Positions 1-64,000 of a stretch of 64,000 nucleotides of DNA are shown here, one piece after another. The stretch covers positions 295,671-359,670 of the forward strand of contig OZ244141.1 of assembly GCA_965216295.1 (NCBI GenBank). The letters run 5' to 3'. Numbering within the stretch: the first letter of the stretch is position 1; every line of letters starts with the position of its first letter. Made by a program: the position numbers and the translations under genes. The notes beneath the pieces are model-generated. The model did no database searches. It was not told the DNA's origin and saw nothing but the letters and a program-made list of their open reading frames with translations. Origin of the DNA: Minisyncoccota bacterium (GTDB lineage: Bacteria; Patescibacteriota; Minisyncoccia; Phycocordibacterales; JABAAK01).

Positions 1-995
1 TAGTCTTAGAAGCTGGGATAGAAGAGCCGGGTGATATGGCACGTGTGGTAAAGCTCATACAGCCAGATATGACAGTGCTGACACAACTTGCTGAAACACC
101 AGTTCATGTCGCTCAGTTTGAAAATCGGCAAGCACTCTATGACGAAAAAGAATTATTGATTACAGCAACAAAAGAGAGAGGAACACTTGTGTTTAACATC
201 AATGACTCATATCAACACCCTATGGTAGAACGTGCACACGCAACTATTCGTCGTGTTAGTTTTGGTGGGGAAGAAGGATCGATGGTGCGGTGTGTCAATA
301 GAATGCCGATTGTTGAAGATGGAAAACCCGTTGGTAGTGAAGTGACACTTGCAATACGCGGGACTAACGAGACGTTCTTTATTCCAGGAGCTCTTGGTTT
401 TGGTGTGATGAACTCCCTTATCGCGGCAGTTACCGTAGGAGTTCTCTGTAACGTATCTGTTGAGAGTATGCGTCGTTCTGTTGCATCGTATACAACACCG
501 CCAGGAAGGATGCGTATTGTTCCTGGTGTGCAAGGGAGTACCATTCTTGATGATTCATACAACGCATCGCCCATAGCGGCGGTTTGTGCATTAGAGGAAC
601 TTGGGTTTTTTAAAGAGTCAAAACGGATTGTTGTTTTTGGTGAAATGATTCAGTTAGGTGATGCAACACAGCGAGCGTACACAAGAATTGGTGAAGTTGC
701 CGCAGAGTGTGCTGATATTGTTGTGACAGTAGGAGAAGGTGCCTTTCCCATCGCAGAGAGTGCTGTGACACAGGGGGCAAAGGTATACCGTATGGAAAAC
801 AGTACAGCAGCCAAACAGGTGCTGGATGATATTATTGATGAAAAGACGGTGGTGCTTTTCAAAGGATCACAGGTAGCACGAATGGAAAAACTACTAAAAC
901 ACTACGTTGATAAGCGTATTGATGTGAAAAGAATCTTGGTACGACAGGAGGATCAGTGGCAAAAAACAGATATGGACTTTTTTTTGAAACAATGA
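1..995 (+). CDS. murF: UDP-N-acetylmuramoyl-tripeptide--D-alanyl-D-alanine ligase (MurF), 3' portion; 5' end lies outside the window
   Basis: Reading frame is open from the window edge (first in-frame ATG at 36). The translation has Mur-ligase central and C-terminal domains, including the MurF-typical DDSYNASP motif and the GxxG region FGVMNSLIAA. Confidence 0.8.
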   Translation, partial: VLEAGIEEPGDMARVVKLIQPDMTVLTQLAETPVHVAQFENRQALYDEKELLITATKERGTLVFNINDSYQHPMVERAHATIRRVSFGGEEGSMVRCVNRMPIVEDGKPVGSEVTLAIRGTNETFFIPGALGFGVMNSLIAAVTVGVLCNVSVESMRRSVASYTTPPGRMRIVPGVQGSTILDDSYNASPIAAVCALEELGFFKESKRIVVFGEMIQLGDATQRAYTRIGEVAAECADIVVTVGEGAFPIAESAVTQGAKVYRMENSTAAKQVLDDIIDEKTVVLFKGSQVARMEKLLKHYVDKRIDVKRILVRQEDQWQKTDMDFFLKQ

Positions 996-1007
996 TACGA
1001 TAGGAGC

Positions 1008-1652
1008 ATGAAAGTATTATTTCTCAACTGTACGTTGAAATACGCACCAGATATTTCTAATACAGAAGCACTCATTCTGAAAGCGAAGAAAGAGTATGAA
1101 AAATTTGATGCTGAGTGTGAAATAGTACGTATCAATGATTACAATATTAAGTTTGGCGTTTCTTCAGATGAAGGTGGTGGTGATGAATGGCCAAAAGTGC
1201 TTGAGAAGATAAAGCAGGCTGATATTCTCATTGTAGGAATGCCAATATGGTTTGGTGTGAGAAGTTCGGTAGCACAATTATTGATTGAACGACTTGATGG
1301 TACCTATGATGAGGTAGACAAGACAACAGGGCAGTTCCCACTCTACAACAAGATAGCTGGAGTTATGGTGACTGGTAACGAAGACGGGGCACATGATTGT
1401 TGCGCAACTACGCTATACAACCTTTCTCACCTCGGTTGTGTTGTTCCACCAAATTCTGACTCATACTGGGTTGGCGATGCTGGACCAGGACCAAGTTATA
1501 TTGAAGCAGGTGGTGATAAACACCTCTATACAAACAAAACAACCAAGTTTATGGTTCGAAACACACTTCATATGGCAAAAGTAATGAAGGAAATGCCATT
1601 GAAGATAAATCTTTCAGAGGTTATTGAAGAGGCAAAGAAAGAGTCACGATAA
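1008..1652 (+). CDS. NAD(P)H-dependent FMN reductase / flavodoxin-like fold protein
   Basis: 214-aa ORF with an ATG start. The ILIVGMPIWFG-type segment and overall pattern match the NADPH-dependent FMN reductase (flavodoxin-like) family. Confidence 0.55.
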   Translation: MKVLFLNCTLKYAPDISNTEALILKAKKEYEKFDAECEIVRINDYNIKFGVSSDEGGGDEWPKVLEKIKQADILIVGMPIWFGVRSSVAQLLIERLDGTYDEVDKTTGQFPLYNKIAGVMVTGNEDGAHDCCATTLYNLSHLGCVVPPNSDSYWVGDAGPGPSYIEAGGDKHLYTNKTTKFMVRNTLHMAKVMKEMPLKINLSEVIEEAKKESR

Positions 1653-1667
1653 TGATATACTTAATAT

Positions 1668-2036
1668 ATGGGTAAATATACAGCAGTCCTTCTTATTATT
1701 ACTGTCATTCTTTTGATACTTTACTTTTTTGGTAATAATGGTAATAAAAGAGATGCTCTTGCTAATACCACTCCGCCATCAGAAGTAACAAAGCTTGGTG
1801 CTTGTGCTATAACAGGATGTAATAGTCATTTGTGTGTAGAGAAAGATCAGGCTAATGATATTGTTACAACGTGTGAATTTCTCCCTGTCTATGCTTGTTA
1901 TCAAAATGTTGGTGTGTGTGAGTGGCAGATTGATGACAATGCCTGTGGTTGGACACAGACGGATGAATTGAAACAGTGTATCGTAGAGGTAGAAAAAGAA
2001 GACGCTCTTAATCGTTCTGTTTACGAGGCTATATAG
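1668..2036 (+). CDS. small N-terminally membrane-anchored cysteine-rich protein, hypothetical
   Basis: 122-aa ORF with an N-terminal hydrophobic anchor (AVLLIITVILLILYFF) followed by a soluble part with 9 Cys. No recognisable family. Its stop codon abuts tRNA-Glu. Confidence 0.45.
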   Translation: MGKYTAVLLIITVILLILYFFGNNGNKRDALANTTPPSEVTKLGACAITGCNSHLCVEKDQANDIVTTCEFLPVYACYQNVGVCEWQIDDNACGWTQTDELKQCIVEVEKEDALNRSVYEAI

Positions 2037-2107
2037 GCCCCATCGTCTAGCGGCTAGGACGTAGCCCTCTCACGGCTGAAACCGGGGTTCGATTCCCCGT
2101 GGGGTCA
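2036..2107 (+). tRNA. tRNA-Glu (anticodon CTC)
   Basis: 72-nt cloverleaf read by eye. Acceptor GGCCCCA/TGGGGTC, T-arm GGGGTTCGATTCCCC, anticodon stem TAGCC/GGCTG with loop CTCTCAC, so anticodon CUC. No encoded CCA. Confidence 0.85.
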
Positions 2108-2164
2108 CATACAGATAATTATTTACATCAATAAATTTAAGGTTGAGTTTTTTATACATAACAC

Positions 2165-2190
2165 AGCTTATATTTTTTAAAATATAAGCT
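2165..2190. promoter_or_regulatory. perfect palindrome AGCTTATATTTT-tt-AAAATATAAGCT (12-bp arms) about 15 bp upstream of the methyltransferase start; candidate operator
   Basis: The inverted repeat was read directly. It lies between tRNA-Glu and the ATG at 2205. Confidence 0.4.
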
Positions 2191-2204
2191 ATACTTAACT
2201 TAAT

Positions 2205-3296
2205 ATGAGTAACACAAGGTGGAGCAGGATACCAAAAAATATAAGAAAAAATGTTCATGGAATGTGTAGCTATCTAGCGATGTTTCCACCAAATATTCCA
2301 AACTATTTTATTAAAAAATATACAAAAGAAGGTGATGTTGTTTTAGATCCATTTTCCGGAAGAGGTACTACTATCACAGAGGCTTCCTATCTCAACAGAA
2401 AGGCAATAGGTTCAGATTTAAACCCATTAGCAATAGTTTTATCTCGTGCCAAAGTTAGTGTCCCATCAAGAAATTCTATAATTAGAAGAATAAAAAAAAT
2501 TGAAACAGATTTTAAAAAATCAAAAAAAAATAGTATCATCAATCAAGAAAAAAATATAAAGATGATTTTTAATCCTAGTACACTAAGAGAATTAGTTTTT
2601 CTTCAAGATAATTTAAATTGGAAAAAAAATAGAATTGATAATTACATAACTGCAATGATTCTAGGGATTTTACACGGCGGATCAAAAAATTATCTATCAA
2701 TTCAAATGCCTAATACTTTTTCAATGTCTCCAAACTACATCAAAAGTTATATAAAAAAAGAAGGATTGAAAAAAGAATATAGAAATGTATTTAAATGTCT
2801 TCGTAAAAAATTTGAGAATTGTTATGATAAACCAAATATTGCAGGGAATGTATTTAAACAGAATGCATTAAAGATGAATAAGGTGAAAAAAAATAGCGTA
2901 AATTTGATAATCACATCACCACCATATTTAGACGTAATTAAATACGGACAATATAATTGGATAAGGCTTTGGTTTATAAAAGAGGGTGCGAGAAAGATAG
3001 ATCAAACACTATTTACATCTCAATCTCTAAATAAGTATGTTAATTTTATGAAAGATTTTTTAAACCAATCAAAAAAAGTACTAAAAAGAAACGGAAAAAT
3101 TATACTAATAATAGGTGATGTTAGAGGTTTAAATCTTGCGAAAAAAGTTTGGGAAAATAGCGCGGAACCACTCGGTTATGTAAAAGAATATTTGTTAAAG
3201 GATGAAATTGATGAAAACACAAAAACTACAAAAATATGGAATGAAAGAAAGGGAAAAGCTACGAAAATTGATAGAGTTCTTATTTTGTCAAACTAG
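2205..3296 (+). CDS. DNA amino-methyltransferase (N4-cytosine or N6-adenine), motif I then motif IV order
   Basis: 363 aa. Motif I-like VVLDPFSGRGTTITEA lies near the N-terminus and motif IV LIITSPPYLD about 190 aa later, with a putative target-recognition region between. Very AT-rich coding sequence. The 3' end overlaps the convergent GHKL gene by 9 nt. Confidence 0.75.
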   Translation: MSNTRWSRIPKNIRKNVHGMCSYLAMFPPNIPNYFIKKYTKEGDVVLDPFSGRGTTITEASYLNRKAIGSDLNPLAIVLSRAKVSVPSRNSIIRRIKKIETDFKKSKKNSIINQEKNIKMIFNPSTLRELVFLQDNLNWKKNRIDNYITAMILGILHGGSKNYLSIQMPNTFSMSPNYIKSYIKKEGLKKEYRNVFKCLRKKFENCYDKPNIAGNVFKQNALKMNKVKKNSVNLIITSPPYLDVIKYGQYNWIRLWFIKEGARKIDQTLFTSQSLNKYVNFMKDFLNQSKKVLKRNGKIILIIGDVRGLNLAKKVWENSAEPLGYVKEYLLKDEIDENTKTTKIWNERKGKATKIDRVLILSN

Positions 3297-5522
3297 CTTA
3301 TGAAAAATTAATAATTGTAATATTGTACTACTGGCGACAGAAAGCGCCTCATTTTTAAATTCATTGATTGTAGATTCATCTGCAGATTCACCTTTGTCAC
3401 CAACAAAAAGAGAATCAAGATTTTTTGAATGTTCTAAATTAAAACAGGAGTATGCAAGAAATATAGAATAGTGACTTTTCATCTTTTCAATATTTTTTAT
3501 TTTATTCTTTTTTATAAAAGATTGATAATATTTATTAGAGAGATTTATGAAAATTATAATATTATTTTTTGTTTCTTCATATTTTGCAAAATCTTTCTCA
3601 TTGTTAAAAACCCTTTTCCATATTTCGTAAGTTTTTTTATCATCTTTTGATACAGATTTAATTTCAGGAGAACCACGTAAATTTTTTTTATTACCAGAAT
3701 TCTCCTCAATAATAAATATCACCCTCCCTTCACTTATTAAATCTTTTTTATGCGAATTTAACAAAACATGAACTTTAAAATTTTTACCTATTTTTGCAAC
3801 ATTACTTAGAGCACATCTAATTCTGCTTCTACCGCCAAAGAAATTATCTATTTGTATAGAATCTTTTTTAATATATTTTTTACTTTCGTCAATTAATTTG
3901 AGTTGATAGTATTTTGAGGTCTCATTTGATAAATCAGATTCAATATTTAAAGTTAATATTTTACCTATTTTTGCATTTATAGGAGGTTGGTTTGTTATTT
4001 TTATATATGTAGGAAAATCTTTTGTTTCAATTATTTTTTTCTTTCCACCATCACCCGATCCATTACCACCCGATCCACCATCACCTTCAGTTTTTTCATC
4101 ACCCGAAATACTTATTTGTCCAACAAGTAAATTATTTTTTAACATTTTTGCTAAAATTTCTTGCATTTTTTCAGATCCCTTTTGCATACCTTTTGCTGCT
4201 TCTTCAGAATATTTTCTACTTTGTTCATCCAACAGGATAGGGTCATCAGAGATAAACTTAACTATCTCTTCTTTAATTTTCTGCCTAGATTCATTCGTTA
4301 ATCTTTGTCTATCTGTAATAAATGTCTTTTTTTTGCTTTCATTAGAAATTTTATTGCAGTTAACTTCTATAATTAAATTTTCTTTTAATTGTGGGAGTTT
4401 TGCATTTTCTTCAATTAGGCGTCTTGAAAATTTTCCATGTACTTGTCCATTGAATGTTACTAAAATGGGATTTTTACAATCATGTAAAAAACGATTTACC
4501 TTTTGACTTTCACCATTTTTATCATCCTTTAGATAATAGTATGTCAAAACTATTTCCTCCCCATCATTAAAATATTGAGATACTGTAGTTTTATTAAGTA
4601 TTTTATTTTCTTCAACATTATTTATCAACCTTCTTTTTAAACCTTGCATGTTTTTTACATTCCATTGCTCTGGTTTATCTTTTTTGTCTCTATTAAAATA
4701 CCCTATTTTATATGCAAATGCAGGGTTGAAAAGTATTTCATCACAGACCTTATAAAACTCACGTCCAATTATATTTTTTTCAAATTCAATGTGAAAAACA
4801 AGAGTGCCAAAAAAATCCTTTTTAAATCCTTTGTTAATTTCAGAATTAAAAGTTTCCTTCATTTCATCAAAGGGAATTGTTATTGGTAAATCGTCTTCAG
4901 ATGAAACTAGGTATTCATATTTTCCCTGTTTTGCAAACTCATCATCATCTAAGGAATTAAATCGTATAATTGTAAATGAAAGATTTGTATCTTTAACTGA
5001 ACAAATTATCGTATATTTATTACCACCGCAAACCGTCGATCCACCTTGACCAAAAGACCCCATTGTATATTTTTTTCTAAATTTATTAGAGGCATTTAAA
5101 GATAATATAGTATTTGTCATTTCTTCATTTGTTAAACCCACACCATTGTCCCAAAACAAAAAATTAGTAAATTTTTTTGTTTTATGTATTTCCACAAAAA
5201 TGTCATCTTTATGTATTTCTTCATTTTTTTCTTTTAAAAAATTAATAACATCATAAGGGCTATTAAAATTTTCAAATTCTTTATATTTTTTTGCAAATTT
5301 TTCTATATATGCATCAATTGAATTTGTTATACGTTCTAGAAGTAAACCCACATCAGCATCAGCTGAATGTACTGTTGAATAGTTTGCCTCTCTGTCACCC
5401 AAATCTCTCCATTTCAGTTTATCGTCATCATTCAAAGATGACACTATTTGATCAACTTCAACAGTTTCTATATTTCTTTTTTGCAAAAAGGATTTTATAA
5501 TTTTTCTGATGTCATTTCTCAT
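3288..5522 (-). CDS. MORC/Hsp90-like GHKL ATPase with Gly-rich linker and uncharacterised roughly 250-aa C-terminal domain
   Basis: 744 aa. Bergerat-fold motifs are present: N-box ERITNSIDAY, G1 box WDNGVGLTNEEM, G2 box MGSFGQGGSTVCG. A GDGGSGGNGSGDGGKKK linker precedes a C-terminal region with no recognisable motifs. The start ATG overlaps the stop of the upstream 75-aa ORF (ATGA). Confidence 0.7.
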   Translation of the reverse strand: MRNDIRKIIKSFLQKRNIETVEVDQIVSSLNDDDKLKWRDLGDREANYSTVHSADADVGLLLERITNSIDAYIEKFAKKYKEFENFNSPYDVINFLKEKNEEIHKDDIFVEIHKTKKFTNFLFWDNGVGLTNEEMTNTILSLNASNKFRKKYTMGSFGQGGSTVCGGNKYTIICSVKDTNLSFTIIRFNSLDDDEFAKQGKYEYLVSSEDDLPITIPFDEMKETFNSEINKGFKKDFFGTLVFHIEFEKNIIGREFYKVCDEILFNPAFAYKIGYFNRDKKDKPEQWNVKNMQGLKRRLINNVEENKILNKTTVSQYFNDGEEIVLTYYYLKDDKNGESQKVNRFLHDCKNPILVTFNGQVHGKFSRRLIEENAKLPQLKENLIIEVNCNKISNESKKKTFITDRQRLTNESRQKIKEEIVKFISDDPILLDEQSRKYSEEAAKGMQKGSEKMQEILAKMLKNNLLVGQISISGDEKTEGDGGSGGNGSGDGGKKKIIETKDFPTYIKITNQPPINAKIGKILTLNIESDLSNETSKYYQLKLIDESKKYIKKDSIQIDNFFGGRSRIRCALSNVAKIGKNFKVHVLLNSHKKDLISEGRVIFIIEENSGNKKNLRGSPEIKSVSKDDKKTYEIWKRVFNNEKDFAKYEETKNNIIIFINLSNKYYQSFIKKNKIKNIEKMKSHYSIFLAYSCFNLEHSKNLDSLFVGDKGESADESTINEFKNEALSVASSTILQLLIFHKLV

Positions 5523-5746
5523 AATCTAAACTTTTTATTTCTTTTATAATGAAACTTACTTTTTATATTTTTTACCTCTATTTCTATTTCTTTAAATATT
5601 TTTTGAATTTCCGCTTCATTATATTCATATGCACTTCTGTTAGCGCAATTTCCAAGTATTTTTAGAGACTTAAGAACCATGTTAGTTCTATAGTTAGCTA
5701 ATCTTCTAAATCTATCCCTTTTTTCCTTTGGTTTATTATTTATCAT
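5519..5746 (-). CDS. small basic protein, hypothetical; translationally coupled to the GHKL ATPase
   Basis: 75-aa ORF, Lys/Arg-rich, ATG start. Its stop overlaps the GHKL start codon, and an AT-rich putative promoter region (TATATATAT) lies upstream. Confidence 0.45.
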   Translation of the reverse strand: MINNKPKEKRDRFRRLANYRTNMVLKSLKILGNCANRSAYEYNEAEIQKIFKEIEIEVKNIKSKFHYKRNKKFRL

Positions 5747-5876
5747 AAATACGTAGTGTATTTATATATATATCATATCCTTATGTTATTTGTCAATTAT
5801 AAGGTGTCTTAGTGTTTAATAAAGAAAATTTGTGATTGTAAATATGGAGAAAAGGTATCAAAAAATAAACAAAACT

Positions 5877-6686
5877 CTATTCCTCCAAAATATAGTAGGT
5901 GATAGAAGAATATGAGGTTATCTTATTCTCACCAACACTAATAGGCACATCAGCTACATCTAACGACGAGGATTCTAAACTAACAGATTTGGCACCGTAT
6001 TGTGAAGAGTTTCGATATGGAGAAGCACCACCACCACCTATATTCACACTCATTACCTTACCGAGACGTATACCCGTCTCTTTTGATACCTTTTTCGCTC
6101 TCTCCTTTGCATTTTTCACTGAAAGGACAAGAGCATCATCTTGCAATTCTCGCTGTTTTTCAGGATCAACCAAGAACTGAAGATTACTCACATTTTCAAC
6201 ACCTTTGTCGGAGATAGCAGAGAGGATACCTGCAGCAGCATCTAAATCTCGTATCGTTATCGCAGTAGTATGAGTTACTTCATATCCTTTAAATACTCGT
6301 TTGCGAGTACCTTTTTTAGCAAGTATTTCATACTCATACTTTGGATGTATAGAATAGGTGATTGTTTTAACATCTTCGTCATCAATCTTAGCCTTTTTAT
6401 CCAAATAATTATATATATCAGACACCTTCTCAGAAACCGCAACTCTTGCTTGAGAAACATCATCATTCAATTCTCGAACAGTGAAACTCAACTGTGCTAT
6501 GTCTGGGATAGCGAGTACTTCTCCGTATCCAGTAAAGGTGAGCGTATCTCTCTCATTCAAATTAGCAACTCTATTTTCTCTGTATGTGTAGGATAAGACA
6601 GCAATAGAAATAACGACAAGTAAAACCGTAGCAGAAAGCATGAGTGCTATGAGAGCTTTGGTTTTTTTATCCATATCTGCGAACAT
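5877..6686 (-). CDS. SIMPL-domain (DUF541, YggE-like) periplasmic/membrane-anchored protein
   Basis: 269 aa with an N-terminal TM anchor. The C-terminal region shows the SIMPL-like pattern (ALVLSVKNAKERAKKVSKETGIRLGKVMSVN). Confidence 0.6.
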   Translation of the reverse strand: MFADMDKKTKALIALMLSATVLLVVISIAVLSYTYRENRVANLNERDTLTFTGYGEVLAIPDIAQLSFTVRELNDDVSQARVAVSEKVSDIYNYLDKKAKIDDEDVKTITYSIHPKYEYEILAKKGTRKRVFKGYEVTHTTAITIRDLDAAAGILSAISDKGVENVSNLQFLVDPEKQRELQDDALVLSVKNAKERAKKVSKETGIRLGKVMSVNIGGGGASPYRNSSQYGAKSVSLESSSLDVADVPISVGENKITSYSSITYYILEE

Positions 6687-6700
6687 CAGTATCAGTATAC

Positions 6701-7705
6701 CTATAATGTTTCAGAAGCGTCAACTGATGGAACACTCTCTAAAACAACACCATCATCTTTGTGACTTGTAATAAATGAAAACCACAATTCATAGTAACCA
6801 GGAATGTGCTTCGTGCCATTGTAAGCATTAATAACATCTCCATCTCGTTTCACCGTAACGCTGAGATTATCGTGTGAAAAGATTCTCTCTCCAGGGATGA
6901 TCTGAGAGTATTGAATAGCCGCAAACTGCTCACCAATTGGAATGATGTAGAACAATTCTTTTGCAAAAAATCGTTTATCGGTATGACTCACCGGAAAGAG
7001 TATCCTTTCATCTTGTTCATAGTCTCCGTATGGATAGACGCTGTAGTTTCTTAAGTGCCCAGTCTCTCTACTAACAACAGAGGTATTTGGGAATTTTGTT
7101 TTCACTTCACCAAAAGAGAGTAGTTGCAATGGCAGTAGTGTGAGTTTGGTTCCAGTATATTTTCCAATCACTGCTTCACCCCGTGATTGAGACCACAGTG
7201 ATTCTGTTTTTTTATCATACATGAGTAAGTTTGATTCCAAGAGGAGTCCACTCACACCAAATTCAAAAACCGCATCATCAATGCGCCTGTCGTACACTAT
7301 CCCAGAAGAGCAGAGTGGGCAAAAGGTAACGGCAATTGGTATACCCCCAACGATATCATTAATTATTTCATGCCATACCAAGATAGAGTAGGGATAAAAG
7401 ACACTCTCTCCATTGAGAGAAACATATATTCCTCTGCCATTGTCTTTCTCCTGAGCATCTTCCAGTGAAACACGCTTCGGACTGTAGAGCGCTGGTATGC
7501 CGTCTTTTGAGACTCCACCTGATAAAACGGTATCTATAGCAACAGAGGAGATACTGGTATCTGTCTTTAAACTGTATTTCTGAAAGGCATGAGCGCTAGA
7601 TTCCTCTTGTTTGTCATCATATAAGATTTGTTTTGTCTCGTACGAGGAGAACAGAGTGTAGCCGATAGGGATACTGACAAGAAAAACGAGTATATACCAT
7701 TTCAT
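6701..7705 (-). CDS. secreted/membrane-anchored hypothetical protein (DUF3179-like, TFCPLC motif)
   Basis: 334 aa with an N-terminal hydrophobic segment and a conserved-looking TFCPLCSSG motif. The family call is tentative. Confidence 0.45.
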   Translation of the reverse strand: MKWYILVFLVSIPIGYTLFSSYETKQILYDDKQEESSAHAFQKYSLKTDTSISSVAIDTVLSGGVSKDGIPALYSPKRVSLEDAQEKDNGRGIYVSLNGESVFYPYSILVWHEIINDIVGGIPIAVTFCPLCSSGIVYDRRIDDAVFEFGVSGLLLESNLLMYDKKTESLWSQSRGEAVIGKYTGTKLTLLPLQLLSFGEVKTKFPNTSVVSRETGHLRNYSVYPYGDYEQDERILFPVSHTDKRFFAKELFYIIPIGEQFAAIQYSQIIPGERIFSHDNLSVTVKRDGDVINAYNGTKHIPGYYELWFSFITSHKDDGVVLESVPSVDASETL

Positions 7706-7720
7706 AGTAATCAGTATATG

Positions 7721-8647
7721 CTATCGGTAGTTTAAAAGAGAGAGGAGTGCCATTCGGACGTAGAGGCCATTTTCTGCTTGTTTGAAATACCACGCTCGTT
7801 TGTTATCATCCACATCTACATCAAGTTCATCAACTCGTGGCAAAGGGTGCAATATGATAGCCTCATCTTTCATTGTTTCAGCAAGATCATTATTGAGGAT
7901 AAATCGACCCTTCATCCTTGTATATTCTTCTTCATTAGTGAATCGTTCTTTTTGTATTCTTGTCATGTAGCACACATCAGTGTCTTTGAGAGAGTTTCGT
8001 AGGTCATCTGTCTCTGTGTACGATACATTGTTTTCTTCTAAGAACTCCCGCATACCATCTGCTATTTTTGAATTTTCTGTTGAGACGAAGGTAAACGTAT
8101 TATTAAAACGAGAGAGGAGGTAGAGAAGAGAGTTCACCGTTCTACTCCGCAACAAATCACCAACGATAGTTATCGAAAGCCCTTCTAACCGTCCAAATTT
8201 CTCGTAAATGGTGTACATATCAAGAAGTGTCTGTGTCGGGTGTTGTGCCATACCTGAACCAGCATTGATGATGGGTATTTCTGCAACCCGAATTGCCTTA
8301 TCAGAAGAAGTGTCTTCGGTGTGTCGTATGATAACGGCATCAACATAGTTGTTCAACATCCGTATCGTATCCTCAATTGTTTCATTCTTATACGCAGAAG
8401 AAAAAATTGATGCGTTTTCTGTCCCTATCGTTTTTCCTCCCAATTTAAGAATTGCACTTTCAAATGAAAACTTTGTTCGTGTTGAGGGTTCATAAAAAAG
8501 AATGGCAAATATTTTGCCATTCAAACAGTCAGATTCTTTTTTTTCTTTAAACCGTTTCGTTTTATCAATCAGTGTATCTATATACTCTCGTGTAAATTGT
8601 TTTGTATGTATAATGTGATTTTTTGGACTCAGTGTTTTATAGTTCAT
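7721..8647 (-). CDS. pyrB: aspartate carbamoyltransferase catalytic subunit
   Basis: 308 aa. Carries the STRTKFSFE (STRTR-type) carbamoyl-phosphate motif, HPTQTLLD, and the C-terminal HPLPRVDEL that is typical of ATCase rather than OTCase. Confidence 0.8.
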   Translation of the reverse strand: MNYKTLSPKNHIIHTKQFTREYIDTLIDKTKRFKEKKESDCLNGKIFAILFYEPSTRTKFSFESAILKLGGKTIGTENASIFSSAYKNETIEDTIRMLNNYVDAVIIRHTEDTSSDKAIRVAEIPIINAGSGMAQHPTQTLLDMYTIYEKFGRLEGLSITIVGDLLRSRTVNSLLYLLSRFNNTFTFVSTENSKIADGMREFLEENNVSYTETDDLRNSLKDTDVCYMTRIQKERFTNEEEYTRMKGRFILNNDLAETMKDEAIILHPLPRVDELDVDVDDNKRAWYFKQAENGLYVRMALLSLLNYR

Positions 8648-8724
8648 ACACTGGAGAGGATTGTACCATCAAGAATTTGCTGAAAAAGAAAAAACAGTTC
8701 TCGTGTGGGGATAACACATGACGA

Positions 8725-9024
8725 TTACTGCCTAAATCGGTCATAGTATTCTTTATCAGTGACAAGACCGCCATAGGGAAGTCGACATTCTCCTGATTGT
8801 CCTCCTTGTGCATCTTCAACAATGTTGTAAATACCATTATTCTCATCAACACACCAAACAGCAGCAGGCGCTGCACGTTGCACTGAACCACCATTTTCAG
8901 TTTGATTATCTATCGCAAAATGATCTGCGACAAGCACTACGATGCCGATGACAAAGACAACAACGGCAACTGCTATTATGCTATAGCGCATGGACATAAC
9001 AACTTTACTGTACCGTACCCCCAC
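8725..9024 (-). CDS. small membrane-anchored hypothetical protein
   Basis: 99-aa ORF with a hydrophobic stretch IIAVAVVVFVIGIVVLV. It lies intergenic between pyrB and trxB. The start is uncertain. Confidence 0.3.
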   Translation of the reverse strand: MGVRYSKVVMSMRYSIIAVAVVVFVIGIVVLVADHFAIDNQTENGGSVQRAAPAAVWCVDENNGIYNIVEDAQGGQSGECRLPYGGLVTDKEYYDRFRQ

Positions 9025-9041
9025 AGAGAAAGCAAGAGAAG

Positions 9042-9989
9042 TTACGCACCTCCATGTAATTGCAAATAGGCATGTTCTAACGCTTTCACTGCATCACCAG
9101 CTGCTATATTATTTTGATGAAAGATACCATCGGTACAATCTCCAGCAGCCCAAATACGGGCATGACTTGATTGTTGTGTTTTCGGATCAACAACAACACG
9201 TTGTATACCATCAAGTGTCACGAGATCTTTGAGAAGGGAAGTTTCAGGAATCAACCCTATCTCAACAAATACCCCTTGTACAGAAATTGTTTCTTCTTTA
9301 CCACTCTCTTTGTTGACATAGGTAAGCCCAGAGAGAAGTGTTTTACCAAGTATCTCTTTCGTGTCTACATTACCCAATGCTTTCATGCGCGGATGGGCAC
9401 ATACCTTTTCAACCGTAATAGCATCTGCTTTAAAGGCTGTGTGACGGTGGAGAAGGGTAACACTCTTTGCATATGCCAATAGCTGTGCTGCTGTTTCAAA
9501 TCCAGCGTTACCACCACCGATAACCGCGACATCTTTATCAGCAAATAGTGGTCCATCACACGAGGCGCAGTAGGTAAGTCCTTTATGTTCAAATGTATCA
9601 GCTCCGGGAACATTCAATTTCCGACGAGTCGATCCAGTGGCAAGGAAAATACCTTTTGCAGTAACCTGTGAACCATCTTTCAGGGTGATTGTTAACGTAT
9701 CACCGTTATCAACAATGGCAGTTGCTTTTTGTTTCTGTATTACGAATCGAGCACTTTCGTATGCACGAAGATGTTCTTGAAATGATTTTGCAAGATCACT
9801 ACCACTAATACTCTTTGTCCCTATCCAGTTTTCAATAGCAGGGGAGACAATACTTTGACCACCAAACTCTTCTACAATACAGACGGTATTGAGTTGTTTT
9901 CGTGCCGCGTAAATACCCGCCGCAGTCCCCGCTGGACCGCCACCGATAATCGCAATATCAACTATTTCCATAGGTTTGAAATGTTCCAC
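9042..9989 (-). CDS. trxB: thioredoxin-disulfide reductase
   Basis: 315 aa. FAD motif IIGGGPAGTAA, redox-active CASCDG (CxxC), and NAD(P)H motif VIGGGNAG. Confidence 0.85.
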   Translation of the reverse strand: MEHFKPMEIVDIAIIGGGPAGTAAGIYAARKQLNTVCIVEEFGGQSIVSPAIENWIGTKSISGSDLAKSFQEHLRAYESARFVIQKQKATAIVDNGDTLTITLKDGSQVTAKGIFLATGSTRRKLNVPGADTFEHKGLTYCASCDGPLFADKDVAVIGGGNAGFETAAQLLAYAKSVTLLHRHTAFKADAITVEKVCAHPRMKALGNVDTKEILGKTLLSGLTYVNKESGKEETISVQGVFVEIGLIPETSLLKDLVTLDGIQRVVVDPKTQQSSHARIWAAGDCTDGIFHQNNIAAGDAVKALEHAYLQLHGGA

Positions 9990-11155
9990 TCACTACGATG
10001 ACCGCGAGGCTTTACCTTAACATTTTCATCATGATCGTCATCATCATCAAATGATATATCTTCTTCTGTTTGATTTGGTGTGAACGTATCATCAATGAGT
10101 TCAACATCATCACTTTGGTTTGGCTGTTTTTTCTTGAATGCAGTTGGTATAAGAGAATTTGCCCCGTCTTTGTTTTTTTGAATAACATCAACGTCAGGAA
10201 ATGAAGTGGCAATAACGGTAACACGTATCTCACCTTGACGAAGATTCTTGTCCGTTGATGTTCCAAAGATAATACGAGCATTTGGATCAACAGATTCAGT
10301 AACACCTTGAGCGATAGTTTGGACCTCATCCATACTAATATCACGACGACTTCGTGATGCGATAGAGAAGAGAATGCGTTGCGCACCGCGGATAGAAATA
10401 TCAAGAAGTGGTGAGGAAGTTGCCCTTTGAACAGCGACTTCTGCACGACTTGCTCCTTTTGCCAATCCAATACCCATAAGAGCTGTACCGGAATTCTGCA
10501 TAATAGTTCGCACATCTGCAAAGTCAACGTTAATATCACCTGGATTGGTAATTAAGTCGGTAATCCCACGAACAGCTTTTAAGAGTACATCATCACTCAT
10601 AGCAAAGGCATCTGCCATACTAGTCTTCTTCTCAGATGCTTTCAAAATGTTGTCGTTTGGAATGACAATAATAGCATCACAGTTCTGAGAAAGTTCCGCA
10701 ATTCCTTCTTCGGCAAGTGCTACTCGTTTACCTCCCTCAAAACTAAATGGGCGAGTGATAACAGCAATCGTCAAGACACCGAGTTCTTTTGCTATCTTTG
10801 CAACGATAGGGCCAGCACCAGTACCAGTTCCACCACCCATACCACAGGCAACAAACACAAGATCTGCCCCTTTAATCATTTCAAGAATTTCATCAGACGC
10901 TTCTTCGGCAGCAGTGCGACCAATATTTGCGTTCATTCCTGTTCCGAGTCCTCGAGTGAGTTTGCTTCCGAGGTGTATTTTTTTACCTGCCTTCGATTGT
11001 TCAAGATCTTGAGAATCTGTATTTGCAACAATAAATTCAACACCAGCAATTCCCGACCGTATCATATGATTGGTTGCATTTTTACCAGAACCACCAATAC
11101 CAAACACTCGAATACGTGCAAATGTTTCCTCCTCAGGAAGCCTGATTTTTTTCAT
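9962..11155 (-). CDS. ftsZ: cell division GTPase FtsZ
   Basis: Tubulin signature GMGGGTGTGAGPIVAKIAK. The ORF track starts at a GTG at 11164; ATG (MKKIRL) at 11155 is preferred. Lies downstream of ftsA. Confidence 0.9.
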   Translation of the reverse strand: MKKIRLPEEETFARIRVFGIGGSGKNATNHMIRSGIAGVEFIVANTDSQDLEQSKAGKKIHLGSKLTRGLGTGMNANIGRTAAEEASDEILEMIKGADLVFVACGMGGGTGTGAGPIVAKIAKELGVLTIAVITRPFSFEGGKRVALAEEGIAELSQNCDAIIVIPNDNILKASEKKTSMADAFAMSDDVLLKAVRGITDLITNPGDINVDFADVRTIMQNSGTALMGIGLAKGASRAEVAVQRATSSPLLDISIRGAQRILFSIASRSRRDISMDEVQTIAQGVTESVDPNARIIFGTSTDKNLRQGEIRVTVIATSFPDVDVIQKNKDGANSLIPTAFKKKQPNQSDDVELIDDTFTPNQTEEDISFDDDDDHDENVKVKPRGHRSEWNISNLWK

Positions 11156-11242
11156 ATACACCACTATACCCCATATACCATAATTGTAAAATCGTTCTCA
11201 ATGGAAAAAAAGACACACAAAAATGTGATTTTTAATCACCGA

Positions 11243-12424
11243 TTAACTCACCTCATCGCTCACACGCGAGAGAAACTTCATAAATCGTTGAAAAAAACCA
11301 TCATCTTTCACTACTTTATGTTTTTTATGTGACCCTCCTGCGTCACACATCAGAGCATAACTAGTATTCCATATTGTTGGTGGCGTTGTCGTGTCAGTAA
11401 CAACACGAATATCTTTTTTTATTTTCGTATAGAGACCAACAGTATCAGAGAGTAGCTCAGGAAACTCTGGAAAGAGGCTTCCACCACCAATCAGAGTAAT
11501 GCCACCAGGGAATAGTTTATGAGTATCAATATCTTTCACATATGAAGCGATTTCTCGTGCGATGGAGAGGCGGTAAGTACTGAGCGCTTTTTGCAACGCA
11601 ATCTTGGGAAGTGGAGATTCTTTGTTGATATATTCTCGTTTCAATCGCTCTGCTTCTTGAACATTCACTCGCAGGGCAAGCGCAATGGCATTAGTGATTG
11701 ATGAACCACCAGCAGAGAGTGATCGTGCTCCAATTAAAACACCTCGTCTCCATATTGCTATGTTCGTAACATCAGCTCCGATGTCAACCACAACAGCCCC
11801 TATCTCACAATCCTCTTCAGAGATGAGCGTTTTGGTTGTTAAGGGAGATGGGATAATGGCATGTTCAACAACCAACGGTTCAAGGATTTTTTGGATAGCT
11901 TGAAGAGTTGCATTGGGATAGAGGAGACACCCATACTCTATTTCAATAGAACGTCGTGCTAAAGAGTCTTGGTAGGTGTGAGTTACATCGACACCGTCAA
12001 TGAGGATACTGATTGGTTCAATGGTGACAAAGAAATACTTTGGATAATCTTTCTGCAACTGTTCTTGTATTCTACTAACAAGTTGTTCCATGTAGTTTTC
12101 TCCAAAGACCATTGGTCGTTTGAGGTGGTGCTTCTTTTTTTTCCTGATAAACTGAGTGGCTGGATGACTTATCGACGCATAGATGGAATCAATCGGGGTA
12201 CCAATTTTTCCTTGCGTTACTTGGAGTGCGTGTTCAATTGCTTTTTTCAAAAAAGCTGGTTTTCGAATGGTACTTGCATGCATTCCTTTCGAAGTAACAA
12301 TCGTTCCTTCAAATGTCTCTCGTGCAGATGGTGTGTTTGGTGTGTCAGGTACTTGGTTGACGAGTACTTTGATAAAACCATTACCAATATCAAGTATTGC
12401 TGTTCCATGTTTTACCTTTCCCAT
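11243..12424 (-). CDS. ftsA: cell division protein FtsA (actin-like ATPase)
   Basis: 393 aa with actin-fold phosphate motifs (VVDIGADVTNIAIW, LIGGGS), sitting immediately upstream of ftsZ. Confidence 0.75.
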   Translation of the reverse strand: MGKVKHGTAILDIGNGFIKVLVNQVPDTPNTPSARETFEGTIVTSKGMHASTIRKPAFLKKAIEHALQVTQGKIGTPIDSIYASISHPATQFIRKKKKHHLKRPMVFGENYMEQLVSRIQEQLQKDYPKYFFVTIEPISILIDGVDVTHTYQDSLARRSIEIEYGCLLYPNATLQAIQKILEPLVVEHAIIPSPLTTKTLISEEDCEIGAVVVDIGADVTNIAIWRRGVLIGARSLSAGGSSITNAIALALRVNVQEAERLKREYINKESPLPKIALQKALSTYRLSIAREIASYVKDIDTHKLFPGGITLIGGGSLFPEFPELLSDTVGLYTKIKKDIRVVTDTTTPPTIWNTSYALMCDAGGSHKKHKVVKDDGFFQRFMKFLSRVSDEVS

Positions 12425-12429
12425 ACACG

Positions 12430-12846
12430 TTATAACAAACGAGCGGCATAGTGAGATTCTAGTTTTTCCATCTTCTCTCCATGCTTATAGCCTCGTATAT
12501 GGAGAATACCATGGATGATTAAAAACCCCACGTACCATTTGAGTGACACACCTTGTGTGTGTGCTTCTTTTTTTGCAAGAGGCAGGTTGATAAAAATTTC
12601 CCCAAGAGTACTTTTCTGTGCATTTTTTCCGACAGCCAGTTCATCAAAGGAGAATGTGAGTATGTTTGTTGGTGTGTCTTTCTTCCTATACACTCGGTTG
12701 AGTGTGCGTGAATAGACATCACCGATAAAAATAATGTGGAGAGAGGTTTTGTGTGTGAGCAATGTTGTGCCAAGAGCACGATACGGTACTCGCGGAGTTG
12801 GTTGTTTTGTTGTATTAAACAGCGTAACTGAATTGACCTGTGTCAC
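12430..12846 (-). CDS. ybeY: rRNA maturation endoribonuclease YbeY
   Basis: 138 aa with the HGILHIRGYKH (HxxxHxxGxxH) zinc motif of the UPF0054/YbeY family. Confidence 0.8.
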   Translation of the reverse strand: MTQVNSVTLFNTTKQPTPRVPYRALGTTLLTHKTSLHIIFIGDVYSRTLNRVYRKKDTPTNILTFSFDELAVGKNAQKSTLGEIFINLPLAKKEAHTQGVSLKWYVGFLIIHGILHIRGYKHGEKMEKLESHYAARLL

Positions 12847-12858
12847 AGTGGTAGAAAA

Positions 12859-13161
12859 CTAAAAACGCTTCTGGTTATTCGATGATCGATGAGATGAAAT
12901 ATTTGAAACCTTACCCATGCGGTAGAGAAGTTCATAGTTAGTTTTTCGTCGCAATTTATTGATACAGTTCTTTTTACGCACTGCTTTTGAAGGGAGCCGT
13001 GTACGGAATTTGTTTTGCTTTAATGAAAGGGCAATGCCAGAAATCTTCATTTTCTTTGAAAAACGTCGATAGAGTGAATTAACGTTCTCATCGCTTTTGC
13101 GTTCAACAATAATATTATATTTTCCTTCTCTCATAGATACGCTGAAAAGTGTAACACGCAC
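12859..13161 (-). CDS. rpsU: 30S ribosomal protein bS21 (start probably the internal ATG at 13134)
   Basis: The basic small protein aligns in pattern with bS21 (VERKSDENVNSLYRRFSKKM ... RKKNCINKLRRK). Confidence 0.6.
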   Translation of the reverse strand: MRVTLFSVSMREGKYNIIVERKSDENVNSLYRRFSKKMKISGIALSLKQNKFRTRLPSKAVRKKNCINKLRRKTNYELLYRMGKVSNISSHRSSNNQKRF

Positions 13162-13168
13162 ACAACGA

Positions 13169-14338
13169 TTAGTGCAAATATTTCTTTAATGTATCCAATC
13201 TATTCAATGAGATAGTGGTAAAAGCATGCGTGTCAGTTCGCCGCATACGAATAACACCACTTTCTAATTCTTTTTGACCAAAGATGAGGATAAAAGGATA
13301 CTTTCTCCCATCTTCTTCAAGCTGTTGTTTCATCTGCGTGTAGTGAAGACGGTGGGTCACTGCAATGTCATGTTTGTATAATTCTCCTAATAGTGAGAGT
13401 ACTTTGAAACGTGCCTGTGGTCCTACGTGGATAAAGAATATTTTTGCTGCGGAAGATTTCTTTTTCTTTGGTTGATGTTTTCCAACGGTTTTTTCAGGAA
13501 CAGAAATAGTAACTGAACTAATGGGAATAGTGCGACGGTAAAGTGTCATCGGTAATGTGTCATAGCGCGCACCATGAGCGTGCAACGTTGCATCTTCACT
13601 AACAATTTCAAAAATAGTATGAACCCCTTGATTCGTTTGAGTGACTAACTCAGGGGCAAGATCGTAGGGAATAGGGTAGGCATCAAGGTATTCCAATACT
13701 GATTTAAACTTTGTGTTTGCTGATTCTGATAGGAAACGCAATGTGGTTAATATTTTCTCTTGTAATTCCATGTGATCTTCATCAAAAATTAATCGATGAG
13801 CGTCAACGATAGATTCCCGACACAGACGTGCACACTCATTGGACATAAGGGGGCTGTGTTTTTGAAGTGTTTTGTGGAGAAGAGAGAAGTATTTTTCTGA
13901 GGTATTTCGATCACCCATAGAATTTAATCGAACGAGTATTTCCTTTGAACGCATCTGTTCCATAATCTGATATCCCGTGGTAATGAGAAGTGCATCAACG
14001 AATGGGTCGGTAATACCGATAGCGGTTAGCGTGAAGTGTGCGTCAATACTCCTATGCGGTACGGTAATGACAGGTCGTGTTTCACAATCAACAGTGCTAT
14101 GGAAAATAAAGAGCGGGACTTTTTCAAATTGCAGTCGTCGTTCAAAGTAAAAATGAAGAATAGAAGCGAGTTCTCCAATGGTTCCGCATCGGGGTACGGC
14201 TCCTCGAGAAGCAACAGTGGTATGTGGTATTCCTTTGTACTGTTGTACAACCTCGTGGAGAGGGGAAAACCCACTTGCAAGAGCAATACCACGTCCAGTT
14301 TCAAAAAGTTGTACTGCTGAGTGTTGTGTGCGAGACAT
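13169..14338 (-). CDS. hisS: histidine--tRNA ligase (class II), divergent N-terminus
   Basis: Carries the HisRS-specific GARYD motif, a HisA-region pattern (AIGITDPFVDALLI ... RLNSMGD), and a C-terminal anticodon-binding-like domain (IFGQKELESGVIRMRR). Confidence 0.65.
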   Translation of the reverse strand: MSRTQHSAVQLFETGRGIALASGFSPLHEVVQQYKGIPHTTVASRGAVPRCGTIGELASILHFYFERRLQFEKVPLFIFHSTVDCETRPVITVPHRSIDAHFTLTAIGITDPFVDALLITTGYQIMEQMRSKEILVRLNSMGDRNTSEKYFSLLHKTLQKHSPLMSNECARLCRESIVDAHRLIFDEDHMELQEKILTTLRFLSESANTKFKSVLEYLDAYPIPYDLAPELVTQTNQGVHTIFEIVSEDATLHAHGARYDTLPMTLYRRTIPISSVTISVPEKTVGKHQPKKKKSSAAKIFFIHVGPQARFKVLSLLGELYKHDIAVTHRLHYTQMKQQLEEDGRKYPFILIFGQKELESGVIRMRRTDTHAFTTISLNRLDTLKKYLH

Positions 14339-14343
14339 AGAGG

Positions 14344-14991
14344 CTATGGGTTGTTGACTGAAAAAGAGTGGGATCCAGGATAGACACCAATCTCAGAGAA
14401 TGGGTAGAGGCGTAAAAAGACCTTGCCAATGATAGCTTCTTGCGTTATTGTTCCCCAGAAACGAGAATCAAAACTGTTATTCCGATTGTCACCGAGCAAG
14501 AAATACTCTGTTGCATCGAGTGTTACTTTCAATGGTGTGTAGGTGAGCACTTCACTGCTCTTGAGGTAGGGTTCTTCAAGTTGGAAAACTTCTCCTCCAC
14601 TTGGAGTGATATAGATAGCATTGTTGGTGAAGCGGAGTGTGTCACCAGGTATCCCGATGATGCGCTTCAAGAGATATTTTGCAGTTCCTTTTTGTGGTGG
14701 TGGAGAGAATATGACGACGTCACCACGATGTGGTTCATTAAATCGATATCGTAAAAGTTCAACAACAAGATAGTCACCAACGACTGAGTCATTTTTATTA
14801 AACGTGGGATACATAGAACTTCCCTCAACGATGAATGGTCGTGCGATGAAACCCCATACCAATAGTGCAACGATGATACCGATGAGAATTGGGGAGAATT
14901 GTTTTATAAAAGAAACAAAAAAAATAGATTTCTTGTCAAGAGATACTGTCGTTTCTTCTTTCAATGTCTCTGTAGTATGTGTTGTGTCCAT
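14344..14991 (-). CDS. lepB: signal peptidase I
   Basis: 215 aa with an N-terminal TM, the catalytic Ser box GSSMYPTF, and the C-terminal GDNRNNSFDSRFWG box. Confidence 0.85.
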   Translation of the reverse strand: MDTTHTTETLKEETTVSLDKKSIFFVSFIKQFSPILIGIIVALLVWGFIARPFIVEGSSMYPTFNKNDSVVGDYLVVELLRYRFNEPHRGDVVIFSPPPQKGTAKYLLKRIIGIPGDTLRFTNNAIYITPSGGEVFQLEEPYLKSSEVLTYTPLKVTLDATEYFLLGDNRNNSFDSRFWGTITQEAIIGKVFLRLYPFSEIGVYPGSHSFSVNNP

Positions 14992-15069
14992 GTTTCATTA
15001 CCATACCACAGAGACTATGGTTTTTCAAATGAAATAATGTCACAACACCACAGAAGGTATACTGTCTAC

Positions 15070-15636
15070 ATGACACATCTCGTTCTTCTTGGTCTTGGTA
15101 ATCCAGATGAGTATCGTTGTACCCGTCACAATATTGGAAAAGACTTTGTGGAAGCAATGGGAGTTTGTGCGGGGATAACATGGCAAGACATTGGTAAGGG
15201 AAAAATTGGTTCCACAGAAGAAATTGATGCAAAAAAAAGAAAACGAGAAGTTACCTTTGTTGTTTCCACTGGCTTTATGAACAACACTGGCAGAGATGTA
15301 GCCAACATACTCAATACTGTATCGCTTGAAAAGCTTTTTGTCGTGCACGATGATGCCGATTTACCAGTAGGAACGGTACGTTTATCAGTTGGTGGGAGTG
15401 CTGGTGGTCACAAGGGAGTACAATCAATCATTGATTTTATCGGAACAGAAGATTTTACTCGCTTACGAGTTGGTATTGGTAGGGGAACACCTATGGAAAA
15501 ATTTGTCTTAGAGCGTTTTACGCACGATGAGTTTTTATGTATCACACAAGCACTGCAAGAGAAGGTGGCCGAGACCTTTTCCGAGTACATCACTTGTGGT
15601 GTGCAACGAGCAATGACGTGGTGCAATACGAAGTAA
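15070..15636 (+). CDS. pth: peptidyl-tRNA hydrolase
   Basis: Begins MTHLVLLGLGNPDEYRCTRHNIG, the Pth signature. The longer upstream TTG-initiated extension in the ORF track is rejected. Confidence 0.85.
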   Translation: MTHLVLLGLGNPDEYRCTRHNIGKDFVEAMGVCAGITWQDIGKGKIGSTEEIDAKKRKREVTFVVSTGFMNNTGRDVANILNTVSLEKLFVVHDDADLPVGTVRLSVGGSAGGHKGVQSIIDFIGTEDFTRLRVGIGRGTPMEKFVLERFTHDEFLCITQALQEKVAETFSEYITCGVQRAMTWCNTK

Positions 15637-16866
15637 CTACTTTTCGACACTTGCGCTACTTTCAGCAAAGGCAGATTTCGTTGTCTTATCGTTTTTATCC
15701 TTCAGCGTAAGGGTCAGTTTTTGCATTCCTGGATCAAAGTTTAGAATGACAAATTGATAACTCTTACCAATCTCTAAGTTTTCACGAAGATGTTCTTCAT
15801 CATCGTAACAAGAAACATGGATTAATCCAGTGACACCTGCTTCGATAGAAGCAAAAGCACCAAATGAACCACATTTAATGATGACTCCTGAGACGGCGTC
15901 ACCAACTTTATATCGAGTGCCGGCATCTTCCCACGGATTTGTATGCAATGCCTTAATAGAAAGTGAGTACTTACCATCTTGAACGTCAATAATTTTTACC
16001 ATCACCTGATCGCCAACGTTGTAGAAACGACGAGGATCATCAACTAAGCCCCAGTCCATTTCAGAGATGTGGACGAGTCCTTCAACAGCATCATCAATTC
16101 TGATAAAGACACCAAAATCAACGACACCGGTGACGACTCCTGGTTTCACATCACTCACCTTGTAGACTGTTTTTGTTTCTTTATCGTCTCCTTCTTCACC
16201 ATCGGCACCGCTAGCTTTTTGTTTGTGTTCGGAGAAGATAAGGTCATCATTCTTTATATCAATACTCATAATAACCACAGAGAGTTTCTTGGTAATGAGT
16301 TTTTTCAATTCATTCAAGATTGCATCCTTATTCGCATTCAATACCTTTGGATAATGTTTTTCTGAGAGTTGTGAAGCGGGGAGGAATCCTCGAATACCAT
16401 TCCATTCCATGATAAGGCCACCACGGTTTGCATTTTTCACAGTCACTTCGTATGTTCTACCATCTGCCATTGATCGTTCTGCTTCACTCCATATGAGAGC
16501 CTTGCGTGCTTCTTTCAAAGATAAATCAATATATCCCTCGTCTGTTTCTAGTGCGATAATCTTTGCAGAGATACTATCTCCCACTTTTATCTTACGCAAA
16601 ATCTCTTTTGCTAACAGGAATTCCCGCCCATAGATAACTCCCGTTCCAATAGGTGAGAGGTCAATGTAGACTGCTGAGCGATCAATGTTCACGACAGCAC
16701 CTTCAACGACGTCACCGACGCGATAGTATGGTACCAAGGTATCTTCAGCACCCTCAGCATTTTCAACGTTCTTAGTGTTTTCAATGTTTTCAGCACCATC
16801 AGCATTCTCAGTACCTTCAGTATTTTCAGTGTTTTCTTGTTGTTCTTGTATTTCTTCTACTTGCAT
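15637..16866 (-). CDS. rpsA: 30S ribosomal protein bS1 (multi-S1-domain) with acidic repetitive N-terminus
   Basis: 409 aa with several S1/OB domains (GDVVEGAVVNIDRSAVYID..., GDAVSGVIIKCGSFGAFASI...). The N-terminal ENTENTEGTENADGAEN low-complexity region is encoded by repetitive DNA. Confidence 0.75.
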   Translation of the reverse strand: MQVEEIQEQQENTENTEGTENADGAENIENTKNVENAEGAEDTLVPYYRVGDVVEGAVVNIDRSAVYIDLSPIGTGVIYGREFLLAKEILRKIKVGDSISAKIIALETDEGYIDLSLKEARKALIWSEAERSMADGRTYEVTVKNANRGGLIMEWNGIRGFLPASQLSEKHYPKVLNANKDAILNELKKLITKKLSVVIMSIDIKNDDLIFSEHKQKASGADGEEGDDKETKTVYKVSDVKPGVVTGVVDFGVFIRIDDAVEGLVHISEMDWGLVDDPRRFYNVGDQVMVKIIDVQDGKYSLSIKALHTNPWEDAGTRYKVGDAVSGVIIKCGSFGAFASIEAGVTGLIHVSCYDDEEHLRENLEIGKSYQFVILNFDPGMQKLTLTLKDKNDKTTKSAFAESSASVEK

Positions 16867-17046
16867 TGTTGTTTTTTGGGATGTAGACGGAAGCTACTGC
16901 AAAAATTGCAGGGATTACTCCACCGCCACAAAACATGAATAATAAATAGTGTCGCATATGGTGCGAATACTATTACCATTCCAGTATATCTCTATATCGG
17001 AGGTATTTGCAAATGATGGTACTGTGGGTTTACACTCTATATACAT

Positions 17047-17631
17047 ATGGAATTTCGTGCGCTGAAAAATTTTTCTCTCTTCTACAAGCATGCCGATAGT
17101 ATTGTCCTTTTCAATCCTGCAAAAAATGAGATTAAAAAAAAGGACGAAACGATATCCCTTTTTTCTTTTTCTGTTCCAGTGTCAGGATGGGGTGAGGGGC
17201 ACACTACGGAAACATTTTGTGTGAATAGCCCTGGTGAGTATGAATATCATTCAACCACTATTCGTGGTTACGGCTCAATGACAACCATCAACGGTACACC
17301 ACTGCAAGTAACTACCTATTTGGTAAACAACGACCTCTTTCAAATTCTCTTTCTCGCTCCTCTCCAAGAGAAAGCAGTCACTGATGAATTGAGCAAACGC
17401 ATTACCACCGCTGATATTGTTGCTGTTCCGGTTGGTGCAAATGTTCTTTCTTTTGCTGATGCAACACAATTCGCTTCAAATGTGTCTGCAAAGCTGTTAC
17501 TGCCATACGGCAACGTCCTTGATGATAAGCAGATAGCAAAAGAGGTCGGTGAACGAAAAGCGGTAAGTAAGCATACCGTAAAACGACAGGATTTAGCGAC
17601 TGACACCTTGCAAACCATTGTCTTGTCGTAG
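17047..17631 (+). CDS. hypothetical protein
   Basis: 194-aa ORF with an ATG start, divergent from rpsA. No confident family call. Confidence 0.4.
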   Translation: MEFRALKNFSLFYKHADSIVLFNPAKNEIKKKDETISLFSFSVPVSGWGEGHTTETFCVNSPGEYEYHSTTIRGYGSMTTINGTPLQVTTYLVNNDLFQILFLAPLQEKAVTDELSKRITTADIVAVPVGANVLSFADATQFASNVSAKLLLPYGNVLDDKQIAKEVGERKAVSKHTVKRQDLATDTLQTIVLS

Positions 17632-17632
17632 T

Positions 17633-17902
17633 ATGTTTTTTCAAACAAAAAGAGATACAGTTTTATTTGTAAAAATTTTACTGTTTCTTGGAATACCGTG
17701 GTTTATTTTTTTCATCATTACCACTTCCTCACGGGAAACAAGTACAACGTCTGGTGAGGCAATCTTTTTTGAAGCATTGCAGGAAGCTGGAGAGTCTTTA
17801 CGAGATGACGCACAAAAGGTGCAGGCAGAGTTTGCAGAGATCATTGAACAACTACCAGAAGAAGAAATCCTGGAAGCGACAAAAAGTGAGGAAACTCCTT
17901 GA
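17633..17902 (+). CDS. small membrane protein, hypothetical
   Basis: ATG at 17633 (MFFQTKRD...). One TM (ILLFLGIPWFIFFIITT) and an acidic C-terminus. The ORF track begins at an upstream TTG. Confidence 0.35.
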   Translation: MFFQTKRDTVLFVKILLFLGIPWFIFFIITTSSRETSTTSGEAIFFEALQEAGESLRDDAQKVQAEFAEIIEQLPEEEILEATKSEETP

Positions 17903-17937
17903 TAGACGAGCCGTGATATACTGGAGATGTTACTACT

Positions 17938-20388
17938 ATGGCTAAAAAAGACGACATACAGAAACAACCACAAGGAGTAGTCCAAGAAGATATAAGCACT
18001 GAGATGCGTAAAGCATATCTCGACTATGCGATGTCCGTCATTACCACCCGAGCGCTCCCAGATATTCGAGATGGTCTTAAGCCAGTGAATCGTCGCATCC
18101 TCTACGCTATGCATGGTATGGGATTACGATCAACGGTGAAGACAAGAAAATCTGCAGCAGTAACTGGTGAGGTACTTGGTAAATTTCACCCTCACGGTGA
18201 CAGTGCGGTATATGAAGCAATGGTCAAGTTAGTGCAACCATTTACCACTCGGTATCCCCTCGTTATCGGACAAGGAAACTTTGGATCAATTGATGGTGAT
18301 AACGCTGCTGCTGCTCGATACACTGAGGTGAAACTATCAAAAATAGCAGAAGAGATGGTGGTTGCGATTGATAAAGAGACCGTACCGTTTCGTCCAAACT
18401 ATGAAAACACACTGAAGGAGCCTGTGGTATTACCTGCAATACCACCGTTGCTACTGCTCAACGGAACGCTTGGTATTGCCGTTGGAATGGCAACAAACAT
18501 TCCACCTCATAATCTACGAGAAATCTGTGAAGCGACACTGTATCTCATTGAACACCCACAAGCAACCACAGAAGATATCATGCAATTCGTACAAGGTCCT
18601 GACTTTCCACTCGGTGCTGTTGCGTACGATACTAATGCTATGAAACAAGTGTATGCCACAGGGCGAGGCGGTATTATCGTTCGTGGAGAATCAGAAATAG
18701 TGGAGACACCCAAAGGCACTGCCATCATCATTACTTCAATTCCATACCGAGTGAATAAGTCTGAGTTAATTGGAAAGATAGGCACATTGGTGCGTGATAG
18801 AAAGATAGAAGGAGCAAAAGATTTGCGAGATGAATCGACTGAAGATATTCGCATTGTATTGGAATTGAAAGGATCGGCACAGCCATACCGTATTCAAAAT
18901 ATACTCTACAAGCACACACAACTGGAAGATGTTTTTCACTACAATATGGTGGCACTCATTGATGGGGTTCCACAAACAGTCAACTTACAGACACTCCTAC
19001 AAAGCTACATTGGTCACCGTCGTATTGTGGTGGAACGTCGCTTTACCTTTGAATTGAATCGCGCAAAAGAACAAGAACATATATTCAGTGGATTAAAAAA
19101 AGCACTTGATCACATTGATGCCATTATCTCTCTCATACGAGGATCAAAAGATGTTGCAACTGCACGGAAAGCATTAATGAAGAAATTTTCATTTTCTGAG
19201 AAGCAGACACAAGCTATTCTTGAGATGAAGTTGCAGAAGCTGGCTGGTCTTGAGCGAAAGAAAGTGGAAGATGAATTGAAACAATTGCAAAAAACAATAG
19301 CAACTATTGAAGCAATATTGAAGAGCAGTAAAAAGATTGATGCAGAAGTTTCTAAAGAAATAGTTCATCTTCGCGATACGTATGGTGATGATCGTCGTAC
19401 TAAAATTGTTCAACAAGCACCAGGAACTATTGCCCACGATGACCTTATCCCTGAAACATTGTGTATGCTCATGATTACTGAAGGGGGATATATCAAAAAG
19501 ACAGCATACGATGCCTATAAAAAACAAAAAAGAGGTGGTATTGGTACCAAAGGTGCTGAATTGAAAGCAGAAGATTTCACTACAATATCGCTGAGTGCTC
19601 ATTCACACGACACTCTCTTCTTCTTTACCGATCGTGGCAAGGTGTACAAGTTAAAGACGTATGATATTCCAGAAGGGAAGCGTACTTCGAAAGGTCGTGC
19701 TTTAGTTAATTTCATTGGTATTGATACTGATGAGCGAGTAACATCAATTGTTCCTGTTTCAAAATCCATTGAAAAAAAAGGATACCTTTTGTTTGTCACG
19801 AAAAAAGGGGTGGTAAAAAAAGTTGCGGTAAAGCAGTTTGATAACATTCGTAAAACTGGCATCATTGCAATTTCACTTGAATCAAAAGATCAACTCGTTA
19901 GTGTGAATTTACTCTCAAGTGAGGATGATGTTTTTCTCGCAACTGGCAAGGGAAAATCTATTCGTTTCAAAGGAAGTGATGTTCGTGCAACGGGAAGGGG
20001 TGCAAAAGGAGTGCGGGGCATTATGTTACAAAAAGACGATACAATCATTGGCGGATTAATACTTCCCAAAGAGGTCAAAGAGAATGTTAAGATTTTAATT
20101 GTTTCTGCCAAGGGATATGGGAAACAAACTAAAAATAATGCGTTTAAAGTGCAGAAACGCGGTGGTTCTGGTATTAAGGTCGCAGACATTACAGAGAAAA
20201 CGGGGCGACTCATTAGCGCACACATGGTCGATGATGCAGGTGCCGATATGGTTGCCATGTCACGAAAAGGGCAGATAGTGCGTTTCAGTACCAACGAAGT
20301 GCCAACACAAGGAAGGCAAACCCAAGGGGTGCGCATCATGCGTTTGCGAGGTGATGATACTGTGACATCTTCAAACAAGTTACAATAA
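17938..20388 (+). CDS. gyrA: DNA gyrase subunit A
   Basis: 816 aa. N-terminal [28 protein letters not shown] with the catalytic Tyr region, and C-terminal beta-pinwheel repeats. Confidence 0.9.
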
Positions 20389-20394
20389 TTGTGT

Positions 20395-21696
20395 ATGGCT
20401 CAAAAAAATACATTTAGCATTGTTTTAACAGCTATTTTTGGCGTCCTCTTACTTGTTGGTTTTGCTAGCTTTGCTCTCTTTGGAAAAGTTAATCCTCCTG
20501 ATGCAGCAGGAGATAGTATTCTCTATCGAGTGCATGTTTGGGGAACACTGCCAGAGTATGTTTTAGAACCAATTATTGAAATATTAAATAGTCAGGAAGG
20601 AGCTAGTTATAGCGAAATTGTTTATTCTCAAAAAAACCCCAAAACGTTTATAGAAGAATATGTTCGTGCCATTGCTATTGGCAAAGGACCATCACTTGTT
20701 TTACTTCCACATGAAGTATTGTTGCAAAATCAGGATGTTTTACAATTAATACCGTACAATTCGGTGGTACCGAGATCTGAATATGAGAATCTATTTATCT
20801 CTGCGGCAGATGTTTTTTGGAAAGACAAAGGTGCTCTTGCCATACCATTTCTTACTGATCCACTTATTCTGTACTATAACGAGAATATTAGAATTAAGAG
20901 TCGTATTCCAGATATCACAGAATATACATGGGAGATGTTTACTGCTGATTCTGTGTTCAAAAATGCGATACAGCGCGTTGGCACATCGGTACATCAAGCG
21001 TTATTTCCATTCGGTGTGGCAGGTAACTATGCTAACGTTGCCGACGTGTTCACGACATTGATATTGCAGGTACAATCAACTCAGTCAAGAACAGGAATTT
21101 CAGATGTTTTCTCATTTTTTGAAACATTCGCTAATCCAAAAAGTCCATTGTATACCTGGAACGCATCACTTCCTGAGGCGCGAAACATGTTCATCTCTGA
21201 GAAATTACTTTTTTATATTGGTTTTGCGAGTGAGTATGAGAGTATTCGAAGGCAAAACCCCAATCTTGTCTTTCGGGTTGCGGTAGTGCCACAGATAGCT
21301 GAAGGGGCTACTCGTCCAAGTACCTTCACTCGTCTCCATGCATTTGCCTTACCAAACAGAGTACAGATACCTGATGCAGCACTTCAAGCAGCATACGACA
21401 TACTTCGTTCTGTACTTACTTCAGCAAGAGGTGGCAAGGCACTTGAAGAAGAGCGGAAGCAGATAACGGCATTTTTTTCTATACCACCGGCGGTACGTGA
21501 TTTTACTCCGCCAGCAGACGCACCGTATTACTGGAATATTTTTGCACGGTCTGCACAAATTGGAGAAACTTGGTATGACACACAGCATATCCAAAGTAAG
21601 GAAGAGATTATTAATGCTATTAATGCTTTTAACAAAGGAGCAGCATCAATTGGTGAAGCGGAAAGATTACTACCTAAAGGATTAGTTAATAGGTAA
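20395..21696 (+). CDS. membrane-anchored extracellular protein, possibly solute-binding-protein-like; hypothetical
   Basis: About 433 aa with an N-terminal TM anchor, starting 7 nt after the gyrA stop. Weak resemblance to periplasmic binding proteins. No ABC transporter partners are nearby. Confidence 0.4.
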   Translation: MAQKNTFSIVLTAIFGVLLLVGFASFALFGKVNPPDAAGDSILYRVHVWGTLPEYVLEPIIEILNSQEGASYSEIVYSQKNPKTFIEEYVRAIAIGKGPSLVLLPHEVLLQNQDVLQLIPYNSVVPRSEYENLFISAADVFWKDKGALAIPFLTDPLILYYNENIRIKSRIPDITEYTWEMFTADSVFKNAIQRVGTSVHQALFPFGVAGNYANVADVFTTLILQVQSTQSRTGISDVFSFFETFANPKSPLYTWNASLPEARNMFISEKLLFYIGFASEYESIRRQNPNLVFRVAVVPQIAEGATRPSTFTRLHAFALPNRVQIPDAALQAAYDILRSVLTSARGGKALEEERKQITAFFSIPPAVRDFTPPADAPYYWNIFARSAQIGETWYDTQHIQSKEEIINAINAFNKGAASIGEAERLLPKGLVNR

Positions 21697-21732
21697 TGAA
21701 ATGTAACATACATACTATATACTGCAGGTATT

Positions 21733-22083
21733 ATGATTGAGATTTATGCACATGGAGCAACGGTAAACAATCCAATACAGGCGAGTAGTTTTGAGAGTTT
21801 AACGTTGAAAATCCTTGATGGAGTGGTTGACGTTCTAATTCCTTTTATGATTTTAGCGGTTGTGTGGACAGGCACACTACTGGTCTTTTCGATAGGAAAA
21901 CCAGAAGCTATGGTTCGCAGTCGTAATCATTTACTCTGGACATTGATTGGTTTCATTATTGTACTTGCGGCAAAGGGTATTCTCAAAGTTGTTGAAACAA
22001 CAGTGAAAGATGTGCAAGAAATAGCGGTTGTTTATATCAATGAAACAGTAGTACCGCATACATTACAAAACAGGTATGTATAA
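21733..22083 (+). CDS. small two-TM protein (first member of the tandem paralog array)
   Basis: 116 aa with two hydrophobic helices separated by the charged loop SIGKPEAMVRSRNH. Confidence 0.5.
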   Translation: MIEIYAHGATVNNPIQASSFESLTLKILDGVVDVLIPFMILAVVWTGTLLVFSIGKPEAMVRSRNHLLWTLIGFIIVLAAKGILKVVETTVKDVQEIAVVYINETVVPHTLQNRYV

Positions 22084-22399
22084 TATATTTCATAATCGAT
22101 TTATCATTTGTTGTTCAGGTTTGTTTTTTTTTGTGATGAGCACGGTGTTGGCTTTTGCACAACCAACACTCCAAGGCATTGCTGACACGATAACCGGTCT
22201 TTTTGCGTTTGGATTGATACCTCTCGCAATGGCACTTCTTTTCCTTTTCTTTTTCTGGAATATAGCGGTCTTTTTGTTTAGAGAGGGAGACTACAAAAAA
22301 CGAGCAAAAGAAAGACTCTTATGGTCAATTGTTTGGGTATTTATGCTATTTTCACTATATGGGTTTGTTATCGTTTTACGCATTTTATTCACTTATTAA
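22076..22399 (+). CDS. small secreted two-TM protein, VirB2/TrbC-pilin-like topology (paralog 2)
   Basis: 107 aa. Sec-type signal peptide ending AFAQ, then two TM helices (LIPLAMALLFLFFFWNIAVFLF; LLWSIVWVFMLFSLYGFVIV) separated by REGDYKKRAKER. Confidence 0.6.
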   Translation: MYNIFHNRFIICCSGLFFFVMSTVLAFAQPTLQGIADTITGLFAFGLIPLAMALLFLFFFWNIAVFLFREGDYKKRAKERLLWSIVWVFMLFSLYGFVIVLRILFTY

Positions 22400-22533
22400 T
22401 GACGCATATACAGTATGGTTAGAGTATGGATTTTAGAATTCCACACTCTCTATCTCTCTTCTAGATCTACCTGGTATACTATAAGTATTGATTGGTTAGG
22501 TGTGTTTATTAGATTTACGTAGTTACTATAATT

Positions 22534-22947
22534 ATGAAAGTTGGTGTATTTACTATTAAAAAAGATAGTTTAATCTATTCTTTATTCTTTACAATTCTCT
22601 TGTTTGTATTGCAAGTGAGTTTTGTGTTTGCACAAGGTGAACTTGATCGTTTTCAAGAGACTCTTGAAGATGTATCAAATCTTGTTAATACCTCGTCATT
22701 TATTGCTATCGGTCTCGCCTTTCTTTTCTTCTTTTGGAATTTAGCAACGTTTATTCTTTCGGCTGATACTGAAGCCAAAGAAACAGCGAAGGGGAAAATG
22801 GGTTGGGCTATTATTGCAATCTTTGTTATAACTGCCATTTGGGGAATTGTTGCTTTCATCGGTGGTGCACTTGGAATAGATCCTGAAGAAAAAGCGAACG
22901 TATTCGACTTACCTGCCTATGGAGCATCTAGCGTCCTTGGAAATTGA
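22534..22947 (+). CDS. small secreted two-TM protein (paralog 3)
   Basis: 137 aa. Signal peptide ...SFVFAQG and core SSFIAIGLAFLFFFWNLATFILSADTEAKETAKGKMGWAIIAIFVITAIWGIVAFIGG. Confidence 0.65.
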   Translation: MKVGVFTIKKDSLIYSLFFTILLFVLQVSFVFAQGELDRFQETLEDVSNLVNTSSFIAIGLAFLFFFWNLATFILSADTEAKETAKGKMGWAIIAIFVITAIWGIVAFIGGALGIDPEEKANVFDLPAYGASSVLGN

Positions 22948-23116
22948 TATCTTATTCTGTATTTATGCTCGTTTGTTGAATGGGTGGGTGTAGTGAATTT
23001 TGAGAATCTGGTTGGGAGAGAGGGGTGTAGGTAGCATTTTTCATGTTTTGATTTTTACTACCCCTCTTTCATCCCTGAGAGGGTGTGGTCACCATTGTGT
23101 GCCGTATAATGAATAT

Positions 23117-23662
23117 ATGCTAGCGAGTTGTGTTTATACAAAAAATAGAGTAATAGTGATTGTTGCTGTATCTGTGAGTATATTTTTATATTTTCTTGCT
23201 AACATGGTCAGCGCTGCTCCGGCACCACCACCAACGGCAGTTGACGAAGTTACTAGAATAACGGATGTTGTACGAGGGATTATAGTTTTGGTTAATATTC
23301 TTTCTTTTATAGCAATTGGTTTAGCTTTTTTATATTTCTTTTACAACCTAGCAACCTCAATATTGCAATCAGATTCTATTGAAAAAAGGGCAGAAGCATA
23401 CAGGAGAACGGTATGGGGCATTATCGCAATATTTATTCTTGTGAGTATATGGGGAATTATGCAATTTCTAGGAAGCCTTATATTTGGAAGTAATGTTTCT
23501 GGAGTATCCTTTGTAATACCGATACCTGAAACAATAAAGACCAAACAAACCCTACGATCAGGGACCGGTACTGATATGAAAGTAGTTAAAGAGGACGGTA
23601 CTGATATGAAAATAGTTAAAGAGGGCGGTACTGATATGTCAGTATCACCAGGTGGTAATTAA
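23117..23662 (+). CDS. small secreted two-TM protein with C-terminal GTDMK(V/I)VKE tandem repeats (paralog 4)
   Basis: Start chosen at the internal ATG at 23117, which gives a signal peptide. The core SFIAIGLAFLYFFYNLATSILQSD...WGIIAIFILVSIWGIMQFLG is near-identical in pattern to paralog 3. Confidence 0.6.
   Translation: MLASCVYTKNRVIVIVAVSVSIFLYFLANMVSAAPAPPPTAVDEVTRITDVVRGIIVLVNILSFIAIGLAFLYFFYNLATSILQSDSIEKRAEAYRRTVWGIIAIFILVSIWGIMQFLGSLIFGSNVSGVSFVIPIPETIKTKQTLRSGTGTDMKVVKEDGTDMKIVKEGGTDMSVSPGGN
23566..23645 (+). repeat. 33-bp coding tandem repeat (about 2.5 copies) encoding GTDMK(V/I)VKE(D/G)
   Basis: ggtactgatatgaaaRtagttaaagaggRc is repeated head-to-tail inside the 23117..23662 gene. 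Confidence 0.75.
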
Positions 23663-23700
23663 TAGCTATACAATAGACTGATGATAGATAATAAAATAAT

Positions 23701-23967
23701 ATGTTAGTATTTTCTCAGAGTTTGACAGTTAATGGTTTTGTTGATAACGTATTTACTCATGTCGTTAACCCTGTTATCATTATTCTTTTTTACTTAGCAC
23801 TTTTTTGGTTCGTATGGCATTTAGCACTATATTTACTAAATTCAGAAGATGCTGGAAAAAGAAAGGAGAATCTAAAGCACATACTCTACGGATCAATAGG
23901 TTTGTTTATTATTGTTTCTATACAAACTATTTTCCTTTTCCTTAATAGGCTAGCCGAAGTGGGATGA
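23701..23967 (+). CDS. small two-TM protein (paralog 5)
   Basis: 88 aa. Two TM helices (IIILFYLALFWFVWHLALYLL; ILYGSIGLFIIVSIQTIFLFL) separated by NSEDAGKRKENLKH. Confidence 0.5.
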   Translation: MLVFSQSLTVNGFVDNVFTHVVNPVIIILFYLALFWFVWHLALYLLNSEDAGKRKENLKHILYGSIGLFIIVSIQTIFLFLNRLAEVG

Positions 23968-23997
23968 TATAAATATTTAATTTTATGTCGTAATGAA

Positions 23998-24084
23998 TGG
24001 TGCCGAGGAGAGGACTTGAACCTCCACGGGATTAATCCCACTTGCTCCTAAGGCAAGCGCGTCTACCAATTTCGCCACCTCGGC
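23998..24084 (-). tRNA. tRNA-Leu (anticodon TAG), long variable arm, CCA encoded
   Basis: Reverse complement gives GCCGAGGTGGCGAAATTGGTAGACGCG ... CTTGC-CTTAGGA-GCAAG ... GGTTCAAGTCC ... CCTCGGCACCA, 87 nt. Confidence 0.85.
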
Positions 24085-24094
24085 TTTTTGCATG

Positions 24095-24167
24095 TCCGCC
24101 CACTAGGATTCGAACCTAGGACCTACCGGTTAAGAGCCGGTTGCTCTACCAGCTGAGCTATGAGCGG
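24095..24167 (-). tRNA. tRNA-Lys (anticodon CTT)
   Basis: Reverse complement gives CCGCTCA-TA-GCTCAGCTGGTAGAGC-A-ACCGG-CTCTTAA-CCGGT-AGGTC-CTAGGTTCGAATCCTAG-TGGGCGG-A. The 5' end is C1:G72. Confidence 0.75.
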
Positions 24168-24206
24168 TCTGTGTCCATACCGCTTTTGTATAGTAACACC
24201 ATCTAG

Positions 24207-24292
24207 TGCCGGAGGTGGGAATTGAACCCACACACTCGTATTTGAGTACACGATTTTAAGTCGTGCGCGTCTACCAATTTCGCCACTCCGGC
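24207..24292 (-). tRNA. tRNA-Leu (anticodon TAA), long variable arm
   Basis: Reverse complement gives GCCGGAGTGGCGAAATTGGTAGACGCG-CACGA-CTTAAAA-TCGTG ... GGTTCAATTCC ... CTCCGGC-A, 86 nt. No encoded CCA. Confidence 0.85.
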
Positions 24293-24300
24293 AACACTTG

Positions 24301-24660
<360 letters not shown>

Positions 24661-24668
24661 AGCTATCT

Positions 24669-26210
24669 TTACGTTTTTGTTGTAGTGTTTGTGACTGCGT
24701 CTGGTAATCCAATCACAGTGTCTTGCAATTGAGGTACGGTATCACCTTTGAATTTTGCCGCAAATTGCTCTTTTTCACCTGTGACAGAATCTTGTTTTTT
24801 ACTATGCTGTTCGATGGTTTCAATGGTGTATTCACCAATGGTACGATTCCCTCGCTGAGTGAGTACCTTCTGTCCAGTATGGAAGGTCCCGTACACTACC
24901 TGCATACCACAGATAGAGACACCTTGGTTTTCTTGTTGTTGAAAGAGGCGTATAACGGTTGCTTCGCCTGTTCTTTGTTGTAGTTTAGATTTTCGCAACA
25001 CTTGTTGGCAAATTTCTTGAGACCACTTTGCTACCTCATAAACAGTGGAGAATATGACACAGACAACGTTCAGCCGTTCTATAGTTGCTTTTACTTTTGC
25101 ATCAATGGTGGTATGGAATCCAATAATGTAGGCATGCTCATGCGTCCCTGCGAAGGTAATGTCGTCTTCGGTGATTGGACCGACACCTGTTTTAATGACT
25201 CGAAAGTGTACCTCTGGGTGTGATGTTTTTTCTATGTACTGCATAACGGAGGTTAATCCTCCCGCCGTGTCTGCTTTTAAGATGACGGGTAAGATGCATC
25301 CGGTTTTTCTTTCACCCTCTTTTATTTTTTGTGTATTATTTTTTTCCTCTTCCCATGCTACTTTTTTTGCCACAGCGTCTCGTTTACTATCAAAAAGAAA
25401 AGCCGCTTCACCAATTGGAGGAATAGTATCAAAACCAATAATGCGAATTGGTGTTGATGGGTATGCTTCTTGTATATCTTCACCTTTGTCATTTTGCATC
25501 ATACGAGTTGGTGCCACAGATCCACCAACCACCACAAATTGTTTTTTCGCAATTCTTCCTTGTTGCACAATGACTGTTGCTGCAATACCACTTTTTGCAT
25601 CAATGTCTGCTTCAATAGTCACGCCAATTGGTGATTTTTCAGTAATAACTCCTTTTTGTTTTGTAACCTCATAGAGGTCAGCGGTGAGAAGCACAACTTC
25701 TAAGAGAGAAGCGATACCATCTCGAGTGATTGCTGAAACGCCAACCCATGGAATTGTTCCACCAAGTGATTCAAGAAGTATGTCATGATCAAGAACATCT
25801 TTTTTTACTCGCTCAATGTCTGCGTTTGCTGTATCAGTTTTTGTGAAAACAACAAGAAATGGAATGTCTGCTTCACGAATGGCTCGGTATGCTTCACTTG
25901 TTTGTTCTTTCCAACCCTCCTCTGCAGATATGACTAGTAACGCAATGTCTGCAATACTAATGCCATTTTCTCGTATGTGAGCAAACGCCGCATGACCTGG
26001 AGTATCAATGAGGGTAATGGCACGCATATTGCCTTCGTGAGAGACGGTTATCTCATACGCACCAATGTGCTGAGTGATGTCTCCTGCCTCCTGGAGGGTC
26101 AAATCTGCCTCTCGCAGTGCTTGGAGAAGGGTTGACTTCCCATGATTGATGTGTCCAACGATAGTGACAATAGGTGGTCGGTTGGTTGTTTTGGTTGTAT
26201 GTTGTTCCAT
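24669..26210 (-). CDS. infB: translation initiation factor IF-2 (short form, no long N-terminal extension)
   Basis: 513 aa with the GTPase G1 motif VGHINHGKSTLL, DTPGH, and NKTD-like FTKTD. The downstream beta-barrel and C-terminal domains are present. Confidence 0.85.
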   Translation of the reverse strand: MEQHTTKTTNRPPIVTIVGHINHGKSTLLQALREADLTLQEAGDITQHIGAYEITVSHEGNMRAITLIDTPGHAAFAHIRENGISIADIALLVISAEEGWKEQTSEAYRAIREADIPFLVVFTKTDTANADIERVKKDVLDHDILLESLGGTIPWVGVSAITRDGIASLLEVVLLTADLYEVTKQKGVITEKSPIGVTIEADIDAKSGIAATVIVQQGRIAKKQFVVVGGSVAPTRMMQNDKGEDIQEAYPSTPIRIIGFDTIPPIGEAAFLFDSKRDAVAKKVAWEEEKNNTQKIKEGERKTGCILPVILKADTAGGLTSVMQYIEKTSHPEVHFRVIKTGVGPITEDDITFAGTHEHAYIIGFHTTIDAKVKATIERLNVVCVIFSTVYEVAKWSQEICQQVLRKSKLQQRTGEATVIRLFQQQENQGVSICGMQVVYGTFHTGQKVLTQRGNRTIGEYTIETIEQHSKKQDSVTGEKEQFAAKFKGDTVPQLQDTVIGLPDAVTNTTTKT

Positions 26211-26302
26211 TTGATAAGTATATCTCTCCCATGCCGTTTATACAAACAGATAGTGTTGTAGAGAGGTGTCGTATTCAGAGAATAGTGAGATATACTGGCA
26301 CT

Positions 26303-27490
26303 ATGTTTGGCGGTAGCTATGTGTACCTTGATTCTGGTTCATACACACCAATTGCTCACAAAGTATACAAAAGAATGCAGGAGGTGTTGAAGTTGCAACA
26401 AGGAACAAAGATTGCAAATCCAATCGCTGTTCATACAGCAGGACGAGCGGCAAAGAAAATTGTTGATGATGCCGCTGTTGCGATAGGGTATGGGCTTGGT
26501 GTTTCTGCTGAAAACGTTTTTTTTACTTCCGGTGCGACTGAGGCAAATGATCTTATTATACGAATAGCAATGAGTACAGCGATTAGTAAAGGGATTGATA
26601 CTTCTACAGCACAGGTGGTGGTGAACAGTACAGAGCACGAATCGGTTATTCGTACTGCACGTTCCTGCGCTCACATGTTTGGTAGCAAAGTATGTTTTGT
26701 TGAACCAGATAGTAATGGCTACATACAACCTGAAGCACTTCGTCGAGTACTCAATGACAAAACAGTGTGTGTCAGCATTCAGTATGTCAATAGTGAAACA
26801 GGAGTAGTTCAACCAATTACCAAACTCACTGAAGTGTGTCGGAATTACAATAGCAATATCATATTTCACACCGATGCCGCACAAGCAGGCATCTACTATC
26901 CTTACACACTTTCTGGATTACACGTTGATGCTATTACCTTAGATGGTACTAAAGTATTTGGTCCTCAGGGCATTGGAGTACTTGCGTTTCAAAAACACAC
27001 ACAATACACTGGCAAATCTGGTGAATCAGTTGGATGGGATAAACGACCTGGAACACCATCAGTCGCTTTAATTGCAGGTCTTTCTGTTGCATTCACTCAC
27101 GGTCACAAAAACCGAAAAGTGTTGGTAAAACGATTACAAGAAAAACGTTGGCAGTTAGTTGAGACGCTCGCTTCAGTAACACCAGATGCAATGGTTTCTG
27201 GTACAAAAAGACGTGTTGCAGAGGTACGACAAAATCACTTACAAAATATAGCACCACACATTCTTGCCATTTCATTTCCTCATGTGAATCATGAGTATCT
27301 ACTAACATTACTAGATCAAGAAGGATATGCCGTGAGTGGTTGGTCTGCGTGTGCTCGTAAAGATATTCATTACAAGAAAGCAGAAAGTATTCGTGTGTCA
27401 ATTCTTCCGACAACAACGAAACAACACATTCGTGGTTTTGGCAAGGCACTTATTCGTGTATTGCCACTAGCACAAAAAGGTACCATTTGA
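26303..27490 (+). CDS. cysteine desulfurase (class V aminotransferase, IscS/NifS-like)
   Basis: Shows the PLP-fold pattern (FTSGATEANDLIIR, ...HTDAAQA..., ITLDGTKVFGPQGIGVL). The start is taken at the internal ATG at 26303, where similarity begins; the ORF-track start is a GTG. Confidence 0.7.
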   Translation: MFGGSYVYLDSGSYTPIAHKVYKRMQEVLKLQQGTKIANPIAVHTAGRAAKKIVDDAAVAIGYGLGVSAENVFFTSGATEANDLIIRIAMSTAISKGIDTSTAQVVVNSTEHESVIRTARSCAHMFGSKVCFVEPDSNGYIQPEALRRVLNDKTVCVSIQYVNSETGVVQPITKLTEVCRNYNSNIIFHTDAAQAGIYYPYTLSGLHVDAITLDGTKVFGPQGIGVLAFQKHTQYTGKSGESVGWDKRPGTPSVALIAGLSVAFTHGHKNRKVLVKRLQEKRWQLVETLASVTPDAMVSGTKRRVAEVRQNHLQNIAPHILAISFPHVNHEYLLTLLDQEGYAVSGWSACARKDIHYKKAESIRVSILPTTTKQHIRGFGKALIRVLPLAQKGTI

Positions 27491-27524
27491 AAAACTGTCA
27501 ATCTCACTATATACTGAATACAGT

Positions 27525-28316
27525 ATGTCTTTAGATGAACTGAATAATTCACAGATTGCACTGTTATCCCTGTTGATTTCCTTTGTGGTTGGGGCTGCTA
27601 TGGCTGTTGCCGTATTGGCAGTTTTGATTGATGATATCGTACCCAAAGAAGAACCACAAGGTCAAACGGTTATTAAACAGACAGTTAACCGTATCATTGA
27701 GCGAACAACAACAACTCCAGCATCAGTTGTCGTTGATACGGAGGAGGAGAAAGTTACATTAACAGAGAGAGATTCGCTTTCTCAGACAACAGATCGATTA
27801 AAAAAAGCATTGATACCAATTTCATATAGAGGGTCAAGTGAAACTGTTGGTATTTTTCTTTCTCCCACAGGCGTCATACTCGTACCCAAAACACTTTCAA
27901 TAAACAGAAAGTACACTATTTCTGTGGGAGATACCACACACGAATATGCGGTTACACAAACCACTCCCCAATACTCACTCATAGAGTCAGTTGAACCACT
28001 TGCCGTGGCGGTGTATCTTTCACCTCAAGATGAGGAGGTGTTGCTTGGTATGCCACTTCTTCTGTACGGTGGTATTGATGATGATGAACGACTCTTCTTT
28101 TCAACAGTTTCTCAGGTTGAAGGAGGGAAAGAAGGAGTTACCCGATTCCGTGTTGATGTTCACAATCCATACATCGCCATCCCATCAGTTGTTGTTATCA
28201 ACGGCAAGGTCAGTGGCTTTTTAACAAATGAGAAAATGCAGTGGGTACAGAGCATACCGAAAGAATTTTTTGAAACCATCACATCACTGACAGCTCCACC
28301 AATAGGACAAACATAA
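27525..28316 (+). CDS. membrane-anchored hypothetical protein
   Basis: 263 aa with an N-terminal TM ([25 protein letters not shown]), immediately upstream of clpB. Confidence 0.4.
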
Positions 28317-28317
28317 T

Positions 28318-31023
28318 ATGTTACCATTTAACCAATTTACTACAAAAGCCCAAGAGGTGTTTCGTATTGCTCAGGGATACGCTTTGGATAACGGCCATCA
28401 GAGTTTAAATACTATTCATCTTTTTGCCGCACTCGTTGGGCAAGAAGATAGCCCTGTGCAGGCGATACTCTACAAGTTAGATATCGATCCTTCCAATCTC
28501 CAAGAACAGATTTTAAACTTACTCACCATTCGTGAGGGCAATGTGACGTATGACACTGGTCCAGTGACACAGCTCTACATCACACCAGAGTTAGCGCAGG
28601 TGGTTGAAAAAGCAGGAAAGGTGGCAGAACGACTAAAAGAGTCATACATATCGACAGAGCATCTCTTCCTTGCGGTTCTTGAGAAACCTGGTTCACTTCA
28701 AAGCATCATGGATCGGTACCAGTTAACTATTAAAAGCGCAACACAAGTTCTTGCTAATCGTCGTCCAACGACAGCGGGTGGTAAAAAACAATCTGATGCA
28801 AAAAATTTAGAAAAGTATGGTAGAAATCTTACGAAGCTTGCACGAGAAAACAAACTAGATCCAGTCATCGGAAGGGAAGAAGAAATGAATCGTGTCATAC
28901 AGATACTGTCTCGAAGAACAAAAAATAACCCAATATTGATTGGTGAGGCAGGAACGGGAAAGACAGCAGTTGCCGAAGGGTTAGCACAAAGAATTATCAC
29001 CAACGACATTCCTGAATCCATGCGAGGTAAGGAGTTGGTAACGTTGGATCTTGGTTCAATGCTTGCAGGAACAAAGTTTCGTGGTGAATTTGAAGACCGT
29101 CTTAAAAAAGTGGTGAACGAAATTGAATCATCTTCAGGGAAGTATATTCTTTTCATTGATGAGTTACATACATTGGTTGGTGCTGGTAGTGCAGAGGGCG
29201 GACTTGATGCCTCTAATCTATTAAAACCTGCACTTGCACGTGGTGAAATGCGAGTCATTGGCGCAACAACACTCCGTGATTATCAACAGCACATTGAAAA
29301 AGATATGGCACTGACACGTCGTTTCCAACCTATTTATGTGACTGAACCAACTATTGAAGATGCCATTTCTATTCTTCGTGGATTACGAGAGAAATATGAA
29401 CTGTTTCATGGAGTACGCATTGCAGACACTTCCCTTATCGCCGCCGTAAATCTCAGTAGTCGATACATCACTGATCGATTCTTGCCTGACAAAGCAATAG
29501 ACTTGATTGATGAAGCAGCCTCTTCCATGCGAGTGGCATTGGAGAATAAACCAGAGGAGTTAGACAAAGCACATCGTCGTTCTATGCAATTAGAGATAGA
29601 ACTTGAGGCGTTGAAAAAAGAACTAGAAACAAAAAAAGATCGTGCTCTTAATCAACGCATTAAAGCGATAGAAAAAGAAATTGCGGATTTGCAAGAAAAT
29701 ACACGTCAACTAGAGACACGCTGGAAGAATGAAAAGAATACTATTGAAAAAATAAAAAAAGTGCAGGGAGATATAGAACAGAATCGTATTGCTGGTGATG
29801 AGGCGGAGAGTAAGGCTGATTTTACAAGAGCAGCAGAGATACGCTACGTTACTATCCCAAAATTAGAAGAATCATTTAAAAAAGCACAGGCAAATTTGAA
29901 GAAACTGCAACGAACTCGTCGTATCTTGCGGGAGGAAGTGACAGAAGAGGATATTGCTGTTGTTGTTTCTCGTTGGACTGGCATTCCTGTTTCCAAGATG
30001 CTTGAAGGAGAATTGAAGAAGCTTGCTCGTATGGAACAAGAATTGAAGCGGTATGTTATTGGTCAAAGCGAAGCAATTCAATTAGTCACTGCCGCTATTC
30101 AGCGTTCTCGTGTCGGTATCGCAGATCCAGATAGACCTATTGGCTCATTTCTTTTCTTGGGTCCAACGGGTGTCGGGAAAACCGAATTGACCAAACAGTT
30201 AGCGCAATACCTTTTTGATGATGAGAAGGCGTTAATACGATTTGATATGTCAGAGTACATGGAACGTCACACCGTCTCAAAACTTATCGGAGCACCACCA
30301 GGATATGTTGGGTATGAAGAGTCAGGGAAACTAACAGAATCAGTTCGTCACCGACCGTATTCGGTAATACTGTTTGATGAAGTAGAAAAGGCACATCCTG
30401 ATATTTTTAATTTGTTACTTCAAGTACTTGATGATGGACGTCTCACCGATGCGAAGGGGAGAGTTATTAATTTTAAAAACGCCATTATCGTTTTAACATC
30501 AAATGTTGGTTCAGAGTTTCTTACATCTATTAATATGATTGGTTTTGGTGAAGAAGATGAGAACAAAACAGCGAATGAAGCATATCAAGAGGTAAAGCTT
30601 AAAATCAATGACATTTTACAAAAAACATTTCGTCCTGAATTTTTGAATCGTCTTGATGAAGTTGTTGTCTTTCGACCATTGAGTAGAACGGTTATTAAAA
30701 AAATTGTTGTGCAACAACTACAAGGTGTTATAAAGCGATTGAGTGAAAAGTTCATTGATCTTTCAGCAACAAAAGAAGTTGCTGATAAATTGACTAAGGA
30801 TGGTTACAATTCAAAATTTGGTGCTCGACCCTTACGACGACTCATTCAAACTGATATACTTAATCCACTTGCATCAACGATCGTTAATGAGGGGATAGGA
30901 AAATCTGCAAAGATTAATGTTGGTGTAAATAAAGAGGGGGAGTATGCATTTAAAATTTTAAAACGAGGTGCTGTCAAAAAAAGTGTTCTCAAGAGGCAAT
31001 TAAAAAAAACAGTGAAAGCATAG
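28318..31023 (+). CDS. clpB: ATP-dependent chaperone ClpB
   Basis: 901 aa. Clp N-domain repeats, two AAA modules ([15 protein letters not shown]; [16 protein letters not shown]), and a long coiled-coil middle domain between them, which marks ClpB rather than ClpA/C. Confidence 0.9.
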
Positions 31024-31076
31024 GATATTAATCTCTTAAGTTTAGAATGATGTGCTATACTTCTTCTCGTACAAAA

Positions 31077-31159
31077 GCGTCGATGGCAGAGTGGTCAAAT
31101 GCAACGGACTGTAAATCCGTCGCCGAAAGGCTCCGCAGGTTCGAATCCTGCTCGGCGCA
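31077..31159 (+). tRNA. tRNA-Tyr (anticodon GTA), long variable arm
   Basis: GCGTCGA-TG-GCAGAGTGGTCAAATGC-A-ACGGA-CTGTAAA-TCCGT-CGCCGAAAGGCTCCGC-AGGTTCGAATCCTGC-TCGGCGC-A. Confidence 0.8.
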
Positions 31160-31205
31160 CCTTTGAGAGGGTGGTAATAAACAAAAGGGTAATAGGAGGG
31201 GTGTT

Positions 31206-31586
31206 GTGTCAAGTACTTGCGGTACAATACTAGTGATGTTACTTCATGAAATCGCATTGATTGCGTATGCACAAGGGAAAAAAGGAATCGCAGTTGATTG
31301 CGATTACGTTAACTGTACGTTTGATAGTTTCGCAGAACTATTTAATAATCTTCTTGAATTTTTTATTACTATTGCTATTATTCTTGCTACTTTTGGTGTA
31401 GTTATGGTTGGTATTAATTATGTAGTTGCAGCATTTGGTGGAGGCTCAGCTTCCGCACACGCAAAGGTTCGAGAATTGGTTAAATCAGTTCTCTTAGGAT
31501 TAATTTTGGTACTTTGTGCATACCTTGTCGTGAAATTAGTATTTACTACGCTTGGGTATACAGGAGGAGATCCATTTACTTTTTAA
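31206..31586 (+). CDS. small secreted two-TM protein, distant paralog of the 22-24 kb array
   Basis: GTG start 6 nt after an AGGAGGG ribosome-binding site. Has an ...IAYAQG signal-like segment, then FFITIAIILATFGVVMVGINYVV and VLLGLILVLCAYLVVKLVF helices. Flanked by tRNA-Tyr and tRNA-Trp. Confidence 0.5.
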   Translation: MSSTCGTILVMLLHEIALIAYAQGKKGIAVDCDYVNCTFDSFAELFNNLLEFFITIAIILATFGVVMVGINYVVAAFGGGSASAHAKVRELVKSVLLGLILVLCAYLVVKLVFTTLGYTGGDPFTF

Positions 31587-31605
31587 TTGTGCGTATAATA
31601 TCTTG

Positions 31606-31677
31606 CGGGTCCACCAGGACTTGAACCTGGAACAACGGTTTTGGAGACCGTCATTTTACCAATTAAACTATAGACCC
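31606..31677 (-). tRNA. tRNA-Trp (anticodon CCA), G73 discriminator
   Basis: Reverse complement gives GGGTCTA-TA-GTTTAATTGGTAAAAT-G-ACGGT-CTCCAAA-ACCGT-TGTTC-CAGGTTCAAGTCCTG-GTGGACC-CG. Confidence 0.85.
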
Positions 31678-31880
31678 CTGTTATTTCCCCGTTTCTTTGT
31701 ATACCGTATGTTTGCGGAGTTTCGCATTGTATTTTCGTAATTCTAACTTATCAGGGTTTTGTTTACGATTTTTTCTTGTGACGTAGTCAATACAACCCGT
31801 CTCTTTGCATTTTAACCTAATAACGTGGTCTTGTGACATATAGAGTAAGTATACAGAATGGAGTGTTCATAACGCAACAC

Positions 31881-32771
31881 TCATATCAGGGATTTTTCAA
31901 GATGGGTATATATCTCGTCTCGGTTCGTTGGGGAAAACCAGGCAATACCGTGCATTTTTGTAAACCAGGTCATTTGTCGTTTTGCGTACTTTTGAATATC
32001 TTGTATCAGTATTTTTTTCGTTTGTTCTTCATCGCACCCAGAGAAAAGAGATGCGATTGCGGTATATTCTAATCCCAGTCCTTCTAACCACTGTGGTGAA
32101 ACACCATCTTTGATAAGTTGCTCACCTTCATGTTTGATACCTTCCCATCGACTCTCCACTCGTTCTGCAATGTGTGCATTGAGTGTTTCACGAGGAAGTT
32201 GGAGTCCAATGCCGATATATGGATAGCGTGGGATTGGTGTTCGTTGTGGTATGTGGCCTTCCGTTTCGTATATTTCAAGAGCCCGGATGAGACGGGTTTT
32301 ATTTGTTTTTCCAATGGTATGTGCTCGTGATACATCTTTTGTCAGAAGCATTTTGTAGAGTGCATCACTAGTCATGTTCATTACACGACGACGAAAGATA
32401 GGGTTTTGTTTAATTGGAGCGTAAGTATTTTTAAACACAAGTGCGTTCACGTAGAACCCAGTCCCACCAACGATGATAGGTTGTTTGTTTTGTTGAAAGA
32501 TCCTATTGAGTATAGGTACGGCTTGAGTTTCAAATTCATGAACACTGTAGTGTTCTCCTGCAGCAGCAACATCAAGCATGTGATGGGGAACACCATCCAT
32601 TTCTTTGTGAGACACTTTACCAGAACCACTATCTAAACCACGATACACTTGTCGTGAATCTGCTGAGACTATTTCACCGCTGTATCGTTTTGCAATTGTA
32701 ATACCAAGCGCACTTTTTCCTACCGCTGTAGGACCTACGATGAGGATAACTGTTGTGTTTGCTGCTGACAT
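31881..32771 (-). CDS. miaA: tRNA dimethylallyltransferase
   Basis: P-loop IVGPTAVGKSALGITIAKRYSGEIVSADSRQVYRGLD matches the MiaA N-terminus. The start is taken at the internal ATG at 32771, because the longer ORF-track extension would run through the tRNA-Leu gene. Confidence 0.8.
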   Translation of the reverse strand: MSAANTTVILIVGPTAVGKSALGITIAKRYSGEIVSADSRQVYRGLDSGSGKVSHKEMDGVPHHMLDVAAAGEHYSVHEFETQAVPILNRIFQQNKQPIIVGGTGFYVNALVFKNTYAPIKQNPIFRRRVMNMTSDALYKMLLTKDVSRAHTIGKTNKTRLIRALEIYETEGHIPQRTPIPRYPYIGIGLQLPRETLNAHIAERVESRWEGIKHEGEQLIKDGVSPQWLEGLGLEYTAIASLFSGCDEEQTKKILIQDIQKYAKRQMTWFTKMHGIAWFSPTNRDEIYTHLEKSLI

Positions 32772-32855
32772 GGTGCCGAAGGTGGGACTTGAACCCACAC
32801 ACCCAAAGGTACACGATTTTGAGTCGTGCGCGTCTACCAATTCCGCCACTTCGGC
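32771..32855 (-). tRNA. tRNA-Leu (anticodon CAA), long variable arm, CCA encoded
   Basis: Reverse complement gives GCCGAAGTGGCGGAATTGGTAGACGCG-CACGA-CTCAAAA-TCGTG ... GGTTCAAGTCC ... CCTTCGGCACCA. The final A of CCA is the A of the miaA ATG. Confidence 0.85.
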
Positions 32856-32922
32856 AATATGCGTAGTGTATAGCACTATTGAATCAATATCAACAAAAAG
32901 TCAGCAATGGTATACTACGGTT

Positions 32923-33918
32923 ATGGATACGAAACCATCACTCAGTATTTTTTGGGTTTCAGTTGATAAGGTGCACCCTAACCCACTGCAACCAAGGCAC
33001 GAGTTTGATAGCAACAAACTCAAAGATTTGTCGGCATCTATTCATCAGTACGGTGTTTTGCAACCACTTGTTGTTACCAAGAAAGATTTGATGAATGAAT
33101 CGGGAGATATGCAGATACAGTATGAACTTATCGCTGGTGAACGACGATTACGTGCTTCAAAAATGGCTGGATTGCGAGAAGTTCCTGTCCTCATTCGTTC
33201 TGGTGAGGAAGAAAGGCACATGAAACTAGAACTTGCTATTGTTGAAAATTTACAACGGGAGGATCTCAATCCAGTTGATCGAGCAAAAGCATTTAATCAG
33301 TTAGCAGATGAATTTTCATTAAAACAATCAGAGATTGCTCGACGATTTGGTAAAAGTAGGGAATACATTGCAAATAGCATTCGCCTTCTCTCTCTTCCAG
33401 AAAGTATGATAACAGCATTGCACGATGGAAAAATCTCAGAAGGGCACGCTCGATCCCTTTTAATGCTCTGTGACAAGCCAGAAGAACAAGAAACACTTTT
33501 CAATGATGTTGTGTTTCGACGACTCACCGTTCGTGAAGCAGAGCGATGTGCACGAAAGATAGCGATACACAAAGTGAGAAAACAAACGAGAGACCTATCA
33601 CCAGACATCATAGCGTTGGAAGAAAAAATGGAACACTCACTTGGAGCAAATGTTCATATTGAGAAACGAGGATTAGTTGGTGGTAGAATCACCATTGATT
33701 TTAACAATGAAGAAGACTTACAGAATATTATTCAACGCGTTTCGTCACAGACATCAGATTCCAAAGACGGTGACATTGAGTATGTTGAGACGAATGAAAA
33801 TCCTCTCGGCGAAGAAAAGGTGGTGACACCACAAAAAGAAGATTATACAGATGATGCTGATACAACTCCAGCAAAAAAGAAGGATGATTTATATACGTTC
33901 AAGAATTTTTCCTTATAA
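32923..33918 (+). CDS. parB: chromosome partitioning protein ParB (no adjacent parA)
   Basis: ParB box IAGERRLRASKMAG and an HTH region. The start is the ATG at 32923 (MDTKPSL...); the upstream ORF-track extension overlaps tRNA-Leu and is rejected. Confidence 0.8.
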   Translation: MDTKPSLSIFWVSVDKVHPNPLQPRHEFDSNKLKDLSASIHQYGVLQPLVVTKKDLMNESGDMQIQYELIAGERRLRASKMAGLREVPVLIRSGEEERHMKLELAIVENLQREDLNPVDRAKAFNQLADEFSLKQSEIARRFGKSREYIANSIRLLSLPESMITALHDGKISEGHARSLLMLCDKPEEQETLFNDVVFRRLTVREAERCARKIAIHKVRKQTRDLSPDIIALEEKMEHSLGANVHIEKRGLVGGRITIDFNNEEDLQNIIQRVSSQTSDSKDGDIEYVETNENPLGEEKVVTPQKEDYTDDADTTPAKKKDDLYTFKNFSL

Positions 33919-35374
33919 ACTGTCGAATGAGAGAACGGGCATGAACTGTCTTTACCCAATCAAGCCATTTTTCAGTAACAGTTGGTTTTTTACCCATCTC
34001 TATTTTCACCACGTCACCGTTATGAAGTTTTCTGTGGAGAGAGACATATTTTCCATTCACAAACGCACCTTTTGCATAGATACCAACATCGCTATGAATA
34101 GCAAATGCAAAATCAGTAACGGTTGAGCCTAGTGGAAGATCTACTACTTCGTGCATTGGAGTGAAAATAAACATACGTTCCTTGAGGAAGTCATTTTCTA
34201 TATTTTCAACAAACATATTTTCATCCAATTTTTTCTCACTTATTTGTGCCATTTGTTCAAACCAGTTGAGTTTTTTACCGTTTGTCGCGTGCATGAGTAA
34301 TTTTTCAAACCATAACAGATCAATACCTTTAATATCGTGACGTTTATCTTTATACGAAAAGTGAGATGCTAAACCAAACTGCGCATTCTGATACATCTCT
34401 TCTGTGAGAATTTGTATTTCAATAATTTGTTCATAGACAGTAATACTTGTGTGGAGGGCACGGTAGCCGTTTGGTTTTGGCACTGCTATGTAGTCTTTTA
34501 CTTTTTTTGGTAACGGTTGCCATTTGCCGTGGAGAATACCAAACACTAAGTAGGCAGTTGGTATATCACGAACAATAATGCGAAATGCGGAAATATCATG
34601 CAAGTCTTGGAGAGTACAATTTCGATCTTCTTTTTTCTTATAAATACTATATATACTTTTGAGACGTGAGGAGATAGTGTGTTCTCCAATATTCTTTTTT
34701 TGTAACTCTTCGGTCAGTGCTACTTTAAATTTTTCATGAACATCAAGGTGAACGGTAGATTCCAATTCTTTTTGTAATTTGGCATATATTTTCGGTTCAA
34801 GAAATTTAAATGCAATGTCTTCTAATTCTGCTTTTACCTTACCCATACCCAACCGATCAGCAATCGGTGCATATATTTTTTTTGTTTCTAAGGCAATTCT
34901 TGTATGTTTTTCTACAGGAACATATTGTAACGTACGCATGTTATCAAGTCGATCCATCAGTCGGATGATGATGACACGTATATCTTTTGAGGTTGCAACA
35001 AACAGTTTTTGTAGTGATTTCACTCGTATTTCAAGTCCGTGATAGCGCACATCACCGAGGTTGGTGACCGCATCAACAAAAAAAGCAACAGTCGTGCCAA
35101 AGATATCTTGTATCTCATCTATGGTAACGTCAGTGTCTTCAATGGTGTCATGGAGGATACCTGCAATAATGACTTCTTTCGGCATGGATAATTCAGCAAG
35201 GAGTCTGCCAACTGCGTACGGGTGTGTATAGTAAGGAGCTCCAGAGTATCGTTTCTGATCTCCGTGTTTTTCTTTTGCATACAAACATGCTTTTTTTACC
35301 AACTGCTTATCTTTTTCTGAAAGGGTATTACAGGCGAGAAGAATATCTTCCATGCTGGTTATTTGATAATCCAT
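33899..35374 (-). CDS. rel: bifunctional (p)ppGpp synthetase/hydrolase, RelA/SpoT family (short, HD + synthetase + TGS)
   Basis: HD motif GILHDTIEDT, synthetase region GYRALHTSI, and a C-terminal TGS-like segment (FTPMHEVVDLPLGSTVTDFAFAIHSDVG). Confidence 0.85.
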   Translation of the reverse strand: MDYQITSMEDILLACNTLSEKDKQLVKKACLYAKEKHGDQKRYSGAPYYTHPYAVGRLLAELSMPKEVIIAGILHDTIEDTDVTIDEIQDIFGTTVAFFVDAVTNLGDVRYHGLEIRVKSLQKLFVATSKDIRVIIIRLMDRLDNMRTLQYVPVEKHTRIALETKKIYAPIADRLGMGKVKAELEDIAFKFLEPKIYAKLQKELESTVHLDVHEKFKVALTEELQKKNIGEHTISSRLKSIYSIYKKKEDRNCTLQDLHDISAFRIIVRDIPTAYLVFGILHGKWQPLPKKVKDYIAVPKPNGYRALHTSITVYEQIIEIQILTEEMYQNAQFGLASHFSYKDKRHDIKGIDLLWFEKLLMHATNGKKLNWFEQMAQISEKKLDENMFVENIENDFLKERMFIFTPMHEVVDLPLGSTVTDFAFAIHSDVGIYAKGAFVNGKYVSLHRKLHNGDVVKIEMGKKPTVTEKWLDWVKTVHARSLIRQFIRKNS

Positions 35375-35384
35375 AAAAAGTAAG

Positions 35385-37547
35385 TTAGTGTTTTAATTTA
35401 TGTGGATTGTGGTATGGACATGTTTTAGAAGAGCATCGTGTGGGAATTGTCTTTGTTCCTTCCATCATCAAAGAGCCACATTCCGTACAAGTAGTTCCGG
35501 TTGGTTTTGCTCGCATGGTGTACTTGCATGTCGGATAGTCAGAGCAGCCATAGAACGGTCCAAATCGCCCCTGTCGTTCGACAATGGTACCTTTCTTACA
35601 CGTAACACAGGTAACCTGTGTATCTCGCTTTGCTTTTGTTTCAGGATCTTCTTCAATATACTTACATTTCGGATAGCGGTTACATGAGATAAAGTCACCA
35701 AATCTGCCACTTCGTAACACAAGTGCTCCGTCTCGACACTTTGGACAATCTTTACCAATTTCTTTTGGTTCTTTTATGAGTTCACCATCTTTTTTTCGTG
35801 CACCAGTACAGGTAGGGAAGTTTGCACAACTCAAAAAAGTATCAGTCTTGGAAAGTTTATATACCATCTTACCTTTACATTTTGGACAGGGATGTTCAGG
35901 AGGTCCATCACGCAGTGTTGTTAATTTTTCAATATCTTCTTTTGCATCAACTTCTTTTTTAAATTCTGTATAAAAATCTTTGAGGAGTGTTTTGTACTTA
36001 CCTTTTCCAACAGCGAGGGTATCAAGAGCATCTTCCATATCTGAGGTAAATGCGTCAGCGACATAGTGAGAGAAATGTTTTTCTAAAAAAGAGCTGACCA
36101 CATCACCAAGATCTGTTGGAACGAGTGATCGGCTTTCTTTTACCACATAGTTTCTTTCAACAAGTGTTCGTATGGTGCTTGCGTAGGTTGATGGTCTCCC
36201 AATACCACGTGCTTCAAGTTCTTTCACCAATCCTGCTTCAGAGTATCGTGGCGGTGGTGTTGTTTCTTTCTCTGTTGGTTGTATGTGGTTGCAAGTAACT
36301 GGTTCACCCTCTGTCAGCACAGGGAGGTGCACCTCTTTGTTTTTTGCATAGTCGTCACAAGCAAGCCATCCTTCCTGAATGATACGAACACCACGGAGGA
36401 GAAAGGTAGGCATTCCTGTTGCAGTAAATGATACAACGGTTCGTTCTAATTCTGCTGGAATCATTTGGCTTGCAAGTGTGCGTCGATAAATGATTGTATA
36501 GAGGGAGCGCTCCTCTTGTGAACTTCCCATTCCTTCATGTGCCATGACAGTTGGTCGTATTGCCTCATGCGCCTCCTGTGCTGCCTTGCTTTTTGTTTTG
36601 TAGTGTGTCTGATGGTACTGTTCTTTTCCGTATGTTTCGGTAATCACTTTTTTTATTTGTTCATGTGCCTGTTTTGAAAGATTGGTAGAGTCAGTGCGCA
36701 TATAGGTAATGTGTCCTCTTTCATACAATCGTTGTGCAACACGCATTGTGTTTGCAGGAGACCACCCGAGTACGGTGTTTGCTGCTTGTTGGAGTGTTGA
36801 GGTGATAAACGGTGCACGAGGAAGTCGTTTCTGGAGTGTCTTTTTTATTTTCCCAATTGACCATTCTGCTTTTTTTGCTTTTTTTAATATGGCATCCACT
36901 TCCTTTTTATCGTCAAAGGTTTTCTCACACTCTGTAATATATTCAGACGCATCTTTTCTTTGAAAGGTTGCTTGGAGTTCCCAATACACTTTTGTTGTAA
37001 ACGCTCGTATCTTTCGTTCCTGTTCCATGATGATGCGCAGAGCAGGTGATTGAACACGACCAGCAGAGAGACCGTACCGTACTTTTTTCCAAATAAGTTT
37101 ACTCAAACTATATCCAAAGAGCCTATCAAGCACTCTCCTTGCCTCTTGTGCTATTCGTAAATCTTGATCAATGAGACGAATGTGTTTCAATGATTCTAAT
37201 ATTGCTTCTTTCGTAATTTCATGGAAAACAATTCGCTTTGGGTTTTTCAACGCTACTGCTTGTTGTATGTGCCAAGCAATCGCTTCACCTTCACGATCTG
37301 GGTCAGTTGCCAAAAGTACTTCATCTGCTTTTGCCGCTTCTTTCTGTATTTGATTAATAATTTTTTGCTTATCAGGAATCACTTCGTAGTGAGGAACAAA
37401 ACCTCCTTTTATATCAATCGCATCTTTATCACTCTTGGGTAAGTTGCGTATGTGACCGACTGAAGAAACGACTTTAAATTCTTTGCCAAGATATTTTTCA
37501 ATTGTTTTTGCCTTGGCGGGGGATTCAACAATGACGAGTGTTCTCAT
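35385..37547 (-). CDS. topA: DNA topoisomerase I with C-terminal Cys4 zinc ribbons
   Basis: Toprim N-terminus MRTLVIVESPAKAKTI, the active-site Tyr region, and four CxxC...CxxC repeats at the C-terminus. Confidence 0.9.
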   Translation of the reverse strand: MRTLVIVESPAKAKTIEKYLGKEFKVVSSVGHIRNLPKSDKDAIDIKGGFVPHYEVIPDKQKIINQIQKEAAKADEVLLATDPDREGEAIAWHIQQAVALKNPKRIVFHEITKEAILESLKHIRLIDQDLRIAQEARRVLDRLFGYSLSKLIWKKVRYGLSAGRVQSPALRIIMEQERKIRAFTTKVYWELQATFQRKDASEYITECEKTFDDKKEVDAILKKAKKAEWSIGKIKKTLQKRLPRAPFITSTLQQAANTVLGWSPANTMRVAQRLYERGHITYMRTDSTNLSKQAHEQIKKVITETYGKEQYHQTHYKTKSKAAQEAHEAIRPTVMAHEGMGSSQEERSLYTIIYRRTLASQMIPAELERTVVSFTATGMPTFLLRGVRIIQEGWLACDDYAKNKEVHLPVLTEGEPVTCNHIQPTEKETTPPPRYSEAGLVKELEARGIGRPSTYASTIRTLVERNYVVKESRSLVPTDLGDVVSSFLEKHFSHYVADAFTSDMEDALDTLAVGKGKYKTLLKDFYTEFKKEVDAKEDIEKLTTLRDGPPEHPCPKCKGKMVYKLSKTDTFLSCANFPTCTGARKKDGELIKEPKEIGKDCPKCRDGALVLRSGRFGDFISCNRYPKCKYIEEDPETKAKRDTQVTCVTCKKGTIVERQGRFGPFYGCSDYPTCKYTMRAKPTGTTCTECGSLMMEGTKTIPTRCSSKTCPYHNPHKLKH

Positions 37548-37720
37548 ATGACACTAACAATAGTATCTCATTTGCCATATGTCAACATATGGTATGCCAT
37601 GAGAGGTCATCGAGTATATTCTATTACCTTTTTAAGAGTGACCTGAGAAACAGTATGTTTTCCCACAGAAGACCCTTTATTTTCACCATTTTTTCTCTTT
37701 TTTTGGTATACTGAAGGTAC

Positions 37721-39790
37721 ATGTCTGTGGGGAAAAAAGCATCAAAAAAGAGTACGTCTGGTGGTGGGAAAACAAAAGGTTACGGCGCTGATGATATTGT
37801 CGTTTTGGAGGGATTAGAAGCCGTACAACGGCGACCAGGTATGTACATCGGTACAACTGGAATAGATGGTCTCTATCACCTTGTGTGGGAAGTATTTGAT
37901 AACTCACTTGATGAAGCAATGGGAGGGCATGCTCACGAAATTGAAATCACACTACTTCCTGATGATGTGGTACGCGTTGCAGATAACGGAAGAGGTATTC
38001 CAGTTGATACACATGCAAAAACAAAAGTTTCAGCGCTTGAAACTATTATGACAACACTCCACGCGGGAGGAAAATTTGGTAACGCTGGTTACAAGGTTTC
38101 AGGCGGACTCCACGGTGTTGGTGTTTCTGTCGTCAATGCACTATCAACAACCATATCGGCACTTGTGCATCGTGATGGCTCTATTTACTTTCAAGAGTAT
38201 CACTACGGCAAGGTGGATAAGAAGATAAAGGTTGTTGGGAAAACAAAAGAGAGCGGTACAGTGATTACATTTCATCCAGATCCAAAAATATTTAAAGAAA
38301 TTACTTTTACCGGAAAGACATTTGAATTAGAACGTATTGCTGAACATGTTCGTGATCAGGCGTTTCTTGTAAAACAACTCCGTATTCGTGTTGTTGATCT
38401 TCGTCAACATGAAAAAAAGATTCCTGATGATGTTCTCTTTGTTTCACACACACTTCCAAACGTTCCATCGTATACATTTTACTTTGATGGAGGTCTTTCT
38501 TCTTTTATCCGTCATCACAACGCTGATCAAAAACCTATCCACCAGGATATCTTTTCAGTTGACAAGGAAGTTGGAACAACAAGGGTAACCATTGCTCTCC
38601 AGTATGTCAATGATATCTCATCACGAATTTTTGGATTTGGAAACAATATTAGAAATATAGAAGGGGGAACTCATATCACTGGTTTGAAAACAGCACTCAC
38701 TCGTTCTATGAACAGTTATGCAAAAGGAAAAAAGTTAGTGAAGGAAGGGGAGACATTTTCTGGTGAAGATGTTCTTGAAGGACTCACAGCAATTGTTGCG
38801 GTGCAGTTACCTGATATTCAATTTGAGGGACAAACCAAAGCAAAATTAGGAAGCGTTGAAGCACGAAGTGCCGTTGAGACAATCTTTAATGAAGCGTTTG
38901 GCGTCTTTTTAGAAGAAAATCCTACTACCGCAAAAGTAATCATTGCCAAGGTATCATTGGCGTATCAAGCACGCAAAGCGGCTCGTGCTGCAAAGGATAG
39001 TATTTTGCGTAAAGGTGCCCTCGAGGGTATGACACTTCCTGGTAAATTAGGTGACTGTCAGACAAAAAATTCAGATGAAGCAGAGCTTTTTATCGTTGAG
39101 GGTGATTCTGCAGGTGGTACGGCAAAGCAAGGGAGAGATCGTCGAACACAAGCGGTGTTACCACTTCGAGGAAAAATTTTAAATGTTGAGCGTGCCAGAC
39201 TTGATCGAGCATTAACATCAGACAGTATTAAATCAGTTGTCATCGCACTCGGTACTGCAATTGGTGATGCGTTTAATATTGAGAAACTTCGGTATGGCAA
39301 AGTCATTATTACCACAGACGCTGATGTTGATGGAGCTCACATTCGAACACTTCTTTTAACACTCTTCTATCGCTTTTTTCGTGACCTTGTAGAAAATGGC
39401 AATATCTATTTTGCACAACCACCGCTGTACAAGGTAAAGAAGGGAAAAGAGATACGATTTGCTTTTTCAGATGCAGAGCGTGATGTCTACATTACTGAAC
39501 TACAGAAAGGCACCAAAGAAACACCTGATGAAAAAGGTGACGAGAAAAGTGATGAAGGAGTTGTAAAGACAAAAGGTATTTTAGTACAACGATATAAAGG
39601 ATTGGGTGAAATGAATCACGGTGAACTGTGGGAGACAACAATGGATCCAGAAAAAAGAACACTCAAGCAAGTAACCATTGCAGATGCTGCAGAGGCTGAC
39701 AAGACGTTTGATATTCTTATGGGTGCAGAAGTGGCACCACGTCGTGCTTTCATTCAAACAAATGCTAAGTACGCAACACTAGATATTTAG
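37721..39790 (+). CDS. gyrB: type IIA topoisomerase B subunit (DNA gyrase subunit B most likely)
   Basis: GHKL ATPase domain (EVFDNSLDEAMGG..., ADNGRGIP), Toprim domain (EGDSAGG), and the C-terminal PLRGKILNVERA region. It sits apart from gyrA, so assignment as ParE cannot be excluded from the sequence alone. Confidence 0.8.
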   Translation: MSVGKKASKKSTSGGGKTKGYGADDIVVLEGLEAVQRRPGMYIGTTGIDGLYHLVWEVFDNSLDEAMGGHAHEIEITLLPDDVVRVADNGRGIPVDTHAKTKVSALETIMTTLHAGGKFGNAGYKVSGGLHGVGVSVVNALSTTISALVHRDGSIYFQEYHYGKVDKKIKVVGKTKESGTVITFHPDPKIFKEITFTGKTFELERIAEHVRDQAFLVKQLRIRVVDLRQHEKKIPDDVLFVSHTLPNVPSYTFYFDGGLSSFIRHHNADQKPIHQDIFSVDKEVGTTRVTIALQYVNDISSRIFGFGNNIRNIEGGTHITGLKTALTRSMNSYAKGKKLVKEGETFSGEDVLEGLTAIVAVQLPDIQFEGQTKAKLGSVEARSAVETIFNEAFGVFLEENPTTAKVIIAKVSLAYQARKAARAAKDSILRKGALEGMTLPGKLGDCQTKNSDEAELFIVEGDSAGGTAKQGRDRRTQAVLPLRGKILNVERARLDRALTSDSIKSVVIALGTAIGDAFNIEKLRYGKVIITTDADVDGAHIRTLLLTLFYRFFRDLVENGNIYFAQPPLYKVKKGKEIRFAFSDAERDVYITELQKGTKETPDEKGDEKSDEGVVKTKGILVQRYKGLGEMNHGELWETTMDPEKRTLKQVTIADAAEADKTFDILMGAEVAPRRAFIQTNAKYATLDI

Positions 39791-41359
39791 TGTATAGTAA
39801 GGGTCATTTTCTTTTGCAAGACGTTGTACACACTCTTTGATAGATAGTGATGTTTTGTTGCCATCACGATCTTCAAGAGCAACTGTTGTATTTGCCTCTT
39901 CGGCACTACCCACGACGATGTAGTAAGGGAGTAAATCGTTTTTTGCTTGATAGATTTTTTTACCAATGGTGTCACTTGCTATATCTATCTCAGCACGAAT
40001 CCCTTGTGCAATGAGATCAGCATGAATCCCTCGTGCGTACGGGAGATGTTTTTCATGGAGAGGAATAACGCGTATTTGAACAGGAGCAAGCCAGAAGGGA
40101 AACGCACCTTTGTATTTTTCGATAAGGAAGGCGAGAACTCGTTCAATAGCACCGATTGAAGAGCGGTGTATGACAATTGGTCTGTATGTCTTGCCATCGT
40201 CACCTATGTATGAAAGATCAAATCGCTCTGGCATAACAAAGTCGTATTGGACGGTAAATGCTGTTTCTTCTTTTCCGGTGACTGTTTTCATTTGTATATC
40301 AATTTTTGGACCATAGAAGGCTGCTTCGTTTGGTGCTTCAACAAACGGTGCGTCGCGTTCTTGTAACACTTCTCGTAATATTTTTTCTGACTCATCCCAT
40401 GCCTTCTTGTTATCTGAATATTTTTTTGTATTGTTTCGATCACCTAAAGAGAGACGGTACTGATAATCTTCTTTGAGGGTAAATCCAAGGAGCCCATTGA
40501 TGTCTTCGATAAACTGTAACACTGAGGCGAGTTCTTCTTTTGCTTGTTTTGTATCTGTACAGATAATGTGTGCATCAGAGAGACAGAAGCTGCGGACTCG
40601 TGTGAGACCAAGAAGTTCACCAGATTTTTCATAACGATACAGTTTAGATAACTCAGCAATACGGATAGGGAGTTCTCGGTAACTGTGTGGCTTGCTGAGG
40701 TAGAGTTCAAAGTGATGAGGGCACGTCATCGGACGAAGCATAAACTGTTCATCATCAATATCAATAGGTGCGTACATTGAATCTCGATAGTGTTCAAGGT
40801 GACCTGACTTTTCATACAAGGCAACGTTTGTTAAATCTGGCGTTGAAACATGTTGGTAGCCACGTTTAATTTCTTCATCAACAACTAATCGTTCCAACAC
40901 TCGCTTTATCGCCGCTCCTTTCTCTGTGTAGAGAGGAAGTCCTTTGCCAACGGTGTTTGAGAAGGTAAAGAGTCCCAGTTTCTTTCCTAAGGTGCGGTGA
41001 TCAGCAGTTGCGCTCTCTGCTTTCTCTTCAAGGAGTGTCTTCAATTCTTTTGGAGTAGGCGCTCCCCATCCACGGATACGGGTTAGCATTGCTTCATTCT
41101 CATCTCCTTTTCGGTATGCACCTGAGATGGAAAAAAGAGTAAAGGCATCTGGATGGAGGTTGGGAGCTTTCATCAAAGCCTGCATTGTTTTTGCCAGTGT
41201 GGAAAGGTCTTTATCGCTCAACGTTGCATCGGTATCAACAAAAAAGGACTGATCGGGGAGAACCCCTTCTTTTTCTGTTGTTGCGTCAGGGTACTGTTTC
41301 TGTACAGCGGCTCTTAAAAGAGACGCATACCCGCGACGGCACTCATCAAGACCACTCAT
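39779..41359 (-). CDS. thrS: threonine--tRNA ligase, lacking the N-terminal TGS/editing domains
   Basis: Class II core with DHRTLGKKLGLF and RPMTCPHH motifs plus a C-terminal anticodon-binding domain. Only about 120 aa precede the catalytic core. Confidence 0.8.
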   Translation of the reverse strand: MSGLDECRRGYASLLRAAVQKQYPDATTEKEGVLPDQSFFVDTDATLSDKDLSTLAKTMQALMKAPNLHPDAFTLFSISGAYRKGDENEAMLTRIRGWGAPTPKELKTLLEEKAESATADHRTLGKKLGLFTFSNTVGKGLPLYTEKGAAIKRVLERLVVDEEIKRGYQHVSTPDLTNVALYEKSGHLEHYRDSMYAPIDIDDEQFMLRPMTCPHHFELYLSKPHSYRELPIRIAELSKLYRYEKSGELLGLTRVRSFCLSDAHIICTDTKQAKEELASVLQFIEDINGLLGFTLKEDYQYRLSLGDRNNTKKYSDNKKAWDESEKILREVLQERDAPFVEAPNEAAFYGPKIDIQMKTVTGKEETAFTVQYDFVMPERFDLSYIGDDGKTYRPIVIHRSSIGAIERVLAFLIEKYKGAFPFWLAPVQIRVIPLHEKHLPYARGIHADLIAQGIRAEIDIASDTIGKKIYQAKNDLLPYYIVVGSAEEANTTVALEDRDGNKTSLSIKECVQRLAKENDPYYTLNI

Positions 41360-41383
41360 ATAAACCAGTATATCATAGCGATG

Positions 41384-44300
41384 TTACTGAGGATCTGATA
41401 CCTCTTGGATACGAAGAGTGACCTCATTGTTTCTGGTAGAGGTTTTGCCACGCAGTTTCACTGTTCTTGTTGGTACCAACATCTCTTCATACCGCTGTAC
41501 TGCATCAGAAAAACACACCGCATCAAGTGTTTCGTTATTATCATCCTCAAGGGTAATGAAGTACATGAGGTTACCATCTTTTGTTCTTGTCGGACGAAGT
41601 TTTGTGATAACACCCATAACATTGATATCTTTGTTATCACCAAGTGATTGAACATCACAGAGCGGTATTCCAACACGTTTAAAGCTATGCAGTGGATGTC
41701 CGGTGACATAGAAACCGAGAAGATCTTTTTCCCACGCAAGTCCCTGTACCTCCGTTACTGAATCAGCGGGTTTCAAGTGAAGCGAAGAACCAGACAAATC
41801 ATCATCGGCAAAGAGCATTCCTTGATCTTCTTTACTATTCCGCACTTCTTTGAGAAGTACCAACAAGGTATCCAAGTTATGCAACAAGACACTACGTTCA
41901 GAAAACGCATTGAGGCAACCTACTTTAATTAATGCTTCAAGTGCCTGTTTGTTTACCCCAACACAACCTCGTTGCAAAAAATCTTCTAAGTTTTCAAATG
42001 GTTTTTGTTTTCTGTGTTCTAAGATAGTTTCAACAATTCCCGCTCCAACATGACGGACTGTTTCTAAACCAACACGGATACCAGTTTCCGTCACGTTACC
42101 ATCGGTATGTTCTTCAGTGGTAAATTCTCTGCTACTTTTTTGTATATCGGTAGGGAATATCTTGATACCAAGTCGTTTTGATTCAAAAATTAAATCAGCA
42201 ATACGTTCAAGATTTCCTATCTCCGCCGTTAAGTGAGCAGCCATATATTCAGCAAGGTAGTGAGTTTTAATGTATGCCGTCTGATATGACACTTTTGCAT
42301 AGCTCATTGCGTGTGCTTTGTTAAATCCATACCCTTTGAATGGATCAAATAAGTTCCATAACCTATCTGCCTGTCCTTTTGTCATGTTTGAATGTTTCAT
42401 AACTCTTGCCTTGAACAATTTTTCTTGCTGTGCCATCAACTCTGGTATCTTTTTACCAACTGCTTTACGGAATACATCTACCTCTTTCCAGTTATAGTTA
42501 GCAAGGTTGAGTGCGGTATAGAGGAGGTCTTCCTGGTACACAAACACACCGTAGGATTGTTTCAGGTATTCTTCCATCTTTGGGTGCAGGTAGGTTGTTG
42601 GTGTTTCTCCATGTTTTCGTTTGATGTACTCATCAATGTTTTTCATTGGTCCAGGACGATAGAGGGCAATACATGCGGCAAGGTCATGGATGGAGTTTGG
42701 TTTCATGCGTTTCAAGACACTCGTCATACCGTAGCTACCAAGTTGAAAAATCCCTTTCGTGTAACCATCTGAAATAAAGGTAAACACTTTTTGATCGTCG
42801 AGTGGTATGGTATCAATATCAATTTTTTTACCGTATCGTTTTTCAATACGTTTCAATGCATCAGCAAGAATAGCAAGGTTCGTTAATCCAAGAAGATCAA
42901 ACTTGAGTAACCCCGCATCTTCTACGGCATGCATGTTGTATTGCGTGATTGGTCGCCCTGTTCCTTTCGGTTCATTTTCAAGAGGAGTGTATTCAACAAT
43001 ATCATTTGGTGCGATAACGATACCAGCGGCATGAACAGAGATGTGTCGTGCATTTCCTTCAATCTTTTTTGCTGTATTAATGATGTGACGCACATCTTCT
43101 TCTTGTGTATGTAAAGCACGAAGTTCAGGTACTTCATGCATTGCTCTTTGAATAGTCATTGGCTGTCCTTGCAAACCGAGAGGAATTAATCGTGCAATGC
43201 GGTTTCCAGTGATGTATGAATAACCAAGTGCTCGTGCCGTATCACGAACAGCAGCGCGAGCCATCATTGTTCCAAACGTTCCTATCTGTGCTACTTTCTC
43301 TTTACCGTACTTCTGTATGATGTATTCAACAATATCAGAACGACGGTTGTCACTGACATCAATATCAACATCAGGTGGTGAAGGACGAAACGGATTGAGA
43401 AATCGTTCAAAAGGAAGTCTATACTCAAGTGGGTTCACATTGGTAATACGGGTAAGGTAACTAACTAAGGAACCTGCGGCAGATCCTCGTGTTGAGGTTA
43501 GTATGTTGTTTTTGTGCATGAAACGCACTAAGTCAATCATGGTTAGAAAGTAGGGAACATACTTTTTTTCTTCAATAACTGAGAGTTCATAGCGAATACG
43601 CTCATCAACCTCTTTGGTTCTCTCCATACCTCGTTCTTGTAACCCATCTGCAACATACTGTTTCAACAGAACCGTTTGTTCACTTTCAGTCCCACCAACA
43701 GGTGGTTTGGGAAATACCCATTCACCAATACGTAATTGAATATCAATACTATCAACCAACTGTGCCAGATTGTCATATAACTGGGGTGTTTTTTCAGCTT
43801 TTTCTGCTATTTCATCCCTGGAGGGGAGTTTCAGTGAAATGTTTTCAAAAACATCTTCTTCAATGTCTGAGAGTCGTGTTGGCTGTATGCGAAGCAATAC
43901 CTTTCGTGCTTCCATGTCTTCATCATCTAAGTAGTAGGTAGGTTCCATGGGAACACACGGTATGCCTGCTTGTGTGACAAGATCTTCTATTTTTTTAATT
44001 GGAAGTGTGTCTAGTTTTTGGTGAGGGATGCCTGCGTAGAGTGCGTTGGGAAATATTGTTTGCAATGTCGTGAGCATCTTTTGTGCCATCGACATGTTTC
44101 CTAATCGGACTGCCGTAGTTACCGGACTATTAAAAGGAGGGAGTATTGCTATGAGATTTTGAGAAAATTTTTGTAAATCATCAAATTGTATTGACGGTGG
44201 TTTTGTTTTTGCAGTGACTTGATGAAATGTTACCAACCGCATGAGTGTTTTGTACCCATCAACGTTTTTTGCTAAAAAAACAAGACGAGAAAGTGTCTCT

Positions 44301-44578
44301 GTATTGGTATTAACATACAGTGTTACGCCAATGAGTGGTTTTATATTATGTTTGTGACACGCTTTATAGAAAGGGAGTGCGCCGTAGAGGTTTGATGTGT
44401 CGGTTAATGCTAATGCATCACACCCACGTTCCTTTGCAACCTTCACGAGTGCGCCAATCTTTGGTATACCCCGTAAAAAAGAGTAGTGGCTGTGTGTATT
44501 AAGCGGTGCGTAGTACCTCACAAAGTTCAGTATACAATGATTGGGCAATGGCGAATGTGGATAGGCGGTGTACAACAA
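41384..44578 (-). CDS. dnaE: DNA polymerase III alpha subunit
   Basis: 1064 aa. N-terminal PHP domain (HSHYSFLRG...), polymerase core, and OB fold. Confidence 0.9.
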   Translation of the reverse strand: MLYTAYPHSPLPNHCILNFVRYYAPLNTHSHYSFLRGIPKIGALVKVAKERGCDALALTDTSNLYGALPFYKACHKHNIKPLIGVTLYVNTNTETLSRLVFLAKNVDGYKTLMRLVTFHQVTAKTKPPSIQFDDLQKFSQNLIAILPPFNSPVTTAVRLGNMSMAQKMLTTLQTIFPNALYAGIPHQKLDTLPIKKIEDLVTQAGIPCVPMEPTYYLDDEDMEARKVLLRIQPTRLSDIEEDVFENISLKLPSRDEIAEKAEKTPQLYDNLAQLVDSIDIQLRIGEWVFPKPPVGGTESEQTVLLKQYVADGLQERGMERTKEVDERIRYELSVIEEKKYVPYFLTMIDLVRFMHKNNILTSTRGSAAGSLVSYLTRITNVNPLEYRLPFERFLNPFRPSPPDVDIDVSDNRRSDIVEYIIQKYGKEKVAQIGTFGTMMARAAVRDTARALGYSYITGNRIARLIPLGLQGQPMTIQRAMHEVPELRALHTQEEDVRHIINTAKKIEGNARHISVHAAGIVIAPNDIVEYTPLENEPKGTGRPITQYNMHAVEDAGLLKFDLLGLTNLAILADALKRIEKRYGKKIDIDTIPLDDQKVFTFISDGYTKGIFQLGSYGMTSVLKRMKPNSIHDLAACIALYRPGPMKNIDEYIKRKHGETPTTYLHPKMEEYLKQSYGVFVYQEDLLYTALNLANYNWKEVDVFRKAVGKKIPELMAQQEKLFKARVMKHSNMTKGQADRLWNLFDPFKGYGFNKAHAMSYAKVSYQTAYIKTHYLAEYMAAHLTAEIGNLERIADLIFESKRLGIKIFPTDIQKSSREFTTEEHTDGNVTETGIRVGLETVRHVGAGIVETILEHRKQKPFENLEDFLQRGCVGVNKQALEALIKVGCLNAFSERSVLLHNLDTLLVLLKEVRNSKEDQGMLFADDDLSGSSLHLKPADSVTEVQGLAWEKDLLGFYVTGHPLHSFKRVGIPLCDVQSLGDNKDINVMGVITKLRPTRTKDGNLMYFITLEDDNNETLDAVCFSDAVQRYEEMLVPTRTVKLRGKTSTRNNEVTLRIQEVSDPQ

Positions 44579-45204
44579 CGAACACTGTTCAGATAAAACG
44601 ATATGTTGCGGGTATTGACGAGGTGGGGAGAGGACCTCTTGCAGGACCAGTGAGTGTTGGTCTTGTTATGTGGCTTGACACAACACACGATCCACACACA
44701 CTTCTCTCTGGTATACGAGATTCAAAACAACTTTCTTCTAGCAAGCGAGTGTGGTGGGTAGAAAAACTACAACAGCTTGTAAAAGAACAAATACTCTGGA
44801 CAACAGTCGTATCAACGAAACCAGAAGTCATTGATGAGAAGGGAATTATGGTCGCACTTGCACAGGCAGCAGAGAAGGCACTTGCACAGGGGAAAAAACA
44901 AATAGGTTTTTCCGAACAGAACGTCTCTCTCTTGAGTGACTACGGACTACCGACACCACAATCATATACAACACAGCACATCATTAAGGGTGATGAGAAA
45001 GAACCACTCATTGCTGCTGCATCAATTGTCGCAAAAGTGTGGCGGGATGCACGCATGGAACACTACCACACCATATATCCGCACTACGCACTCAATACGA
45101 ACAAAGGGTACGGTACTGCATTTCATCGCAAAGCGCTGAGAGATCATGGACCAACCGTTATACACCGTCGTTCGTTCTTGAAAAATATAGAGTTGTTCAA
45201 ATAG
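44548..45204 (+). CDS. rnhB: ribonuclease HII
   Basis: VAGIDEVGRGPLAGPV catalytic motif. The start is the ATG at 44548; the ORF-track start is an upstream GTG that overlaps the dnaE start. Confidence 0.8.
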   Translation: MANVDRRCTTTNTVQIKRYVAGIDEVGRGPLAGPVSVGLVMWLDTTHDPHTLLSGIRDSKQLSSSKRVWWVEKLQQLVKEQILWTTVVSTKPEVIDEKGIMVALAQAAEKALAQGKKQIGFSEQNVSLLSDYGLPTPQSYTTQHIIKGDEKEPLIAAASIVAKVWRDARMEHYHTIYPHYALNTNKGYGTAFHRKALRDHGPTVIHRRSFLKNIELFK

Positions 45205-45230
45205 GTGGAGTAGTGGTAGAGTGGGCATAT

Positions 45231-45518
45231 ATGGTGGTACGAATGAGAACTACAAAAGGAAGGCGGAATAACCGTCGTTCCCATCACGTTATAGCGTCTA
45301 CTACAGTTACCACTGATGAGGGTGGTGTTTCTCACGTACGTCACCGTGCAAGTAGAGATACAGGGACGTATCGAGGAAGAATGGTCTTACCCCGTGTGGT
45401 AAAGCGAGAAGAACGAAGAAAATCAAAGCTACAAGCACGAAAGGAGACAGAAGAGCCACAAGAGGAGAAAAAGACAACAGAAAGTGCAAGTATCCCACCA
45501 ACAGAAGAAAACAAGTAA
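45231..45518 (+). CDS. rpmF: 50S ribosomal protein bL32 with long charged C-terminal extension
   Basis: RRSHHVIASTTVTTDEGGVSHVRHRASRDTGTYRGRMV matches the bL32 core (RRSH...H..H....G.YRGR). The upstream in-frame extension overlapping rnhB is rejected. The alternative ATG at 45243 has better GGTGG spacing. Confidence 0.65.
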   Translation: MVVRMRTTKGRRNNRRSHHVIASTTVTTDEGGVSHVRHRASRDTGTYRGRMVLPRVVKREERRKSKLQARKETEEPQEEKKTTESASIPPTEENK

Positions 45519-45577
45519 TTAATACAATATACATACCGTTAGGCGATAAATAGTGATAGAATAGAAGTAGAAACAAT

Positions 45578-46477
45578 ATGGCCTCAACGCGACACGAGAT
45601 ACGTACATTGGTGGTGCAATCATTATATGCATCTGATTTTGGTGGCACGCTAAGAGATAAGGATTCTGTACTGGGGACATTTAATACATTAGCAACAGAA
45701 GCTTCTCCAGAACTGATCAATAATCAATTTGCTGAAACAATCATCTCCGGGATTGTTGGTAAGCTTGATGAATTAGATAGTATTATCGAACGAGTTGCTC
45801 CTAATTGGCCATTGGATAAATTGGGGGTAGTTGAAAGAAATGTTATTCGTATGGGTATCTTTGAGTTACTCTTTGGGAAAACATTGAATGTTCCTGGTCG
45901 TGTTGCTATTAACGAAGCTATTGAATTAGCAAAGTCATTTGCTGGTGAAGGAGGGAGTAAGTTTGTCAACGGCGTTTTGGGTACTATTTTTCGTGAGATA
46001 GGTGGTGATACTGAAACGGTTGTTGTTAAAAAGACACGACGAGTTGTTAAATCAACTGGTGGTCTCGTGTATCACGTTGATGATTCTGGTGAAATTCGAT
46101 TTGCATTGATTAAAGATATTTTTGGTAAGTGGACTCTTTCAAAGGGAAAACTTCAACAAAAAGAAACAGCACAACGTGGTGTTACACGAGTGATACAAGA
46201 GGAACTTGGACTTGCCACGACCATTGATGAGGAAATTGGTTTTAATTCATATATCTCGTACCCACCAGAGGGACCATTGCGAAAAGAAGTGGTGTACTTT
46301 TTGGTGAGAGCACGAGAGAACACTATTACACTAGAAAAGAAAGATGGGTTGGTAGATGCACAGTGGTTTACGAAAGACGAAGTCTCTAAACTCAAACTCT
46401 ATAAAGATATACAAGAAATGATATTTGATGCAATGTTGAAAATATCATCAGAGGTAGCACGAGCAGTAAAAAAATAA
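45578..46477 (+). CDS. nusB: NusB-like antitermination domain fused to a C-terminal NUDIX hydrolase domain
   Basis: The N-terminal roughly 150 aa are NusB-like (HEIRTLVVQSLYASDF..., VVERNVIRMGIFELLF). The C-terminal half has a near-canonical Nudix box, GKLQQKETAQRGVTRVIQEELGL. Confidence 0.65.
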   Translation: MASTRHEIRTLVVQSLYASDFGGTLRDKDSVLGTFNTLATEASPELINNQFAETIISGIVGKLDELDSIIERVAPNWPLDKLGVVERNVIRMGIFELLFGKTLNVPGRVAINEAIELAKSFAGEGGSKFVNGVLGTIFREIGGDTETVVVKKTRRVVKSTGGLVYHVDDSGEIRFALIKDIFGKWTLSKGKLQQKETAQRGVTRVIQEELGLATTIDEEIGFNSYISYPPEGPLRKEVVYFLVRARENTITLEKKDGLVDAQWFTKDEVSKLKLYKDIQEMIFDAMLKISSEVARAVKK

Positions 46478-46482
46478 ACACC

Positions 46483-47157
46483 ATGAAGGGTATTGAAAAA
46501 CGTATCGGGTACACGTTTACGGATCAAGCATACCTTTCTCGTGCCCTCACACACCGTTCCTACACGAATGAAAACCGTGGGAAAGAGGATAACGAAACAC
46601 TTGAGTTTCTTGGTGATGCGGTTCTTCAGTTTATCGCCACCAAACATATCTGTGCCCGCTATCCTGATAAAAAGGAGGGACAGTTAAGTGTGTACCGTGC
46701 GACGTTGGTTAGTACTGAAGCATTGGTTGCCGTTGCCGATACATTAGCATTAGCATCATGTGTTCGGGTTTCTGTTGGGCAAAAAAATACGATGGGTACA
46801 AAAGGGATACATCTGCATGCTGATGCTGTTGAAGCACTCATTGGTGCGCTCTACCTTGATGGTGGCCTTGCGGTTGCTGAGAAGTTTATAGAACAATTCG
46901 TACTCTCTCGGCTTGACACTGTTGTGCAGAAAGATCTCTGGAAAGAACCCAAGACACAACTCCAAGAGATTGCTCAGAAAAAATTAGGAATAACACCACA
47001 CTATGAGGTGATTGAAACAGAAGGCCCTGCCCATGATATGGTTTTTACCGTTGCTGTTTTTTTTGATACAGAACGTATTGCCTCTGGAACAGGGACATCA
47101 CGGCAAGAAGCAGAGAAAAATGCGGCAGAGAAGGGGTTGCTCAAGAAGAAATGGTAA
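46483..47157 (+). CDS. rnc: ribonuclease III
   Basis: Signature NETLEFLGDAVL and a C-terminal dsRBD. Confidence 0.9.
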   Translation: MKGIEKRIGYTFTDQAYLSRALTHRSYTNENRGKEDNETLEFLGDAVLQFIATKHICARYPDKKEGQLSVYRATLVSTEALVAVADTLALASCVRVSVGQKNTMGTKGIHLHADAVEALIGALYLDGGLAVAEKFIEQFVLSRLDTVVQKDLWKEPKTQLQEIAQKKLGITPHYEVIETEGPAHDMVFTVAVFFDTERIASGTGTSRQEAEKNAAEKGLLKKKW

Positions 47158-47160
47158 ACT

Positions 47161-49332
47161 ATGTATTTAAAAGAAGTAACACTCAAAGGATTTAAATCAT
47201 TTGCTTCAGCGTTAACATTGAAGTTTCCCACACAGATAACGGCGATTGTAGGACCAAATGGTTCTGGGAAATCAAACATTACTGAGGCATTTCGATTTGT
47301 GTTAGGTGAACAATCTATGAAAATGCTCCGGAGTCGACGAGGTGGTGACCTTATCTTCAATGGTGGTGTTGGACGAACAAAGAGTAGTAAGGCAGAAGTT
47401 ACCATGGTGTTTGATAACTCAAACAACTTATTTGGTGATACGTTTCGTGAGGTTATTCTCAAACGAATTGTTCATCGAGATGGGAGTAATGAGTACTACA
47501 ACAACGATACGCAGGTACGGCACCGTGATGTGGTTGAATTGCTTGCAAAGGCAAATATTGGGGCAACTGGGCACCATATTATCTCGCAAGGGCAGGCAGA
47601 CCGTATTTTGAATGCAACACTTGAAGAAAGGCGAGAGATGATTGAAGACGGGTTAGGGCTGAAGTTACTACAGTACTGTAAAGGAGAGGCGGAAAAGAAA
47701 ATACAAAAAACAGAGAGAAATCTGGAACGGGTTGAATCACTCCAGCGGGAACTTGCTCCTCATATGAAATACTTGAAGAGGCAGTCTGATCAGTATGAGA
47801 AGGCACAAACACTTCGAGATTCTTTGACTAAAGAGTATGCGGTGTATTTGGCACATGAACAGGCACGATTGGTTGCAGGGAAGAGTGTGGTTGAAAAAGA
47901 AGCGAAAGCATTACAAGCAAAGATTGCTAGTGTTGATAGTGCGATTGATACAGAAAAACAGGGTACGAAAGATAGTACACGGGCAAAAACCTTTAAAGAT
48001 AACGCGACGTCTATTCGTGATGCATTAGCTGATATTGTTGCGAAGAAAGATGAACTCTCTCGTGCTGTTGGAAGAATTGAAGGGCAGCGTGATGCACATG
48101 AAGTGCGAGGAGACAGTGGTGATGGTGGTGTTCCTAAACATGAACTTCAAAAACTCTACACAAACATACAAGAGCGGTTTCATATGGCTGAAACGATTGA
48201 TGAGTATAAAGGGATTGTGACGGCGGTATTAGATCGTTTACAGAAGGTGTTGAGTGGTAGTGGTACTGCACCGCAATCATCTGAGTCAATAGAGAAGGAG
48301 TATGAGAAAAAGAAAGAAGAACTTGATGCGGTGGTAGCGCAAGAGAAAGAGTATATTCAAAAACAGGAAGCACTTCTCCAGGAGCAAGAGGTAATCATTC
48401 AATCGGCAAAGACATCTGAGCAGGCGTTGTTGAAATTGGTGACTGAAAAGAATGGGTTTGAACAAGCACTCGCAGAGGTACGGCATACAACGGAATTGTT
48501 TCAGCAAGATACTGAAGAGTTGCAACGGGAGATTACTGAAGGAAAAGCCCTTATCGGCAACCGTGTCAATGATTACAAAGAGATGTCTGTTACGATAACC
48601 GGTGATGTTACAGCGGTGAGGAAAGAACAACGAGAACGACGCCGAGATTTAGAACGAAAGAAAATTCAGTTAGAATCATTAGAAGGGACGGGGTGTAACC
48701 AAGGGGTGTACAAGGAGTATGAACGTCTCCAAGAACGAGATGCATTTTTACAAAAAGAAAAAGATGATATTCGAAAGGGTATTGCAGATTTAGAAGATAC
48801 TATTAAAACACTCCAGAGAGATATTGATACTCGCTTTAAAAGTGGTATGCGAGCAATTAATACTGAGTTTGGGAAATTCTATAAGACACTCTTTGGTGGG
48901 GGAAAGGCACGGGTTGAAACGGTGACGATAGAGCCACGGAAAGTGGCTGATGACGATGATACAGAGGTAGAAAAGGCTGTTGGTGTTGATATTCGTGTTT
49001 CACTGCCACATAAAAAGATAACTGATCTTGAACAACTCTCAGGTGGTGAACGGGCACTTATCTCCATTGCACTCCTCTTTGCTATCTCACAGGTAACACC
49101 ACCACCATTTTTGATACTTGATGAGACTGATGCAGCACTTGATGAGTCAAACTCACGACGGTATGGAGAGATGATCAAGGCACTATCAAAGAAATCACAG
49201 TTGATTCTCATTACCCACAATCGTGAGACTATGTATGCAGCAGGAGCACTCTATGGTATTACTATGGACTCTATGGGTGCTTCAACCATTCTCTCTATCA
49301 AATTCGATGAAGCAGTACAAGTGGCAAAGTAA
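47161..49332 (+). CDS. smc: SMC-family chromosome segregation ATPase, unusually short (723 aa), no recognisable hinge
   Basis: N-terminus LKGFKSFASALTLKFPTQITAIVGPNGSGKSNITEAFRFVLGEQS, ABC signature LSGGERALISIALLFAI, and Walker B LILDETDAALD. Coiled-coil-like middle. Starts 4 nt after rnc. Confidence 0.75.
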   Translation: MYLKEVTLKGFKSFASALTLKFPTQITAIVGPNGSGKSNITEAFRFVLGEQSMKMLRSRRGGDLIFNGGVGRTKSSKAEVTMVFDNSNNLFGDTFREVILKRIVHRDGSNEYYNNDTQVRHRDVVELLAKANIGATGHHIISQGQADRILNATLEERREMIEDGLGLKLLQYCKGEAEKKIQKTERNLERVESLQRELAPHMKYLKRQSDQYEKAQTLRDSLTKEYAVYLAHEQARLVAGKSVVEKEAKALQAKIASVDSAIDTEKQGTKDSTRAKTFKDNATSIRDALADIVAKKDELSRAVGRIEGQRDAHEVRGDSGDGGVPKHELQKLYTNIQERFHMAETIDEYKGIVTAVLDRLQKVLSGSGTAPQSSESIEKEYEKKKEELDAVVAQEKEYIQKQEALLQEQEVIIQSAKTSEQALLKLVTEKNGFEQALAEVRHTTELFQQDTEELQREITEGKALIGNRVNDYKEMSVTITGDVTAVRKEQRERRRDLERKKIQLESLEGTGCNQGVYKEYERLQERDAFLQKEKDDIRKGIADLEDTIKTLQRDIDTRFKSGMRAINTEFGKFYKTLFGGGKARVETVTIEPRKVADDDDTEVEKAVGVDIRVSLPHKKITDLEQLSGGERALISIALLFAISQVTPPPFLILDETDAALDESNSRRYGEMIKALSKKSQLILITHNRETMYAAGALYGITMDSMGASTILSIKFDEAVQVAK

Positions 49333-49334
49333 CT

Positions 49335-49742
49335 ATGAAACAAAAGGTACGGAAAAGTAAGTATGACGTACGGATTGGTCGCTCTGCGAGTGGGCAGGGT
49401 CTATTTACAAAAGCACCTATTCGAAAAGGGGACTTTGTGATTGAATACCATGGACCTATTATTTCACGTGAACGGGCAGATGCGATGGGAGGGCGGTATC
49501 TCTTTGAAGTGAGTGAACGGAAGGTTATCAATGGTTCGGTGAGGTACAACCTAGCACGCTATATCAATCATTCCTGTCGTCCAAACTGTGAGACTGATGT
49601 GGTGCGTGGGAAGGTGTATATCTATGCGAGACGCAATATTCGTATGGATGAGGAGTTACACTACGATTACGGTAAAGAGTACTTTGAAGAGTTTATTGAG
49701 CCTGCTGGGTGTCAGTGTGAGAAGTGTGCGGGTCGTCGGTAA
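49335..49742 (+). CDS. SET-domain protein (putative protein lysine methyltransferase)
   Basis: 135 aa with RYINHSCRPNCE (the NHSCxPN motif), DEELHYDYG (the ELxxDY motif), and a Cys-rich post-SET CQCEKCAG. Starts 3 nt after the smc stop. Confidence 0.75.
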   Translation: MKQKVRKSKYDVRIGRSASGQGLFTKAPIRKGDFVIEYHGPIISRERADAMGGRYLFEVSERKVINGSVRYNLARYINHSCRPNCETDVVRGKVYIYARRNIRMDEELHYDYGKEYFEEFIEPAGCQCEKCAGRR

Positions 49743-51132
49743 GGAGGTCTGTTTTATAAATTTCTTTTTGTGTTACATATTCTTTGAAAACTTTAAAAAA
49801 ACTTTTTGCCATCTGTTCGTAATAATTTTTGTCATATAAATTTTCATATTCATATTCTTTAGGAAAAGATTCACAGTATTCTCTAGACAAGACATCTTCT
49901 TGTTTTTTTAGTACAGAATCGTTTGATTGATTTTTTTGAAGTTGAAAGGTTTCATGCAACATGTAAGCACCGATATTTTCTAAATTGTGTATAGCATAAA
50001 AATTTTTATGACAAAGCACTGTTTTTTCTATTAAATATTTTTCTGCTGAATCAATAGCAGCAAGGAATTTTTCTTTATCATTATTAAAGATATGCAATAA
50101 AATTTCCATCATGAGATCAATGTTTGTTTTATTTGTTGCTTCTTGTGTGTTATGTTGCAAGACGTTAAGACTGAATGAAGGAAATTTTTGAAGTGTAAAA
50201 AGGTTTCTTAGATTTATTACTTTCATAGGAATAGCAGATTTTACAAAAAGAGCAATTATAAATTGAACTTCGTCATTCAATGGCTGTGGCGTTTGATTCA
50301 TTATTTCGGTATTACAATGTCCTAATACTATCTCTTGAAGTTTATTTAATACTTCTTTTTCTATATTGTATTGATATGGTTCTTTGGAGAAAAATTTATT
50401 TATATATCCATTAAAATCAGTTTCATTTCCATATATATGATGATAGACTTTTTCAAGATTATTAAAATCACCAACGAATATCACTCTATCAAAACCAAAT
50501 TTATTCTTTTCATCATCTTGCAAAGGAGAAAAGGCATTTAGTATTTTAAACGCATGTTTTGGTTCAAGGCGATCTAAATCATCTAATATCAAAATGTTTT
50601 CTTTAGCAAGATCCATTTTATCTTCTCTACCATCTTTTACTTCTTTCAATGCTTCAGAGATGAAATTTTCCAAACAACTATTATGTATTTTTTTTACAGT
50701 ACTTTGGACTTCTGAGTTTTCTCCATTTAAAAGTTTTTTAATGGTTTCAATAGTTTGTGATTTAATACCAACCAAAGATCCAAAACATTTTATTATAAGA
50801 TCTTTTGCATTTTTTAATTTTATTTTTCCATTTTCATCTTTTAAGAATTTATTAATGATAGGCTCGTGTTGCTCTGCTAGTTGTACAAATAAATCAGCTG
50901 CTATAACTTCTAGTATATCAACATCATTGTGTACTTGATATTTAACTGGGTATAAATGAAATGTATTATATTTTTCAGAATTAGCTCTAAAAAATTCATT
51001 TAAAAAGTATGTTTTTCCCATACCAAACGATGCACTAAAGAATATTCTTTTATTACTTTTTAATTCAATAAAAGTATTAAATCCCTCATTTTTAGTTTCT
51101 GTAGATATTATTGTTTTATCCATGTGTAGCAT
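49693..51132 (-). CDS. KAP-like P-loop NTPase, hypothetical
   Basis: 479 aa with Walker A FFSASFGMGKTYFL and Walker B ILILDDLDRL (the hhhhDDLDR type typical of KAP NTPases). The C-terminal 16 codons run through the left direct repeat into the antisense strand of the SET 3' end. Confidence 0.5.
   Translation of the reverse strand: MLHMDKTIISTETKNEGFNTFIELKSNKRIFFSASFGMGKTYFLNEFFRANSEKYNTFHLYPVKYQVHNDVDILEVIAADLFVQLAEQHEPIINKFLKDENGKIKLKNAKDLIIKCFGSLVGIKSQTIETIKKLLNGENSEVQSTVKKIHNSCLENFISEALKEVKDGREDKMDLAKENILILDDLDRLEPKHAFKILNAFSPLQDDEKNKFGFDRVIFVGDFNNLEKVYHHIYGNETDFNGYINKFFSKEPYQYNIEKEVLNKLQEIVLGHCNTEIMNQTPQPLNDEVQFIIALFVKSAIPMKVINLRNLFTLQKFPSFSLNVLQHNTQEATNKTNIDLMMEILLHIFNNDKEKFLAAIDSAEKYLIEKTVLCHKNFYAIHNLENIGAYMLHETFQLQKNQSNDSVLKKQEDVLSREYCESFPKEYEYENLYDKNYYEQMAKSFFKVFKEYVTQKEIYKTDLLTDDPHTSHTDTQQAQ
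49725..49741. repeat. direct repeat copy 1 (TGTGCGGGTCGTCGGTA) at the 3' end of the SET gene; att-like
   Basis: The identical 17-mer recurs at 52986..53002. Flanking similarity extends to about 22 bp with 2 mismatches. Confidence 0.85.
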
Positions 51133-51230
51133 TCTAACATATTAATGAAAAAATAAAATTATCATGAAGAAGGATAAAACTAAGGTTTTAAAACGTTACA
51201 AACAAATAGTTTGTAAAAATTTACTTAAGA

Positions 51231-52010
51231 TTGTATAATAAAAAGATGAACAAAAATAAAACTTTATTTTTCTCCAATCAATGGTTGAATTTTTCTAAAT
51301 TTATTTATGATGTTTTCTCAAAAACACTATTAATTGCGGCATTTATTACACTTATATATTTTCTATTTAAAGGATATTGGATAGAAGTCGGATTATTATT
51401 ATTATTTTCAATATTGATAGCACCAATTATTGAATTTCTGTTAGAAGAAATATTTCGTGTTACATTTTTTACTAAGAAAGAAAGGGTTCTTATGACTAAT
51501 TTTTCTAAGGATAATAACCTAAATGTTGATTCTGTAATGAGTCTTTATGCATCAGGAGCAAAAGACGACATGAAAACATTTTCTGAAAAAACTCAATTAT
51601 TTAAAATGCTATCTCCAGAAAAAAAAGGACTTTCGGCAGTGTTTGGTATTGCGCCTACGATGCTTATTAGTTTATTTGCATATGCAGGATTACTTAGTTA
51701 TTTTTCTACAGGGAATATATATAGTGGAATAGACATCAATTATTTAAACTACGCTTCAATATTGATATTATATCTTGCAGTCGATGTTAGAATTTTACTT
51801 GTTGAAATATATTTTTCCCGACAGCTTAGTGTAACTCCATATGAACAATTTATATTGCCTTTTAAAATAATTACAATACTGCTTTTATGTCTTTTTTTAT
51901 TTTTAAACATTAACTTATCTTATACATTAATATTCAGTGTCGGATTACCATTAATTTTTATATTTTCTATAATAATGTTTTATGGTATTGCGAAAAAGAA
52001 AGATTTGTAA
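51231..52010 (+). CDS. polytopic membrane protein, hypothetical
   Basis: 259 aa with several hydrophobic helices. AT-rich, inside the repeat-bounded segment. Confidence 0.45.
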   Translation: MYNKKMNKNKTLFFSNQWLNFSKFIYDVFSKTLLIAAFITLIYFLFKGYWIEVGLLLLFSILIAPIIEFLLEEIFRVTFFTKKERVLMTNFSKDNNLNVDSVMSLYASGAKDDMKTFSEKTQLFKMLSPEKKGLSAVFGIAPTMLISLFAYAGLLSYFSTGNIYSGIDINYLNYASILILYLAVDVRILLVEIYFSRQLSVTPYEQFILPFKIITILLLCLFLFLNINLSYTLIFSVGLPLIFIFSIIMFYGIAKKKDL

Positions 52011-52309
52011 GTAAGGGTGGAAAATTTATCAAGTGACGCACGGAAAACGAGAAAATCGTTTTTTAAAGTTTTATTCTGTATCTTTGTTGTTAAGTATTAT
52101 ATATTATTTTATATTTTTAACTACGAAGTAGTAGGGAAGAGCATCAAAGAAATTTTTTACTGTTTTTATTTTTGAAAGAGAATGAGGATATAGGTAGAAA
52201 ATCTTTACTAAACATAGTCAACATCGTATCACCTTTTTAATAATCAGTAAAAGGGTAATGAAAACAAATATTAAATCTGATACTAAAATAAGAAATGACA
52301 ATAATATTA

Positions 52310-52954
52310 TTATTTTTTATTTAAATATAAATCTCTTAAATATATGCCACCTATTTCAACAAATTCATTAGCAAAATCATACATTCCATTTTCATATGCG
52401 TAATTTTTCAGTAACACAATAACCTCACTATTACTTTGTATGAATTCTTTCATTGTTTTGAAAGAGCATTCCTGTATATCATATTTACTATCAAAATGTT
52501 GCCCTTCAAATTGTTTAAATAAGAAATCTTTTTCTTTCAATATCATTTTTTTAAGACCACTATTTTCTAATTTAGTTAACCCCAATTCTGTAAGAGCGGA
52601 AGGGGATTGTGATTTAACATTTATTGGAAACTTATCTTCTAAAACTCCTTGTGCTTTTATAATGCTACATCGTGAATCTTCAGGCAAAATACCGACATTT
52701 TTATTAGTTAATGCCTTACATATTAGTTTCAATGGGGAACTCAAATTTTCTCCCAATGATTGAAGATCTTTAGGTGTATCAAGTAATTTTTTAATTTTTT
52801 TCCCAACACCCGAAAAAAGACCTAAAACAATCCCCAAGGCAATTATCGTGGTAGATATGGTAGAAACAATATTAAGAATTTCTATCCAATTCATATTCAT
52901 AAGTATTATAACAAAATTAATAATATTTTGCAAAATCACTACTATTTCTATCAT
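52310..52954 (-). CDS. membrane-anchored hypothetical protein
   Basis: 214 aa. One or two N-terminal TM helices, then a soluble domain with no recognisable motifs. Confidence 0.4.
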   Translation of the reverse strand: MIEIVVILQNIINFVIILMNMNWIEILNIVSTISTTIIALGIVLGLFSGVGKKIKKLLDTPKDLQSLGENLSSPLKLICKALTNKNVGILPEDSRCSIIKAQGVLEDKFPINVKSQSPSALTELGLTKLENSGLKKMILKEKDFLFKQFEGQHFDSKYDIQECSFKTMKEFIQSNSEVIVLLKNYAYENGMYDFANEFVEIGGIYLRDLYLNKK

Positions 52955-52985
52955 ATCTGCAATATATCAATCAAAATACTATAAT

Positions 52986-53002
52986 TGTGCGGGTCGTCGG
53001 TA
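52986..53002. repeat. direct repeat copy 2 (TGTGCGGGTCGTCGGTA)
   Basis: Identical to 49725..49741. In-frame it reads C-A-G-R-R-stop, as does the SET gene end. Confidence 0.85.
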
Positions 53003-53072
53003 GGGATGAAAGTAAAAAATTATTAAAATCCACAAAAAGAAAAATAGAGAAGGAAATAGAAAACGCACAGCA

Positions 53073-53104
53073 GTAGAAAGAATCGAACTCTCGTTTCGTG
53101 CTTG
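53073..53104 (-). repeat. partial tRNA-Gly copy (T-arm to anticodon-stem segment), 29 of 32 identities to the tRNA-Gly gene at 54035..54066
   Basis: gtagaaagaatcgaactctcgtttcgtgcttg here versus gtagggagaatcgaactcccgtttcgtgcttg in the gene. Same orientation. Lacks the acceptor 3' end. Confidence 0.7.
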
Positions 53105-53152
53105 ATTTGTACACATTGATATTTTTAATATCATAAATTATAATAACTACAT

Positions 53153-53359
53153 ATGAATAACTACTTTGAAATGTATTTCAACAGGATGTTTAAGAAAAAA
53201 AATCTATTGAAAGTATGGTTTGATAGTGGTAGTTTTTGGAAAAAAGTTTTTGCTGTTATTGGGCTTTTTGCATGTTATACATCATATGTACTCTTTGCGC
53301 TCTTTATAGTCTATAAAGTATCATATTGGATATCAGTGTACATATATTCACGATATTAA
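53153..53359 (+). CDS. small membrane protein, hypothetical
   Basis: 68 aa with one TM (VFAVIGLFACYTSYVLFALFIV). AT-rich. Confidence 0.3.
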   Translation: MNNYFEMYFNRMFKKKNLLKVWFDSGSFWKKVFAVIGLFACYTSYVLFALFIVYKVSYWISVYIYSRY

Positions 53360-53443
53360 GGTGGAGCAAAATACGGAAAGTGTGTAGAGATTGATAGGGT
53401 AGTGAGAATATATTTTTAAAATAAAAATCTTATTTTATTTCAA

Positions 53444-53986
53444 TTATGGAAAAATATTGAAAAATACAAGAACCAAAAGTAGCGAAGGGGATAGTAAAAG
53501 AGAGGTAAATAGAAAGTCTTTACTCAACAAGGTGGTAAAAAAATTTGAATCTTTCGCGAGTGGTTCACCATATTTATTTTTATCTGCATCACCTTTTTTA
53601 AAACATAACCAAAGAATAAAAAGAATATATATTATACATGAACTTGAATAAATTAAACTAGTAAAAGGAACCTCTATTTCATGAAATCTATTTTCCTGAA
53701 TTATAGCCAGTGGCAATTCTAAGACGATATACATTGGTAAAAAGATTAATATCCACCAACCACTTGCATTAAAATCATGCAATCTTTTAACCATAAAGAT
53801 TGTTAAAATAAAAGCTATAATGAATACGAAAAAATAGTCTAAAAAATAGTCTAAAACACTAGGAGGTTGAAAAAATTGACGACCGTACAAGTTTAATAAA
53901 AAAGGAACAGAAAAAAATATCATTAAAGACATCCCGATCCCAAAAATATAAAATTTTCTATTTATTCTATCATTAATTTTTTCCAT
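53444..53986 (-). CDS. DUF805-family inner membrane protein
   Basis: 180 aa with the RLHDFNASGWWIL motif characteristic of DUF805 (YhaH-like) proteins, and multiple TM helices. Confidence 0.6.
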   Translation of the reverse strand: MEKINDRINRKFYIFGIGMSLMIFFSVPFLLNLYGRQFFQPPSVLDYFLDYFFVFIIAFILTIFMVKRLHDFNASGWWILIFLPMYIVLELPLAIIQENRFHEIEVPFTSLIYSSSCIIYILFILWLCFKKGDADKNKYGEPLAKDSNFFTTLLSKDFLFTSLLLSPSLLLVLVFFNIFP

Positions 53987-54026
53987 ATAACGTTATTACT
54001 ATTATACCTATCGTTTAATTTCTAAA

Positions 54027-54100
54027 TGGTGCGGGTAGGGAGAATCGAACTCCCGTTTCGTGCTTGGGAAGCACGCGTCATACCACTAAACTATACCCGC
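54027..54100 (-). tRNA. tRNA-Gly (anticodon CCC), CCA encoded
   Basis: Reverse complement gives GCGGGTA-TA-GTTTAGTGGTATGAC-G-CGTGC-TTCCCAA-GCACG-AAAC-GGGAGTTCGATTCTCCC-TACCCGC-A-CCA. Confidence 0.8.
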
Positions 54101-54166
54101 AGATACTGAATCAGACATGTCGCACAATATACCTTTTGCGACATATATGCTCATATCATTTAGACA

Positions 54167-54904
54167 CTACAATGTGTACTTACACAAACGAGTATCCATA
54201 ACACCAAGACGATCAATGTGTCGTTCTGCTTCTTCTGCTTTGTCAAAGATGGTAACTAATGAAAGATCTCGTGGACTAATCGTTTTATGCTTCTTTGCAA
54301 ATTCTTCTTCCAAAATAGCGTAGATAGGATCCCAGTACTCTTTACCCATCAAGATAATAGGAACAATCTCTGCTTGTTTAGTTTGAATTAAGGTTAATAG
54401 CTCAAAGAGTTCATCAAGTGTCCCAAAACCACCCGGGAAGAATATATATACCTCTGAGGCACACGATAAGATGGTTTTACGAATAAAAAAATGATCAAAA
54501 GTAATACTTCTATTAACAAACTTGTTCACTTCCTGTTCCTCTGGAAGAAGGATGTTGACACCAGCAGAATCACCTTGGACGAGATAGGCACCACGATTAG
54601 CCGCCCGCATAATGCCTCCAGCACCTCCGGTAATAATGGAAAACCCCTTTTTGGCAAGCATTGCTGCCAACTTCTCTGCTTCTTCATAGTAACGGTTATC
54701 TAAGGACTCACGAGCTGATCCAAAAAATGACGCTGAGAGTTCATAACGGCGTAGAAAAAGAAGACCACGGAAAAATTCAAAAAAGACAAAAAGGGAAATT
54801 TTCATAACACGGAAAAAACTAATACTCGGTGGCCTAGAAAAACCAATTTTCTTTTTTCCATATTGTGGGGGTGTCTCATTAAAATGTTTTGTGGGTAGAG
54901 ACAT
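54167..54904 (-). CDS. LOG-family protein (cytokinin riboside 5'-monophosphate phosphoribohydrolase-like); true start probably internal, near 54805
   Basis: GGAGGIMRAANRGA and PGGFGTLDELFE motifs of the LOG/TIGR00730 family. The N-terminal extension in the ORF track is hydrophobic and dubious. Confidence 0.65.
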   Translation of the reverse strand: MSLPTKHFNETPPQYGKKKIGFSRPPSISFFRVMKISLFVFFEFFRGLLFLRRYELSASFFGSARESLDNRYYEEAEKLAAMLAKKGFSIITGGAGGIMRAANRGAYLVQGDSAGVNILLPEEQEVNKFVNRSITFDHFFIRKTILSCASEVYIFFPGGFGTLDELFELLTLIQTKQAEIVPIILMGKEYWDPIYAILEEEFAKKHKTISPRDLSLVTIFDKAEEAERHIDRLGVMDTRLCKYTL

Positions 54905-54962
54905 ATGCTAGTTAAATGAACCAAACAGTAACAGTAGCAGTATAGCAAAGATTTTACTCCTT

Positions 54963-55271
54963 TTATAAACAACTTTTCGCAATTGTGTACCCCGCTTCCT
55001 TTGCTATATCTGCCGTATCAAACCATATCTTGTTCTCTTCAATAATGCGCGATCCTGCCTCACACCACCATGGATAGTACCGTGTTCCGTTTTTAGAGAC
55101 ATAAACACGATTTGTGACCTCATATTCAACGGTAATTGGCTCAAGTGTTACATCTGCTGTTTTTTCAACAGGAGTTAAGAGTGCAAACGTAAATAATCCT
55201 CCAAGAAAGAAACCACCAATTCCTGCTGTTGCTATCGCAAACGCTGCATATGTCTTGACCTTGAAAACCAT
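54963..55271 (-). CDS. membrane-anchored protein with Ada-like Zn-binding-domain pattern, hypothetical
   Basis: 102 aa with an N-terminal TM. The pattern [21 protein letters not shown]...[18 protein letters not shown] resembles the Ada metal-binding domain. Weak call. Confidence 0.35.
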
Positions 55272-55298
55272 ACGTATCTACTATATACTAATCATACT

Positions 55299-55583
55299 AT
55301 GGCACATAGAAAGGCTGGTGGTTCAGCAAAAAGTTTACGAGACTCAAAACCAAAATATCTTGGGGTTAAAAAAGGTAATGGTCAACCAGTACAAACTGGT
55401 CAAATCATTGTTCGACAACGAGGAACCAAGCAAATGGCAGGAGAAGGTGTTGGAGTAGGAAAAGATCACACTCTCTTTTCTCGTGTTAATGGAACAGTTG
55501 TTGTTACCCAGAAAAGAAAAACAGACTTTACTGGTAAAACAAGAAACCGCGTATTTGTCAGTGTCAAAAAGCAAAATGGCTAG
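55299..55583 (+). CDS. rpmA: 50S ribosomal protein bL27
   Basis: [44 protein letters not shown]...GKDHTLFS is the canonical bL27 pattern. Confidence 0.9.
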
Positions 55584-56097
55584 TGACACACCACTGACTG
55601 GTGGCAACCACATTAAAGATACTATCTGTTCCCTACTGAAAGATGCAGGAATGTGGTATGACTATTTTGAACACGATGAGGTCATAACTGCAGAAGCTGC
55701 TTCTCAAATCAGAGAAAACTATACCCTCGCAGAAGGATCCAAAGCACTCATACTCCGCCTTGGCAATGCCGATGAAAAACGGTACATCCAAGTTGTTGTT
55801 CCTGGTAATACAAAGTTCTCAAACGCAAAGGTACGAAAACTACTTGGTGAAAAAAATATACAACTTGTTTCTCCAGATATACTCAAAACACTCACTGGAG
55901 GCATTCTTCCTGGCGGTGTTCCACCGTTTGGTACTCTTTTCAACATACCAGTCTATGTTGACACCAACGTTATTAATAAAGAAAAAATGGTTTTTAACTG
56001 TGGATTGCGATCGGCAAGTATTGGTATGAAAACAGAAGATTACGTAACACTCGTGAAACCAATTATTGCTGACCTTTCTGTTGCGGCAACCTCGTAA
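55576..56097 (+). CDS. YbaK/ProX-like aminoacyl-tRNA trans-editing deacylase domain protein
   Basis: Start at the ATG at 55576, overlapping the rpmA stop. Shows the YbaK-like pattern ([20 protein letters not shown]). Confidence 0.55.
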
Positions 56098-57094
56098 GTG
56101 CCCTACTATTTCTCTCGACAGTATTTAAAAAAACTCTTTTTGCGTCTTGCACTTTCGCGACATCTCCTCCCCATGTCTCAAGTGCCTCTTGTTGGAGTGC
56201 TCGACCGTATGAAAATGTTATAGGAATATCGTAGTGCCTTATCCGAGCCAAAGCGATAGTGTGAGCAAGGCATGAGGTTGCAGCCATTGGTGAGAGGCCA
56301 CCAGAGAGAAAAACAATACCAGCAAATTGATTCTCTTCTGCGCTAGCATCACGAACTGTTTCAAGTGCATCAATTGTTGATGCTGCAACCCCCTCTGCAT
56401 CTACCTGTGAACTGCTATTGCCATGCACTGCAAATGAAGTTTTCAGAATACAATCTCGTGGTGACACCTTAGCATCGATAAGTGCTTGAATTAGATTTCG
56501 AAGAACAAGGGTGAGTGTTTCCTGTGACTCTTGCATAGAGTGATTCCCTTGCAGAAGCACCTCAGGTTCAATAATAGGGACCATACCTGCGTTTAAGACC
56601 ATTTTTGCATAGAGAGCTAAGTCAGAACTCACTTTCTTTAAAAATGCTGGTGTATGACCTCGTACAGGAATCACTGAACGCCATTTGGTAAAGACAATCT
56701 GTTTATCCATTGCAATAACACTCTGGAGCAATAGTGGTAGTGCTGTTAGTCCTTTGGTGATAGAGAGTGTGTCACTACCCTCAAAAGGGATTAATCCGTT
56801 GTCTACCTTTAAACCAAGCATAATATCTTTATTGACAAAGAATGCATGCAACGGAATACCATTGACCTGTTGCTCTTCTAATGTATCAAGAGAGAGGATA
56901 ATGCCACTGATATACGCTTCAAGGCGTGCTGTACTGAAAAGCATATCACGATACTGACTTCGTGTTTCAGGACCATCAGAAATACCCAGTGCAAGTAGTC
57001 GTGCGTCCATTGTTTTTGGACGTTCATCTGCAGCAAGTATTCCTTTCTGTGTAGCAAAAATATTTTGTATAATTTTTCCTTTATTGTTTTTCAT
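56063..57094 (-). CDS. fructose-bisphosphate aldolase, class I
   Basis: KGILAADE signature, Schiff-base Lys region, and IVFLSGGLS. Confidence 0.8.
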   Translation of the reverse strand: MKNNKGKIIQNIFATQKGILAADERPKTMDARLLALGISDGPETRSQYRDMLFSTARLEAYISGIILSLDTLEEQQVNGIPLHAFFVNKDIMLGLKVDNGLIPFEGSDTLSITKGLTALPLLLQSVIAMDKQIVFTKWRSVIPVRGHTPAFLKKVSSDLALYAKMVLNAGMVPIIEPEVLLQGNHSMQESQETLTLVLRNLIQALIDAKVSPRDCILKTSFAVHGNSSSQVDAEGVAASTIDALETVRDASAEENQFAGIVFLSGGLSPMAATSCLAHTIALARIRHYDIPITFSYGRALQQEALETWGGDVAKVQDAKRVFLNTVERNSRALTRLPQQKGQQ

Positions 57095-57518
57095 TAATCT
57101 GTATCGTTACATTTCCAGTATATTCCTTGTATTGCATCGGTATGGTATATGTCCCTACTTTTTTAATCGGATCAAAGGTAAACACTTCTTCTGGTAGTGT
57201 ATGCCCCGCAGTATTCAACGCTTCTGCAACAATTTTTGGAGTGACCGCACGAAACAGAACTCCTTGTGCATTTGCCGCACACGGTATGGTGATGGTCTCT
57301 GGAAGCTTTTGTAATTCCTGAAGTATCTCTGCATCATTGCGGTGCAGTCGGTCTTCTTGTTCTTCCACGTGATGAGCGATGGTTTTTCCAAGAGAACTCT
57401 TCATCTCTGCTGCTAATTTTTTAGGCAACAAAAAGTTAATCGCATATCCATCGGTGACTGTAATCATACTTCCCTCTCGACCAACACCCTTTATGTCTTT
57501 CAACAAGACTACCTGCAT
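57081..57518 (-). CDS. rplI: 50S ribosomal protein bL9
   Basis: MQVVLLKDIKGVGREGSMITVTDGYAINFLLPKKLA is the bL9 N-domain pattern. Confidence 0.85.
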   Translation of the reverse strand: MQVVLLKDIKGVGREGSMITVTDGYAINFLLPKKLAAEMKSSLGKTIAHHVEEQEDRLHRNDAEILQELQKLPETITIPCAANAQGVLFRAVTPKIVAEALNTAGHTLPEEVFTFDPIKKVGTYTIPMQYKEYTGNVTIQINEKQ

Positions 57519-57519
57519 A

Positions 57520-59049
57520 CTATTTTTTCTGTAATTCTTCTATCGCTCTATCTAATTCGTACTGTTCAATATCAAGATCTTCTTCTTCGGTTTGTCGTAT
57601 ATAATTTCTCCTCCCTTTTGTGATGTCAATCGTTGGTTTAAAACCACCATCAGAGAGTGATTTTTTTGCAGGCGTTAACCAATGAGCAATAGTAATTTTA
57701 AGTAATCCACCAGTTGCAACATTTGAGAGTGACTGTACGGATCCTTTACCAAACGTTGGTACTCCAACAACTGTTGCAACGTTGTAGTGCGCTAATGCCG
57801 CAGCGATAATCTCTGCAGATGATGCGGTACCACGATCAACCAAAACAACCATTGGTGGTTGCACAGGACCTAAGAGAGGGCCAGTTGTTGAACGGTACCG
57901 TCGAACAACCTCTGTTCCATCATACTCATGTAACACAACGGACTTCTTTGGTAGAAATAATCCTGCAATGTAGACGGCAGCTTCAAGGACACCTCCTGGG
58001 TTACCTCGGAGATCAAGCAAAATGCGATCTGTTTCTGGGTTGGTGACGAATTCTTTCAGGGCAAGTTGAAATGCTCTTGGTGTCTTGTTATTCACCGTCA
58101 GGAGACGAATGACAAGTATATTCTCAAGAGTTTCTGTTTCAACCGAAGGAACAATAACTCTGTCTCGTTCAACAGAAACACTAAACTTTTTATCAGTAGA
58201 ACCTCGGTAGATATCTAAGACAACACTACTTCCTTTAACACCTCGTATATTATCAGTTGCTTCAATTAAATTAAGATGATCAATTTTCTCACCATCTATT
58301 TTCAAAATAATATCTTCCTTCTGTAATCCTGCTTGATGTGCTGGACCGTTGGTTATAGGTCGAATGATGGTCAAAATACCGTTTGGTTTACCGATATAGG
58401 CACCGATGCCTTGTATTTCACCGTCAACGATTTCGTCAGTAAATTCATCAGCATCAGTTTGCTCAAGAAAGATAGTGTGTCGATCCTTTGTTGCGTAGGT
58501 TAATCCATTAATAGCACCTTGAACAAATTCTTCACGAGTTGGTCTCTGTACTGTCTCTTCATCTTCGTTTGGTGGTGGGATATGGCTTTTCTCAAGGATG
58601 CGCCATACTTCCCAGAATGTCGTAAGGTCAATGTCTGAGAAATCCTCAGGATGGTCTGGCGTTTGTATGGTAGAGACAGTGATGTTCGGCAAAACTTCAT
58701 GGATGGGTACGCTGTCAATTAAAGCCAACTGATCTTTGTCCACTCCTACCACAAGGTAAGCACCGATAGTACCAACAGCAATACCAAGGAGTAAAATACC
58801 TGCTCGTTTTGAACGTTCTCTTTGAGGAGGTTGTATAAATCCCATCTCATCAATATCAAGATGTTTCTCTTCCCTACTCCCTTTCTTTGGGGTAACAGGT
58901 TCAACAATTTCATCAAGAACCGTTTCTTTCACAATCGCAACCTTCTTACTCTTTCTTGTTGATGCAGTGCGGGATTTAGTAGCACCCTTTTTCACAGGTA
59001 CCTTTTTTACCGCAGAGCGTTTGCGTGCTGTTTTTTTACTAGCAACCAT
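57520..59049 (-). CDS. ctpA: C-terminal processing peptidase (S41 family) with PDZ domain, membrane-anchored
   Basis: LLDLRGNPGGVLEAAVYIAGLF, the S41 catalytic Ser region, plus PDZ. Lys-rich N-terminus with a TM. Confidence 0.8.
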   Translation of the reverse strand: MVASKKTARKRSAVKKVPVKKGATKSRTASTRKSKKVAIVKETVLDEIVEPVTPKKGSREEKHLDIDEMGFIQPPQRERSKRAGILLLGIAVGTIGAYLVVGVDKDQLALIDSVPIHEVLPNITVSTIQTPDHPEDFSDIDLTTFWEVWRILEKSHIPPPNEDEETVQRPTREEFVQGAINGLTYATKDRHTIFLEQTDADEFTDEIVDGEIQGIGAYIGKPNGILTIIRPITNGPAHQAGLQKEDIILKIDGEKIDHLNLIEATDNIRGVKGSSVVLDIYRGSTDKKFSVSVERDRVIVPSVETETLENILVIRLLTVNNKTPRAFQLALKEFVTNPETDRILLDLRGNPGGVLEAAVYIAGLFLPKKSVVLHEYDGTEVVRRYRSTTGPLLGPVQPPMVVLVDRGTASSAEIIAAALAHYNVATVVGVPTFGKGSVQSLSNVATGGLLKITIAHWLTPAKKSLSDGGFKPTIDITKGRRNYIRQTEEEDLDIEQYELDRAIEELQKK

Positions 59050-59078
59050 AGATAACTATAATAGTGACATAGTAACAT

Positions 59079-60503
59079 ATGCTATACTCACTGTTGAACG
59101 GTATGTTTAGAAAACCATCTCCCTTTCTCGTATACGATACGGCACAAAGAAAACTAGTGGCACTGCAACCACGACAAACTCCATCAGTTCGTATATATAC
59201 CTGTGGTCCAACTCTCTACAAACCACCTCACATTGGTAACCTCCGTGCGTATGTTTTTGCCGACACACTCAATCGAGCACTCCGTCTTTTTGGATATCGA
59301 CCAAACCATGTCATTAATCTAACCGATGTTGGTCACTTAACCGATGATGCTGACGGTGGTGAGGATAAAGTGGAAAAACAAGCAAAGAAAGAAAACCGTA
59401 AGGTCTCTAATATAATTACTGTTTTACAGAATCATTTTTTCCAAGATTTAAAACATTTGAACATACCACTCCGGGCATACACATTTCCAAAAGCAACAGA
59501 GTATATTCGTGAACAAATTGCCCTTGCCAAACGACTTGAAGAAAAAGGCTACGCGTATACCATAGCGGATGGCCTTTACTTTGATACCACCAAGTTTCCC
59601 ACCTATGGACGCTTGGGACGCTTTCACGAGGCAGACAAACAGGCTGGTGCACGGGTTGCTGTTGTTGCAGGAAAACGCAATCCAAATGACTTTGCGCTTT
59701 GGAAAAAGACTCTTGAAGGTGTTAAACGGCAACAAGAATGGGATTCACCGTGGGGGCGTGGATTTCCTGGGTGGCACCTTGAATGCTCCACCATGGCAAT
59801 GCAAGTACTAGGAGAAACACTTGATATTCATACTGGTGGTATTGATCATATAGCAATTCATCACAACAATGAAATTGCTCAGAGTGAAGCAGTAACAGGA
59901 AAACCGTTTGCAACTACTTGGATGCACTGCGCATTTTTGAAACATAACAATGAGAAGTTCTCAAAATCACTGAACAACACGTACACCATACAAGATTTAA
60001 TTGATCGAGGATTCCATCCATTAGCACTGCGATATTTCTTTTTAACTGCAAGTTACCGTTCCCCACTATCATTTTCATTTGAAGCTCTCTCTGGTATGCA
60101 AACAGCAGTGACACGATTGAATTATGAATATGCACAACTACCCCGTTCCCTTTTTGCAAAAGTTGATCCACGAACAAAAAAATGGTTTGATGAAGCGTTC
60201 TCAACTGATATCAATACCCCAACAGCAATTGCACTTCTCTGGGGACTTTTAAAAGAAAAACATATATCTCCTGCCGTGAAACGAAAAACAGTACAGTATG
60301 CCGATCGAGTACTTGGTATTCTTTCACCTGAACTACAAAAGAAAATCACGGTGCCAAAAGAATTGCAAACACTTTTGAAAAAAAGAAATGAGGCACGGAA
60401 AATAAAAAACTACGATGAGGCAGATACCATACGAAGACAAATTGAACACGCCGGTTATGTCATCGAGGATACTTCAGAAGGAAGTCGTCTGGTTAAACAG
60501 TGA
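59079..60503 (+). CDS. cysS: cysteine--tRNA ligase
   Basis: HIGH motif CGPTLYKPPHIGNLRAY, KMSKS-type EKFSKSLNN, and Zn-binding Cys residues. Confidence 0.9.
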   Translation: MLYSLLNGMFRKPSPFLVYDTAQRKLVALQPRQTPSVRIYTCGPTLYKPPHIGNLRAYVFADTLNRALRLFGYRPNHVINLTDVGHLTDDADGGEDKVEKQAKKENRKVSNIITVLQNHFFQDLKHLNIPLRAYTFPKATEYIREQIALAKRLEEKGYAYTIADGLYFDTTKFPTYGRLGRFHEADKQAGARVAVVAGKRNPNDFALWKKTLEGVKRQQEWDSPWGRGFPGWHLECSTMAMQVLGETLDIHTGGIDHIAIHHNNEIAQSEAVTGKPFATTWMHCAFLKHNNEKFSKSLNNTYTIQDLIDRGFHPLALRYFFLTASYRSPLSFSFEALSGMQTAVTRLNYEYAQLPRSLFAKVDPRTKKWFDEAFSTDINTPTAIALLWGLLKEKHISPAVKRKTVQYADRVLGILSPELQKKITVPKELQTLLKKRNEARKIKNYDEADTIRRQIEHAGYVIEDTSEGSRLVKQ

Positions 60504-60614
60504 GTTTTTTTCAAACATTCCACAGACTTCATCTTGTACTATCTACTCCAAAGAGAAGTAAGGGTGATTTTTCCACAATATCTTCCAGCGAGAGTTCATT
60601 CATAATGAATACAT

Positions 60615-62030
60615 ATGGATCTTGCAGTACAGAGTAACGCTATTGATGCGGCACAAAAAACACCACCACATGATTCCTCTGTTGAACAATCACTCTTGGG
60701 TGCGCTACTCGTTAACAGCAAATCGTTTTTAGAATTGACAGACATTCTCACTCCCGCATCATTTTATATACCAAAACATACTATTATCTTTGAAACAATG
60801 ATAGAGATTATTGGCAAGGGTGATGCTATTGATGCTGTGACAGTTGGTGCTCATCTACAGGCAAAAGATGACCTTGAAAGAATTGGTGGCAATGCTTACC
60901 TCGCTGAACTCATTGAAGGTGCTCCGACAACGACGAATATAGTGAGTTATGCAAGAATCATACAAGAAAAATTTGTGAGACGAAGGTTGGTGAATGCTGG
61001 TTCCGCTATCGTTGATTGTAGTTACCAAGAAGATCAACCTATTGAGAAAGTTATTGATGCGTCAGAAAAGAAACTATTTGATGTTACTCATAAACACGTC
61101 TCTGTTGGTTACCGGAGTGTTGATGAAGGAGTTGGTGAAATTGTTACGAGTATCATCGCACTCGCTGAAAAAGGTGATCAAAAGAAGTATCGTGGTGTAC
61201 CAACTGGATTTAATCTTTTAAACGATGCTCTCTCTGGATTTCAACCCTCTGACCTCGTTATCCTCGCTGCACGACCATCTATGGGAAAAACAACGCTGGC
61301 ATTGGATATTGCCCGTTTGACAGGTATTAACCATCAAACTCCTATTGGTATCTTTTCCCTTGAAATGAGTGAAGGACAGCTATTAGAACGAATGCTTGCT
61401 GCAGAAGCACAGCTTCATGCTTGGAAGCTACGAACTGGCCGTCTACGTGATGAGGGTTCTCTGAGTGCCTTGACTGAGGCGGTTGATAGGCTCTCAAAGA
61501 CCTCTATCTACATTGATGATCATCCAGGGGCAACAACACTCCATATTCGTTCAACTGCACGACGAATGAAACGTGAGCATAACATTCAAATGATTATCGT
61601 CGATTACCTCCAACTCATCACAGCATATGAGACGAGAAGGAGTGATTCTTTGGTACAGCAGGTAACTGAAATATCACGCACATTGAAGTTAATAGCACGA
61701 GAACTCCAAATACCAGTCATTGCCCTCTCCCAGCTCTCTCGAGATATTGAGAAACGAGCAGGTCGTCCACGACTCTCAGACCTTCGTGATTCTGGTTCTA
61801 TTGAACAAGACGCTGATGTTGTTATGTTCCTTCACCGCAAACACCGTGCTAATGCCGAAGAAGAAGGTGATATTATACGAACTGAACTTATCATTGAAAA
61901 ACACCGTAATGGACCAACGGGTGCTGTTGAACTTCTCTTTGACAAGAAACACGTAACGTTTAGAGAAGAAGCGAGCGAACAGTATCAAGAAATTGCCGAA
62001 GGAATGCCTCCTGAAGAGTATGAGGTGTAA
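60615..62030 (+). CDS. dnaB: replicative DNA helicase DnaB
   Basis: Walker A LAARPSMGKTTLALDIA, the RecA-like C-domain, and the N-terminal DnaB domain. Confidence 0.9.
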   Translation: MDLAVQSNAIDAAQKTPPHDSSVEQSLLGALLVNSKSFLELTDILTPASFYIPKHTIIFETMIEIIGKGDAIDAVTVGAHLQAKDDLERIGGNAYLAELIEGAPTTTNIVSYARIIQEKFVRRRLVNAGSAIVDCSYQEDQPIEKVIDASEKKLFDVTHKHVSVGYRSVDEGVGEIVTSIIALAEKGDQKKYRGVPTGFNLLNDALSGFQPSDLVILAARPSMGKTTLALDIARLTGINHQTPIGIFSLEMSEGQLLERMLAAEAQLHAWKLRTGRLRDEGSLSALTEAVDRLSKTSIYIDDHPGATTLHIRSTARRMKREHNIQMIIVDYLQLITAYETRRSDSLVQQVTEISRTLKLIARELQIPVIALSQLSRDIEKRAGRPRLSDLRDSGSIEQDADVVMFLHRKHRANAEEEGDIIRTELIIEKHRNGPTGAVELLFDKKHVTFREEASEQYQEIAEGMPPEEYEV

Positions 62031-62059
62031 GGTAGTTTTGGTATGCTGTCTCTATATCT

Positions 62060-62680
62060 ATGAAACTCTCTCGCGAACACTTTCAGACCTTGATTACTCT
62101 ATTTAGTAAATTCCCTGGTATCGGTTCTCGACAGGCAGAACGATTTGTTTACTTCTTAGCCAGAAGTGATGCCCTGTTTATAACACAGTTACAAAACGGC
62201 ATTGCCACCTTTACCAAAAACGTTAAACAATGCCCTTCTTGCTATATCTACCATGATGGGGAAAATGCTTCGTGTGAAATCTGCACTAGTGATAGTCGTT
62301 CACAAGAGACATTGGTGGTGATAGAGAAAGATGTTGACCAGAGTTCACTGGAAGACGCTGGAGTGACCACTGGTCGATACTTTGTATTAGGTGGTCTCCT
62401 CCCTATCGCTTCACCTGTTCCTCCTTTTATTCGTCTTGCACAACTGAAAGAAAAGGTAACAAGAGAAAAACCAAAAGAAATTGTTCTTGCGTTCTCTGCT
62501 CATCCCGATGCCAATCACACTGCAATATTTCTCATACAGACAATGAAGGAGGTAGCACCGAAAATAACAGTGACTATCCTTGGTCGTGGACTCTCAACAG
62601 GTTCTGAATTAGAATACGTAGATCAAACAACGTTGAAAAATGCATTTCGGAATAGGAGGGATACCACAGTTGAACTATGA
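62060..62680 (+). CDS. recR: recombination protein RecR
   Basis: HhH region LFSKFPGIGSRQAERFVYFL, a C4 zinc finger (CPSCYIY...CEIC), and a Toprim domain. Confidence 0.9.
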   Translation: MKLSREHFQTLITLFSKFPGIGSRQAERFVYFLARSDALFITQLQNGIATFTKNVKQCPSCYIYHDGENASCEICTSDSRSQETLVVIEKDVDQSSLEDAGVTTGRYFVLGGLLPIASPVPPFIRLAQLKEKVTREKPKEIVLAFSAHPDANHTAIFLIQTMKEVAPKITVTILGRGLSTGSELEYVDQTTLKNAFRNRRDTTVEL

Positions 62681-63010
62681 TACTGCTATTTCTTTAATGC
62701 GAATAGTACAAAATGGTTGACGATGACCGTAGTTTCTTGAATAATTTGATTTTGCACGAAACCGTATAACTGAAATCTTTTTATCTCTCCCTGTTTTTTC
62801 AATGACACCAGAGACCTGTGCTCCTTTGACGTATGGGAGACCGAAAGTACTTTCTCCTGAATCGGTATCAACGAGAAGTACTTTATCAAAAGAGATAGGG
62901 TCACCTTCTTTGGCATTATTGGGAATTGCGTGCAGACGTACCAAGTCTCCTACCGTTGCCCAATGTTGTTCACCTCCTGCTTCAAAGACAGCGGCTGTTT
63001 GTTGTTCCAT
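62675..63010 (-). CDS. rplU: 50S ribosomal protein bL21
   Basis: MEQQTAAVFEAGGEQHWATVGDLVRL ... KISVIRFRAKSNYSRNYGHRQPF matches the bL21 pattern. Confidence 0.85.
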   Translation of the reverse strand: MEQQTAAVFEAGGEQHWATVGDLVRLHAIPNNAKEGDPISFDKVLLVDTDSGESTFGLPYVKGAQVSGVIEKTGRDKKISVIRFRAKSNYSRNYGHRQPFCTIRIKEIAVS

Positions 63011-63050
63011 ATATGGTTAGTGTATCCTCTCTTTGTGGTAAAGACAAGTG

Positions 63051-64000
63051 CTATACAGCATCCTGTGATTTCTCATCATCCTGAGTATCGAGTGGCTTGT
63101 CAATCCCTGTTACTTGAAATGCTGCAGGCTTTCTACCCTGTCGCTTTGTCTTTGTTGTCTCGGAAATTTTTAATACATCAGTATCAATCATCTTGTATTG
63201 CTGTTGGGCGGTATTGTAATGGCTCACCGTTGTTCCGATTGATTTACCAACCTTGGTAAAGTACTTTTCATAACGATTGAGGTGTTTGTCTAGTCCTTGA
63301 ACCCGTTTCAGTATCTCCTGTGCCTGTTCTTCAATCTTCAATGAGCGGAGACCCATGTAGACCGTTTGAAGGTATGCAACAAGGGTGGTTGGTGAGATGA
63401 TAATGACTTTGTGCTGTCTGAATGCAAACTCAATCAAGTTTTCTTGATCATCTCCAATACGATTGGTGAGAAAATCATAGTAGAGCGCTTCTGAGGGAAG
63501 AAACATAAAAGCAAAATCAAGGGTATCTTCTTCAGGAAGAATGTACTTTGCTGTTTCTTTCACTCGTGCTTTCAAGTTCTCTTTCAATCCTCTCATCACT
63601 TTGTCGGTATCATCCACATCCCCACTTAACAGTGCACTATATGCACTTAAAGAAAACTTCGCATCAACAGCTACTTTCTTGTTTTCTTGAAGAAAGATAA
63701 CAGCATCAGCACGAGAACCATTCTTGAATGTGTATTGGGTTTGGTATGTTTCTGGAGGAAGTACATTGGCAAGGACCTGTTCTAAAATATGTTCACCGAG
63801 TGCACCTCGCCCTTGTGGGTTCTTGAGAATTTGTTCTAATTGTTGCAGTTGTTCGGTAAAAGAGAGGACTTGCTTCCCTGTTTCTTTCACTTCAGTTAAC
63901 TCACGGGTAATATCAGTGATGAGCCGTTTTGAATCTTGCATTTGTTCTCGCATGGAAGTAAACATACGATCAGTGTTTTTCTCTAACTTAGTATCCAATG
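63051..64000 (-). CDS. rmuC: DNA recombination protein RmuC (N-terminus outside window)
   Basis: RmuC pattern KNPQGRGALGEHILEQVL, a coiled-coil N-region, and a C-terminal nuclease-like domain. The ORF runs to the window edge. Confidence 0.7.
   Translation of the reverse strand, partial: LDTKLEKNTDRMFTSMREQMQDSKRLITDITRELTEVKETGKQVLSFTEQLQQLEQILKNPQGRGALGEHILEQVLANVLPPETYQTQYTFKNGSRADAVIFLQENKKVAVDAKFSLSAYSALLSGDVDDTDKVMRGLKENLKARVKETAKYILPEEDTLDFAFMFLPSEALYYDFLTNRIGDDQENLIEFAFRQHKVIIISPTTLVAYLQTVYMGLRSLKIEEQAQEILKRVQGLDKHLNRYEKYFTKVGKSIGTTVSHYNTAQQQYKMIDTDVLKISETTKTKRQGRKPAAFQVTGIDKPLDTQDDEKSQDAV

Follow-up and report, generated by a model that had tools for sequence, protein, structure and literature searches.

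The AT-rich island bordering a tRNA-Glu gene in this genome is best read, at a probability of roughly 0.55, as a mobile, self-contained defence cassette resembling a restriction-modification (R-M) system, in which methylation would key an ATP-gated DNA clamp whose effector may be non-nucleolytic. Table 1 lists the features concerned; the window is the whole 64-kb stretch of DNA that was analysed. The island carries an amino-methyltransferase (MTase), a MORC-like GHKL ATPase and a small basic protein (here S) coupled to the ATPase, and all three genes lie where a sequence-only reading of this DNA had placed them. The two large genes are convergent, and their 3' ends overlap by 9 nt (3288-3296). 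An R-M-like defence role had also been proposed in that reading; it remains the best account of the gene linkage, mobility and defence-island neighbours described below, and was foreseen by comparative genomics (PMC2292703).

Table 1. Features of the island and its borders, in window coordinates.
Feature	Position	Strand	Basis or remark
tRNA-Glu (anticodon CTC)	2036..2108	+	ARAGORN; 3' end is the island's left border
AT-rich cassette	2109..5876	.	GC 0.265; between tRNA-Glu and the 3' end of the SIMPL/DUF541 gene
DNA amino-methyltransferase (MTase), 363 aa	2205..3296	+	PF01555 6.6e-22; PADLOC MTase_II PDLC03325 1.8e-43
MORC/MutL-like GHKL ATPase, 744 aa	3288..5522	-	PF13589 HATPase_c_3 6e-7
ATPase C-terminal domain, residues 496-744	3291..4037	-	Ig-like beta-sandwich (~505-605), small alpha/beta unit, helical bundle
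ATPase long helix (410-462) and disordered Gly-rich linker (465-495, GDEKTEGDGGSGGNGSGDGG)	4038..4295	-	helix H428-462; pLDDT <50 for 465-495
ATPase S5-fold transducer domain, ~residues 251-405	4308..4772	-	family-invariant residues
ATPase Bergerat-fold ATP-binding domain, ~residues 57-250	4773..5354	-	motifs I, II, lid; secondary structure
S, basic, predicted two-helix protein, 75 aa	5519..5746	-	ATGA overlap (4 nt) with ATPase start
SIMPL/DUF541 gene	5877-6686	-	3' end borders the cassette

GC content falls directly after the 3' end of the tRNA gene. Across 2109-5876 it is 0.265, against a mean of 0.408 (sd 0.010) in 231 equally long windows elsewhere (z = -14.4), and A/T runs of at least seven occur at 4.5 per kb within the island compared with 1.2 per kb elsewhere, which bears out the earlier description of a compositionally deviant segment abutting a tRNA. 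Neither an integrase nor an att-like repeat of the tRNA 3' end is present in the island, and tRNA-targeted integration by those means was ruled out on that ground. Homologous cassettes in other hosts are likewise AT-rich (~0.29-0.31 GC, against 0.34-0.41 for the hosts themselves) and occupy different contexts; one copy, L001, is flanked by tRNA genes, and others lie beside integrases or recombinases. Judged from sequence, the island is a horizontally acquired, mobile cassette.

The methyltransferase has motif I (DPFSGRGTT, residues 48-56) ahead of motif IV (SPPY, 238-241), with an insert of ~180 aa between them. This is the alpha-type arrangement, which is permuted with respect to the Pfam model, and the PF01555 match accordingly falls in two permuted stretches. 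Both signatures of N6/N4 DNA amino-methyltransferases, F-x-G-x-G in motif I and (S/D/N)-P-P-(Y/F) in motif IV, are present, and D48, P49, F50, G52, G54 and T55 together with T237, S238, P239, P240 and Y241 are invariant in the family alignment A3. Among solved structures the nearest relatives are N4-cytosine MTases, CcrM, PvuII and RsrI, all reached by way of motif I alone. By family assignment the protein is a DNA amino-methylase; SPPY suggests cytosine N4 as its target, adenine N6 being also possible, and the insert is a putative target-recognition domain.

The ATPase displays the complete GHKL signature. Motif I is E63-x3-N67-x2-D70 (ERITNSIDA, E63..D70), motif II is D125-x-G127-x-G129 (DNGVGL, from D125), and the lid comprises K147/K150 followed by G155-x2-G158-Q-G-G161 (GSFGQGGS, from G155). 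These ATP-binding residues are invariant in alignment A1 and nearly so in the 42-sequence alignment A5. Motifs I-III and the fold place the protein in the GHKL (Bergerat-fold) superfamily, and the S5-fold transducer that follows, with its conserved basic residue, places it in the GHL subgroup of MutL, MORC, topoisomerase ATPases and Hsp90. Family-invariant residues of the S5 domain are G294, R298/L299, T356, G359-Q360 and R405, the last a candidate to reach the ATP gamma-phosphate. No sequence-level match was found in the PDB; the model of the N-terminal half is a GHKL+S5 module whose nearest folds are MORC3, SMCHD1 and MutL. The protein is nevertheless distinct from each of these. In place of the S5 motif G-h-x-h-h-p-x-x-R-h-l of MORC sensu stricto it has G294-L-K-R-R298-L (by eye, A1), Pfam Morc6_S5 is not matched, and the CW, coiled-coil-insert and hinge domains of eukaryotic MORC3/MORC2 and SMCHD1 are absent. 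It also lacks the MutL C-terminal fold, and the family is sporadic and island-borne; this distribution, the gene context and the C-terminal fold exclude a housekeeping MutL or Hsp90, an identity that would have told against a defence role.

The C-terminal region of the ATPase deserves particular attention, since the sequence-only reading had taken it as the candidate for the effector or restriction function. Structure prediction and a fold search of residues ~490-744 returned no nuclease fold, the helical part having been compared with PDB folds; the domain is instead Ig-like and helical, and family alignments of the C-terminus contain no conserved set of acidic or histidine residues able to form an endonuclease site. 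The proposal does not survive these results. The notion that restriction is carried out by the ATPase, by means of a novel nuclease in this region, draws on MutL and paraMORC3/Shedu, where nucleases lie C-terminal to the GHKL module (PMC2292703, PMC12137116), and on the lack of any other nuclease in the cassette; given the fold and its conservation pattern we regard it as very improbable. More probably the domain serves in dimerisation or in contact with a partner or DNA. Across all three proteins no nuclease domain was detected with Pfam, NCBIfam, PADLOC, a PDB sequence search or the fold search, and the cassette differs in this from classical type II R-M systems, which combine an MTase with an endonuclease of recognisable nuclease fold.

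The third gene, S, has no match in Pfam, NCBIfam, PADLOC or the PDB, and its assignment as a recognisable HTH, RHH or other known family was rejected for this reason. It is highly conserved, with 1694 homologs, many at 55-79% identity, and it stands upstream of at least four MORC-like GHKL families, sometimes without any methylase. Some of the S-linked GHKL proteins bear sigma-70 region 4 and DnaA-type HTH DNA-binding domains. Its place in the gene order makes S a conserved leader of MORC-like GHKL ATPase genes. Its position and coupling recall the controller (C) proteins of R-M systems, yet it has no HTH family or PDB match, and aligned upstream regions hold no conserved operator-like repeat, only a TTGACA-like hexamer common to the window and locus L092. 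In DPANN archaea the place of S is taken by a ~325-aa protein, for which no homology with S was found.

The ATPase family is large: at E<1e-30 it counts 715 cluster representatives, scattered patchily among bacteria and archaea. PADLOC lacks a model for the family, and no homologs were found in phage genomes, an observation that is neutral for a defence role. The order S, ATPase, convergent MTase recurs in L001, L002 and L092, with different housekeeping genes on either side. Of 86 species-level loci, 67 contain the cognate MTase and 63 have it next to the ATPase, and among ATPases scoring at least 400 bits it is adjacent in 45 of 53, most of the remainder being truncated or disrupted. Whether the trio is conserved had been left as a question, and the answer is that it recurs together in different genomic contexts, with an MTase near-obligate among close homologs. 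As a unit it is nevertheless divisible, for S and the ATPase also occur without a methylase and S also precedes other GHKL families.

This divisibility is what one would expect of two independent neighbours, namely an autonomous S+ATPase pair, acting for example in abortive infection or DNA sensing, and an uncoupled orphan or hitch-hiking methylase. Consistent with such independence, an adjacent MTase is missing from S+ATPase in 5-6 of 12 evaluable CPR-type loci, which means that the ATPase cannot in every case be lethal to host DNA that is unmethylated. Moreover, in L002 and L001 the S and MTase genes are nearly identical while the ATPase between them stands at 33% and 49% identity, respectively; the ATPase gene has evidently been swapped or has diverged. 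Against independence, the cognate MTase subfamily adjoins the ATPase in many phyla, whichever of the two orientations the genes have, usually with stop and start codons that overlap and even where S is absent. Since linkage of this kind in both bacteria and archaea would be difficult to account for without a function, we consider independent modules a doubtful explanation.

Further neighbours point towards a conflict system. The cassettes of L003-L005 lie beside Vsr/NgoPII/Dcm, GmrSD and HEPN genes, L003 being a defence island. A distant clade of the ATPase family adjoins another kind of DNA-modification machinery, the Ssp phosphorothioation genes, in four independent loci, which would be expected of a modification-reading or restriction partner. 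Identity of that clade with SspFGH was rejected: the only features given for SspF and SspH are a Walker A motif and similarity to FtsK-like translocases, and neither GHKL nor HATPase appears in the text of the SspFGH paper. In 20 loci the family is accompanied by a ~290-aa protein (invariant D89, E104, E106, Q119) and a second MORC-like GHKL protein, and in at least three loci by a YhcG/DUF1016 PDDEXK nuclease. The nucleases of related cassettes are, by gene content, separate additions. Neither the 290-aa nuclease-like protein nor the 508-aa MORC was found elsewhere in the 64-kb window by tblastn.

These observations bear on a role in host epigenetics or chromatin, by which the ATPase would compact or silence DNA according to its methylation state or would aid the methylase in loading or processivity. 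The proximity of its fold to MORC3 and SMCHD1, the lack of a nuclease and the sigma-70 region 4 and DnaA-type HTH domains of some S-linked GHKL proteins are all compatible with it. However, the patchy, island-like and AT-rich occurrence, the defence island at L003, the integrase and recombinase neighbours and the repeated addition of nucleases indicate a conflict system rather than host physiology, and we judge this role unlikely. A further reading is a selfish addiction module, in which loss of the cassette would kill post-segregationally through stable ATPase once methylation is diluted, with no primary role in defence. Many type II R-M addiction modules are compact, mobile and convergent, as this cassette is, and a leader gene could hold back production of the ATPase when the cassette enters a new host. 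The S+ATPase pairs found with no MTase speak against obligate toxicity, and the cassette has no identifiable toxic activity; we judge an addiction module highly unlikely.

The preferred reading, an R-M-like defence cassette, has precedents among systems that use GHKL ATPases or methylation marks. From gene neighbourhoods, Iyer et al. (2008) predicted that MORC and paraMORC GHKL ATPases function in R-M systems, and that the methylase-linked GHKL/MORC ATPases were the evolutionary source of eukaryotic MORCs (PMC2292703). The window ATPase probably belongs to their paraMORC1 family, whose domain architecture it matches. In the 20 Bacteroidota-type loci with a paraMORC1-type neighbourhood, including Leeuwenhoekiella blandensis, the operon consists of S, a 751-aa ATPase, the MTase, the ~290-aa protein and a 508-aa MORC-like GHKL protein, which fits the 'MORC + methylase + paraMORC1' type described by Iyer et al.; L. 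blandensis is named in the Figure 1 legend of that paper (PMC2292703). Compared with paraMORC1 neighbourhoods, the window form is minimal, with three genes, a convergent MTase and no MORC, helicase or nuclease. The main text of PMC2292703 makes no mention of a conserved 75-aa leader protein. Since then paraMORC3 (VcSduA, Shedu type I-D) has been validated as an anti-phage protein with a GHKL ATPase, whose ATPase activity is required (PMC12137116); VcSduA, however, carries a DUF4263 PD-(D/E)xK nuclease at its C-terminus and lacks a methylase, whereas the C-terminus of the window ATPase is Ig-like and a methylase accompanies it. BREX is likewise keyed by a methylase and is not known to cleave DNA; in it an MTase marks self and an ATPase-containing complex stops unmethylated phage without a classical restriction nuclease (PMC11341690). 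The window cassette lacks PglZ, BrxC, BrxL and PglX, PADLOC models for BREX do not match it, and assignment to a known defence system was set aside because the only PADLOC match is that of the MTase. Mza and Hma, as represented in PADLOC, are candidate defence loci that pair a MutL-like ATPase with a DNA methylase. A literature search found no experimental work on paraMORC1 or on bacterial MORC with a methylase.

Within an R-M-like cassette, the MTase would methylate host DNA at a short motif recognised by its ~180-aa insert. By analogy with MutL and MORC, the ATPase, built of GHKL and S5 domains, a flexible linker and the C-terminal domain, would dimerise through the latter, and ATP binding would close the N-terminal halves into an ATP-gated clamp on DNA. 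In the same analogy, the clamp may sense or act on DNA that lacks the cassette's methyl mark. S, made from the same mRNA just ahead of the ATPase, could serve MORC-like ATPases as a dedicated cofactor or regulator. The ATPase itself encodes no killing step. Since the window cassette has no nuclease gene, it may keep unmethylated DNA from being replicated or expressed while leaving it uncut, in the manner of BREX or MORC, or it may borrow a host nuclease. A more speculative version, which we put forward tentatively, is that S licenses or loads a MORC-like clamp that entraps or compacts unmethylated DNA topologically and so silences it; such a clamp would be a bacterial forerunner of MORC/SMCHD1 silencing, and S would be a hitherto unrecognised, universal partner of several MORC-like GHKL families.

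That S leads operons belonging to at least four families of MORC-like ATPases suggests that these families share a cofactor or regulator, which could help explain how MORC-like ATPases are controlled. With three genes in 3.8 kb and neither nuclease nor helicase, the cassette is the smallest version found here, and it would offer a clean system for studying the recognition of a methylation mark by a MORC-like ATPase and its treatment of DNA that does not carry the mark. If the effector proves to be non-nucleolytic, bacterial immunity would be tied mechanistically to MORC silencing in eukaryotes.

Directly downstream of tRNA-Glu(CTC) lies a well-delimited, horizontally acquired cassette of exactly three credible genes. 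Within window positions 2109-5876 the GC content is 0.265, against 0.408 ± 0.010 in equally long windows elsewhere (z = -14.4), and A/T runs of seven or more are about four times as dense as elsewhere. The sequence-only reading had described the drop in composition, its deviation from the surroundings and the homopolymer runs, and all three are borne out; the protein motifs that it quoted are present as well. The small gene is coupled to the ATPase gene, as had been proposed, by an ATGA overlap of stop and start. Neither an integrase in the island nor a duplicated tRNA 3' end was found. A second AT-rich island in the window, beside tRNA-Gly(CCC), looks like another tRNA-adjacent acquisition and is possibly defence-related.

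Coordinates of features in the window and in homologous loci of other genomes or metagenome contigs (L handles)
Sequence	Feature	Position	Strand
Window	tRNA-Glu(CTC), left border of island	end at 2108	
Window	Methyltransferase (MTase), 363 aa	2205-3296	+
Window	GHKL ATPase, 744 aa, convergent with MTase	3288-5522	-
Window	Small protein, 75 aa	5519-5746	-
Window	3' end of SIMPL/DUF541 gene, right border of island		
Window	Second AT-rich island, GC 0.262	49743-54026	
Window	Second island: KAP-family P-loop NTPase, 479 aa (PF07693, 6.9e-7)	49693-51132	-
Window	Second island: multi-pass membrane protein, 259 aa		
Window	Second island: protein without assignment, 214 aa		
Window	Second island: DUF805 membrane protein	53444-53986	-
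Window	tRNA-Gly(CCC), abutting second island	54027-54100	-
L001	Compared region	8001-10205	
L002	Compared region	8001-10190	
L008	Ssp-linked locus, metagenomic contig	1584-12070	
L012	~325-aa leader-slot protein, overlapping ATPase start	5985-6962	
L013	~325-aa leader-slot protein, overlapping ATPase start	6025-7017	
L066	Accessory gene pair	10427-12829	
L100	Operon with small leader gene	5001-10213	
L104	329-aa kinase	7664-8653	

In Pfam the MTase hits PF01555 (6.6e-22) through two permuted stretches, and in PADLOC it hits MTase_II at 1.8e-43. About 180 residues separate motif I (DPFSGRGTT) from the later motif IV (SPPY); this is the alpha-type order, and the central insert is probably the target reader. 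The nearest solved relatives are N4-cytosine MTases, with motif I as the only matched part; together with SPPY they hint at m4C as the product.

The ATPase matches PF13589 (HATPase_c_3) in Pfam and has no PADLOC family, NCBIfam family or sequence-level PDB relative; it does not belong to a housekeeping family. While a word-indexed search returned only 12 relatives, an exhaustive profile search returned 1820 cluster representatives (715 at E<1e-30), those listed being mostly of 740-820 aa, and none of ten relatives looked up carried an informative name. When species genomes were scanned, 144 of them, bacterial as well as archaeal and from many phyla, proved to carry the family, cultured strains among them. 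Every close relative keeps the identical trio, each time in another chromosomal setting: between the CCA-adding enzyme gene and nusA, with tRNA-Pro and tRNA-Gly flanking (L001), between udg and ftsH (L002), beside Vsr/NgoPII/Dcm, GmrSD and HEPN genes (L003-L005), or in a different setting again (L092). In L002 the cassette is once more an AT-rich island (0.29-0.31 GC against flanks of about 0.40). A cognate MTase is present at 67 of 86 non-redundant loci and adjacent at 63, being downstream on the same strand in 44, convergent as in the window in 10 and upstream in 9. For ATPases scoring at least 400 bits, adjacency rises to 45/53, the exceptions being mostly truncated or disrupted. None of the three outcomes that the sequence-only reading had named as refuting it holds: membership of a housekeeping family, genes not kept together as a trio, or unremarkable composition.

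The small protein has no match in Pfam, NCBIfam, PADLOC or PDB, and a profile search nevertheless found 1694 homologs, many 55-79% identical to the window copy; the few with a source name are from CPR lineages and Hydrogenedentes. Their partner ATPases are only 22-50% identical. The small gene always comes first, from a 3 nt overlap to about 25 nt ahead of the larger gene. Across gene contexts and 80 loci from scanned metagenomes, its 3' partner was a paraMORC1-like ATPase (20 loci), a ~674-aa GHKL family (13), a MORC-HTH family combining PF13589, Morc6_S5, sigma-70 region 4 and a DnaA-type HTH (8), other HATPase_c_3 proteins (3), a ~205-aa family without known assignment (20), or, in four loci, an N6_N4 MTase family (2) and two singleton 148-aa ORFs, one an HTH protein. 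By eye, the N-terminus of the ~205-aa family resembles a winged helix. Where the downstream sequence exceeded 3.5 kb, the small gene led to the ~674-aa GHKL in 9 loci, the ~205-aa protein in 8, a paraMORC1-like ATPase with convergent MTase in 7, that ATPase alone in 5, MORC-HTH in 4 and nothing recognised in 2. In the metagenome loci L096-L187, at least four GHKL/MORC-like ATPase families are preceded by the small protein, and the counts and architectures identify it as a dedicated leader or partner of MORC-like GHKL ATPases generally, not of the methylase. As far as we found in the literature, such a conserved partner is undescribed. In two DPANN archaeal loci (L012, L013) the leader slot is filled by an unrelated ~325-aa protein, 30% identical between the copies and without a Pfam match. 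The L100 operon, comprising a small leader, 665-aa and 197-aa proteins, a DUF2130 protein and an OLD-family nuclease (AAA_15/21 plus TOPRIM), is a candidate further defence system.

Since the small protein-ATPase pair can exist without a methylase, it might be an autonomous module with the methylase merely a frequent neighbour. This main rival is unlikely, though worth keeping in view, given how broad and tight the ATPase-MTase linkage is. In MTase-less pairs on Yanofskybacteria-type contigs (L104-L107), a convergent 329-aa fructosamine-kinase/APH-type kinase with a weak PADLOC mad6 match follows the ATPase, and some copies have serine recombinases or a D12-class methylase upstream.

Comparing the window cassette with those on two contigs of one sample, L001 and L002 respectively, the small protein is 76% and 74% identical and the MTase 69% and 68%, whereas the ATPase is 49% and 33% identical. 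The ATPase gene is therefore either replaced or much faster evolving between conserved neighbours; exchange of alleles, or diversifying selection, would seem to have acted on it alone.

The sequence-only reading had favoured the ATPase C-terminal region as the seat of the effector or restriction function. An AlphaFold model of the full-length protein (pLDDT 76.8) begins with a GHKL domain, which is followed by an S5-type transducer and by a long helix that spans residues 410-462; a Gly-rich linker, disordered over 465-495, then leads to the C-terminal domain. This make-up has neither a nuclease fold nor a catalytic constellation. That proposal accordingly finds no support, and a cryptic nuclease there is very improbable. 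The overall layout of ATPase, linker and C-terminal domain is shared with MutL, whose C-terminal domain is a constitutive dimer interface; by analogy, that of the window ATPase may be one too.

Nucleases do appear as separate genes in other loci. In 20 loci, mostly Bacteroidota (L066 and 19 others), two further genes lie 3' of the MTase. One encodes a ~290-aa protein with invariant D89, E104, E106 and Q119, tentatively a divergent nuclease of PD-(D/E)xK-like pattern, since neither Pfam nor PDB returned a match; the other is a second, ~508-aa GHKL protein (PF13589 at 7e-18, weak MzaB match). At least three other loci carry a YhcG/DUF1016 PDDEXK nuclease (PADLOC PDC-S02) there. None of these accessory genes occurs in the 64-kb window, so effector nucleases look like exchangeable add-ons and the window like the bare core.

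A distant clade of the ATPase family (~805-828 aa) adjoins Ssp phosphorothioation genes (SspC, SspD, DUF4007/SspB and cysteine desulfurase) in four independent loci: L008 and plasmids of Devosia, Ensifer and Hymenobacter (NZ_CP104964.1, NZ_CP101520.1 and NZ_CP110137.1; L093-L095). The Hymenobacter plasmid has DUF262 and SIR2 genes between the GHKL and PAPS-reductase genes. Identity of the clade with SspFGH, the known Ssp restriction partners, was rejected: the SspFGH paper characterises these by no more than a Walker A motif and likeness to FtsK, and nowhere mentions GHKL. The clade could be a restriction partner of Ssp systems that has so far gone undescribed. That the family pairs with two unrelated DNA-modification machineries is as expected if it reads modification state or acts on it.

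What the genes are, their folds, the conserved motifs, the linkage and the mobility are established; around them, the best-supported reading is an R-M-like defence system (probability about 0.55). The MTase would mark self DNA, and the MutL/MORC-like ATPase, dimerized through its C-terminal domain, would clamp unmarked DNA in an ATP-gated manner, with the small protein as cofactor or regulator. The terminal step might be non-nucleolytic, with DNA blocked or compacted in the manner of BREX or MORC, or it might draw on an outside nuclease. A role in chromatin or epigenetics is rather unlikely, and an addiction module more doubtful still.

Iyer, Abhiman and Aravind 2008 (PMC2292703) describe prokaryotic MORCs and five 'paraMORC' families, predicted from gene neighbourhoods to act in R-M systems, so the cassette class, like the link cited by the sequence-only reading, was foreseen by comparative genomics and is not categorically new. 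In their account, paraMORC1 neighbourhoods hold MORC and DNA methylases without helicases, and Leeuwenhoekiella blandensis is in the Figure 1 species list; its five-gene operon (L066) fits this description exactly, so by the published description the window ATPase is probably paraMORC1. Our literature search turned up no experimental work on this family, and PADLOC has no model for the cassette class. The related paraMORC3, validated as a Shedu-type defence protein (PMC12137116), carries its own nuclease, whereas the window ATPase has no nuclease fold. Because the window shows the class in a minimal form, it makes the way in which such systems work with no nuclease of their own a more pointed question.

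Follow-up and report, generated by a model that had tools for sequence, protein, structure and literature searches.

A GHKL ATPase with a tethered Ig-like and helical C-terminal module, encoded in a methylase-linked mobile cassette

GHKL ATPases encoded beside DNA methylases have been predicted to be parts of restriction systems since 2008 (PMC2292703). One such gene lies in a stretch of 64,000 nucleotides from a Minisyncoccota bacterium (contig OZ244141.1, positions 295,671 to 359,670), referred to here as the window, and its product ends in a long region behind a glycine-rich linker. Two key questions related to this region are: (i) whether it is a genuine domain, and of a new kind; and (ii) whether it carries a nuclease, DNA-binding or sensor function, as a first-pass annotation of the sequence had suggested, or serves the ATPase in some other way. 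The genes concerned, and the parts of the ATPase, are as follows.

2036-2108, plus strand: tRNA-Glu (CTC), found by ARAGORN, at the low-coordinate edge of a 27% GC island
2205-3296, plus strand: N6_N4_Mtase-family DNA methyltransferase of 363 aa (Pfam PF01555, E 6.6e-22; PADLOC MTase_II PDLC03325, E 1.8e-43)
3288-5522, minus strand: whole ATPase gene, a predicted GHKL clamp-type ATPase of 744 aa with a tethered C-terminal module (open reading frame, AF2)
4923-5522, minus strand: N-terminal arm and Bergerat-fold ATP-binding domain, aa 1-200 (Pfam, invariant columns, Topo VI-B profile, Foldseek)
4308-4922, minus strand: transducer-like second domain, aa 201-405 (two-domain Foldseek alignments, conservation)
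4113-4307, minus strand: predicted helical stalk, aa 406-470, with helices at 410-425 and 428-463 (AF2 secondary structure)
4035-4112, minus strand: predicted disordered Gly/Ser/Lys tether, aa 471-496, including GDGGSGGNGSGDGGKKK (AF2 pLDDT, tandem repeat, relatives)
3699-4034, minus strand: predicted Ig-like beta-sandwich, aa 497-608, with a conserved FPTY/F motif and P504, D530, G564 and G579
3666-3698, minus strand: flexible connector between the C-terminal subdomains, aa 609-619 (low pLDDT, variable length)
3291-3665, minus strand: predicted compact, acidic subdomain of a three-stranded sheet and five helices, aa 620-744, with conserved W635, N660/N663, L666 and Y685
5519-5746, minus strand: basic protein of 75 aa, a conserved partner, whose stop codon overlaps the ATPase start (ATGA)

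The GHKL assignment, already made in the first-pass annotation, is borne out by a match to Pfam HATPase_c_3 at aa 61-195 (E 6e-7, above the cut-off) and by Bergerat motifs that are invariant in the family. An N-terminal arm (aa 1-54, with W38, G42 and N47 conserved) is followed by motif I, E63-x3-N67-x2-D70, whose three named residues are identical in all 84 sequences covering them; by motif II, D125-x-G127-x-G129, with all three positions invariant; and by the ATP lid (motif III), in which K147, G155 and G160 are invariant and G161 reaches 92%. T184 is also among the Bergerat motif residues. The top PDB profile match of the ATP-binding domain is Topo VI-B, and is weak (E 1.3e-3); Foldseek pairs the domain with the ATPase domains of GyrB, ParE, Hsp90 and MORC3/4 at a probability of 1.00. 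The second domain has invariant G294, G359, Q360 and R405, the last two being putative counterparts of the conserved basic residue with which this domain reaches the gamma-phosphate in clamp-type GHKL ATPases. Foldseek alignments of about 450 columns extend over both domains to GyrB 43K, ParE 43K, the MORC3/4 ATPase and Hsp90 N+M (E 1e-8 to 1e-11), with TM-scores normalised to the target of 0.41-0.47 for GyrB 43K, the MORC3/4 ATPase and Hsp90 N+M. In the stalk, L424 and L430 are conserved together with charged positions. The AF2 model of the full-length protein has a mean pLDDT of 88.4, and its best reading is that of a probable clamp-type GHKL ATPase on the plan of MutL, MORC, Topo VI-B and Hsp90.

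The flexible glycine-rich linker is likewise present: GDGGSGGNGSGDGGKKK occupies aa 480-496 (window 4035-4085), and pLDDT falls below 50 at aa 473-493, which predicts disorder. The core of the tether consists of three tandem 15-nt units (4044-4088, repeat D3), and in 82 full-length relatives the same position is taken by low-complexity sequence, 13-134 aa long. The module beyond it had been placed at 3288-4070 and put at about 250 residues. It is real, and comprises 248 aa (aa 497-744, window 3291-4034, followed by the stop codon at 3288-3290), but the limit at 4070 runs a few residues into the linker. Two peptides quoted from it, IKITNQPPINAKIGKILTLNIESD and FFGGRSRIRCALSNVAKIGKNFKVHV, are found at aa 507-530 and 561-586. 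The region is not a chance reading frame, because a search with its profile finds 660 cluster representatives at E ≤ 1e-3 (222 at ≤ 1e-10; clusters counted at 50% identity) and AF2 models it with a pLDDT of 93. The number of homologues ranges from 12 to 660 according to the search used; family size is taken here from an exhaustive profile search, word-indexed alignment searches having returned few sequences or fragments. At least 480 loci occur in species genomes, both bacterial and archaeal. In full-length proteins the module always forms the C-terminal end of a protein of 710-920 aa; no other architecture was found, and the shorter matches resemble contig-end fragments. Two plasmid homologues that were inspected carry the RefSeq label 'hypothetical protein', and the ATPase family has no entry in Pfam, NCBIfam or PADLOC.

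The first-pass annotation could assign no motif to the C-terminal part, and domain libraries do no better: Pfam, NCBIfam, PADLOC and PHROGs contain nothing for the last 248-260 aa. Searches of the PDB by sequence and by profile yielded weak matches to Topo VI-B, Hsp90 and MutL, all confined to the ATP domain, and the best match of the module profile itself was to a phage Dit-like protein at E 0.053. Pfam and NCBIfam searches of 62 relatives returned nothing beyond HATPase_c_3, Topo VI-B and weak BbrUII/HgiDII matches, and the module was not confidently assigned to any dimerisation domain of MutL/MORC proteins. Fold prediction resolves the module into two subdomains behind the disordered tether. 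Residues 497-608 superpose on Ig-like domains, and this first half is, as modelled, an ordinary Ig-like beta-sandwich rather than a new fold. The connector that follows has pLDDT below 50 at aa 609-615 in the full-length model and at residues 118-121 in the model of the module alone, and its length varies from 11 to 36 aa across the family. Residues 620-744, searched only joined to the rest of the protein, had no fold match among the matches listed. The suggestion of a new domain thus holds in part: the module is conserved, linker-separated and outside the domain libraries, and its second half is unmatched, but its first half is a plain Ig-like sandwich.

The defence context proposed for the gene is also confirmed. 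The 27% GC island (the genome is at 41% GC in the GC profile) lies beside the tRNA-Glu gene, and within it the ATPase gene is convergent with the gene for a type II-like DNA methylase, the two overlapping by 9 bp at their 3′ ends. An att-like direct repeat of the tRNA end is absent from the other edge of the island. The methylase has a permuted motif order, with the AdoMet motif DPFSGRGTT near the N-terminus and SPPY at about aa 238; its PDB matches (TTHA0409-type, N4-cytosine MTase, CcrM and M.PvuII) are limited to the AdoMet motif. In 70 of 92 loci a homologous methylase adjoins the ATPase, and the gene order seen here recurs in these and in loci L001-L010. In 43 of the 92 loci an HMM places the small protein directly upstream of the ATPase, in the same orientation. 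It has a median net charge of +7 and no match in Pfam, PHROGs or the PDB, and F13, R20, N36, Y40, K49 and F73 are invariant in an alignment of 38 sequences. The order small basic protein, GHKL ATPase, permuted N6/N4 methylase is a mobile cassette, and a self-contained one, because its flanks are often housekeeping genes; further copies sit in defence islands beside Vsr, NgoPII, Dcm, GmrSD and HEPN genes. None of the three proteins has a recognisable endonuclease fold (PD-(D/E)XK, HNH, GIY-YIG, PLD or half-pipe), and in most of the cassettes examined no other gene is a candidate for a nuclease either. Unless DNA is left uncut or an active site has escaped recognition, this leaves a restriction-like function without an explanation.

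Is such a site hidden in the module? In 176 family sequences, conservation of 80% or more is reached in the C-terminal part only by P504, D530, G564, G579, W635, L666 and Y685; almost all of these are structural (P504, G564, G579, W635 and Y685), with D530 in addition. D530 is also the only C-terminal column that is at least 75% acidic or basic family-wide, and no His after aa 362 is conserved at 60% or more. The catalytic acidic or lysine cluster sought in the alignment of homologues is not conserved, and conservation scans for a hidden nuclease were negative for both the whole family and the methylase-linked subset. It is nevertheless conceivable that a GHKL-type restriction enzyme has its nuclease here, as all or part of the module, and with an active site of an unrecognised kind. 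Type II enzymes of the HgiDII/BbrUII family, which are known from experiment, join an N-terminal GHKL domain to a C-terminal domain with no assigned nuclease fold (PMC2441816), and the NCBIfam BbrUII/HgiDII model gives weak matches to 4 of the 62 family members searched (best E 2.3e-5). A candidate nuclease elsewhere is missing from most cassettes, and in the methylase-linked subset the charged residues D502, K521, D530 and E546 of the Ig part are conserved, and are kept in the window protein. However, the intact window protein has N, R and N at positions 574, 637 and 653, where about 80% of methylase-linked relatives have an acidic residue; the first half folds as a plain Ig sandwich, and the strands and helices of the second lack D...(D/E)xK, HNH, GIY-YIG and PLD signatures; and where a neighbouring GHKL protein matches the BbrUII model, it does so through the GHKL part (model positions 18-194). 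We therefore consider a nuclease in the module very improbable. Judged by its conservation and predicted fold, the module is probably non-catalytic, with no enzyme-like active site; as a point on the other side, D502, K521, D530 and E546 could be a functional site of the methylase-linked subset.

A second possibility is that the module binds DNA. Ig-like folds can do so, for example those of the p53, NF-kB and Runt type, and the sandwich could position the clamp on its substrate, perhaps by reading an unmethylated site. The KKK at the end of the tether points this way, as do K521 and K526, which are basic in 90% of methylase-linked members. The family medians of net charge, 0 in the Ig part and -6 in the second subdomain, weaken the DNA-binding role, however. 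Divergence of the module follows that of the ATPase and the methylase smoothly (Spearman 0.81-0.91), with no sign of specificity swapping, and a test among relatives revealed no specificity domain that is exchanged or hypervariable. The reading of one specific mark also fits poorly with the same module being present in methylase-linked and phosphorothioation-linked subfamilies. On these grounds DNA binding is unlikely to be the function of the module.

The third suggestion was a sensor. Ig-like domains are common recognition modules, and here one might recognise a phage or foreign protein and activate the ATPase, the role of the methylase being separate. The faster evolution of the C-terminal parts, whose mean pairwise identity is 0.33-0.36 versus 0.44 for the ATPase, speaks for such a sensor. 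The smooth co-divergence noted above nonetheless weakens a variable sensor or specificity role, and close relatives exhibit neither hypervariability nor domain exchange (pairs with 83-100% identical ATPase modules have Ig parts that are 73-98% identical). That the gene is tightly linked and translationally coupled to one for a modification enzyme suits self/non-self marking of DNA more than protein sensing, and we give the sensor only a slim chance.

The phosphorothioation-linked relatives bear further on what the module might contact. A longer form of the ATPase, of about 810-830 aa and ending in the same C-terminal module, makes up a subfamily located in Ssp-type phosphorothioation loci, where its neighbours are DUF4007 (SspB-like), an ATPase of about 1100 aa, a PAPS-reductase (SspD-like) and DndB, together with DUF262-HNH (SspE-like) or SIR2 genes. 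The same ATPase and module thus accompany SspBCD(E), while the window copy is methylase-linked; none of the Ssp papers retrieved names a GHKL or HATPase component. These loci lack the methylase and usually the small protein, yet the module is retained, and so its docked partner, if it has one, is neither of these two.

Most likely, then, the tail is a tethered dimerisation or docking piece and not a nuclease. The module would be a protein-protein end that either joins two protomers constitutively or docks a partner, and the N-terminal domains would then dimerise in an ATP-driven step that closes a ring around DNA. In MutL and Hsp90 such ring closure is made possible by their C-terminal domains. 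The ATPase would be the non-methylase component of the mobile cassette, and because it is that part of a restriction-modification-like cassette, it presumably targets DNA without the methyl mark of the cassette. Dimerisation or docking, ring closure, defence activity and the manner, or indeed the fact, of DNA cutting are all matters that we infer. As an explanation of the whole, a clamp ATPase with a non-catalytic protein-protein tail, working within a restriction-modification-like cassette, has in our estimate about an even chance of being correct.

Architectural parallels to this reading are found in topoisomerase and mismatch repair proteins. Among PDB and NCBIfam profiles, Topo VI-B matches the ATP-binding domain best, and in M. 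mazei it shares with the window protein a long helical stalk behind the transducer and a C-terminal Ig beta-sandwich (PMC13040014). The sandwich of M. mazei Top6B is dynamic and is thought to bring the enzyme to its partner (PMC13040014). Unlike Topo VI-B, the window protein has no Top6A/Spo11-like gene nearby and no detected H2TH, it adds an acidic alpha/beta domain after the Ig part, and the match is weak (E about 1e-3). With MutL it shares the succession of GHKL domain, transducer, disordered linker and C-terminal domain; however, DNA_mis_repair and MutL_C are unmatched in the window protein and its 62 relatives (Pfam, NCBIfam), the sole MutL PDB profile match is to the ATP-binding region (E 0.8), there is no metal site of the DQHA(X)2E(X)4E type, and the C-terminal fold starts with an Ig sandwich.

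Among prokaryotic defence-related ATPases, the MORC and paraMORC1-5 families combine a GHKL domain with a second domain and a family-specific C-terminal extension (Iyer, Abhiman & Aravind 2008; PMC2292703). They are found beside DNA methylases, are laterally mobile in bacteria and archaea, and have been proposed to be DNA-manipulating engines (PMC2292703). The window family has in common with the paraMORCs the two-domain ATPase, C-terminal extension, methylase neighbours and bacterial and archaeal mobility. It differs from paraMORC3/Shedu in having no RE-fold or DUF4263 and no E-D-ExK motif (Pfam, PADLOC, conservation), from paraMORC4 in that no TIR occurs in the window protein or the neighbours examined, and from paraMORC5 in the lack of an HxH motif in the C-terminal domain. 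ParaMORC1 has a distinct conserved extension past S5 and co-occurs with MORC genes, methylases or HNH (PMC2292703); compared by description alone, the window family may yet belong to paraMORC1, although the neighbourhoods examined contain no MORC gene. The nearest stretch to the MORC S5 motif GhXhhpXXRhl, set against the described motif only, is G294-x3-R298-L299, in which the spacing differs. Unlike in MORC/paraMORC operons, SF-II helicase, Vsr and RE-fold genes are not conserved neighbours; the constant partners are the small basic protein and permuted N6/N4 methylase, or the Ssp module. VcSduA (GHKL-Shedu) has a GHKL domain, a middle region and a C-terminal DUF4263 PD-(D/E)xK nuclease, and acts alone (PMC12137116). 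The window protein similarly joins a GHKL ATPase through a middle region to a C-terminal module, but it has no nuclease motif and its gene is linked to a modification enzyme.

R.HgiDII and R.BbrUII, with an N-terminal GHKL domain, a C-terminal region lacking a nuclease-fold assignment and an adjacent cognate methylase (PMC2441816), are alike in all three respects, by comparison of models and descriptions. In contrast, the window protein has no match to the BbrUII/HgiDII model (NF050001) at E ≤ 1 and its relatives score far below the 550-bit cut-off; its methylase is of the N6/N4 type versus the m5C type of M.HgiDII and M.BbrUII; and its family has a small upstream partner protein that R.HgiDII and R.BbrUII do not. 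We found in the literature no described GHKL-methylase defence system with this architecture.

Finally, the window family bears on a standing question, the role of the C-terminal domains in R.HgiDII and R.BbrUII. The same ATPase and tail couple to a methylase or to an Ssp phosphorothioation module, and a non-catalytic Ig-plus-helical tail would imply either restriction without a classical nuclease or an active site somewhere unexpected. We suggest, tentatively and with more doubt than confidence, that the cassette is an undescribed and widespread modification-dependent immunity system, acting by nuclease-free clamping or compaction or through an active site of a new kind. If the first variant were true, unmodified DNA would be excluded by ATP-driven clamping or compaction. 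If the cassette cuts, an active site of a new kind would reside in the C-terminal module or in the 75-aa partner, and this would reveal the place of the nuclease in GHKL-type restriction enzymes such as R.HgiDII.

The GHKL ATPase gene lies in an island of 27% GC (41% for the genome) that holds three genes, encoding a DNA methylase, the ATPase and a 75-aa ORF. The relevant features of the window are:

2036-2108, tRNA-Glu, directly after which the island begins
2205-3296, plus strand, N6_N4-type DNA methylase, convergent to the ATPase gene, with a 9-bp overlap
3288-5522, minus strand, GHKL ATPase, ORF of 744 aa
5519-5746, minus strand, 75-aa ORF (small protein), whose stop overlaps the ATPase start
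49693-51132, minus strand, KAP-family P-loop NTPase, in a second low-GC island

The methylase has its AdoMet motif DPFSGRGTT (aa 48-56) ahead of SPPY (about aa 238), a permuted order compared with the Pfam N6_N4 model; the SPPY motif hints at N4-cytosine specificity. The second low-GC island (25-27% GC, 49693-54100) adjoins tRNA-Gly (54027-54100) and also encodes a DUF805 protein and two ORFs without a family match; this island, too, may have been acquired or serve defence.

The first-pass annotation described a tethered C-terminal region in the ATPase, and the ORF, the linker and both peptides quoted from the region are present at the expected places. The linker, GDGGSGGNGSGDGGKKK, occupies aa 480-496, and both peptides are C-terminal to it. 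The limits proposed for the region, 3288-4070, mark a real unit, although the upper coordinate falls within the linker; strictly, the module spans aa 497-744 (3291-4034). Pfam recognizes only HATPase_c_3 (aa 61-195, E 6e-7), while the last 260 aa have no matches in Pfam, NCBIfam, PADLOC or PHROGs, nor any PDB match by sequence, in agreement with the earlier remark that no motif could be assigned. A low-complexity tether of 13-134 aa is a family-wide trait. Its core in the window gene consists of three tandem 15-nt units resembling TCCACCATCACCCGA (4044-4088), and the linker was therefore lengthened by pentapeptide duplication in this lineage. Separately, an exact 17-nt repeat is found in the Ig-like part of the module (3782-3798 and 3959-3975), through either internal duplication or chance. 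Both copies encode AKIGK, a string quoted twice in the annotation, and each contains a family-conserved Gly (G520 region; G579).

An AlphaFold2 model of the full-length ATPase (62-sequence alignment) is confident, with a mean pLDDT of 88.4 and values below 50 confined to aa 473-493 and 609-615. Residues 1 to ~450 superpose on the two-domain GHKL fragments of GyrB 43K, ParE, the MORC3/4 ATPase and Hsp90 N+M (E 1e-8 to 1e-11, ~450 aligned columns), and in a PDB profile search the ATP domain matches Topo VI-B best (E 1.3e-3). Helices at aa 410-463 form a stalk in the model. Modelled separately from 43 sequences, the C-terminal module has a pLDDT of 93.1 and a pTM of just 0.59, a combination that fits two rigid subdomains joined by a hinge. 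Both structural match lists for the module are dominated by Ig matches, which concern the first part (aa 497-608); the second subdomain (aa 620-744), modelled as a three-stranded sheet with five helices, has no match in either list.

A nuclease, DNA-binding or sensor function had been suggested for this module. In an alignment of 176 family sequences, conservation of 80% or more within the C-terminal region is limited to P504, D530, G564, G579, W635, L666 and Y685, and D530 is the sole C-terminal column that is at least 75% acidic or basic. No PD-(D/E)XK, HNH, GIY-YIG, PLD or HxH signature is present. The methylase-linked subset has additional charged positions (D502, K521, K526, E546 and acidic residues at 574, 637 and 653), at four of which the window protein, itself intact, has N526, N574, R637 and N653. 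The nuclease reading is therefore unsupported, although D502, K521, D530 and E546 in the Ig part may form a functional site.

With respect to DNA binding and specificity, the Ig part is neutral (median net charge 0) and the second subdomain acidic (median -6) among 82 full-length relatives. At 53 loci, pairwise identities of the ATPase module, Ig part, second subdomain and adjacent methylase co-vary (Spearman 0.81-0.91), with no swapped or hypervariable tail between close relatives. A longer subfamily of about 810-830 aa lacks the methylase and is located beside Ssp/Dnd-type phosphorothioation genes (loci L011, L077-L082 and L086; plasmid loci L092 and L093), the neighbours being DUF4007, a ~1100-aa ATPase, PAPS-reductase, DndB, DUF262-HNH and SIR2. 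Two DNA-marking chemistries, methylation and phosphorothioation, are thus paired with one ATPase carrying one type of tail, a fact which argues that the tail neither reads one particular mark nor docks specifically on the methylase. The Ssp papers found by literature search make no mention of a GHKL component.

A word-indexed search gave only 12 relatives; an exhaustive HMM search with a profile of just the C-terminal module gave 660 cluster representatives at E<=1e-3 and 222 at E<=1e-10. In every full-length match the module is at the C-terminal end of a protein of ~710-920 aa, and no other domain combination was found among family members. All full-length members have the N-terminal ATPase, with E63, N67, D70, D125, G127, G129, K147, G155, G160, G294, G359, Q360 and R405 invariant. 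When one genome was scanned for each species, the family was located at no fewer than 480 loci, in Bacteroidota, Acidobacteriota, Myxococcota, Pseudomonadota, Bacillota, Chloroflexota and Actinomycetota and, among archaea, in Thermoplasmatales, Thaumarchaeota, Methanobacteriota and Micrarchaeota. Five homologues are plasmid-borne, and the two inspected are both labelled 'hypothetical protein' in RefSeq.

The order small protein, ATPase, methylase is repeated at unrelated chromosomal sites (L001, L002), within a defence island that also has Vsr, NgoPII, Dcm, GmrSD and HEPN genes (L003-L005), and next to Schlafen-like helicases (L006). A homologous methylase is adjacent to the ATPase in 70 of 92 loci, mostly as the next gene downstream, its start overlapping the ATPase stop, and 43 of the 92 have the small protein immediately upstream. 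The small protein matches no known family; its median net charge is +7, making it basic, and six of its residues are invariant (F13, R20, N36, Y40, K49, F73). Many cassettes lie between housekeeping genes, and therefore no separate nuclease belongs to those cassettes.

Several loci carry additional genes. In L008, a 172-aa ORF (5106-5624; likewise in L009 and L010) lies between the 86-aa small protein and the 878-aa ATPase, and the small-protein HMM recognises this ORF as well (E 3.6e-11); the partner is duplicated or extended in this branch. At several Bacteroidota loci (L024, 9074-11487; also L034, L049, L054, L060), two more genes come after the methylase, one for an unknown protein of ~270-300 aa and one for a second HATPase_c_3 protein of shorter length (504-521 aa); they represent either an extended form of the cassette or an adjoining system. 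A 614-aa GHKL neighbour in L075 (3210-5054) fits the NCBIfam MzaB model (E 1e-20) and has a weak match to the BbrUII/HgiDII restriction-enzyme model; thus different GHKL defence proteins cluster in the same loci.

The folds, boundaries, absence of catalytic conservation and gene linkage are established, and to them we add a mechanism whose dimerisation, ring closure and defence outcome we infer. The tail would be the end of a clamp that makes constitutive protein-protein contacts, through self-dimerisation or docking onto a partner, and ATP-dependent dimerisation of the N-terminal part would close a ring on DNA lacking the cassette's mark. The architecture parallels that of MutL, in which a disordered linker likewise connects an ATPase and transducer to a dimerisation domain at the C-terminal end, and also those of Hsp90, MORC and Top6B. 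[quoted passage not shown]

Related GHKL proteins are known from restriction systems. From restriction-modification operons, Iyer et al. described MORC and paraMORC1-5 proteins, every one of which has a distinct extension at the C-terminus (PMC2292703), and paraMORC3 is now GHKL-Shedu (PMC12137116). The signatures of paraMORC3 (RE fold), paraMORC4 (TIR) and paraMORC5 (HxH) are missing from the present family. Orlowski and Bujnicki noted that in R.HgiDII and four further REBASE subfamilies an N-terminal GHKL domain is joined to C-terminal regions without assignment, and asked for experiments (PMC2441816). The NCBIfam BbrUII/HgiDII model does not match the window protein and matches 4 of 62 relatives weakly. 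The family is best filed among GHKL ATPases of modification-dependent restriction systems, among which it is distinguished by a tail that joins Ig-like and acidic parts, a small basic partner protein, a methylase of permuted motif order and, as an alternative, its coupling to Ssp; our literature searches found no paper describing it. The suggestion that the tail might be a new domain with a nuclease, DNA-binding or sensor function holds in part, in that the region is uncatalogued and tethered, but half of it is Ig-like and it lacks enzyme features; its role is probably structural. As a widespread, uncharacterised system without a recognisable nuclease, the cassette is a good target for experiment.

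Follow-up and report, generated by a model that had tools for sequence, protein, structure and literature searches.

Gene organization of the locus

The whole stretch of DNA analyzed here (the window) comprises 64 kb. Downstream of gyrA, it carries a gene for a solute-binding protein (SBP), which begins at the gyrA stop codon, then directly five consecutive small genes (p1–p5) and a convergent tRNA cluster (Table 1). For the SBP gene, NCBI places the start at the ATG at 20395, giving 433 aa. For p4, we used the ATG conserved in the sister strain (L001/L013); a mechanical ORF list gave a TTG-start version of 220 aa from 23000. An earlier note on this DNA had described five co-oriented genes of 88–182 aa. 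All five are on the + strand and the range is right, apart from p4, given there as 182 aa and having 181 aa from the conserved ATG.

Table 1 Features of the SBP–pilin locus and its surroundings in the window.
Feature	Position	Strand	Description
S26 peptidase gene	14344-14991
SBP gene	20389-21696	+	Family-1 extracellular SBP homologue, membrane-tethered, orphan; 435 aa from TTG 20389
Strain-variable cassette, minimum extent	20411-23909		SBP gene and five pilin genes; left breakpoint ~20410
Pilin paralog p1	21733-22083	+	116 aa; without signal peptide; most divergent member
Pilin paralog p2	22076-22399	+	107 aa; signal peptide ..VLAFAQ/P (slash, cleavage site); 8-nt overlap with p1
Pilin paralog p3	22534-22947	+	137 aa; signal peptide ..FVFAQ/G
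Pilin paralog p4	23117-23662	+	181 aa; signal peptide ..MVSAAPA/P; extracellular C-terminal tail
Tandem repeat in p4 C-terminal tail	23566-23638	+	30 nt × 2.4, peptide GTDMK(V/I)VKE; TRF score 132
Pilin paralog p5	23701-23967	+	88 aa; 6-residue leader MLVFSQ only; no hydrophobic signal peptide
Four-tRNA cluster (Leu-tag, Lys-ctt, Leu-taa, Cys-gca)	23998-24372	-	ARAGORN and Rfam; convergent, closes the locus
Solitary sixth pilin-like ORF	31206-31586	+	126 aa; signal peptide ..IAYAQ/G; two TM helices

Hydropathy analysis showed that mature p1–p5 each contain two hydrophobic segments of at least 19 residues, with 10–14 mostly basic residues between them, in agreement with the two-helix hairpins with a charged loop previously noted. 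An extra N-terminal, signal-peptide-like helix was found in p2, p3, and p4, accounting for the three Sec-type signal peptides reported before, and none was found in p1 or p5. In the AF2 model of p3 (pLDDT 73), helix 10–32 is the signal peptide, and helices 37–75 and 79–112 form the hairpin (pLDDT 84–91). The first-helix strings that the earlier note had quoted occur exactly in the translations: SFIAIGLAFLFFFWNLATFIL in p3, SFIAIGLAFLYFFYNLATSIL in p4, and the core FLFFFWNIAVFLF in p2.

BLAST detected paralogy between p3 and p4 (48% identity, E 1.5e-22), p2 and p3 (30% identity, E 3e-13), p2 and p4 (E 1e-10), and p4 and p5 (37.5% identity, E 3e-10), with p1 being the weakest case (24% identity to p2, E 6e-4). 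Pairwise identities averaged ~28%. The intergenic gaps from the SBP gene through p5 are 36, −8, 134, 169, and 38 nt, and a consensus scan found no terminator-like site on the + strand between 20389 and 23967. The array is chromosomal and may be co-transcribed with gyrA and the upstream orphan SBP gene.

Family membership of the array proteins

We compared p1–p5 with the families PF18895 (T4SS_pilin; gathering score, 26.6 bits), PF04956 (TrbC/VirB2; 27.9 bits), and NF045849 (Mbov_0395 pilin-like; cut-off, 40 bits). Four of the five passed the PF18895 score (p1, 30.9; p3, 34.0; p4, 26.7; p5, 33.7 bits). p2 stayed below it with 20.8 bits, yet is a BLAST homologue of p3 and p4, and all five paralogs matched at E values from 3e-8 to 4e-4. 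The alpha-hairpin of PF18895, with two hydrophobic helices and a short charged loop, was seen both in the hydropathy profiles and in the AF2 hairpin. In a cross-genome pilin alignment, 18 of 18 members matched PF18895 at E ≤ 0.01, and 3 of these 18 orthologues, all in other genomes, also matched PF04956 (best E 1.4e-5). Among p1–p5, p1 alone matched PF04956 (18.3 bits, E 0.0027), below the gathering score. Within NCBIfam, four of the five paralogs matched NF045849 best, all below the cut-off (p5, 33.6; p4, 23.2; p1, 22.2; p3, 17.6 bits). One homologue is named 'pilin' or 'type IV secretion system pilin' by NCBI and JGI.

These results place all five genes in PF18895, the VirB2-like pilin family typical of Patescibacteria. 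The similarity to pilin families on which the earlier note had staked its reading, a signal peptide plus two-TM hairpin of the VirB2/TrbC type, was thus found in PF18895 and, for some orthologues, in TrbC. Its claim of a duplicated family rather than random hydrophobic ORFs is borne out by the BLAST paralogy, PF18895, the conserved gene order, and purifying dN/dS. Its suggestion of a distinct surface or envelope protein family stands insofar as PF18895 is not canonical TrbC, but the family has already been curated and published.

The same note had considered holin-like or two-helix bacteriocin-like peptides. The small size of the proteins, their two TM helices, and the charged loop would suit this reading, as would the amidase gene within the array of some relatives; that gene, however, is on the opposite strand and absent here. 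A PHROG search gave no annotated family, only matches at E ≥ 0.02 to families of unknown function, and no lysis cassette and no phage, immunity, or ABC-exporter genes were found nearby, where the neighbors are housekeeping genes. Given also the significant PF18895 matches, we consider this reading extremely improbable.

The pilin family is very large (73,152 representatives at E ≤ 1e-3), and many members are single polypeptides with 2–17 fused hairpins. Since such fusions are topologically sensible only with N-out/C-out units, they support that topology. The pilin profile retrieved no solved pilin from the PDB sequences at E ≤ 10, where only PsbK-like noise appeared, and Foldseek, used to look for the fold of solved pilus subunits (T-pilus, F-pilus), gave no match of any kind at E ≤ 0.001.

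Tandem arrays of 2–11 such pilins have already been published: 441 were found in Patescibacteria, with a mean identity of 25% and a maximum of 54% (Quinonero-Coronel et al. 2025, PMC12102498). There, a VirB2 array was defined as at least two highly divergent pilin paralogs whose genes are in tandem or have one non-pilin gene between them (PMC12102498). The present locus has five consecutive genes with 16–48% pairwise identity in a Patescibacteria host; therefore, it belongs to a known type and is one more example of the VirB2 arrays widespread in this phylum. It shares with them PF18895, tandem co-oriented genes, a chromosomal location, a monoderm host phylum, similar identities (mean ~28% and maximum 48% here), and a mixture of members with and without recognizable signal peptides. 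As in the canonical conjugative pilins VirB2/TrbC/TraA (T-pilus and F-pilus subunits), a leader precedes a hydrophobic alpha-hairpin, of which the short basic loop putatively lies in the cytoplasm and both ends outside, and some members weakly cross-match PF04956. Unlike that group, the array misses the PF04956 gathering score, has no adjacent VirB3–B11 genes, belongs to a monoderm host, and has five distinct subunits where that group has a single major pilin, the filament here being putative. The Mycoplasma ICE protein of NF045849 (Mbov_0395/ICE_MMCAP2_0565) is likewise a small two-TM protein, from a monoderm MPF_FATA-type system; the best score here is 33.6 against the required 40, and the locus is not an ICE, as no integrase, relaxase, or TraE/TraG lies near the array.

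An orphan SBP gene linked to the array

As a single sequence, the SBP had no match in Pfam. A profile of seven orthologues matched SmoF (7nbz_A, E 8e-10) and MalE-like SBPs in PDB, and PF01547/PF13416 occur in its homologues, whose given name is 'extracellular solute-binding protein'. It also showed 25% identity (E 6e-23) with the SBP_bac_1 protein preceding a Moraniibacteriota array. The AF2 model (pLDDT 87, pTM 0.83) consists of an N-terminal helix (4–30) and a MalE-like fold, for which Foldseek retrieved sugar SBPs from PDB (E 5e-19, TM 0.65–0.77). No ABC permease or ATPase gene (BPD_transp, ABC_tran) was found near the SBP gene, either in the window or in five relatives whose gene tables were inspected.

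The SBP gene precedes the array in 18 of 19 non-redundant related loci. This linkage is kept from lineage to lineage and in genomic contexts of two kinds, and in more distant lineages a small SAM methyltransferase gene is also located upstream of the array. The SBP–array linkage appears to be new: the papers searched do not mention it, one-to-one orthogroups, or strain-level block replacement.

Genome context and T4SS genes

The closest loci with matching synteny were from Candidatus Kaiserbacteria, Pacebacteria, and Paceibacterota MAGs, and related complete contigs are 0.6–0.8 Mb long; a contig with an identical protein measures 511,782 bp. Judged by sequence, the host is a Paceibacteria/Kaiserbacteria-like Patescibacterium and the window is housekeeping chromosome. 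We scanned 41 ORFs, including every ORF of at least 250 aa without a homology-based assignment, with Pfam. The identified ORFs in the window were all housekeeping or defence-type, and VirB4, VirB6, and VirD4 were absent from these 41 ORFs, as the earlier note had said of VirB4 and VirB6. No fetched relative had a VirB4-like P-loop ORF within ±10 kb of the array, IF2 being the only P-loop ORF there, and T4SS cluster genes (VirB3/B4/B6, others) were found neither in the window nor next to the array in the relatives. ORFs of 260–726 aa downstream of the relatives' arrays were discarded as T4SS parts, having no significant Pfam family and no Walker A motif. At the position of the four-tRNA cluster, the relatives have 3–7 kb of unannotated genes instead, according to the synteny tables.

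Pilins are not near virB4 in ~800 of 1,948 assemblies (PMC12102498). VirB4 is present in 2,417 of 3,035 Patescibacteria assemblies (80%). In Southlakia epibionticum, the PF18895 pilins SEML1_0014–0019 are essential and lie within the T4SS cluster (Wang et al. 2023, PMC10633639; review PMC12857230), flanked by VirB6, VirB4, and PrgI (PMC10633639). In contrast, the array described here is outside a T4SS cluster, its fixed place being after gyrA and an orphan family-1 SBP gene.

Conservation of the five paralogs

In an NJ tree, p1–p5 formed five orthogroups with one member per genome, p1 being present in 6 genomes and p2, p3, and p5 in 7 each. Each paralog has a one-to-one orthologue at the equal array position in genomes whose GyrA is only ~63% identical. 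Conservation in related genomes, which the earlier note had treated as decisive, extends to at least 18 other loci that keep the gene order. The number of pilin genes per array ranged from 3 to 7 among the relatives, three of which have a gene for a peptidoglycan hydrolase (Amidase_2) inside the array. A search with the p3-orthologue alignment found only 3 loci. The five paralogs are ancient, non-redundant one-to-one orthogroups in conserved order and under purifying selection, which appears to be a new observation. Such long separate conservation of five pilin types argues for a heteromeric structure and not for antigenic spares.

Strain comparison of the locus

The sister strain, whose contig stops inside p5, was ~99.5% identical to the window at the DNA level over 7941–20410 (~12 kb), with 816 of 816 GyrA residues identical and a gyrA dS of 0.03. 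From 20411 on, the DNA identity of the SBP gene and all pilin genes was 54–82%, with dS values of 0.65–1.0. p1 showed 69% protein identity and a dN/dS of 0.21, and the dN/dS of p2, p3, and p5 was 0.29, 0.32, and 0.24, respectively; values of 0.21–0.32 indicate purifying selection. The fastest-evolving gene was p4 (49% protein identity, dN/dS 0.64), whose tail in the sister strain has another repeat (33 nt × 5.5) in the corresponding position. The drop of identity at 20410, with dS of 0.65–1.0 against 0.03, indicates a recombined, strain-variable surface cassette. In the SBP search, only one genome besides the window genome exceeded 70% SBP identity, the next match having 36%, and an exact-GyrA search returned the same single sister contig. 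The strain-variable, recombined SBP–pilin cassette, known from two alleles and its left boundary, appears to be new.

The abrupt divergence could instead reflect an assembly chimera in one of the two contigs, which would concern the claim of strain variation only. Only two strains are compared, both are metagenome assemblies, and the sister contig ends within p5. However, there is a single clean junction within coding sequence, with 100% identity to 20410 and 54–78% immediately beyond, and in the diverged part the genes keep their order, their frames are intact, and selection on them is purifying. Moreover, a second organism with a 72% identical SBP should have a clearly diverged gyrA, relatives at 63% GyrA identity having an SBP identity of ~30%; such a donor would have offered no identical sequence for a mis-join. 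We therefore regard a chimera as very improbable.

Strain-variable loci for surface structures, such as pilins, O-antigen, and capsule, can be replaced by homologous recombination in conserved flanks. The present locus resembles them in its near-identical flanks, a sharp block of old divergent alleles, the retained gene order, and putatively surface-exposed products. It differs in that only the left boundary and two alleles are available, the host is of the ultrasmall epibiont type, and an SBP is coupled with the pilins.

The comparison also bears on the possibility that the array serves as a repertoire in which major pilins are interchangeable and one copy at a time is used, so that antigens or host range can vary; this has been proposed for Bartonella and Anaplasma VirB2 paralogs. 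The 2025 survey proposed the same for Patescibacteria arrays (PMC12102498). Low paralog identity, a strain-variable locus, and the variable repeat tail of p4 agree with this possibility. However, the one-to-one positional orthologues at ~63% GyrA identity indicate that each copy has long been kept separately, with no gene conversion or turnover; the dN/dS values of 0.21–0.32 denote purifying selection; and variation occurs by whole-block swap, not copy shuffling. These points make a repertoire improbable.

Possible function of the SBP–pilin block

Taken as a whole, the explanation that we favor and consider reasonably probable is a VirB2-like array that feeds a VirB4/VirB6-type machine, with the SBP as an accessory and with block exchange. 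Each protein would be inserted in the cytoplasmic membrane so that both termini face outward and the basic loop inward. The leaders of p2–p4 would be cleaved by signal peptidase I; an S26 peptidase gene is present in the window. A putative VirB4/VirB6-type machine encoded elsewhere in the genome would extract the membrane pool and assemble it into a heteromeric surface filament or conduit, forming part of a T4SS-like apparatus for the host-attached Patescibacteria lifestyle. The membrane-tethered, sugar-SBP-like protein would most likely be an accessory partner that binds a ligand or the host surface. The whole SBP-plus-pilin block would be traded between strains via homologous recombination, as may be expected of a surface structure under host-specificity or phage selection. 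The Amidase_2 gene in the three relatives' arrays was counted as a cell-wall link for this explanation. Counted against a T4SS-pilin mechanism were the lack of T4SS machinery genes in the 64-kb window and of VirB4 within ±10 kb in the relatives, the canonical TrbC/VirB2 cut-off not being reached, p1 and p5 having no signal peptides, and the profile search of PDB yielding no solved pilin. The fusions of 2–17 hairpins are also hard to fit to a classical homopolymeric pilus without processing.

Alternatively, the VirB2 homologues may work without a T4SS and form, with the SBP, a fixed heteromeric complex of 10 TM helices. In an unconventional way that depends on the binding protein, such a complex could take up sugars derived from the host or signal their presence. 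The strict SBP–array linkage across lineages and in two genomic contexts is in line with such a complex, as are an SBP without adjoining ABC permease or ATPase and the absence of VirB4 within ±10 kb. Five conserved one-to-one orthogroups suggest a fixed stoichiometry, natural single-chain fusions of 2–17 hairpins exist, and the SBP and pilins co-vary as one recombination block. On the other hand, the PF18895 arrays of Saccharimonadia lie within the T4SS cluster, have no SBP, and are essential together with the cluster; the relatives have between 3 and 7 copies per array; and 80% of Patescibacteria assemblies have VirB4 somewhere. To our knowledge, there is no precedent for a transporter made of VirB2-like hairpins, which we also counted against this complex. 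We consider it rather unlikely.

Beyond the favored explanation of an array serving a T4SS-like machine, we tentatively raise the possibility that the (methyltransferase)–SBP–five-pilin block is a self-contained host-interaction cassette, unlike the T4SS-cluster arrays of Saccharimonadia. Its five non-redundant subunits would build a heteromeric surface structure, and the co-evolving tethered sugar-binding protein would set specificity as an adhesin, tip, or cargo receptor. Recombination anchored at the stop codon of gyrA would exchange whole alleles among strains that are otherwise identical, thereby changing host range or evading phages.

For ultrasmall Patescibacteria, host recognition and feeding are still an open problem, and in the single species tested a T4SS-like system with VirB2-like pilins proved essential. 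The role of this T4SS in Patescibacteria has been described as completely unknown (PMC11665869), and the array by itself leaves the picture of this system unchanged. As the partner encoded next to the pilins, the SBP is a candidate for the component that confers specificity or handles cargo, and it lends itself to expression and ligand screening. Its block-wise allele swap between near-identical strains makes the locus likely to govern host range or susceptibility to phages, and the locus provides a natural marker for strain-resolved metagenomics.

Pilin-like ORFs elsewhere in the window

ORF W.1 (8728-9093, minus strand) matched the pilin profile weakly and was rejected as a pilin, being a DUF333 protein. 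The solitary sixth pilin-like ORF sits between tRNA-Tyr and tRNA-Trp. It scored 22.7 bits (E 1e-4) on PF18895, under the cut-off of 26.6, and was also matched by the profile of the cross-genome pilin alignment at E 1e-4.

Five tandem pilin-like genes with a hairpin architecture

Five consecutive ORFs (p1–p5) lie on the + strand of the window between 21733 and 23967 in its ORF listing. The start of p4 was taken as ATG 23117, the codon aligned with the sister-strain start; in the mechanical ORF list, p4 begins at TTG 23000. In a 19-residue Kyte-Doolittle scan of p1–p5, each mature protein had two hydrophobic segments with 10–14 mostly basic residues between them, the inter-segment loops being GKPEAMVRSRNH, REGDYKKRAKER, SADTEAKETAKGKM, QSDSIEKRAEAYRR, and NSEDAGKRKENLKH. 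Under the positive-inside rule, such basic loops indicate an N-out/C-out hairpin for all five proteins. The scan revealed an extra N-terminal signal-peptide-like helix in p2, p3, and p4 (ending in AFAQ, FAQG, and SAAPA, respectively) and none in p1 and p5. The AF2 model of p3 (pLDDT 73) consisted of a signal-peptide helix and a long alpha-hairpin. The earlier note had described five two-helix genes with a charged loop, three of them with a signal peptide; this description was confirmed, and the helix strings quoted there were exact.

The identities between paralogs were 48% for p3–p4 (E 1.5e-22), 30% for p2–p3, 37.5% for p4–p5, and 24% for p1–p2 (E 6e-4), with a mean of ~28% among the five. 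Judging from these alignments, the five paralogs are homologous to one another, in agreement with the proposal of a duplicated family. The gene arrangement was compact, and a consensus scan found no terminator-like site on the + strand in 20389–23967. A sixth, solitary pilin-like ORF was also present in the window.

Coordinates of the features in the window and in the loci of relatives
Feature	Sequence	Position	Strand	Size
p1	window	21733–22083	+	116 aa
p2	window	22076–22399	+	107 aa
p3	window	22534–22947	+	137 aa
p4	window	23117–23662	+	181 aa
p5	window	23701–23967	+	88 aa
Gap between p2 and p3	window	22400–22533		134 nt
SBP	window	20389–21696	+	435 aa
Solitary pilin-like ORF	window	31206–31586		
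Amidase_2 gene	L002	8839–9441	-	
Amidase_2 gene	L005	8559–9215	-	
Amidase_2 gene	L007	8557–9117	-	
Methyltransferase gene	L008	8032–8562		
Methyltransferase gene	L027	9458–9997		
Methyltransferase gene	L028	9468–10004		
Methyltransferase gene	L015–L022			
Pilin with surface domain	L024	716–1915	+	400 aa
Array-to-rbfA/infB segment	L002	11493–18382		
Array-to-rbfA/infB segment	L005	11078–17771		
Array-to-rbfA/infB segment	L006	10691–15759		
Array-to-rbfA/infB segment	L007	12281–16568		
First low-GC island	window	2000–6000		
tRNA-Glu	window	2036–2108		
First island, ORF	window	2205–3296	+	
First island, ORF	window	3288–5522	-	
Second low-GC island	window	49693–54100		
Second island, ORF	window	49693–51132	-	
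Second island, ORF	window	51231–52010	+	
Second island, ORF	window	52310–52954	-	
Second island, ORF	window	53444–53986	-	
tRNA-Gly	window	54027–54100		
MiaA-like ORF	window	31881–32876	-	
ParB ORF	window	32740–33918	+	
MiaA-like/ParB overlap	window	32740–32876		
tRNA-Leu(caa)	window	32771–32855		
Identity dip between strains	window	17500–18000		

Assignment to the T4SS_pilin family

PF18895 (T4SS_pilin, VirB2-like), an independent Pfam model, matched all five paralogs. The bit scores of p1 (30.9), p3 (34.0), p4 (26.7), and p5 (33.7) were above its curated gathering score of 26.6 bits, and that of p2 (20.8) was below. The canonical TrbC/VirB2 model PF04956 gave a weak, sub-threshold match for p1, and the best NCBIfam match, the Mycoplasma-ICE 'Mbov_0395 pilin-like conjugal transfer protein', was below its cut-off. 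All 18 orthologues from four genomes matched PF18895, and three of them matched TrbC (best E 1.4e-5). The name given to one Moraniibacteriota homologue is 'pilin' at NCBI and 'type IV secretion system pilin' at JGI. The family is very large, with 73,152 cluster representatives at E≤1e-3 in an exhaustive profile search. The array can be placed in the PF18895 family from this HMM evidence, not from the fold. The VirB2/TrbC-pilin-type reading of the earlier note is supported through PF18895, with four of the five paralogs above the gathering score. The other suggestion of the note, a holin-like protein or two-helix bacteriocin, found no support and is hardly credible.

Many of the best family matches were single polypeptides with 2–17 tandem pilin hairpin domains, each with its own linker ('poly-pilins'); examples from the search of family representatives are P0016 (552 aa), P0018 (353 aa), and P0050 (1775 aa). 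They are apparently genuine array fusions, which would imply co-assembly or polyprotein processing.

Conservation of five pilin types among relatives

We constructed a neighbour-joining tree from pilin-domain sequences of the window plus seven relatives. The window and six relatives (L001, L002, L003, L005, L006, and L007) formed five clades, each with one member per genome, except that L003 has no p1. The array order was constant across these genomes apart from one swap in L006, and the five pilins of L008 (Moraniibacteriota) clustered together outside the five clades. The five clades are ancient orthogroups, and the five pilin types have been conserved over the long term. The dN/dS values against the sister strain were 0.21–0.32 for p1, p2, p3, and p5, and 0.64 for p4. 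Together with the one-member-per-genome clades, these values fit five non-redundant subunits. The idea that the paralogs are interchangeable antigenic spares is at odds with the orthogroup pattern and is improbable.

In three relatives, a gene for an Amidase_2 peptidoglycan hydrolase (N-acetylmuramoyl-L-alanine amidase) is located between pilins 2 and 3 in the opposite orientation, and could provide a VirB1-like cell-wall-opening function. The window has a short gap there instead.

A solute-binding protein gene adjoins the array

The ORF preceding the array, which begins at the stop codon of gyrA and is separated from p1 by 36 nt, encodes a membrane-tethered homologue of family-1 extracellular solute-binding proteins (SBP). 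Its single sequence had no Pfam match. A profile of seven orthologues matched SmoF (E 8e-10), a binding protein for sulfoquinovosyl-glycerol, as well as MalE-like proteins. PF01547/PF13416 is present in its homologues, which are annotated as 'extracellular solute-binding protein'. In the AF2 model (pLDDT 87, pTM 0.83), an anchor helix at the N-terminus precedes a MalE-like fold (Foldseek E 5e-19); the ectodomain covers about residues 40–433. No ABC permease or ATPase gene was found near SBP in the window or in the gene tables of relatives.

Among the 19 non-redundant loci extending past the 3' end of the SBP gene, 18 had pilin genes, usually three to seven, immediately after it, the exception being L021; SBP is an obligate neighbour of the array. 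One of the 18 lies on a Moraniibacteriota chromosome with otherwise different surroundings, and the two short contigs L024 and L026 each show only one pilin-domain ORF after SBP. The pilin in L024 carries a large surface domain: a signal peptide is followed by ~300 extracellular residues rich in Thr, Ser, Gly, and Pro, within which two segments resemble each other, and a T4SS_pilin hairpin forms the C-terminus.

In all more distant lineages, including Moraniibacteriota, a SAM-dependent methyltransferase gene (176–179 aa; Methyltransf_11/25/31) is directly upstream of SBP. It is absent from the clade of the window, and tblastn (E≤1e-5) found no homologue in the window. The ancestral module seems to have been methyltransferase–SBP–pilins.

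Divergence of the SBP-pilin block between strains

The window and the sister strain from another sample (L001/L013) were ~99.5% identical over 7941–20410, and their GyrA proteins were identical (816/816; dS 0.03). From 20411, ~20 nt inside the SBP gene, the DNA identity dropped to 54–82% through SBP and all five pilin genes to the end of the sister contig inside p5. The protein identities were 72% for SBP and 69%, 58%, 67%, 49%, and 70% for p1–p5, respectively, and dS was 0.65–1.0 across this stretch. The C-terminal tandem repeats of p4 also differed. Accelerated protein evolution would not by itself increase dS. Synonymous divergence rises 20- to 30-fold at a single position, which indicates a different ancestry of the block, by recombination or old polymorphism, in this comparison of the two strains found in the databases searched, with the left boundary seen. 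The right end of the block is expected close to the tRNA cluster at 23998–24372. An assembly chimera is an unlikely cause of so abrupt a change.

Just upstream of gyrA, the otherwise 99–100% identical strains showed a short dip to ~92%, which spans the end of an MBL-fold ORF together with a small ORF of 90 aa.

Relation to type IV secretion systems

We scanned 41 window ORFs, including all of ≥250 aa without a homology-based assignment, against Pfam. No VirB4, VirB6, or VirD4 was found in the 64-kb window, and the earlier note was right about the absence of VirB4 and VirB6. The genes identified were housekeeping genes: MurE-like ligase, FtsZ/FtsA, YbeY, signal peptidase S26, GyrA, IF2, ClpB, RelA, TopA, GyrB, class II aminoacyl-tRNA synthetase, DnaE, SMC, DnaB, RecR, and others. 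The nearest genomes were Candidatus Kaiserbacteria, Pacebacteria, and Paceibacterota MAGs (GyrA ~63% identical).

Similar arrays have been published. Southlakia SEML1_0014–0019 are PF18895 proteins adjoining VirB6, VirB4, and PrgI (tables of Wang et al., PMC10633639). In a search of 3,035 genomes that used PF04956 and PF18895, Quinonero-Coronel et al. (2025, PMC12102498) found VirB4 in 2,417 assemblies, VirB2-like pilins in 1,948 VirB4-positive assemblies (near virB4 in 1,135), and 441 arrays of 2–11 pilin genes with a mean identity of 25% and a maximum of 54%. According to a 2025 review (PMC12857230), the potential to form conjugative pili sets these systems apart from all others in monoderms, and the role of the Patescibacteria system has been termed 'completely unknown' (PMC11665869). 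The window array is thus another case of a kind that is known and was described recently; the coupling to SBP and the replacement of the cassette at the strain level go beyond it and are the parts worth pursuing. The literature searched, including both array studies, contained no mention of an SBP link to pilin arrays.

The detachment of arrays from VirB4 and the natural fusions of 2–17 hairpins per chain would also suit a T4SS-independent membrane complex of hairpins and SBP. This main rival is unlikely, considering that Saccharimonadia arrays lie inside T4SS clusters and that copy number varies. In the T4SS-like reading that we prefer, the pilins would be inserted in the membrane with both ends outside, the leaders of p2–p4 would be cut by signal peptidase I after AFAQ, FAQ, and AAPA, respectively, and a VirB4/VirB6 machine encoded elsewhere would assemble a heteromeric surface filament or conduit belonging to the T4SS-like apparatus. 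The tethered sugar-binding protein may act as a ligand- or host-binding accessory, and recombination may exchange the block under selection from host range or phages.

Other segments of the locus and the window

Between the array and rbfA/infB, relatives have 3–7 kb of genes (260–726 aa), compared with only four tRNA genes in the window, making this a second variable segment of the locus. No significant Pfam family was found in this segment of relatives, except for a Bact_surface_Ig-like protein in L002.

The window also contains two low-GC defence-like islands. The first (GC ~0.28 versus 0.41) adjoins tRNA-Glu and has two convergent ORFs. One product is a type II DNA methyltransferase (PADLOC MTase_II, E 2e-43; Pfam N6_N4_Mtase); the other, a HATPase_c_3 protein of 744 aa, matched no defence family. 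This island resembles a restriction or defence module that was acquired. The second (GC ~0.26) adjoins tRNA-Gly and comprises genes for a KAP-family P-loop NTPase of 479 aa, which matched PDC-S20, a candidate defence family (E 9e-10), and for a DUF805 membrane protein, along with two ORFs without a family.

The listed starts of the MiaA-like and ParB ORFs overlap each other and cover tRNA-Leu(caa); their true starts are probably further in.

Follow-up and report, generated by a model that had tools for sequence, protein, structure and literature searches.

Results

A SET gene behind rnc and smc

Within the window, by which we mean the whole 64,000-nucleotide stretch of Minisyncoccota DNA analyzed here, a predicted SET-domain gene lies in a tightly packed string on the plus strand, in which rnc comes first, then smc, then SET:

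46483–47157, plus strand: rnc, encoding an RNase III of 224 aa (TIGR02191 RNaseIII, 2e-68, 230 bits against a cutoff of 166; Pfam Ribonucleas_3_3 and dsrm)
47161–49332, plus strand: gene for a short SMC-like ATPase of 723 aa (Pfam SMC_N, 5.6e-63)
49335–49742, plus strand: gene for a SET and post-SET protein of 135 aa, a predicted protein-lysine methyltransferase (Pfam SET, MLL1 similarity, AF2/Foldseek)

The ORFs, their strand and their order, with SET tightly behind rnc and smc, are as the initial annotation described them, and its distances of 4 nt and 3 nt fit the measured spacers of 3 nt between rnc and smc (47158–47160) and 2 nt between smc and SET (49333–49334) when the start base is counted. 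Because these spacers are only 2–3 nt long, rnc, the hinge-less smc described below and SET are most likely co-transcribed and translationally coupled. A promoter and terminator scan of positions 44300–54300 gave counts no higher than those in shuffled sequences. The gene string that holds SET mixes unrelated functions, namely RNase HII, NusB–NUDIX, RNase III and SMC. In the rncS–smc–ftsY operon of Bacillus subtilis, smc likewise comes right after rnc in the same orientation; here, in contrast, SET rather than ftsY follows smc, and the SMC is the 723-aa hinge-less form.

A hinge-less SMC

Pfam SMC_N covers residues 2–707 of the SMC protein, and the GPNGSGKS and LSGGE motifs and the D-loop of the SMC heads are invariant in alignment A2. 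The score against TIGR02168, the model for canonical bacterial SMC, is 497.4 bits, below the cutoff of 567.35. A search of the central 300 residues gave no match to the hinge domain (SMC_hinge, PF06470) at E ≤ 10, and the AF2 model has two long helices (168–315 and 377–578) joined by two short helices (326–364), with no beta-sheet at the tip. The 120 best homologs are 700–820 aa long, and PF06470 occurs in none of them (0/120). The protein, which is as short as had been claimed, consists of SMC heads and an antiparallel coiled coil without a hinge domain. Our literature search found no paper linking a hinge-less SMC with Patescibacteria.

Motifs and predicted fold of the SET protein

SET (PF00856) is the sole Pfam domain of the 135-aa protein, matched over profile positions 1–105 of 105 with 78.9 bits against a cutoff of 22.4 (E = 4.3e-22). 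The two SET motifs and the cysteine-rich post-SET noted initially are all present in the translation:

49566–49589, plus strand: NHSCRPNC motif, residues 78–85 (N78, H79, C81, N84 and C85 invariant in alignment A1)
49653–49673, plus strand: ELHYDYG motif, residues 107–113 (E107, Y110 and Y112 invariant)
49710–49727, plus strand: post-SET cysteine cluster C126-x-C128-x2-C131 (C126, C128 and C131 invariant in A1)

Across 32 aligned homologs at 49–64% identity, the SAM-binding and catalytic motifs (G20-Q-G22, Y38-H-G40, N78-H-S-C-R-P-N84 and E107-L-H-Y-D-Y112) are invariant; the invariant residues are G20, G22, E37, Y38, G40, Y55, N78, H79, C81, N84, C85, E107, Y110, Y112, C126, C128 and C131. 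Among solved structures, the top match by sequence is the SET domain of MLL1 (2.8e-17, about 66 bits). ELHYDYG, which holds the catalytic tyrosine and the Phe/Tyr-switch position, aligns with ELTYDY of MLL1, and the post-SET cluster aligns with its CNCGAKKC post-SET. NHSCRPNC would form part of the SAM pocket and pseudoknot, with C81 as the putative fourth zinc ligand. The four putative zinc cysteines (C81, C126, C128 and C131) are invariant and may bind zinc, but the post-SET spacing, CxCx2C, departs from the eukaryotic one, and the AF2 confidence is low over residues 114–135.

The AF2 model as a whole (pLDDT 83.9, pTM 0.78) matches the MLL1 SET domain in Foldseek with E = 6.5e-10 and 35–40% identity, and the SET domains of EZH2, NSD1 and SET8 are also recovered (probability 1.00 and TM 0.62–0.76, MLL1 included; E about 1e-9 for MLL1, EZH2 and NSD1). 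The predicted structure matches the SET beta-fold, a similarity taken from the Foldseek comparison. The N-terminus (MKQKVRKSKYDVRIGRSASGQG...), judged by eye, is basic and lacks a hydrophobic signal-like stretch, in line with the earlier statement that no secretion signal is evident. On these sequence features, the gene is genuine and its product is apparently an active SET and post-SET methyltransferase.

The SET and post-SET region of the SET1/MLL enzymes (KMT2; PDB 2W5Y, 5F5E) is thus the closest match by both sequence and structure, sharing GxG, YxG, NHSCxPNC, ELxYDY, the switch tyrosine and a cysteine-rich post-SET. Unlike SET1/MLL, the window protein stands alone, without an N-SET, WIN or partner-binding region; its SET-I insert is shorter, its post-SET reads CxCx2C rather than the eukaryotic CxCx4C, and it belongs to a bacterial housekeeping context in which a histone H3 substrate is not expected. 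Chlorella virus vSET is a minimal viral SET of about 120 aa without a cysteine-rich post-SET; the window protein is similar in its minimal size and SET core, but it carries such a post-SET, and no viral relatives of it were found.

A large bacterial family

Bacterial SET proteins had been called sporadic, a description that fails here. The SET protein has 1074 matches at E ≤ 1e-5, mostly stand-alone proteins of 120–200 aa, and GTDB species genomes hold at least 577 loci of the family. The best 80 of these comprise about 44 from Patescibacteria, 18 from Alphaproteobacteria, three from Spirochaetes, two from Acidobacteria and one from Bdellovibrionales. Clustering at 50% identity with E ≤ 1e-30 yields 126 clusters. 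Since members score 160–200 bits against one another and about 66 bits against MLL1, sequence comparison places the 135-aa protein in a separate, large and already annotated bacterial SET family of 120–200 aa. This family is vertically inherited in bacteria. Close homologs are found in contigs labelled Bradyrhizobium, Microvirga, Rhodopseudomonas and Afipia, which are free-living genera.

The initial annotation had left room for a domain clustering with recently transferred eukaryotic or viral sequences, which is not what the more than 1000 bacterial homologs indicate, with no viral ones found. We rejected a viral or phage origin, as neither a tblastn search of 50,697 phage records nor a pattern scan of IMG/VR returned a match. 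A recent transfer from a eukaryote was also rejected, given the large, cohesive bacterial family and the native-like GC content of the SET gene (46%, vs. 41% in the backbone and 26% in the insert downstream).

Family architecture and context offer few functional clues. The ten longest members show only tandem SET copies or unannotated extensions, with no informative domain fusion. Clustering 771 neighboring ORFs from 84 loci revealed no neighbor shared across the family, only lineage-specific contexts, the largest neighbor group comprising 12 loci. Neighbors elsewhere, recognized by eye from N-terminal sequences, include an uncharacterized ORF family of ~290 aa upstream, a tyrS-like ORF upstream, and ruvC/ruvB-like ORFs on the opposite strand. 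The literature search found no paper on SET proteins in Patescibacteria or CPR and, on nucleoid-protein substrates, reviews only.

Distribution of the smc–SET linkage

The linkage is not unique to this genome: SET lies directly after smc in nine related loci (L007, L036, L081, L083, L084, L085, L086, L087 and L088), where the called genes overlap by up to 14 nt or are separated by up to 18 nt. The upstream and downstream neighbors differ among these loci and their SMCs are only 41–52% identical, yet the smc–SET adjacency stays. In a neighbor-joining tree, the SETs of the nine loci and of the window form one clade; recurrence of the adjacency in independent lineages was not found, and it is absent in 78 of 80 species-representative loci. 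At L082, inside the linked clade, SET has moved beside an RNase T gene; L089 has the same short SMC type with no SET after smc, and most other Paceibacteria have the same hinge-less SMC without the SET linkage. With every linked SET in this one clade, we count the linkage as having arisen once; judged from tree and gene order, it is an arrangement that became fixed in a Kaiserbacteria-like lineage, and not a functional coupling that runs through the whole family. We show that the SET gene is present, intact, conserved and syntenic; its activity, co-transcription and substrate we infer.

The insert at the 3' end of SET

Downstream of SET lie low-GC DNA, repeats and a tRNA gene:

49725–49745, plus strand: left 21-bp direct repeat (TGTGCGGGTCGTCGGTAAGGA), spanning codons C131 to stop plus 3 nt
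52986–53006, plus strand: right direct repeat (TGTGCGGGTCGTCGGTAGGGA), with one mismatch, TAA to TAG at the stop-codon position
49746–52985: insert A, low-GC (25.7%), 3.2 kb, carrying an ORF for a KAP-family NTPase and two ORFs without assigned function
49693–51132, minus strand: KAP-family NTPase ORF (Pfam KAP_NTPase, 6.9e-07; PADLOC PDC-S20, 9e-10)
53073–53104, minus strand: degenerate copy of tRNA-Gly positions 35–66, 29/32 nt (direct repeat D4)
53105–54026: insert B, low-GC (26%), containing a DUF805 ORF
53444–53986, minus strand: DUF805 membrane protein ORF in insert B
54027–54100, minus strand: tRNA-Gly(CCC) (ARAGORN)
54117–54144: hairpin ATGTCGCA-N12-TGCGACAT, between the tRNA and a convergent LOG-family gene

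The two copies of the 21-bp repeat agree at 20 of 21 positions (combined, TGTGCGGGTCGTCGGTA(A/G)GGA) and are the two matches in the window, with none expected in shuffles. The repeat starts in the codon of the last putative zinc ligand and encloses the last five codons of SET; both copies retain the C131 codon and an in-frame stop, so that the target gene is rebuilt. The 3' end of the KAP NTPase ORF overlaps SET by 50 nt. The claim that SET was the integration target of the adjacent element stands in part. The 21-bp repeat, the fall in GC from 46% to 26% at the SET/insert boundary and an empty site in L088, where the LOG gene follows SET directly with the same hairpin between them, all speak for it; against it, Pfam, PADLOC and PHROGs identify no integrase or recombinase among the insert ORFs (the KAP NTPase, the two unknowns and DUF805), and interpretation is complicated by a further repeat that stems from part of a tRNA-Gly. 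For insert A, PHROG gave nothing informative (one match of 0.0084 to a family of unknown function), and no plasmid DNA match was found. Normal-GC genes occupy the insert position in L036 and L087, and no tRNA-Gly lies at this site in seven relatives (L007, L036, L081, L085, L086, L087 and L088). L088 retains the same 8-bp stem between SET and the LOG gene, and the hairpin at 54117–54144 is probably the terminator that the two genes originally shared, at present 4.4 kb away from SET.

Discussion

We consider the SET protein to be a lysine methyltransferase with a housekeeping role in the cytoplasm, where it would modify proteins of the cell itself; to this reading we assign a probability of roughly 0.7. 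As the SET fold would suggest, SAM would occupy a pocket formed by G20-x-G22, Y38-x-G40 and N78-H79, and the substrate lysine would enter a channel closed by Y110, Y112 and the zinc-stabilized post-SET (C81, C126, C128 and C131). The tyrosine at the Phe/Tyr switch (Y110, corresponding to MLL1 Y3942) would argue for mono- or dimethylation, not trimethylation. The substrate is most likely an abundant basic nucleic-acid-binding protein of the cell itself, associated with the nucleoid or else belonging to the ribosome or translation machinery, a proposal made by analogy with Go1-SET, which methylates MC1-alpha, and the chlamydial cpnSET, whose substrate is Hc1, a histone-like protein of the same bacterium (PMC3980110). 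The best precedent in terms of function is Go1-SET of Methanosarcina mazei, a small stand-alone SET whose substrate is a DNA-binding protein of its own cell; it differs in being archaeal, and an MC1 protein is not expected in Patescibacteria. Because the gene context of SET elsewhere is heterogeneous, neither a nucleoid nor a ribosomal substrate is favored. The window protein resembles cpnSET and NUE in being a bacterial SET protein; unlike NUE, a chlamydial type III-secreted effector that acts on host histones (PMC2904774, PMC3980110), it has no secretion signal or secretion context.

The position of SET behind smc had prompted the proposal of a role in chromosome organization. SET would then be a dedicated factor methylating the hinge-less SMC complex (SMC, ScpA and ScpB) or a partner nucleoid-associated protein, with the operon reflecting that partnership. 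The adjacency, with spacers of at most 18 nt or a short overlap, is indeed kept in ten loci, window included, despite SMCs sharing so little identity and flanking genes that have changed on both sides, and both Go1-SET and cpnSET act as methyltransferases on chromatin proteins of their own cells (PMC3980110). But the linked SETs descend from a single inherited event rather than a repeated association, SET can leave smc (L082) and the short SMC can do without SET (L089), as in most other Paceibacteria, and SET lies elsewhere in 78 of the 80 species-representative loci with no common neighbor. The very small genomes at issue here, moreover, pack unrelated functions into long co-directional strings. 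The proposal draws on gene order alone, and we consider it unlikely. It could nevertheless be that an adjacency that outlasts flank rearrangement marks a real functional coupling with SMC, perhaps underrated by the housekeeping explanation. That SET is a fixed, translationally coupled partner of the hinge-less mini-SMC, methylating the SMC complex or a nucleoid protein that is loaded together with this complex, seems to us quite unlikely; if true, the Kaiserbacteria-like lineage, whose genomes are among the smallest known, would possess a bacterial "writer plus condensin" module.

A host-targeting role, also raised initially, would make SET a secreted effector that methylates host-cell proteins, by analogy with NUE, RomA/LegAS4 and BaSET. 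Bacterial SET effectors are known, Patescibacteria are often epibionts, and NCBIfam returns a weak match to the Legionella RomA/LegAS4 model (NF043024), with SET similarity over residues 12–114. Membership in that family was rejected, as the match reaches 24 bits where the cutoff is 550, and ankyrin repeats and a T4SS context are lacking. An effector role is very improbable: the basic N-terminus has no signal-like stretch, neither ankyrin nor any other targeting domain is present, SET sits in a housekeeping string away from secretion genes, close homologs occur in contigs labelled with free-living genera such as Bradyrhizobium, Microvirga and Rhodopseudomonas, and the hosts known for Patescibacteria are, for the most part, prokaryotes that lack tailed histones. 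Barely credible is the idea that SET is a decaying or recently transferred passenger of the adjacent low-GC insert, functionless in this cell. SET does abut foreign DNA of 26% GC and has its last five codons inside the direct repeat, but the frame is intact with all catalytic residues kept, its GC content (46%) is close to that of the backbone rather than that of the insert, both repeat copies preserve the C131 codon and an in-frame stop, and orthologs follow smc in relatives without the insert. Judged on synteny and conservation, the passenger idea appears already contradicted.

If SET is, as we propose, an endogenous housekeeping methyltransferase, what is gained is one more member of a known family and a gene order specific to one lineage, but no new mechanism. 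To our knowledge, stand-alone bacterial SETs are numerous but almost none has a known substrate, and all characterized cases are pathogen effectors or the single archaeal and chlamydial examples. Here the enzyme would be a conserved housekeeping gene in ultra-small Patescibacteria, one lineage of which keeps it adjacent to smc. As the proteome of this lineage comprises only a few hundred proteins, it may be a tractable place to seek an endogenous SET substrate. Within this locus, the hinge-less SMC is more unusual than SET. In current models SMC proteins dimerize through the hinge, so an SMC of ~720 aa that lacks it and is common to many Paceibacteria may be the more consequential observation.

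Genomic context of the SET ORF

The putative SET lysine methyltransferase gene closes a tightly packed string of forward-strand genes:

44506-45204, +, rnhB
45578-46477, +, NusB-NUDIX fusion
46483-47157, +, rnc
47161-49332, +, SMC-like gene (smc), 723 aa
49335-49742, +, SET ORF, 135 aa

The spacers (3 nt between rnc and smc, 2 nt between smc and SET) are too short to accommodate a promoter or terminator, and in a consensus scan of 44300-54300 for both, no count exceeded the shuffle background. It is therefore likely that the three genes are co-transcribed and translationally coupled, and the close placement of SET behind rnc and smc described in the initial annotation is confirmed.

Two features of the upstream genes are recorded here. 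The NusB protein (299 aa; 45578-46477) carries a C-terminal NUDIX hydrolase domain, a fusion common to the Kaiserbacteria-like relatives (loci L081, L083, L085, L086, L088, and L089), in contrast to the related locus L087, which has the NusB domain only. The maximal ORFs of dnaE (41384-44578, -; TTG start) and rnhB (44506-45204, +; GTG start) are divergent and share 73 nt; translation of each probably begins at an internal start, and the arrangement is kept in L007, L080, and L087.

The SET protein and its family

The 135-aa ORF matches the Pfam SET domain along its full length (E = 4.3e-22; 78.9 bits, cutoff 22.4). By sequence, the nearest solved structures are the SET and post-SET domains of MLL1/KMT2A (2.8e-17), followed by SET1, MLL2-4, EZH2, ASH1L, and NSD1-3. 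An AlphaFold2 model built from an alignment of 32 homologues averages 83.9 in pLDDT, with values above 88 over most of residues 11-110, a dip to 81 at residues 51-60, and low confidence over residues 114-135; a Foldseek search with this model recovers the same SET domains (E ~1e-9, 30-40% identity). Across an alignment of 32 homologues (49-64% identity), all residues expected for SAM binding and catalysis are invariant—G20, G22, E37, Y38, G40, Y55, N78, H79, C81, N84, C85, E107, Y110, and Y112—as are the post-SET cysteines C126, C128, and C131, although the cysteine spacing is CxCx2C rather than the CxCx4C of MLL1. Y110 aligns to the Phe/Tyr-switch position of MLL1 (Y3942), which points to mono- or di-methylation.

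The initial annotation described bacterial SET proteins as sporadic, a view that does not hold for this family. At E ≤ 1e-5 the protein database contains 1074 homologues, almost all of them SET-only proteins of 120-200 aa; the few named by their source are "SET domain-containing protein" or "SET domain-containing protein-lysine N-methyltransferase". Searching GTDB with one genome per species yielded at least 577 loci. Judged from record titles, in which MAG labels may be imperfect, the best 80 of these include some 44 Patescibacteria (Kaiser-, Yonath-, Wolfe-, Nomura-, Campbell-, Moran-, Uhr-, and Lloydbacteria, Paceibacterota, and others), 18 Alphaproteobacteria (Bradyrhizobium, Microvirga, Rhodopseudomonas, Afipia, Xanthobacteraceae, Hyphomonadaceae), 3 Spirochaetes, 2 Acidobacteria, 1 member of the Bdellovibrionales, and some unclassified sequences. 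An exhaustive profile search recovered 126 clusters (50% identity, E ≤ 1e-30), against 24,109 for the whole SET superfamily. The ten longest family members contain tandem SETs or extensions without annotation, and no informative fusion. No relative was encoded in the phage records and viral contigs searched, and the GC content of the gene (46%) resembles that of the backbone (41%), not that of the adjoining insert (26%). Given this size and spread, the lack of viral relatives, and the native composition, the window SET belongs to an established bacterial family as a new member of an annotated kind, and is not a recent eukaryotic or viral import.

Linkage of SET to a short, hinge-less SMC

SET lies directly 3′ of smc in nine other loci. 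Two came from the GTDB genome scan (L007, Ca. Kaiserbacteria; L036, Paceibacterota chromosome OZ244939), three were reached via SET homologues (L081, L083, L084), and four via SMC homologues (L085, L086, L087, L088). Where genes were called (L081, L083-L088), smc and SET overlap by up to 14 nt or are separated by up to 18 nt; for L007 and L036, tblastn matches put SET within ~60 nt of smc. Relative to the window proteins, SMC is 41-52% and SET 55-66% identical. The longest synteny is with L087 (dnaE, rnhB, nusB, rnc, smc, SET); in L081, L085, and L086, two extra ORFs separate rnc from smc, and downstream genes vary (frr-mreB, LOG, or others).

Conservation of the linkage, which the initial annotation proposed to check, is real within these relatives but does not extend to the family: 78 of the 80 species-representative loci lack an SMC within 6 kb of SET, in L082 (SET 63% identical) the gene follows one for RNase T, and L089, which has the same short SMC type (44% identity), lacks SET after smc. 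Clustering of 771 neighbouring ORFs revealed no partner common to the whole family, only lineage-specific contexts: an upstream ORF family of ~290 aa (12 loci), opposite-strand ORFs that look ruvC- and ruvB-like (9-11 loci), and an upstream ORF that looks tyrS-like (10 loci), these tentative identities being read by eye from N-terminal sequences. A neighbour-joining tree built from 89 SETs, of low resolution for a protein of only ~130 aa, groups the window and all linked SETs in one clade whose sole unlinked member is L082. That all linked SETs share one clade indicates that the adjacency is a single event, inherited by descent.

The linked SMC itself combines canonical head motifs with a coiled coil, and its 497 bits fall short of the SMC equivalog cutoff (567). 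Pfam detects no hinge domain even at E ≤ 10. The AlphaFold2 model (pLDDT 81.7) likewise lacks a beta-sheet hinge: between the long helical arms (168-315 and 377-578) there are just two short helices (326-342, 346-364), with low-confidence loops on either side. The 120 best homologues (P0121-P0240), from Kaiser-, Wolfe-, and Pacebacteria and Parcubacteria, are all 700-820 aa, and none contains PF06470; they are labelled "AAA family ATPase" by NCBI and "chromosome segregation protein" by JGI. Such hinge-less SMCs are common to many Paceibacteria and Parcubacteria besides the window organism. A survey of SMC arm lengths measured arms relative to the hinge (PMC5344682), and would therefore have missed them.

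Likely function

An intact, conserved, and native gene, SET is best interpreted as encoding a putative cytoplasmic housekeeping protein-lysine methyltransferase that acts on the cell's own proteins. In yeast, ribosomal proteins are among the substrates of SET enzymes. Only two characterised prokaryotic SETs have endogenous substrates, Go1-SET on MC1-alpha and cpnSET on Hc1, both small basic DNA-binding proteins (PMC3980110). By analogy with these several targets, our best guess is that the substrate would be an abundant basic nucleic-acid-binding protein.

A chromosome-specific role, as favoured by the initial annotation, would make SMC, ScpAB, or a nucleoid protein the target; the retained smc-SET adjacency fits this and is the one point in its favour, and we consider such a role rather unlikely. 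That SET is a writer dedicated to the hinge-less condensin is a doubtful proposition. Secretion to act on a host, which had also been thought conceivable, is very improbable: judged by eye, the N-terminus is basic and has no hydrophobic stretch, giving no hint of export, in agreement with the earlier remark that no secretion signal was evident. A literature search returned no paper on SET proteins in Patescibacteria or CPR. The interpretation given in the initial annotation is thus supported in part, and what the locus adds is a member of an annotated family in a lineage-specific gene order.

Low-GC insert and possible integration at the SET 3′ end

Downstream of SET, the window contains:

49693-51132, -, KAP-family P-loop NTPase (Pfam 6.9e-07; PADLOC candidate defence family PDC-S20, 9e-10)
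49725-49745, repeat copy 1, TGTGCGGGTCGTCGGTAAGGA
52986-53006, repeat copy 2, ending TAGGGA
53073-53104, degenerate tRNA-Gly copy, matching 54035-54066 at 29/32 nt (tRNA positions 35-66)
54027-54100, -, tRNA-Gly(CCC), intact
54117-54144, hairpin in the SET-LOG intergenic region

The repeat takes in the final 18 nt of SET (invariant C131 codon through stop) plus 3 nt; its second copy lies 3.26 kb downstream and agrees with the first at 20/21 nt, where shuffles predict 0 matches. The one difference turns the TAA of the stop codon into TAG. The intervening 3.24 kb (25.7% GC) encodes the NTPase, which overlaps SET convergently by 50 nt so that its last ~17 codons are antisense to the SET 3′ end, and two proteins of unknown function; Pfam, PADLOC, and PHROGs detect no recombinase gene there. 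Beginning 66 nt past the second repeat, the degenerate tRNA-Gly(CCC) copy is a 32-nt anticodon-stem-to-T-arm part whose three changes leave the T-stem paired. Beyond it lie 0.9 kb at 26% GC with a DUF805 protein, then the intact tRNA-Gly; bounding by the tRNA copy suggests that the DUF805 segment is a second insertion, at the tRNA.

In L088, a convergent LOG-family gene directly follows SET; in L087, one lies ~2.4 kb further downstream of SET, and neither has a tRNA-Gly at the corresponding locus. The hairpin in L088 (6650-6677) has the same 8-bp stem, ATGTCGCA / TGCGACAT, identical between genomes whose proteins are only ~50% identical, and between convergent SET and LOG it is probably a bidirectional terminator. 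These shared neighbours and hairpin show that the low-GC DNA was inserted into an ancestral SET-LOG arrangement, probably in two tandem events; in the window, it has moved the hairpin to 4.4 kb from SET. The proposal that SET was an integration target is supported in part: the direct repeat, the low GC, and the L088 site without insert fit it, and the SET 3′ end was plausibly one attachment site. With no recombinase gene in it, the element is a remnant of a putative site-specific integration.

The SET-end repeat, GTGCGGGT-CGTCGGT-AGGGA (52986-53006), also resembles the tRNA-Gly 3′ end read on the + strand, GTGCGGGT-AGGGA (54027-54047), differing by a 7-nt insertion; the likeness may be chance or may reflect related attachment sites. 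Elsewhere in the window, a second low-GC island (26.5%; 2109-5800) abuts tRNA-Glu (2036-2108). It encodes a type II DNA methyltransferase (2205-3296; MTase_II in PADLOC, 1.8e-43) and, convergent to it, an ORF of 744 aa (3288-5522) that matches nothing in PADLOC. A restriction-modification or defence island is the probable identity.
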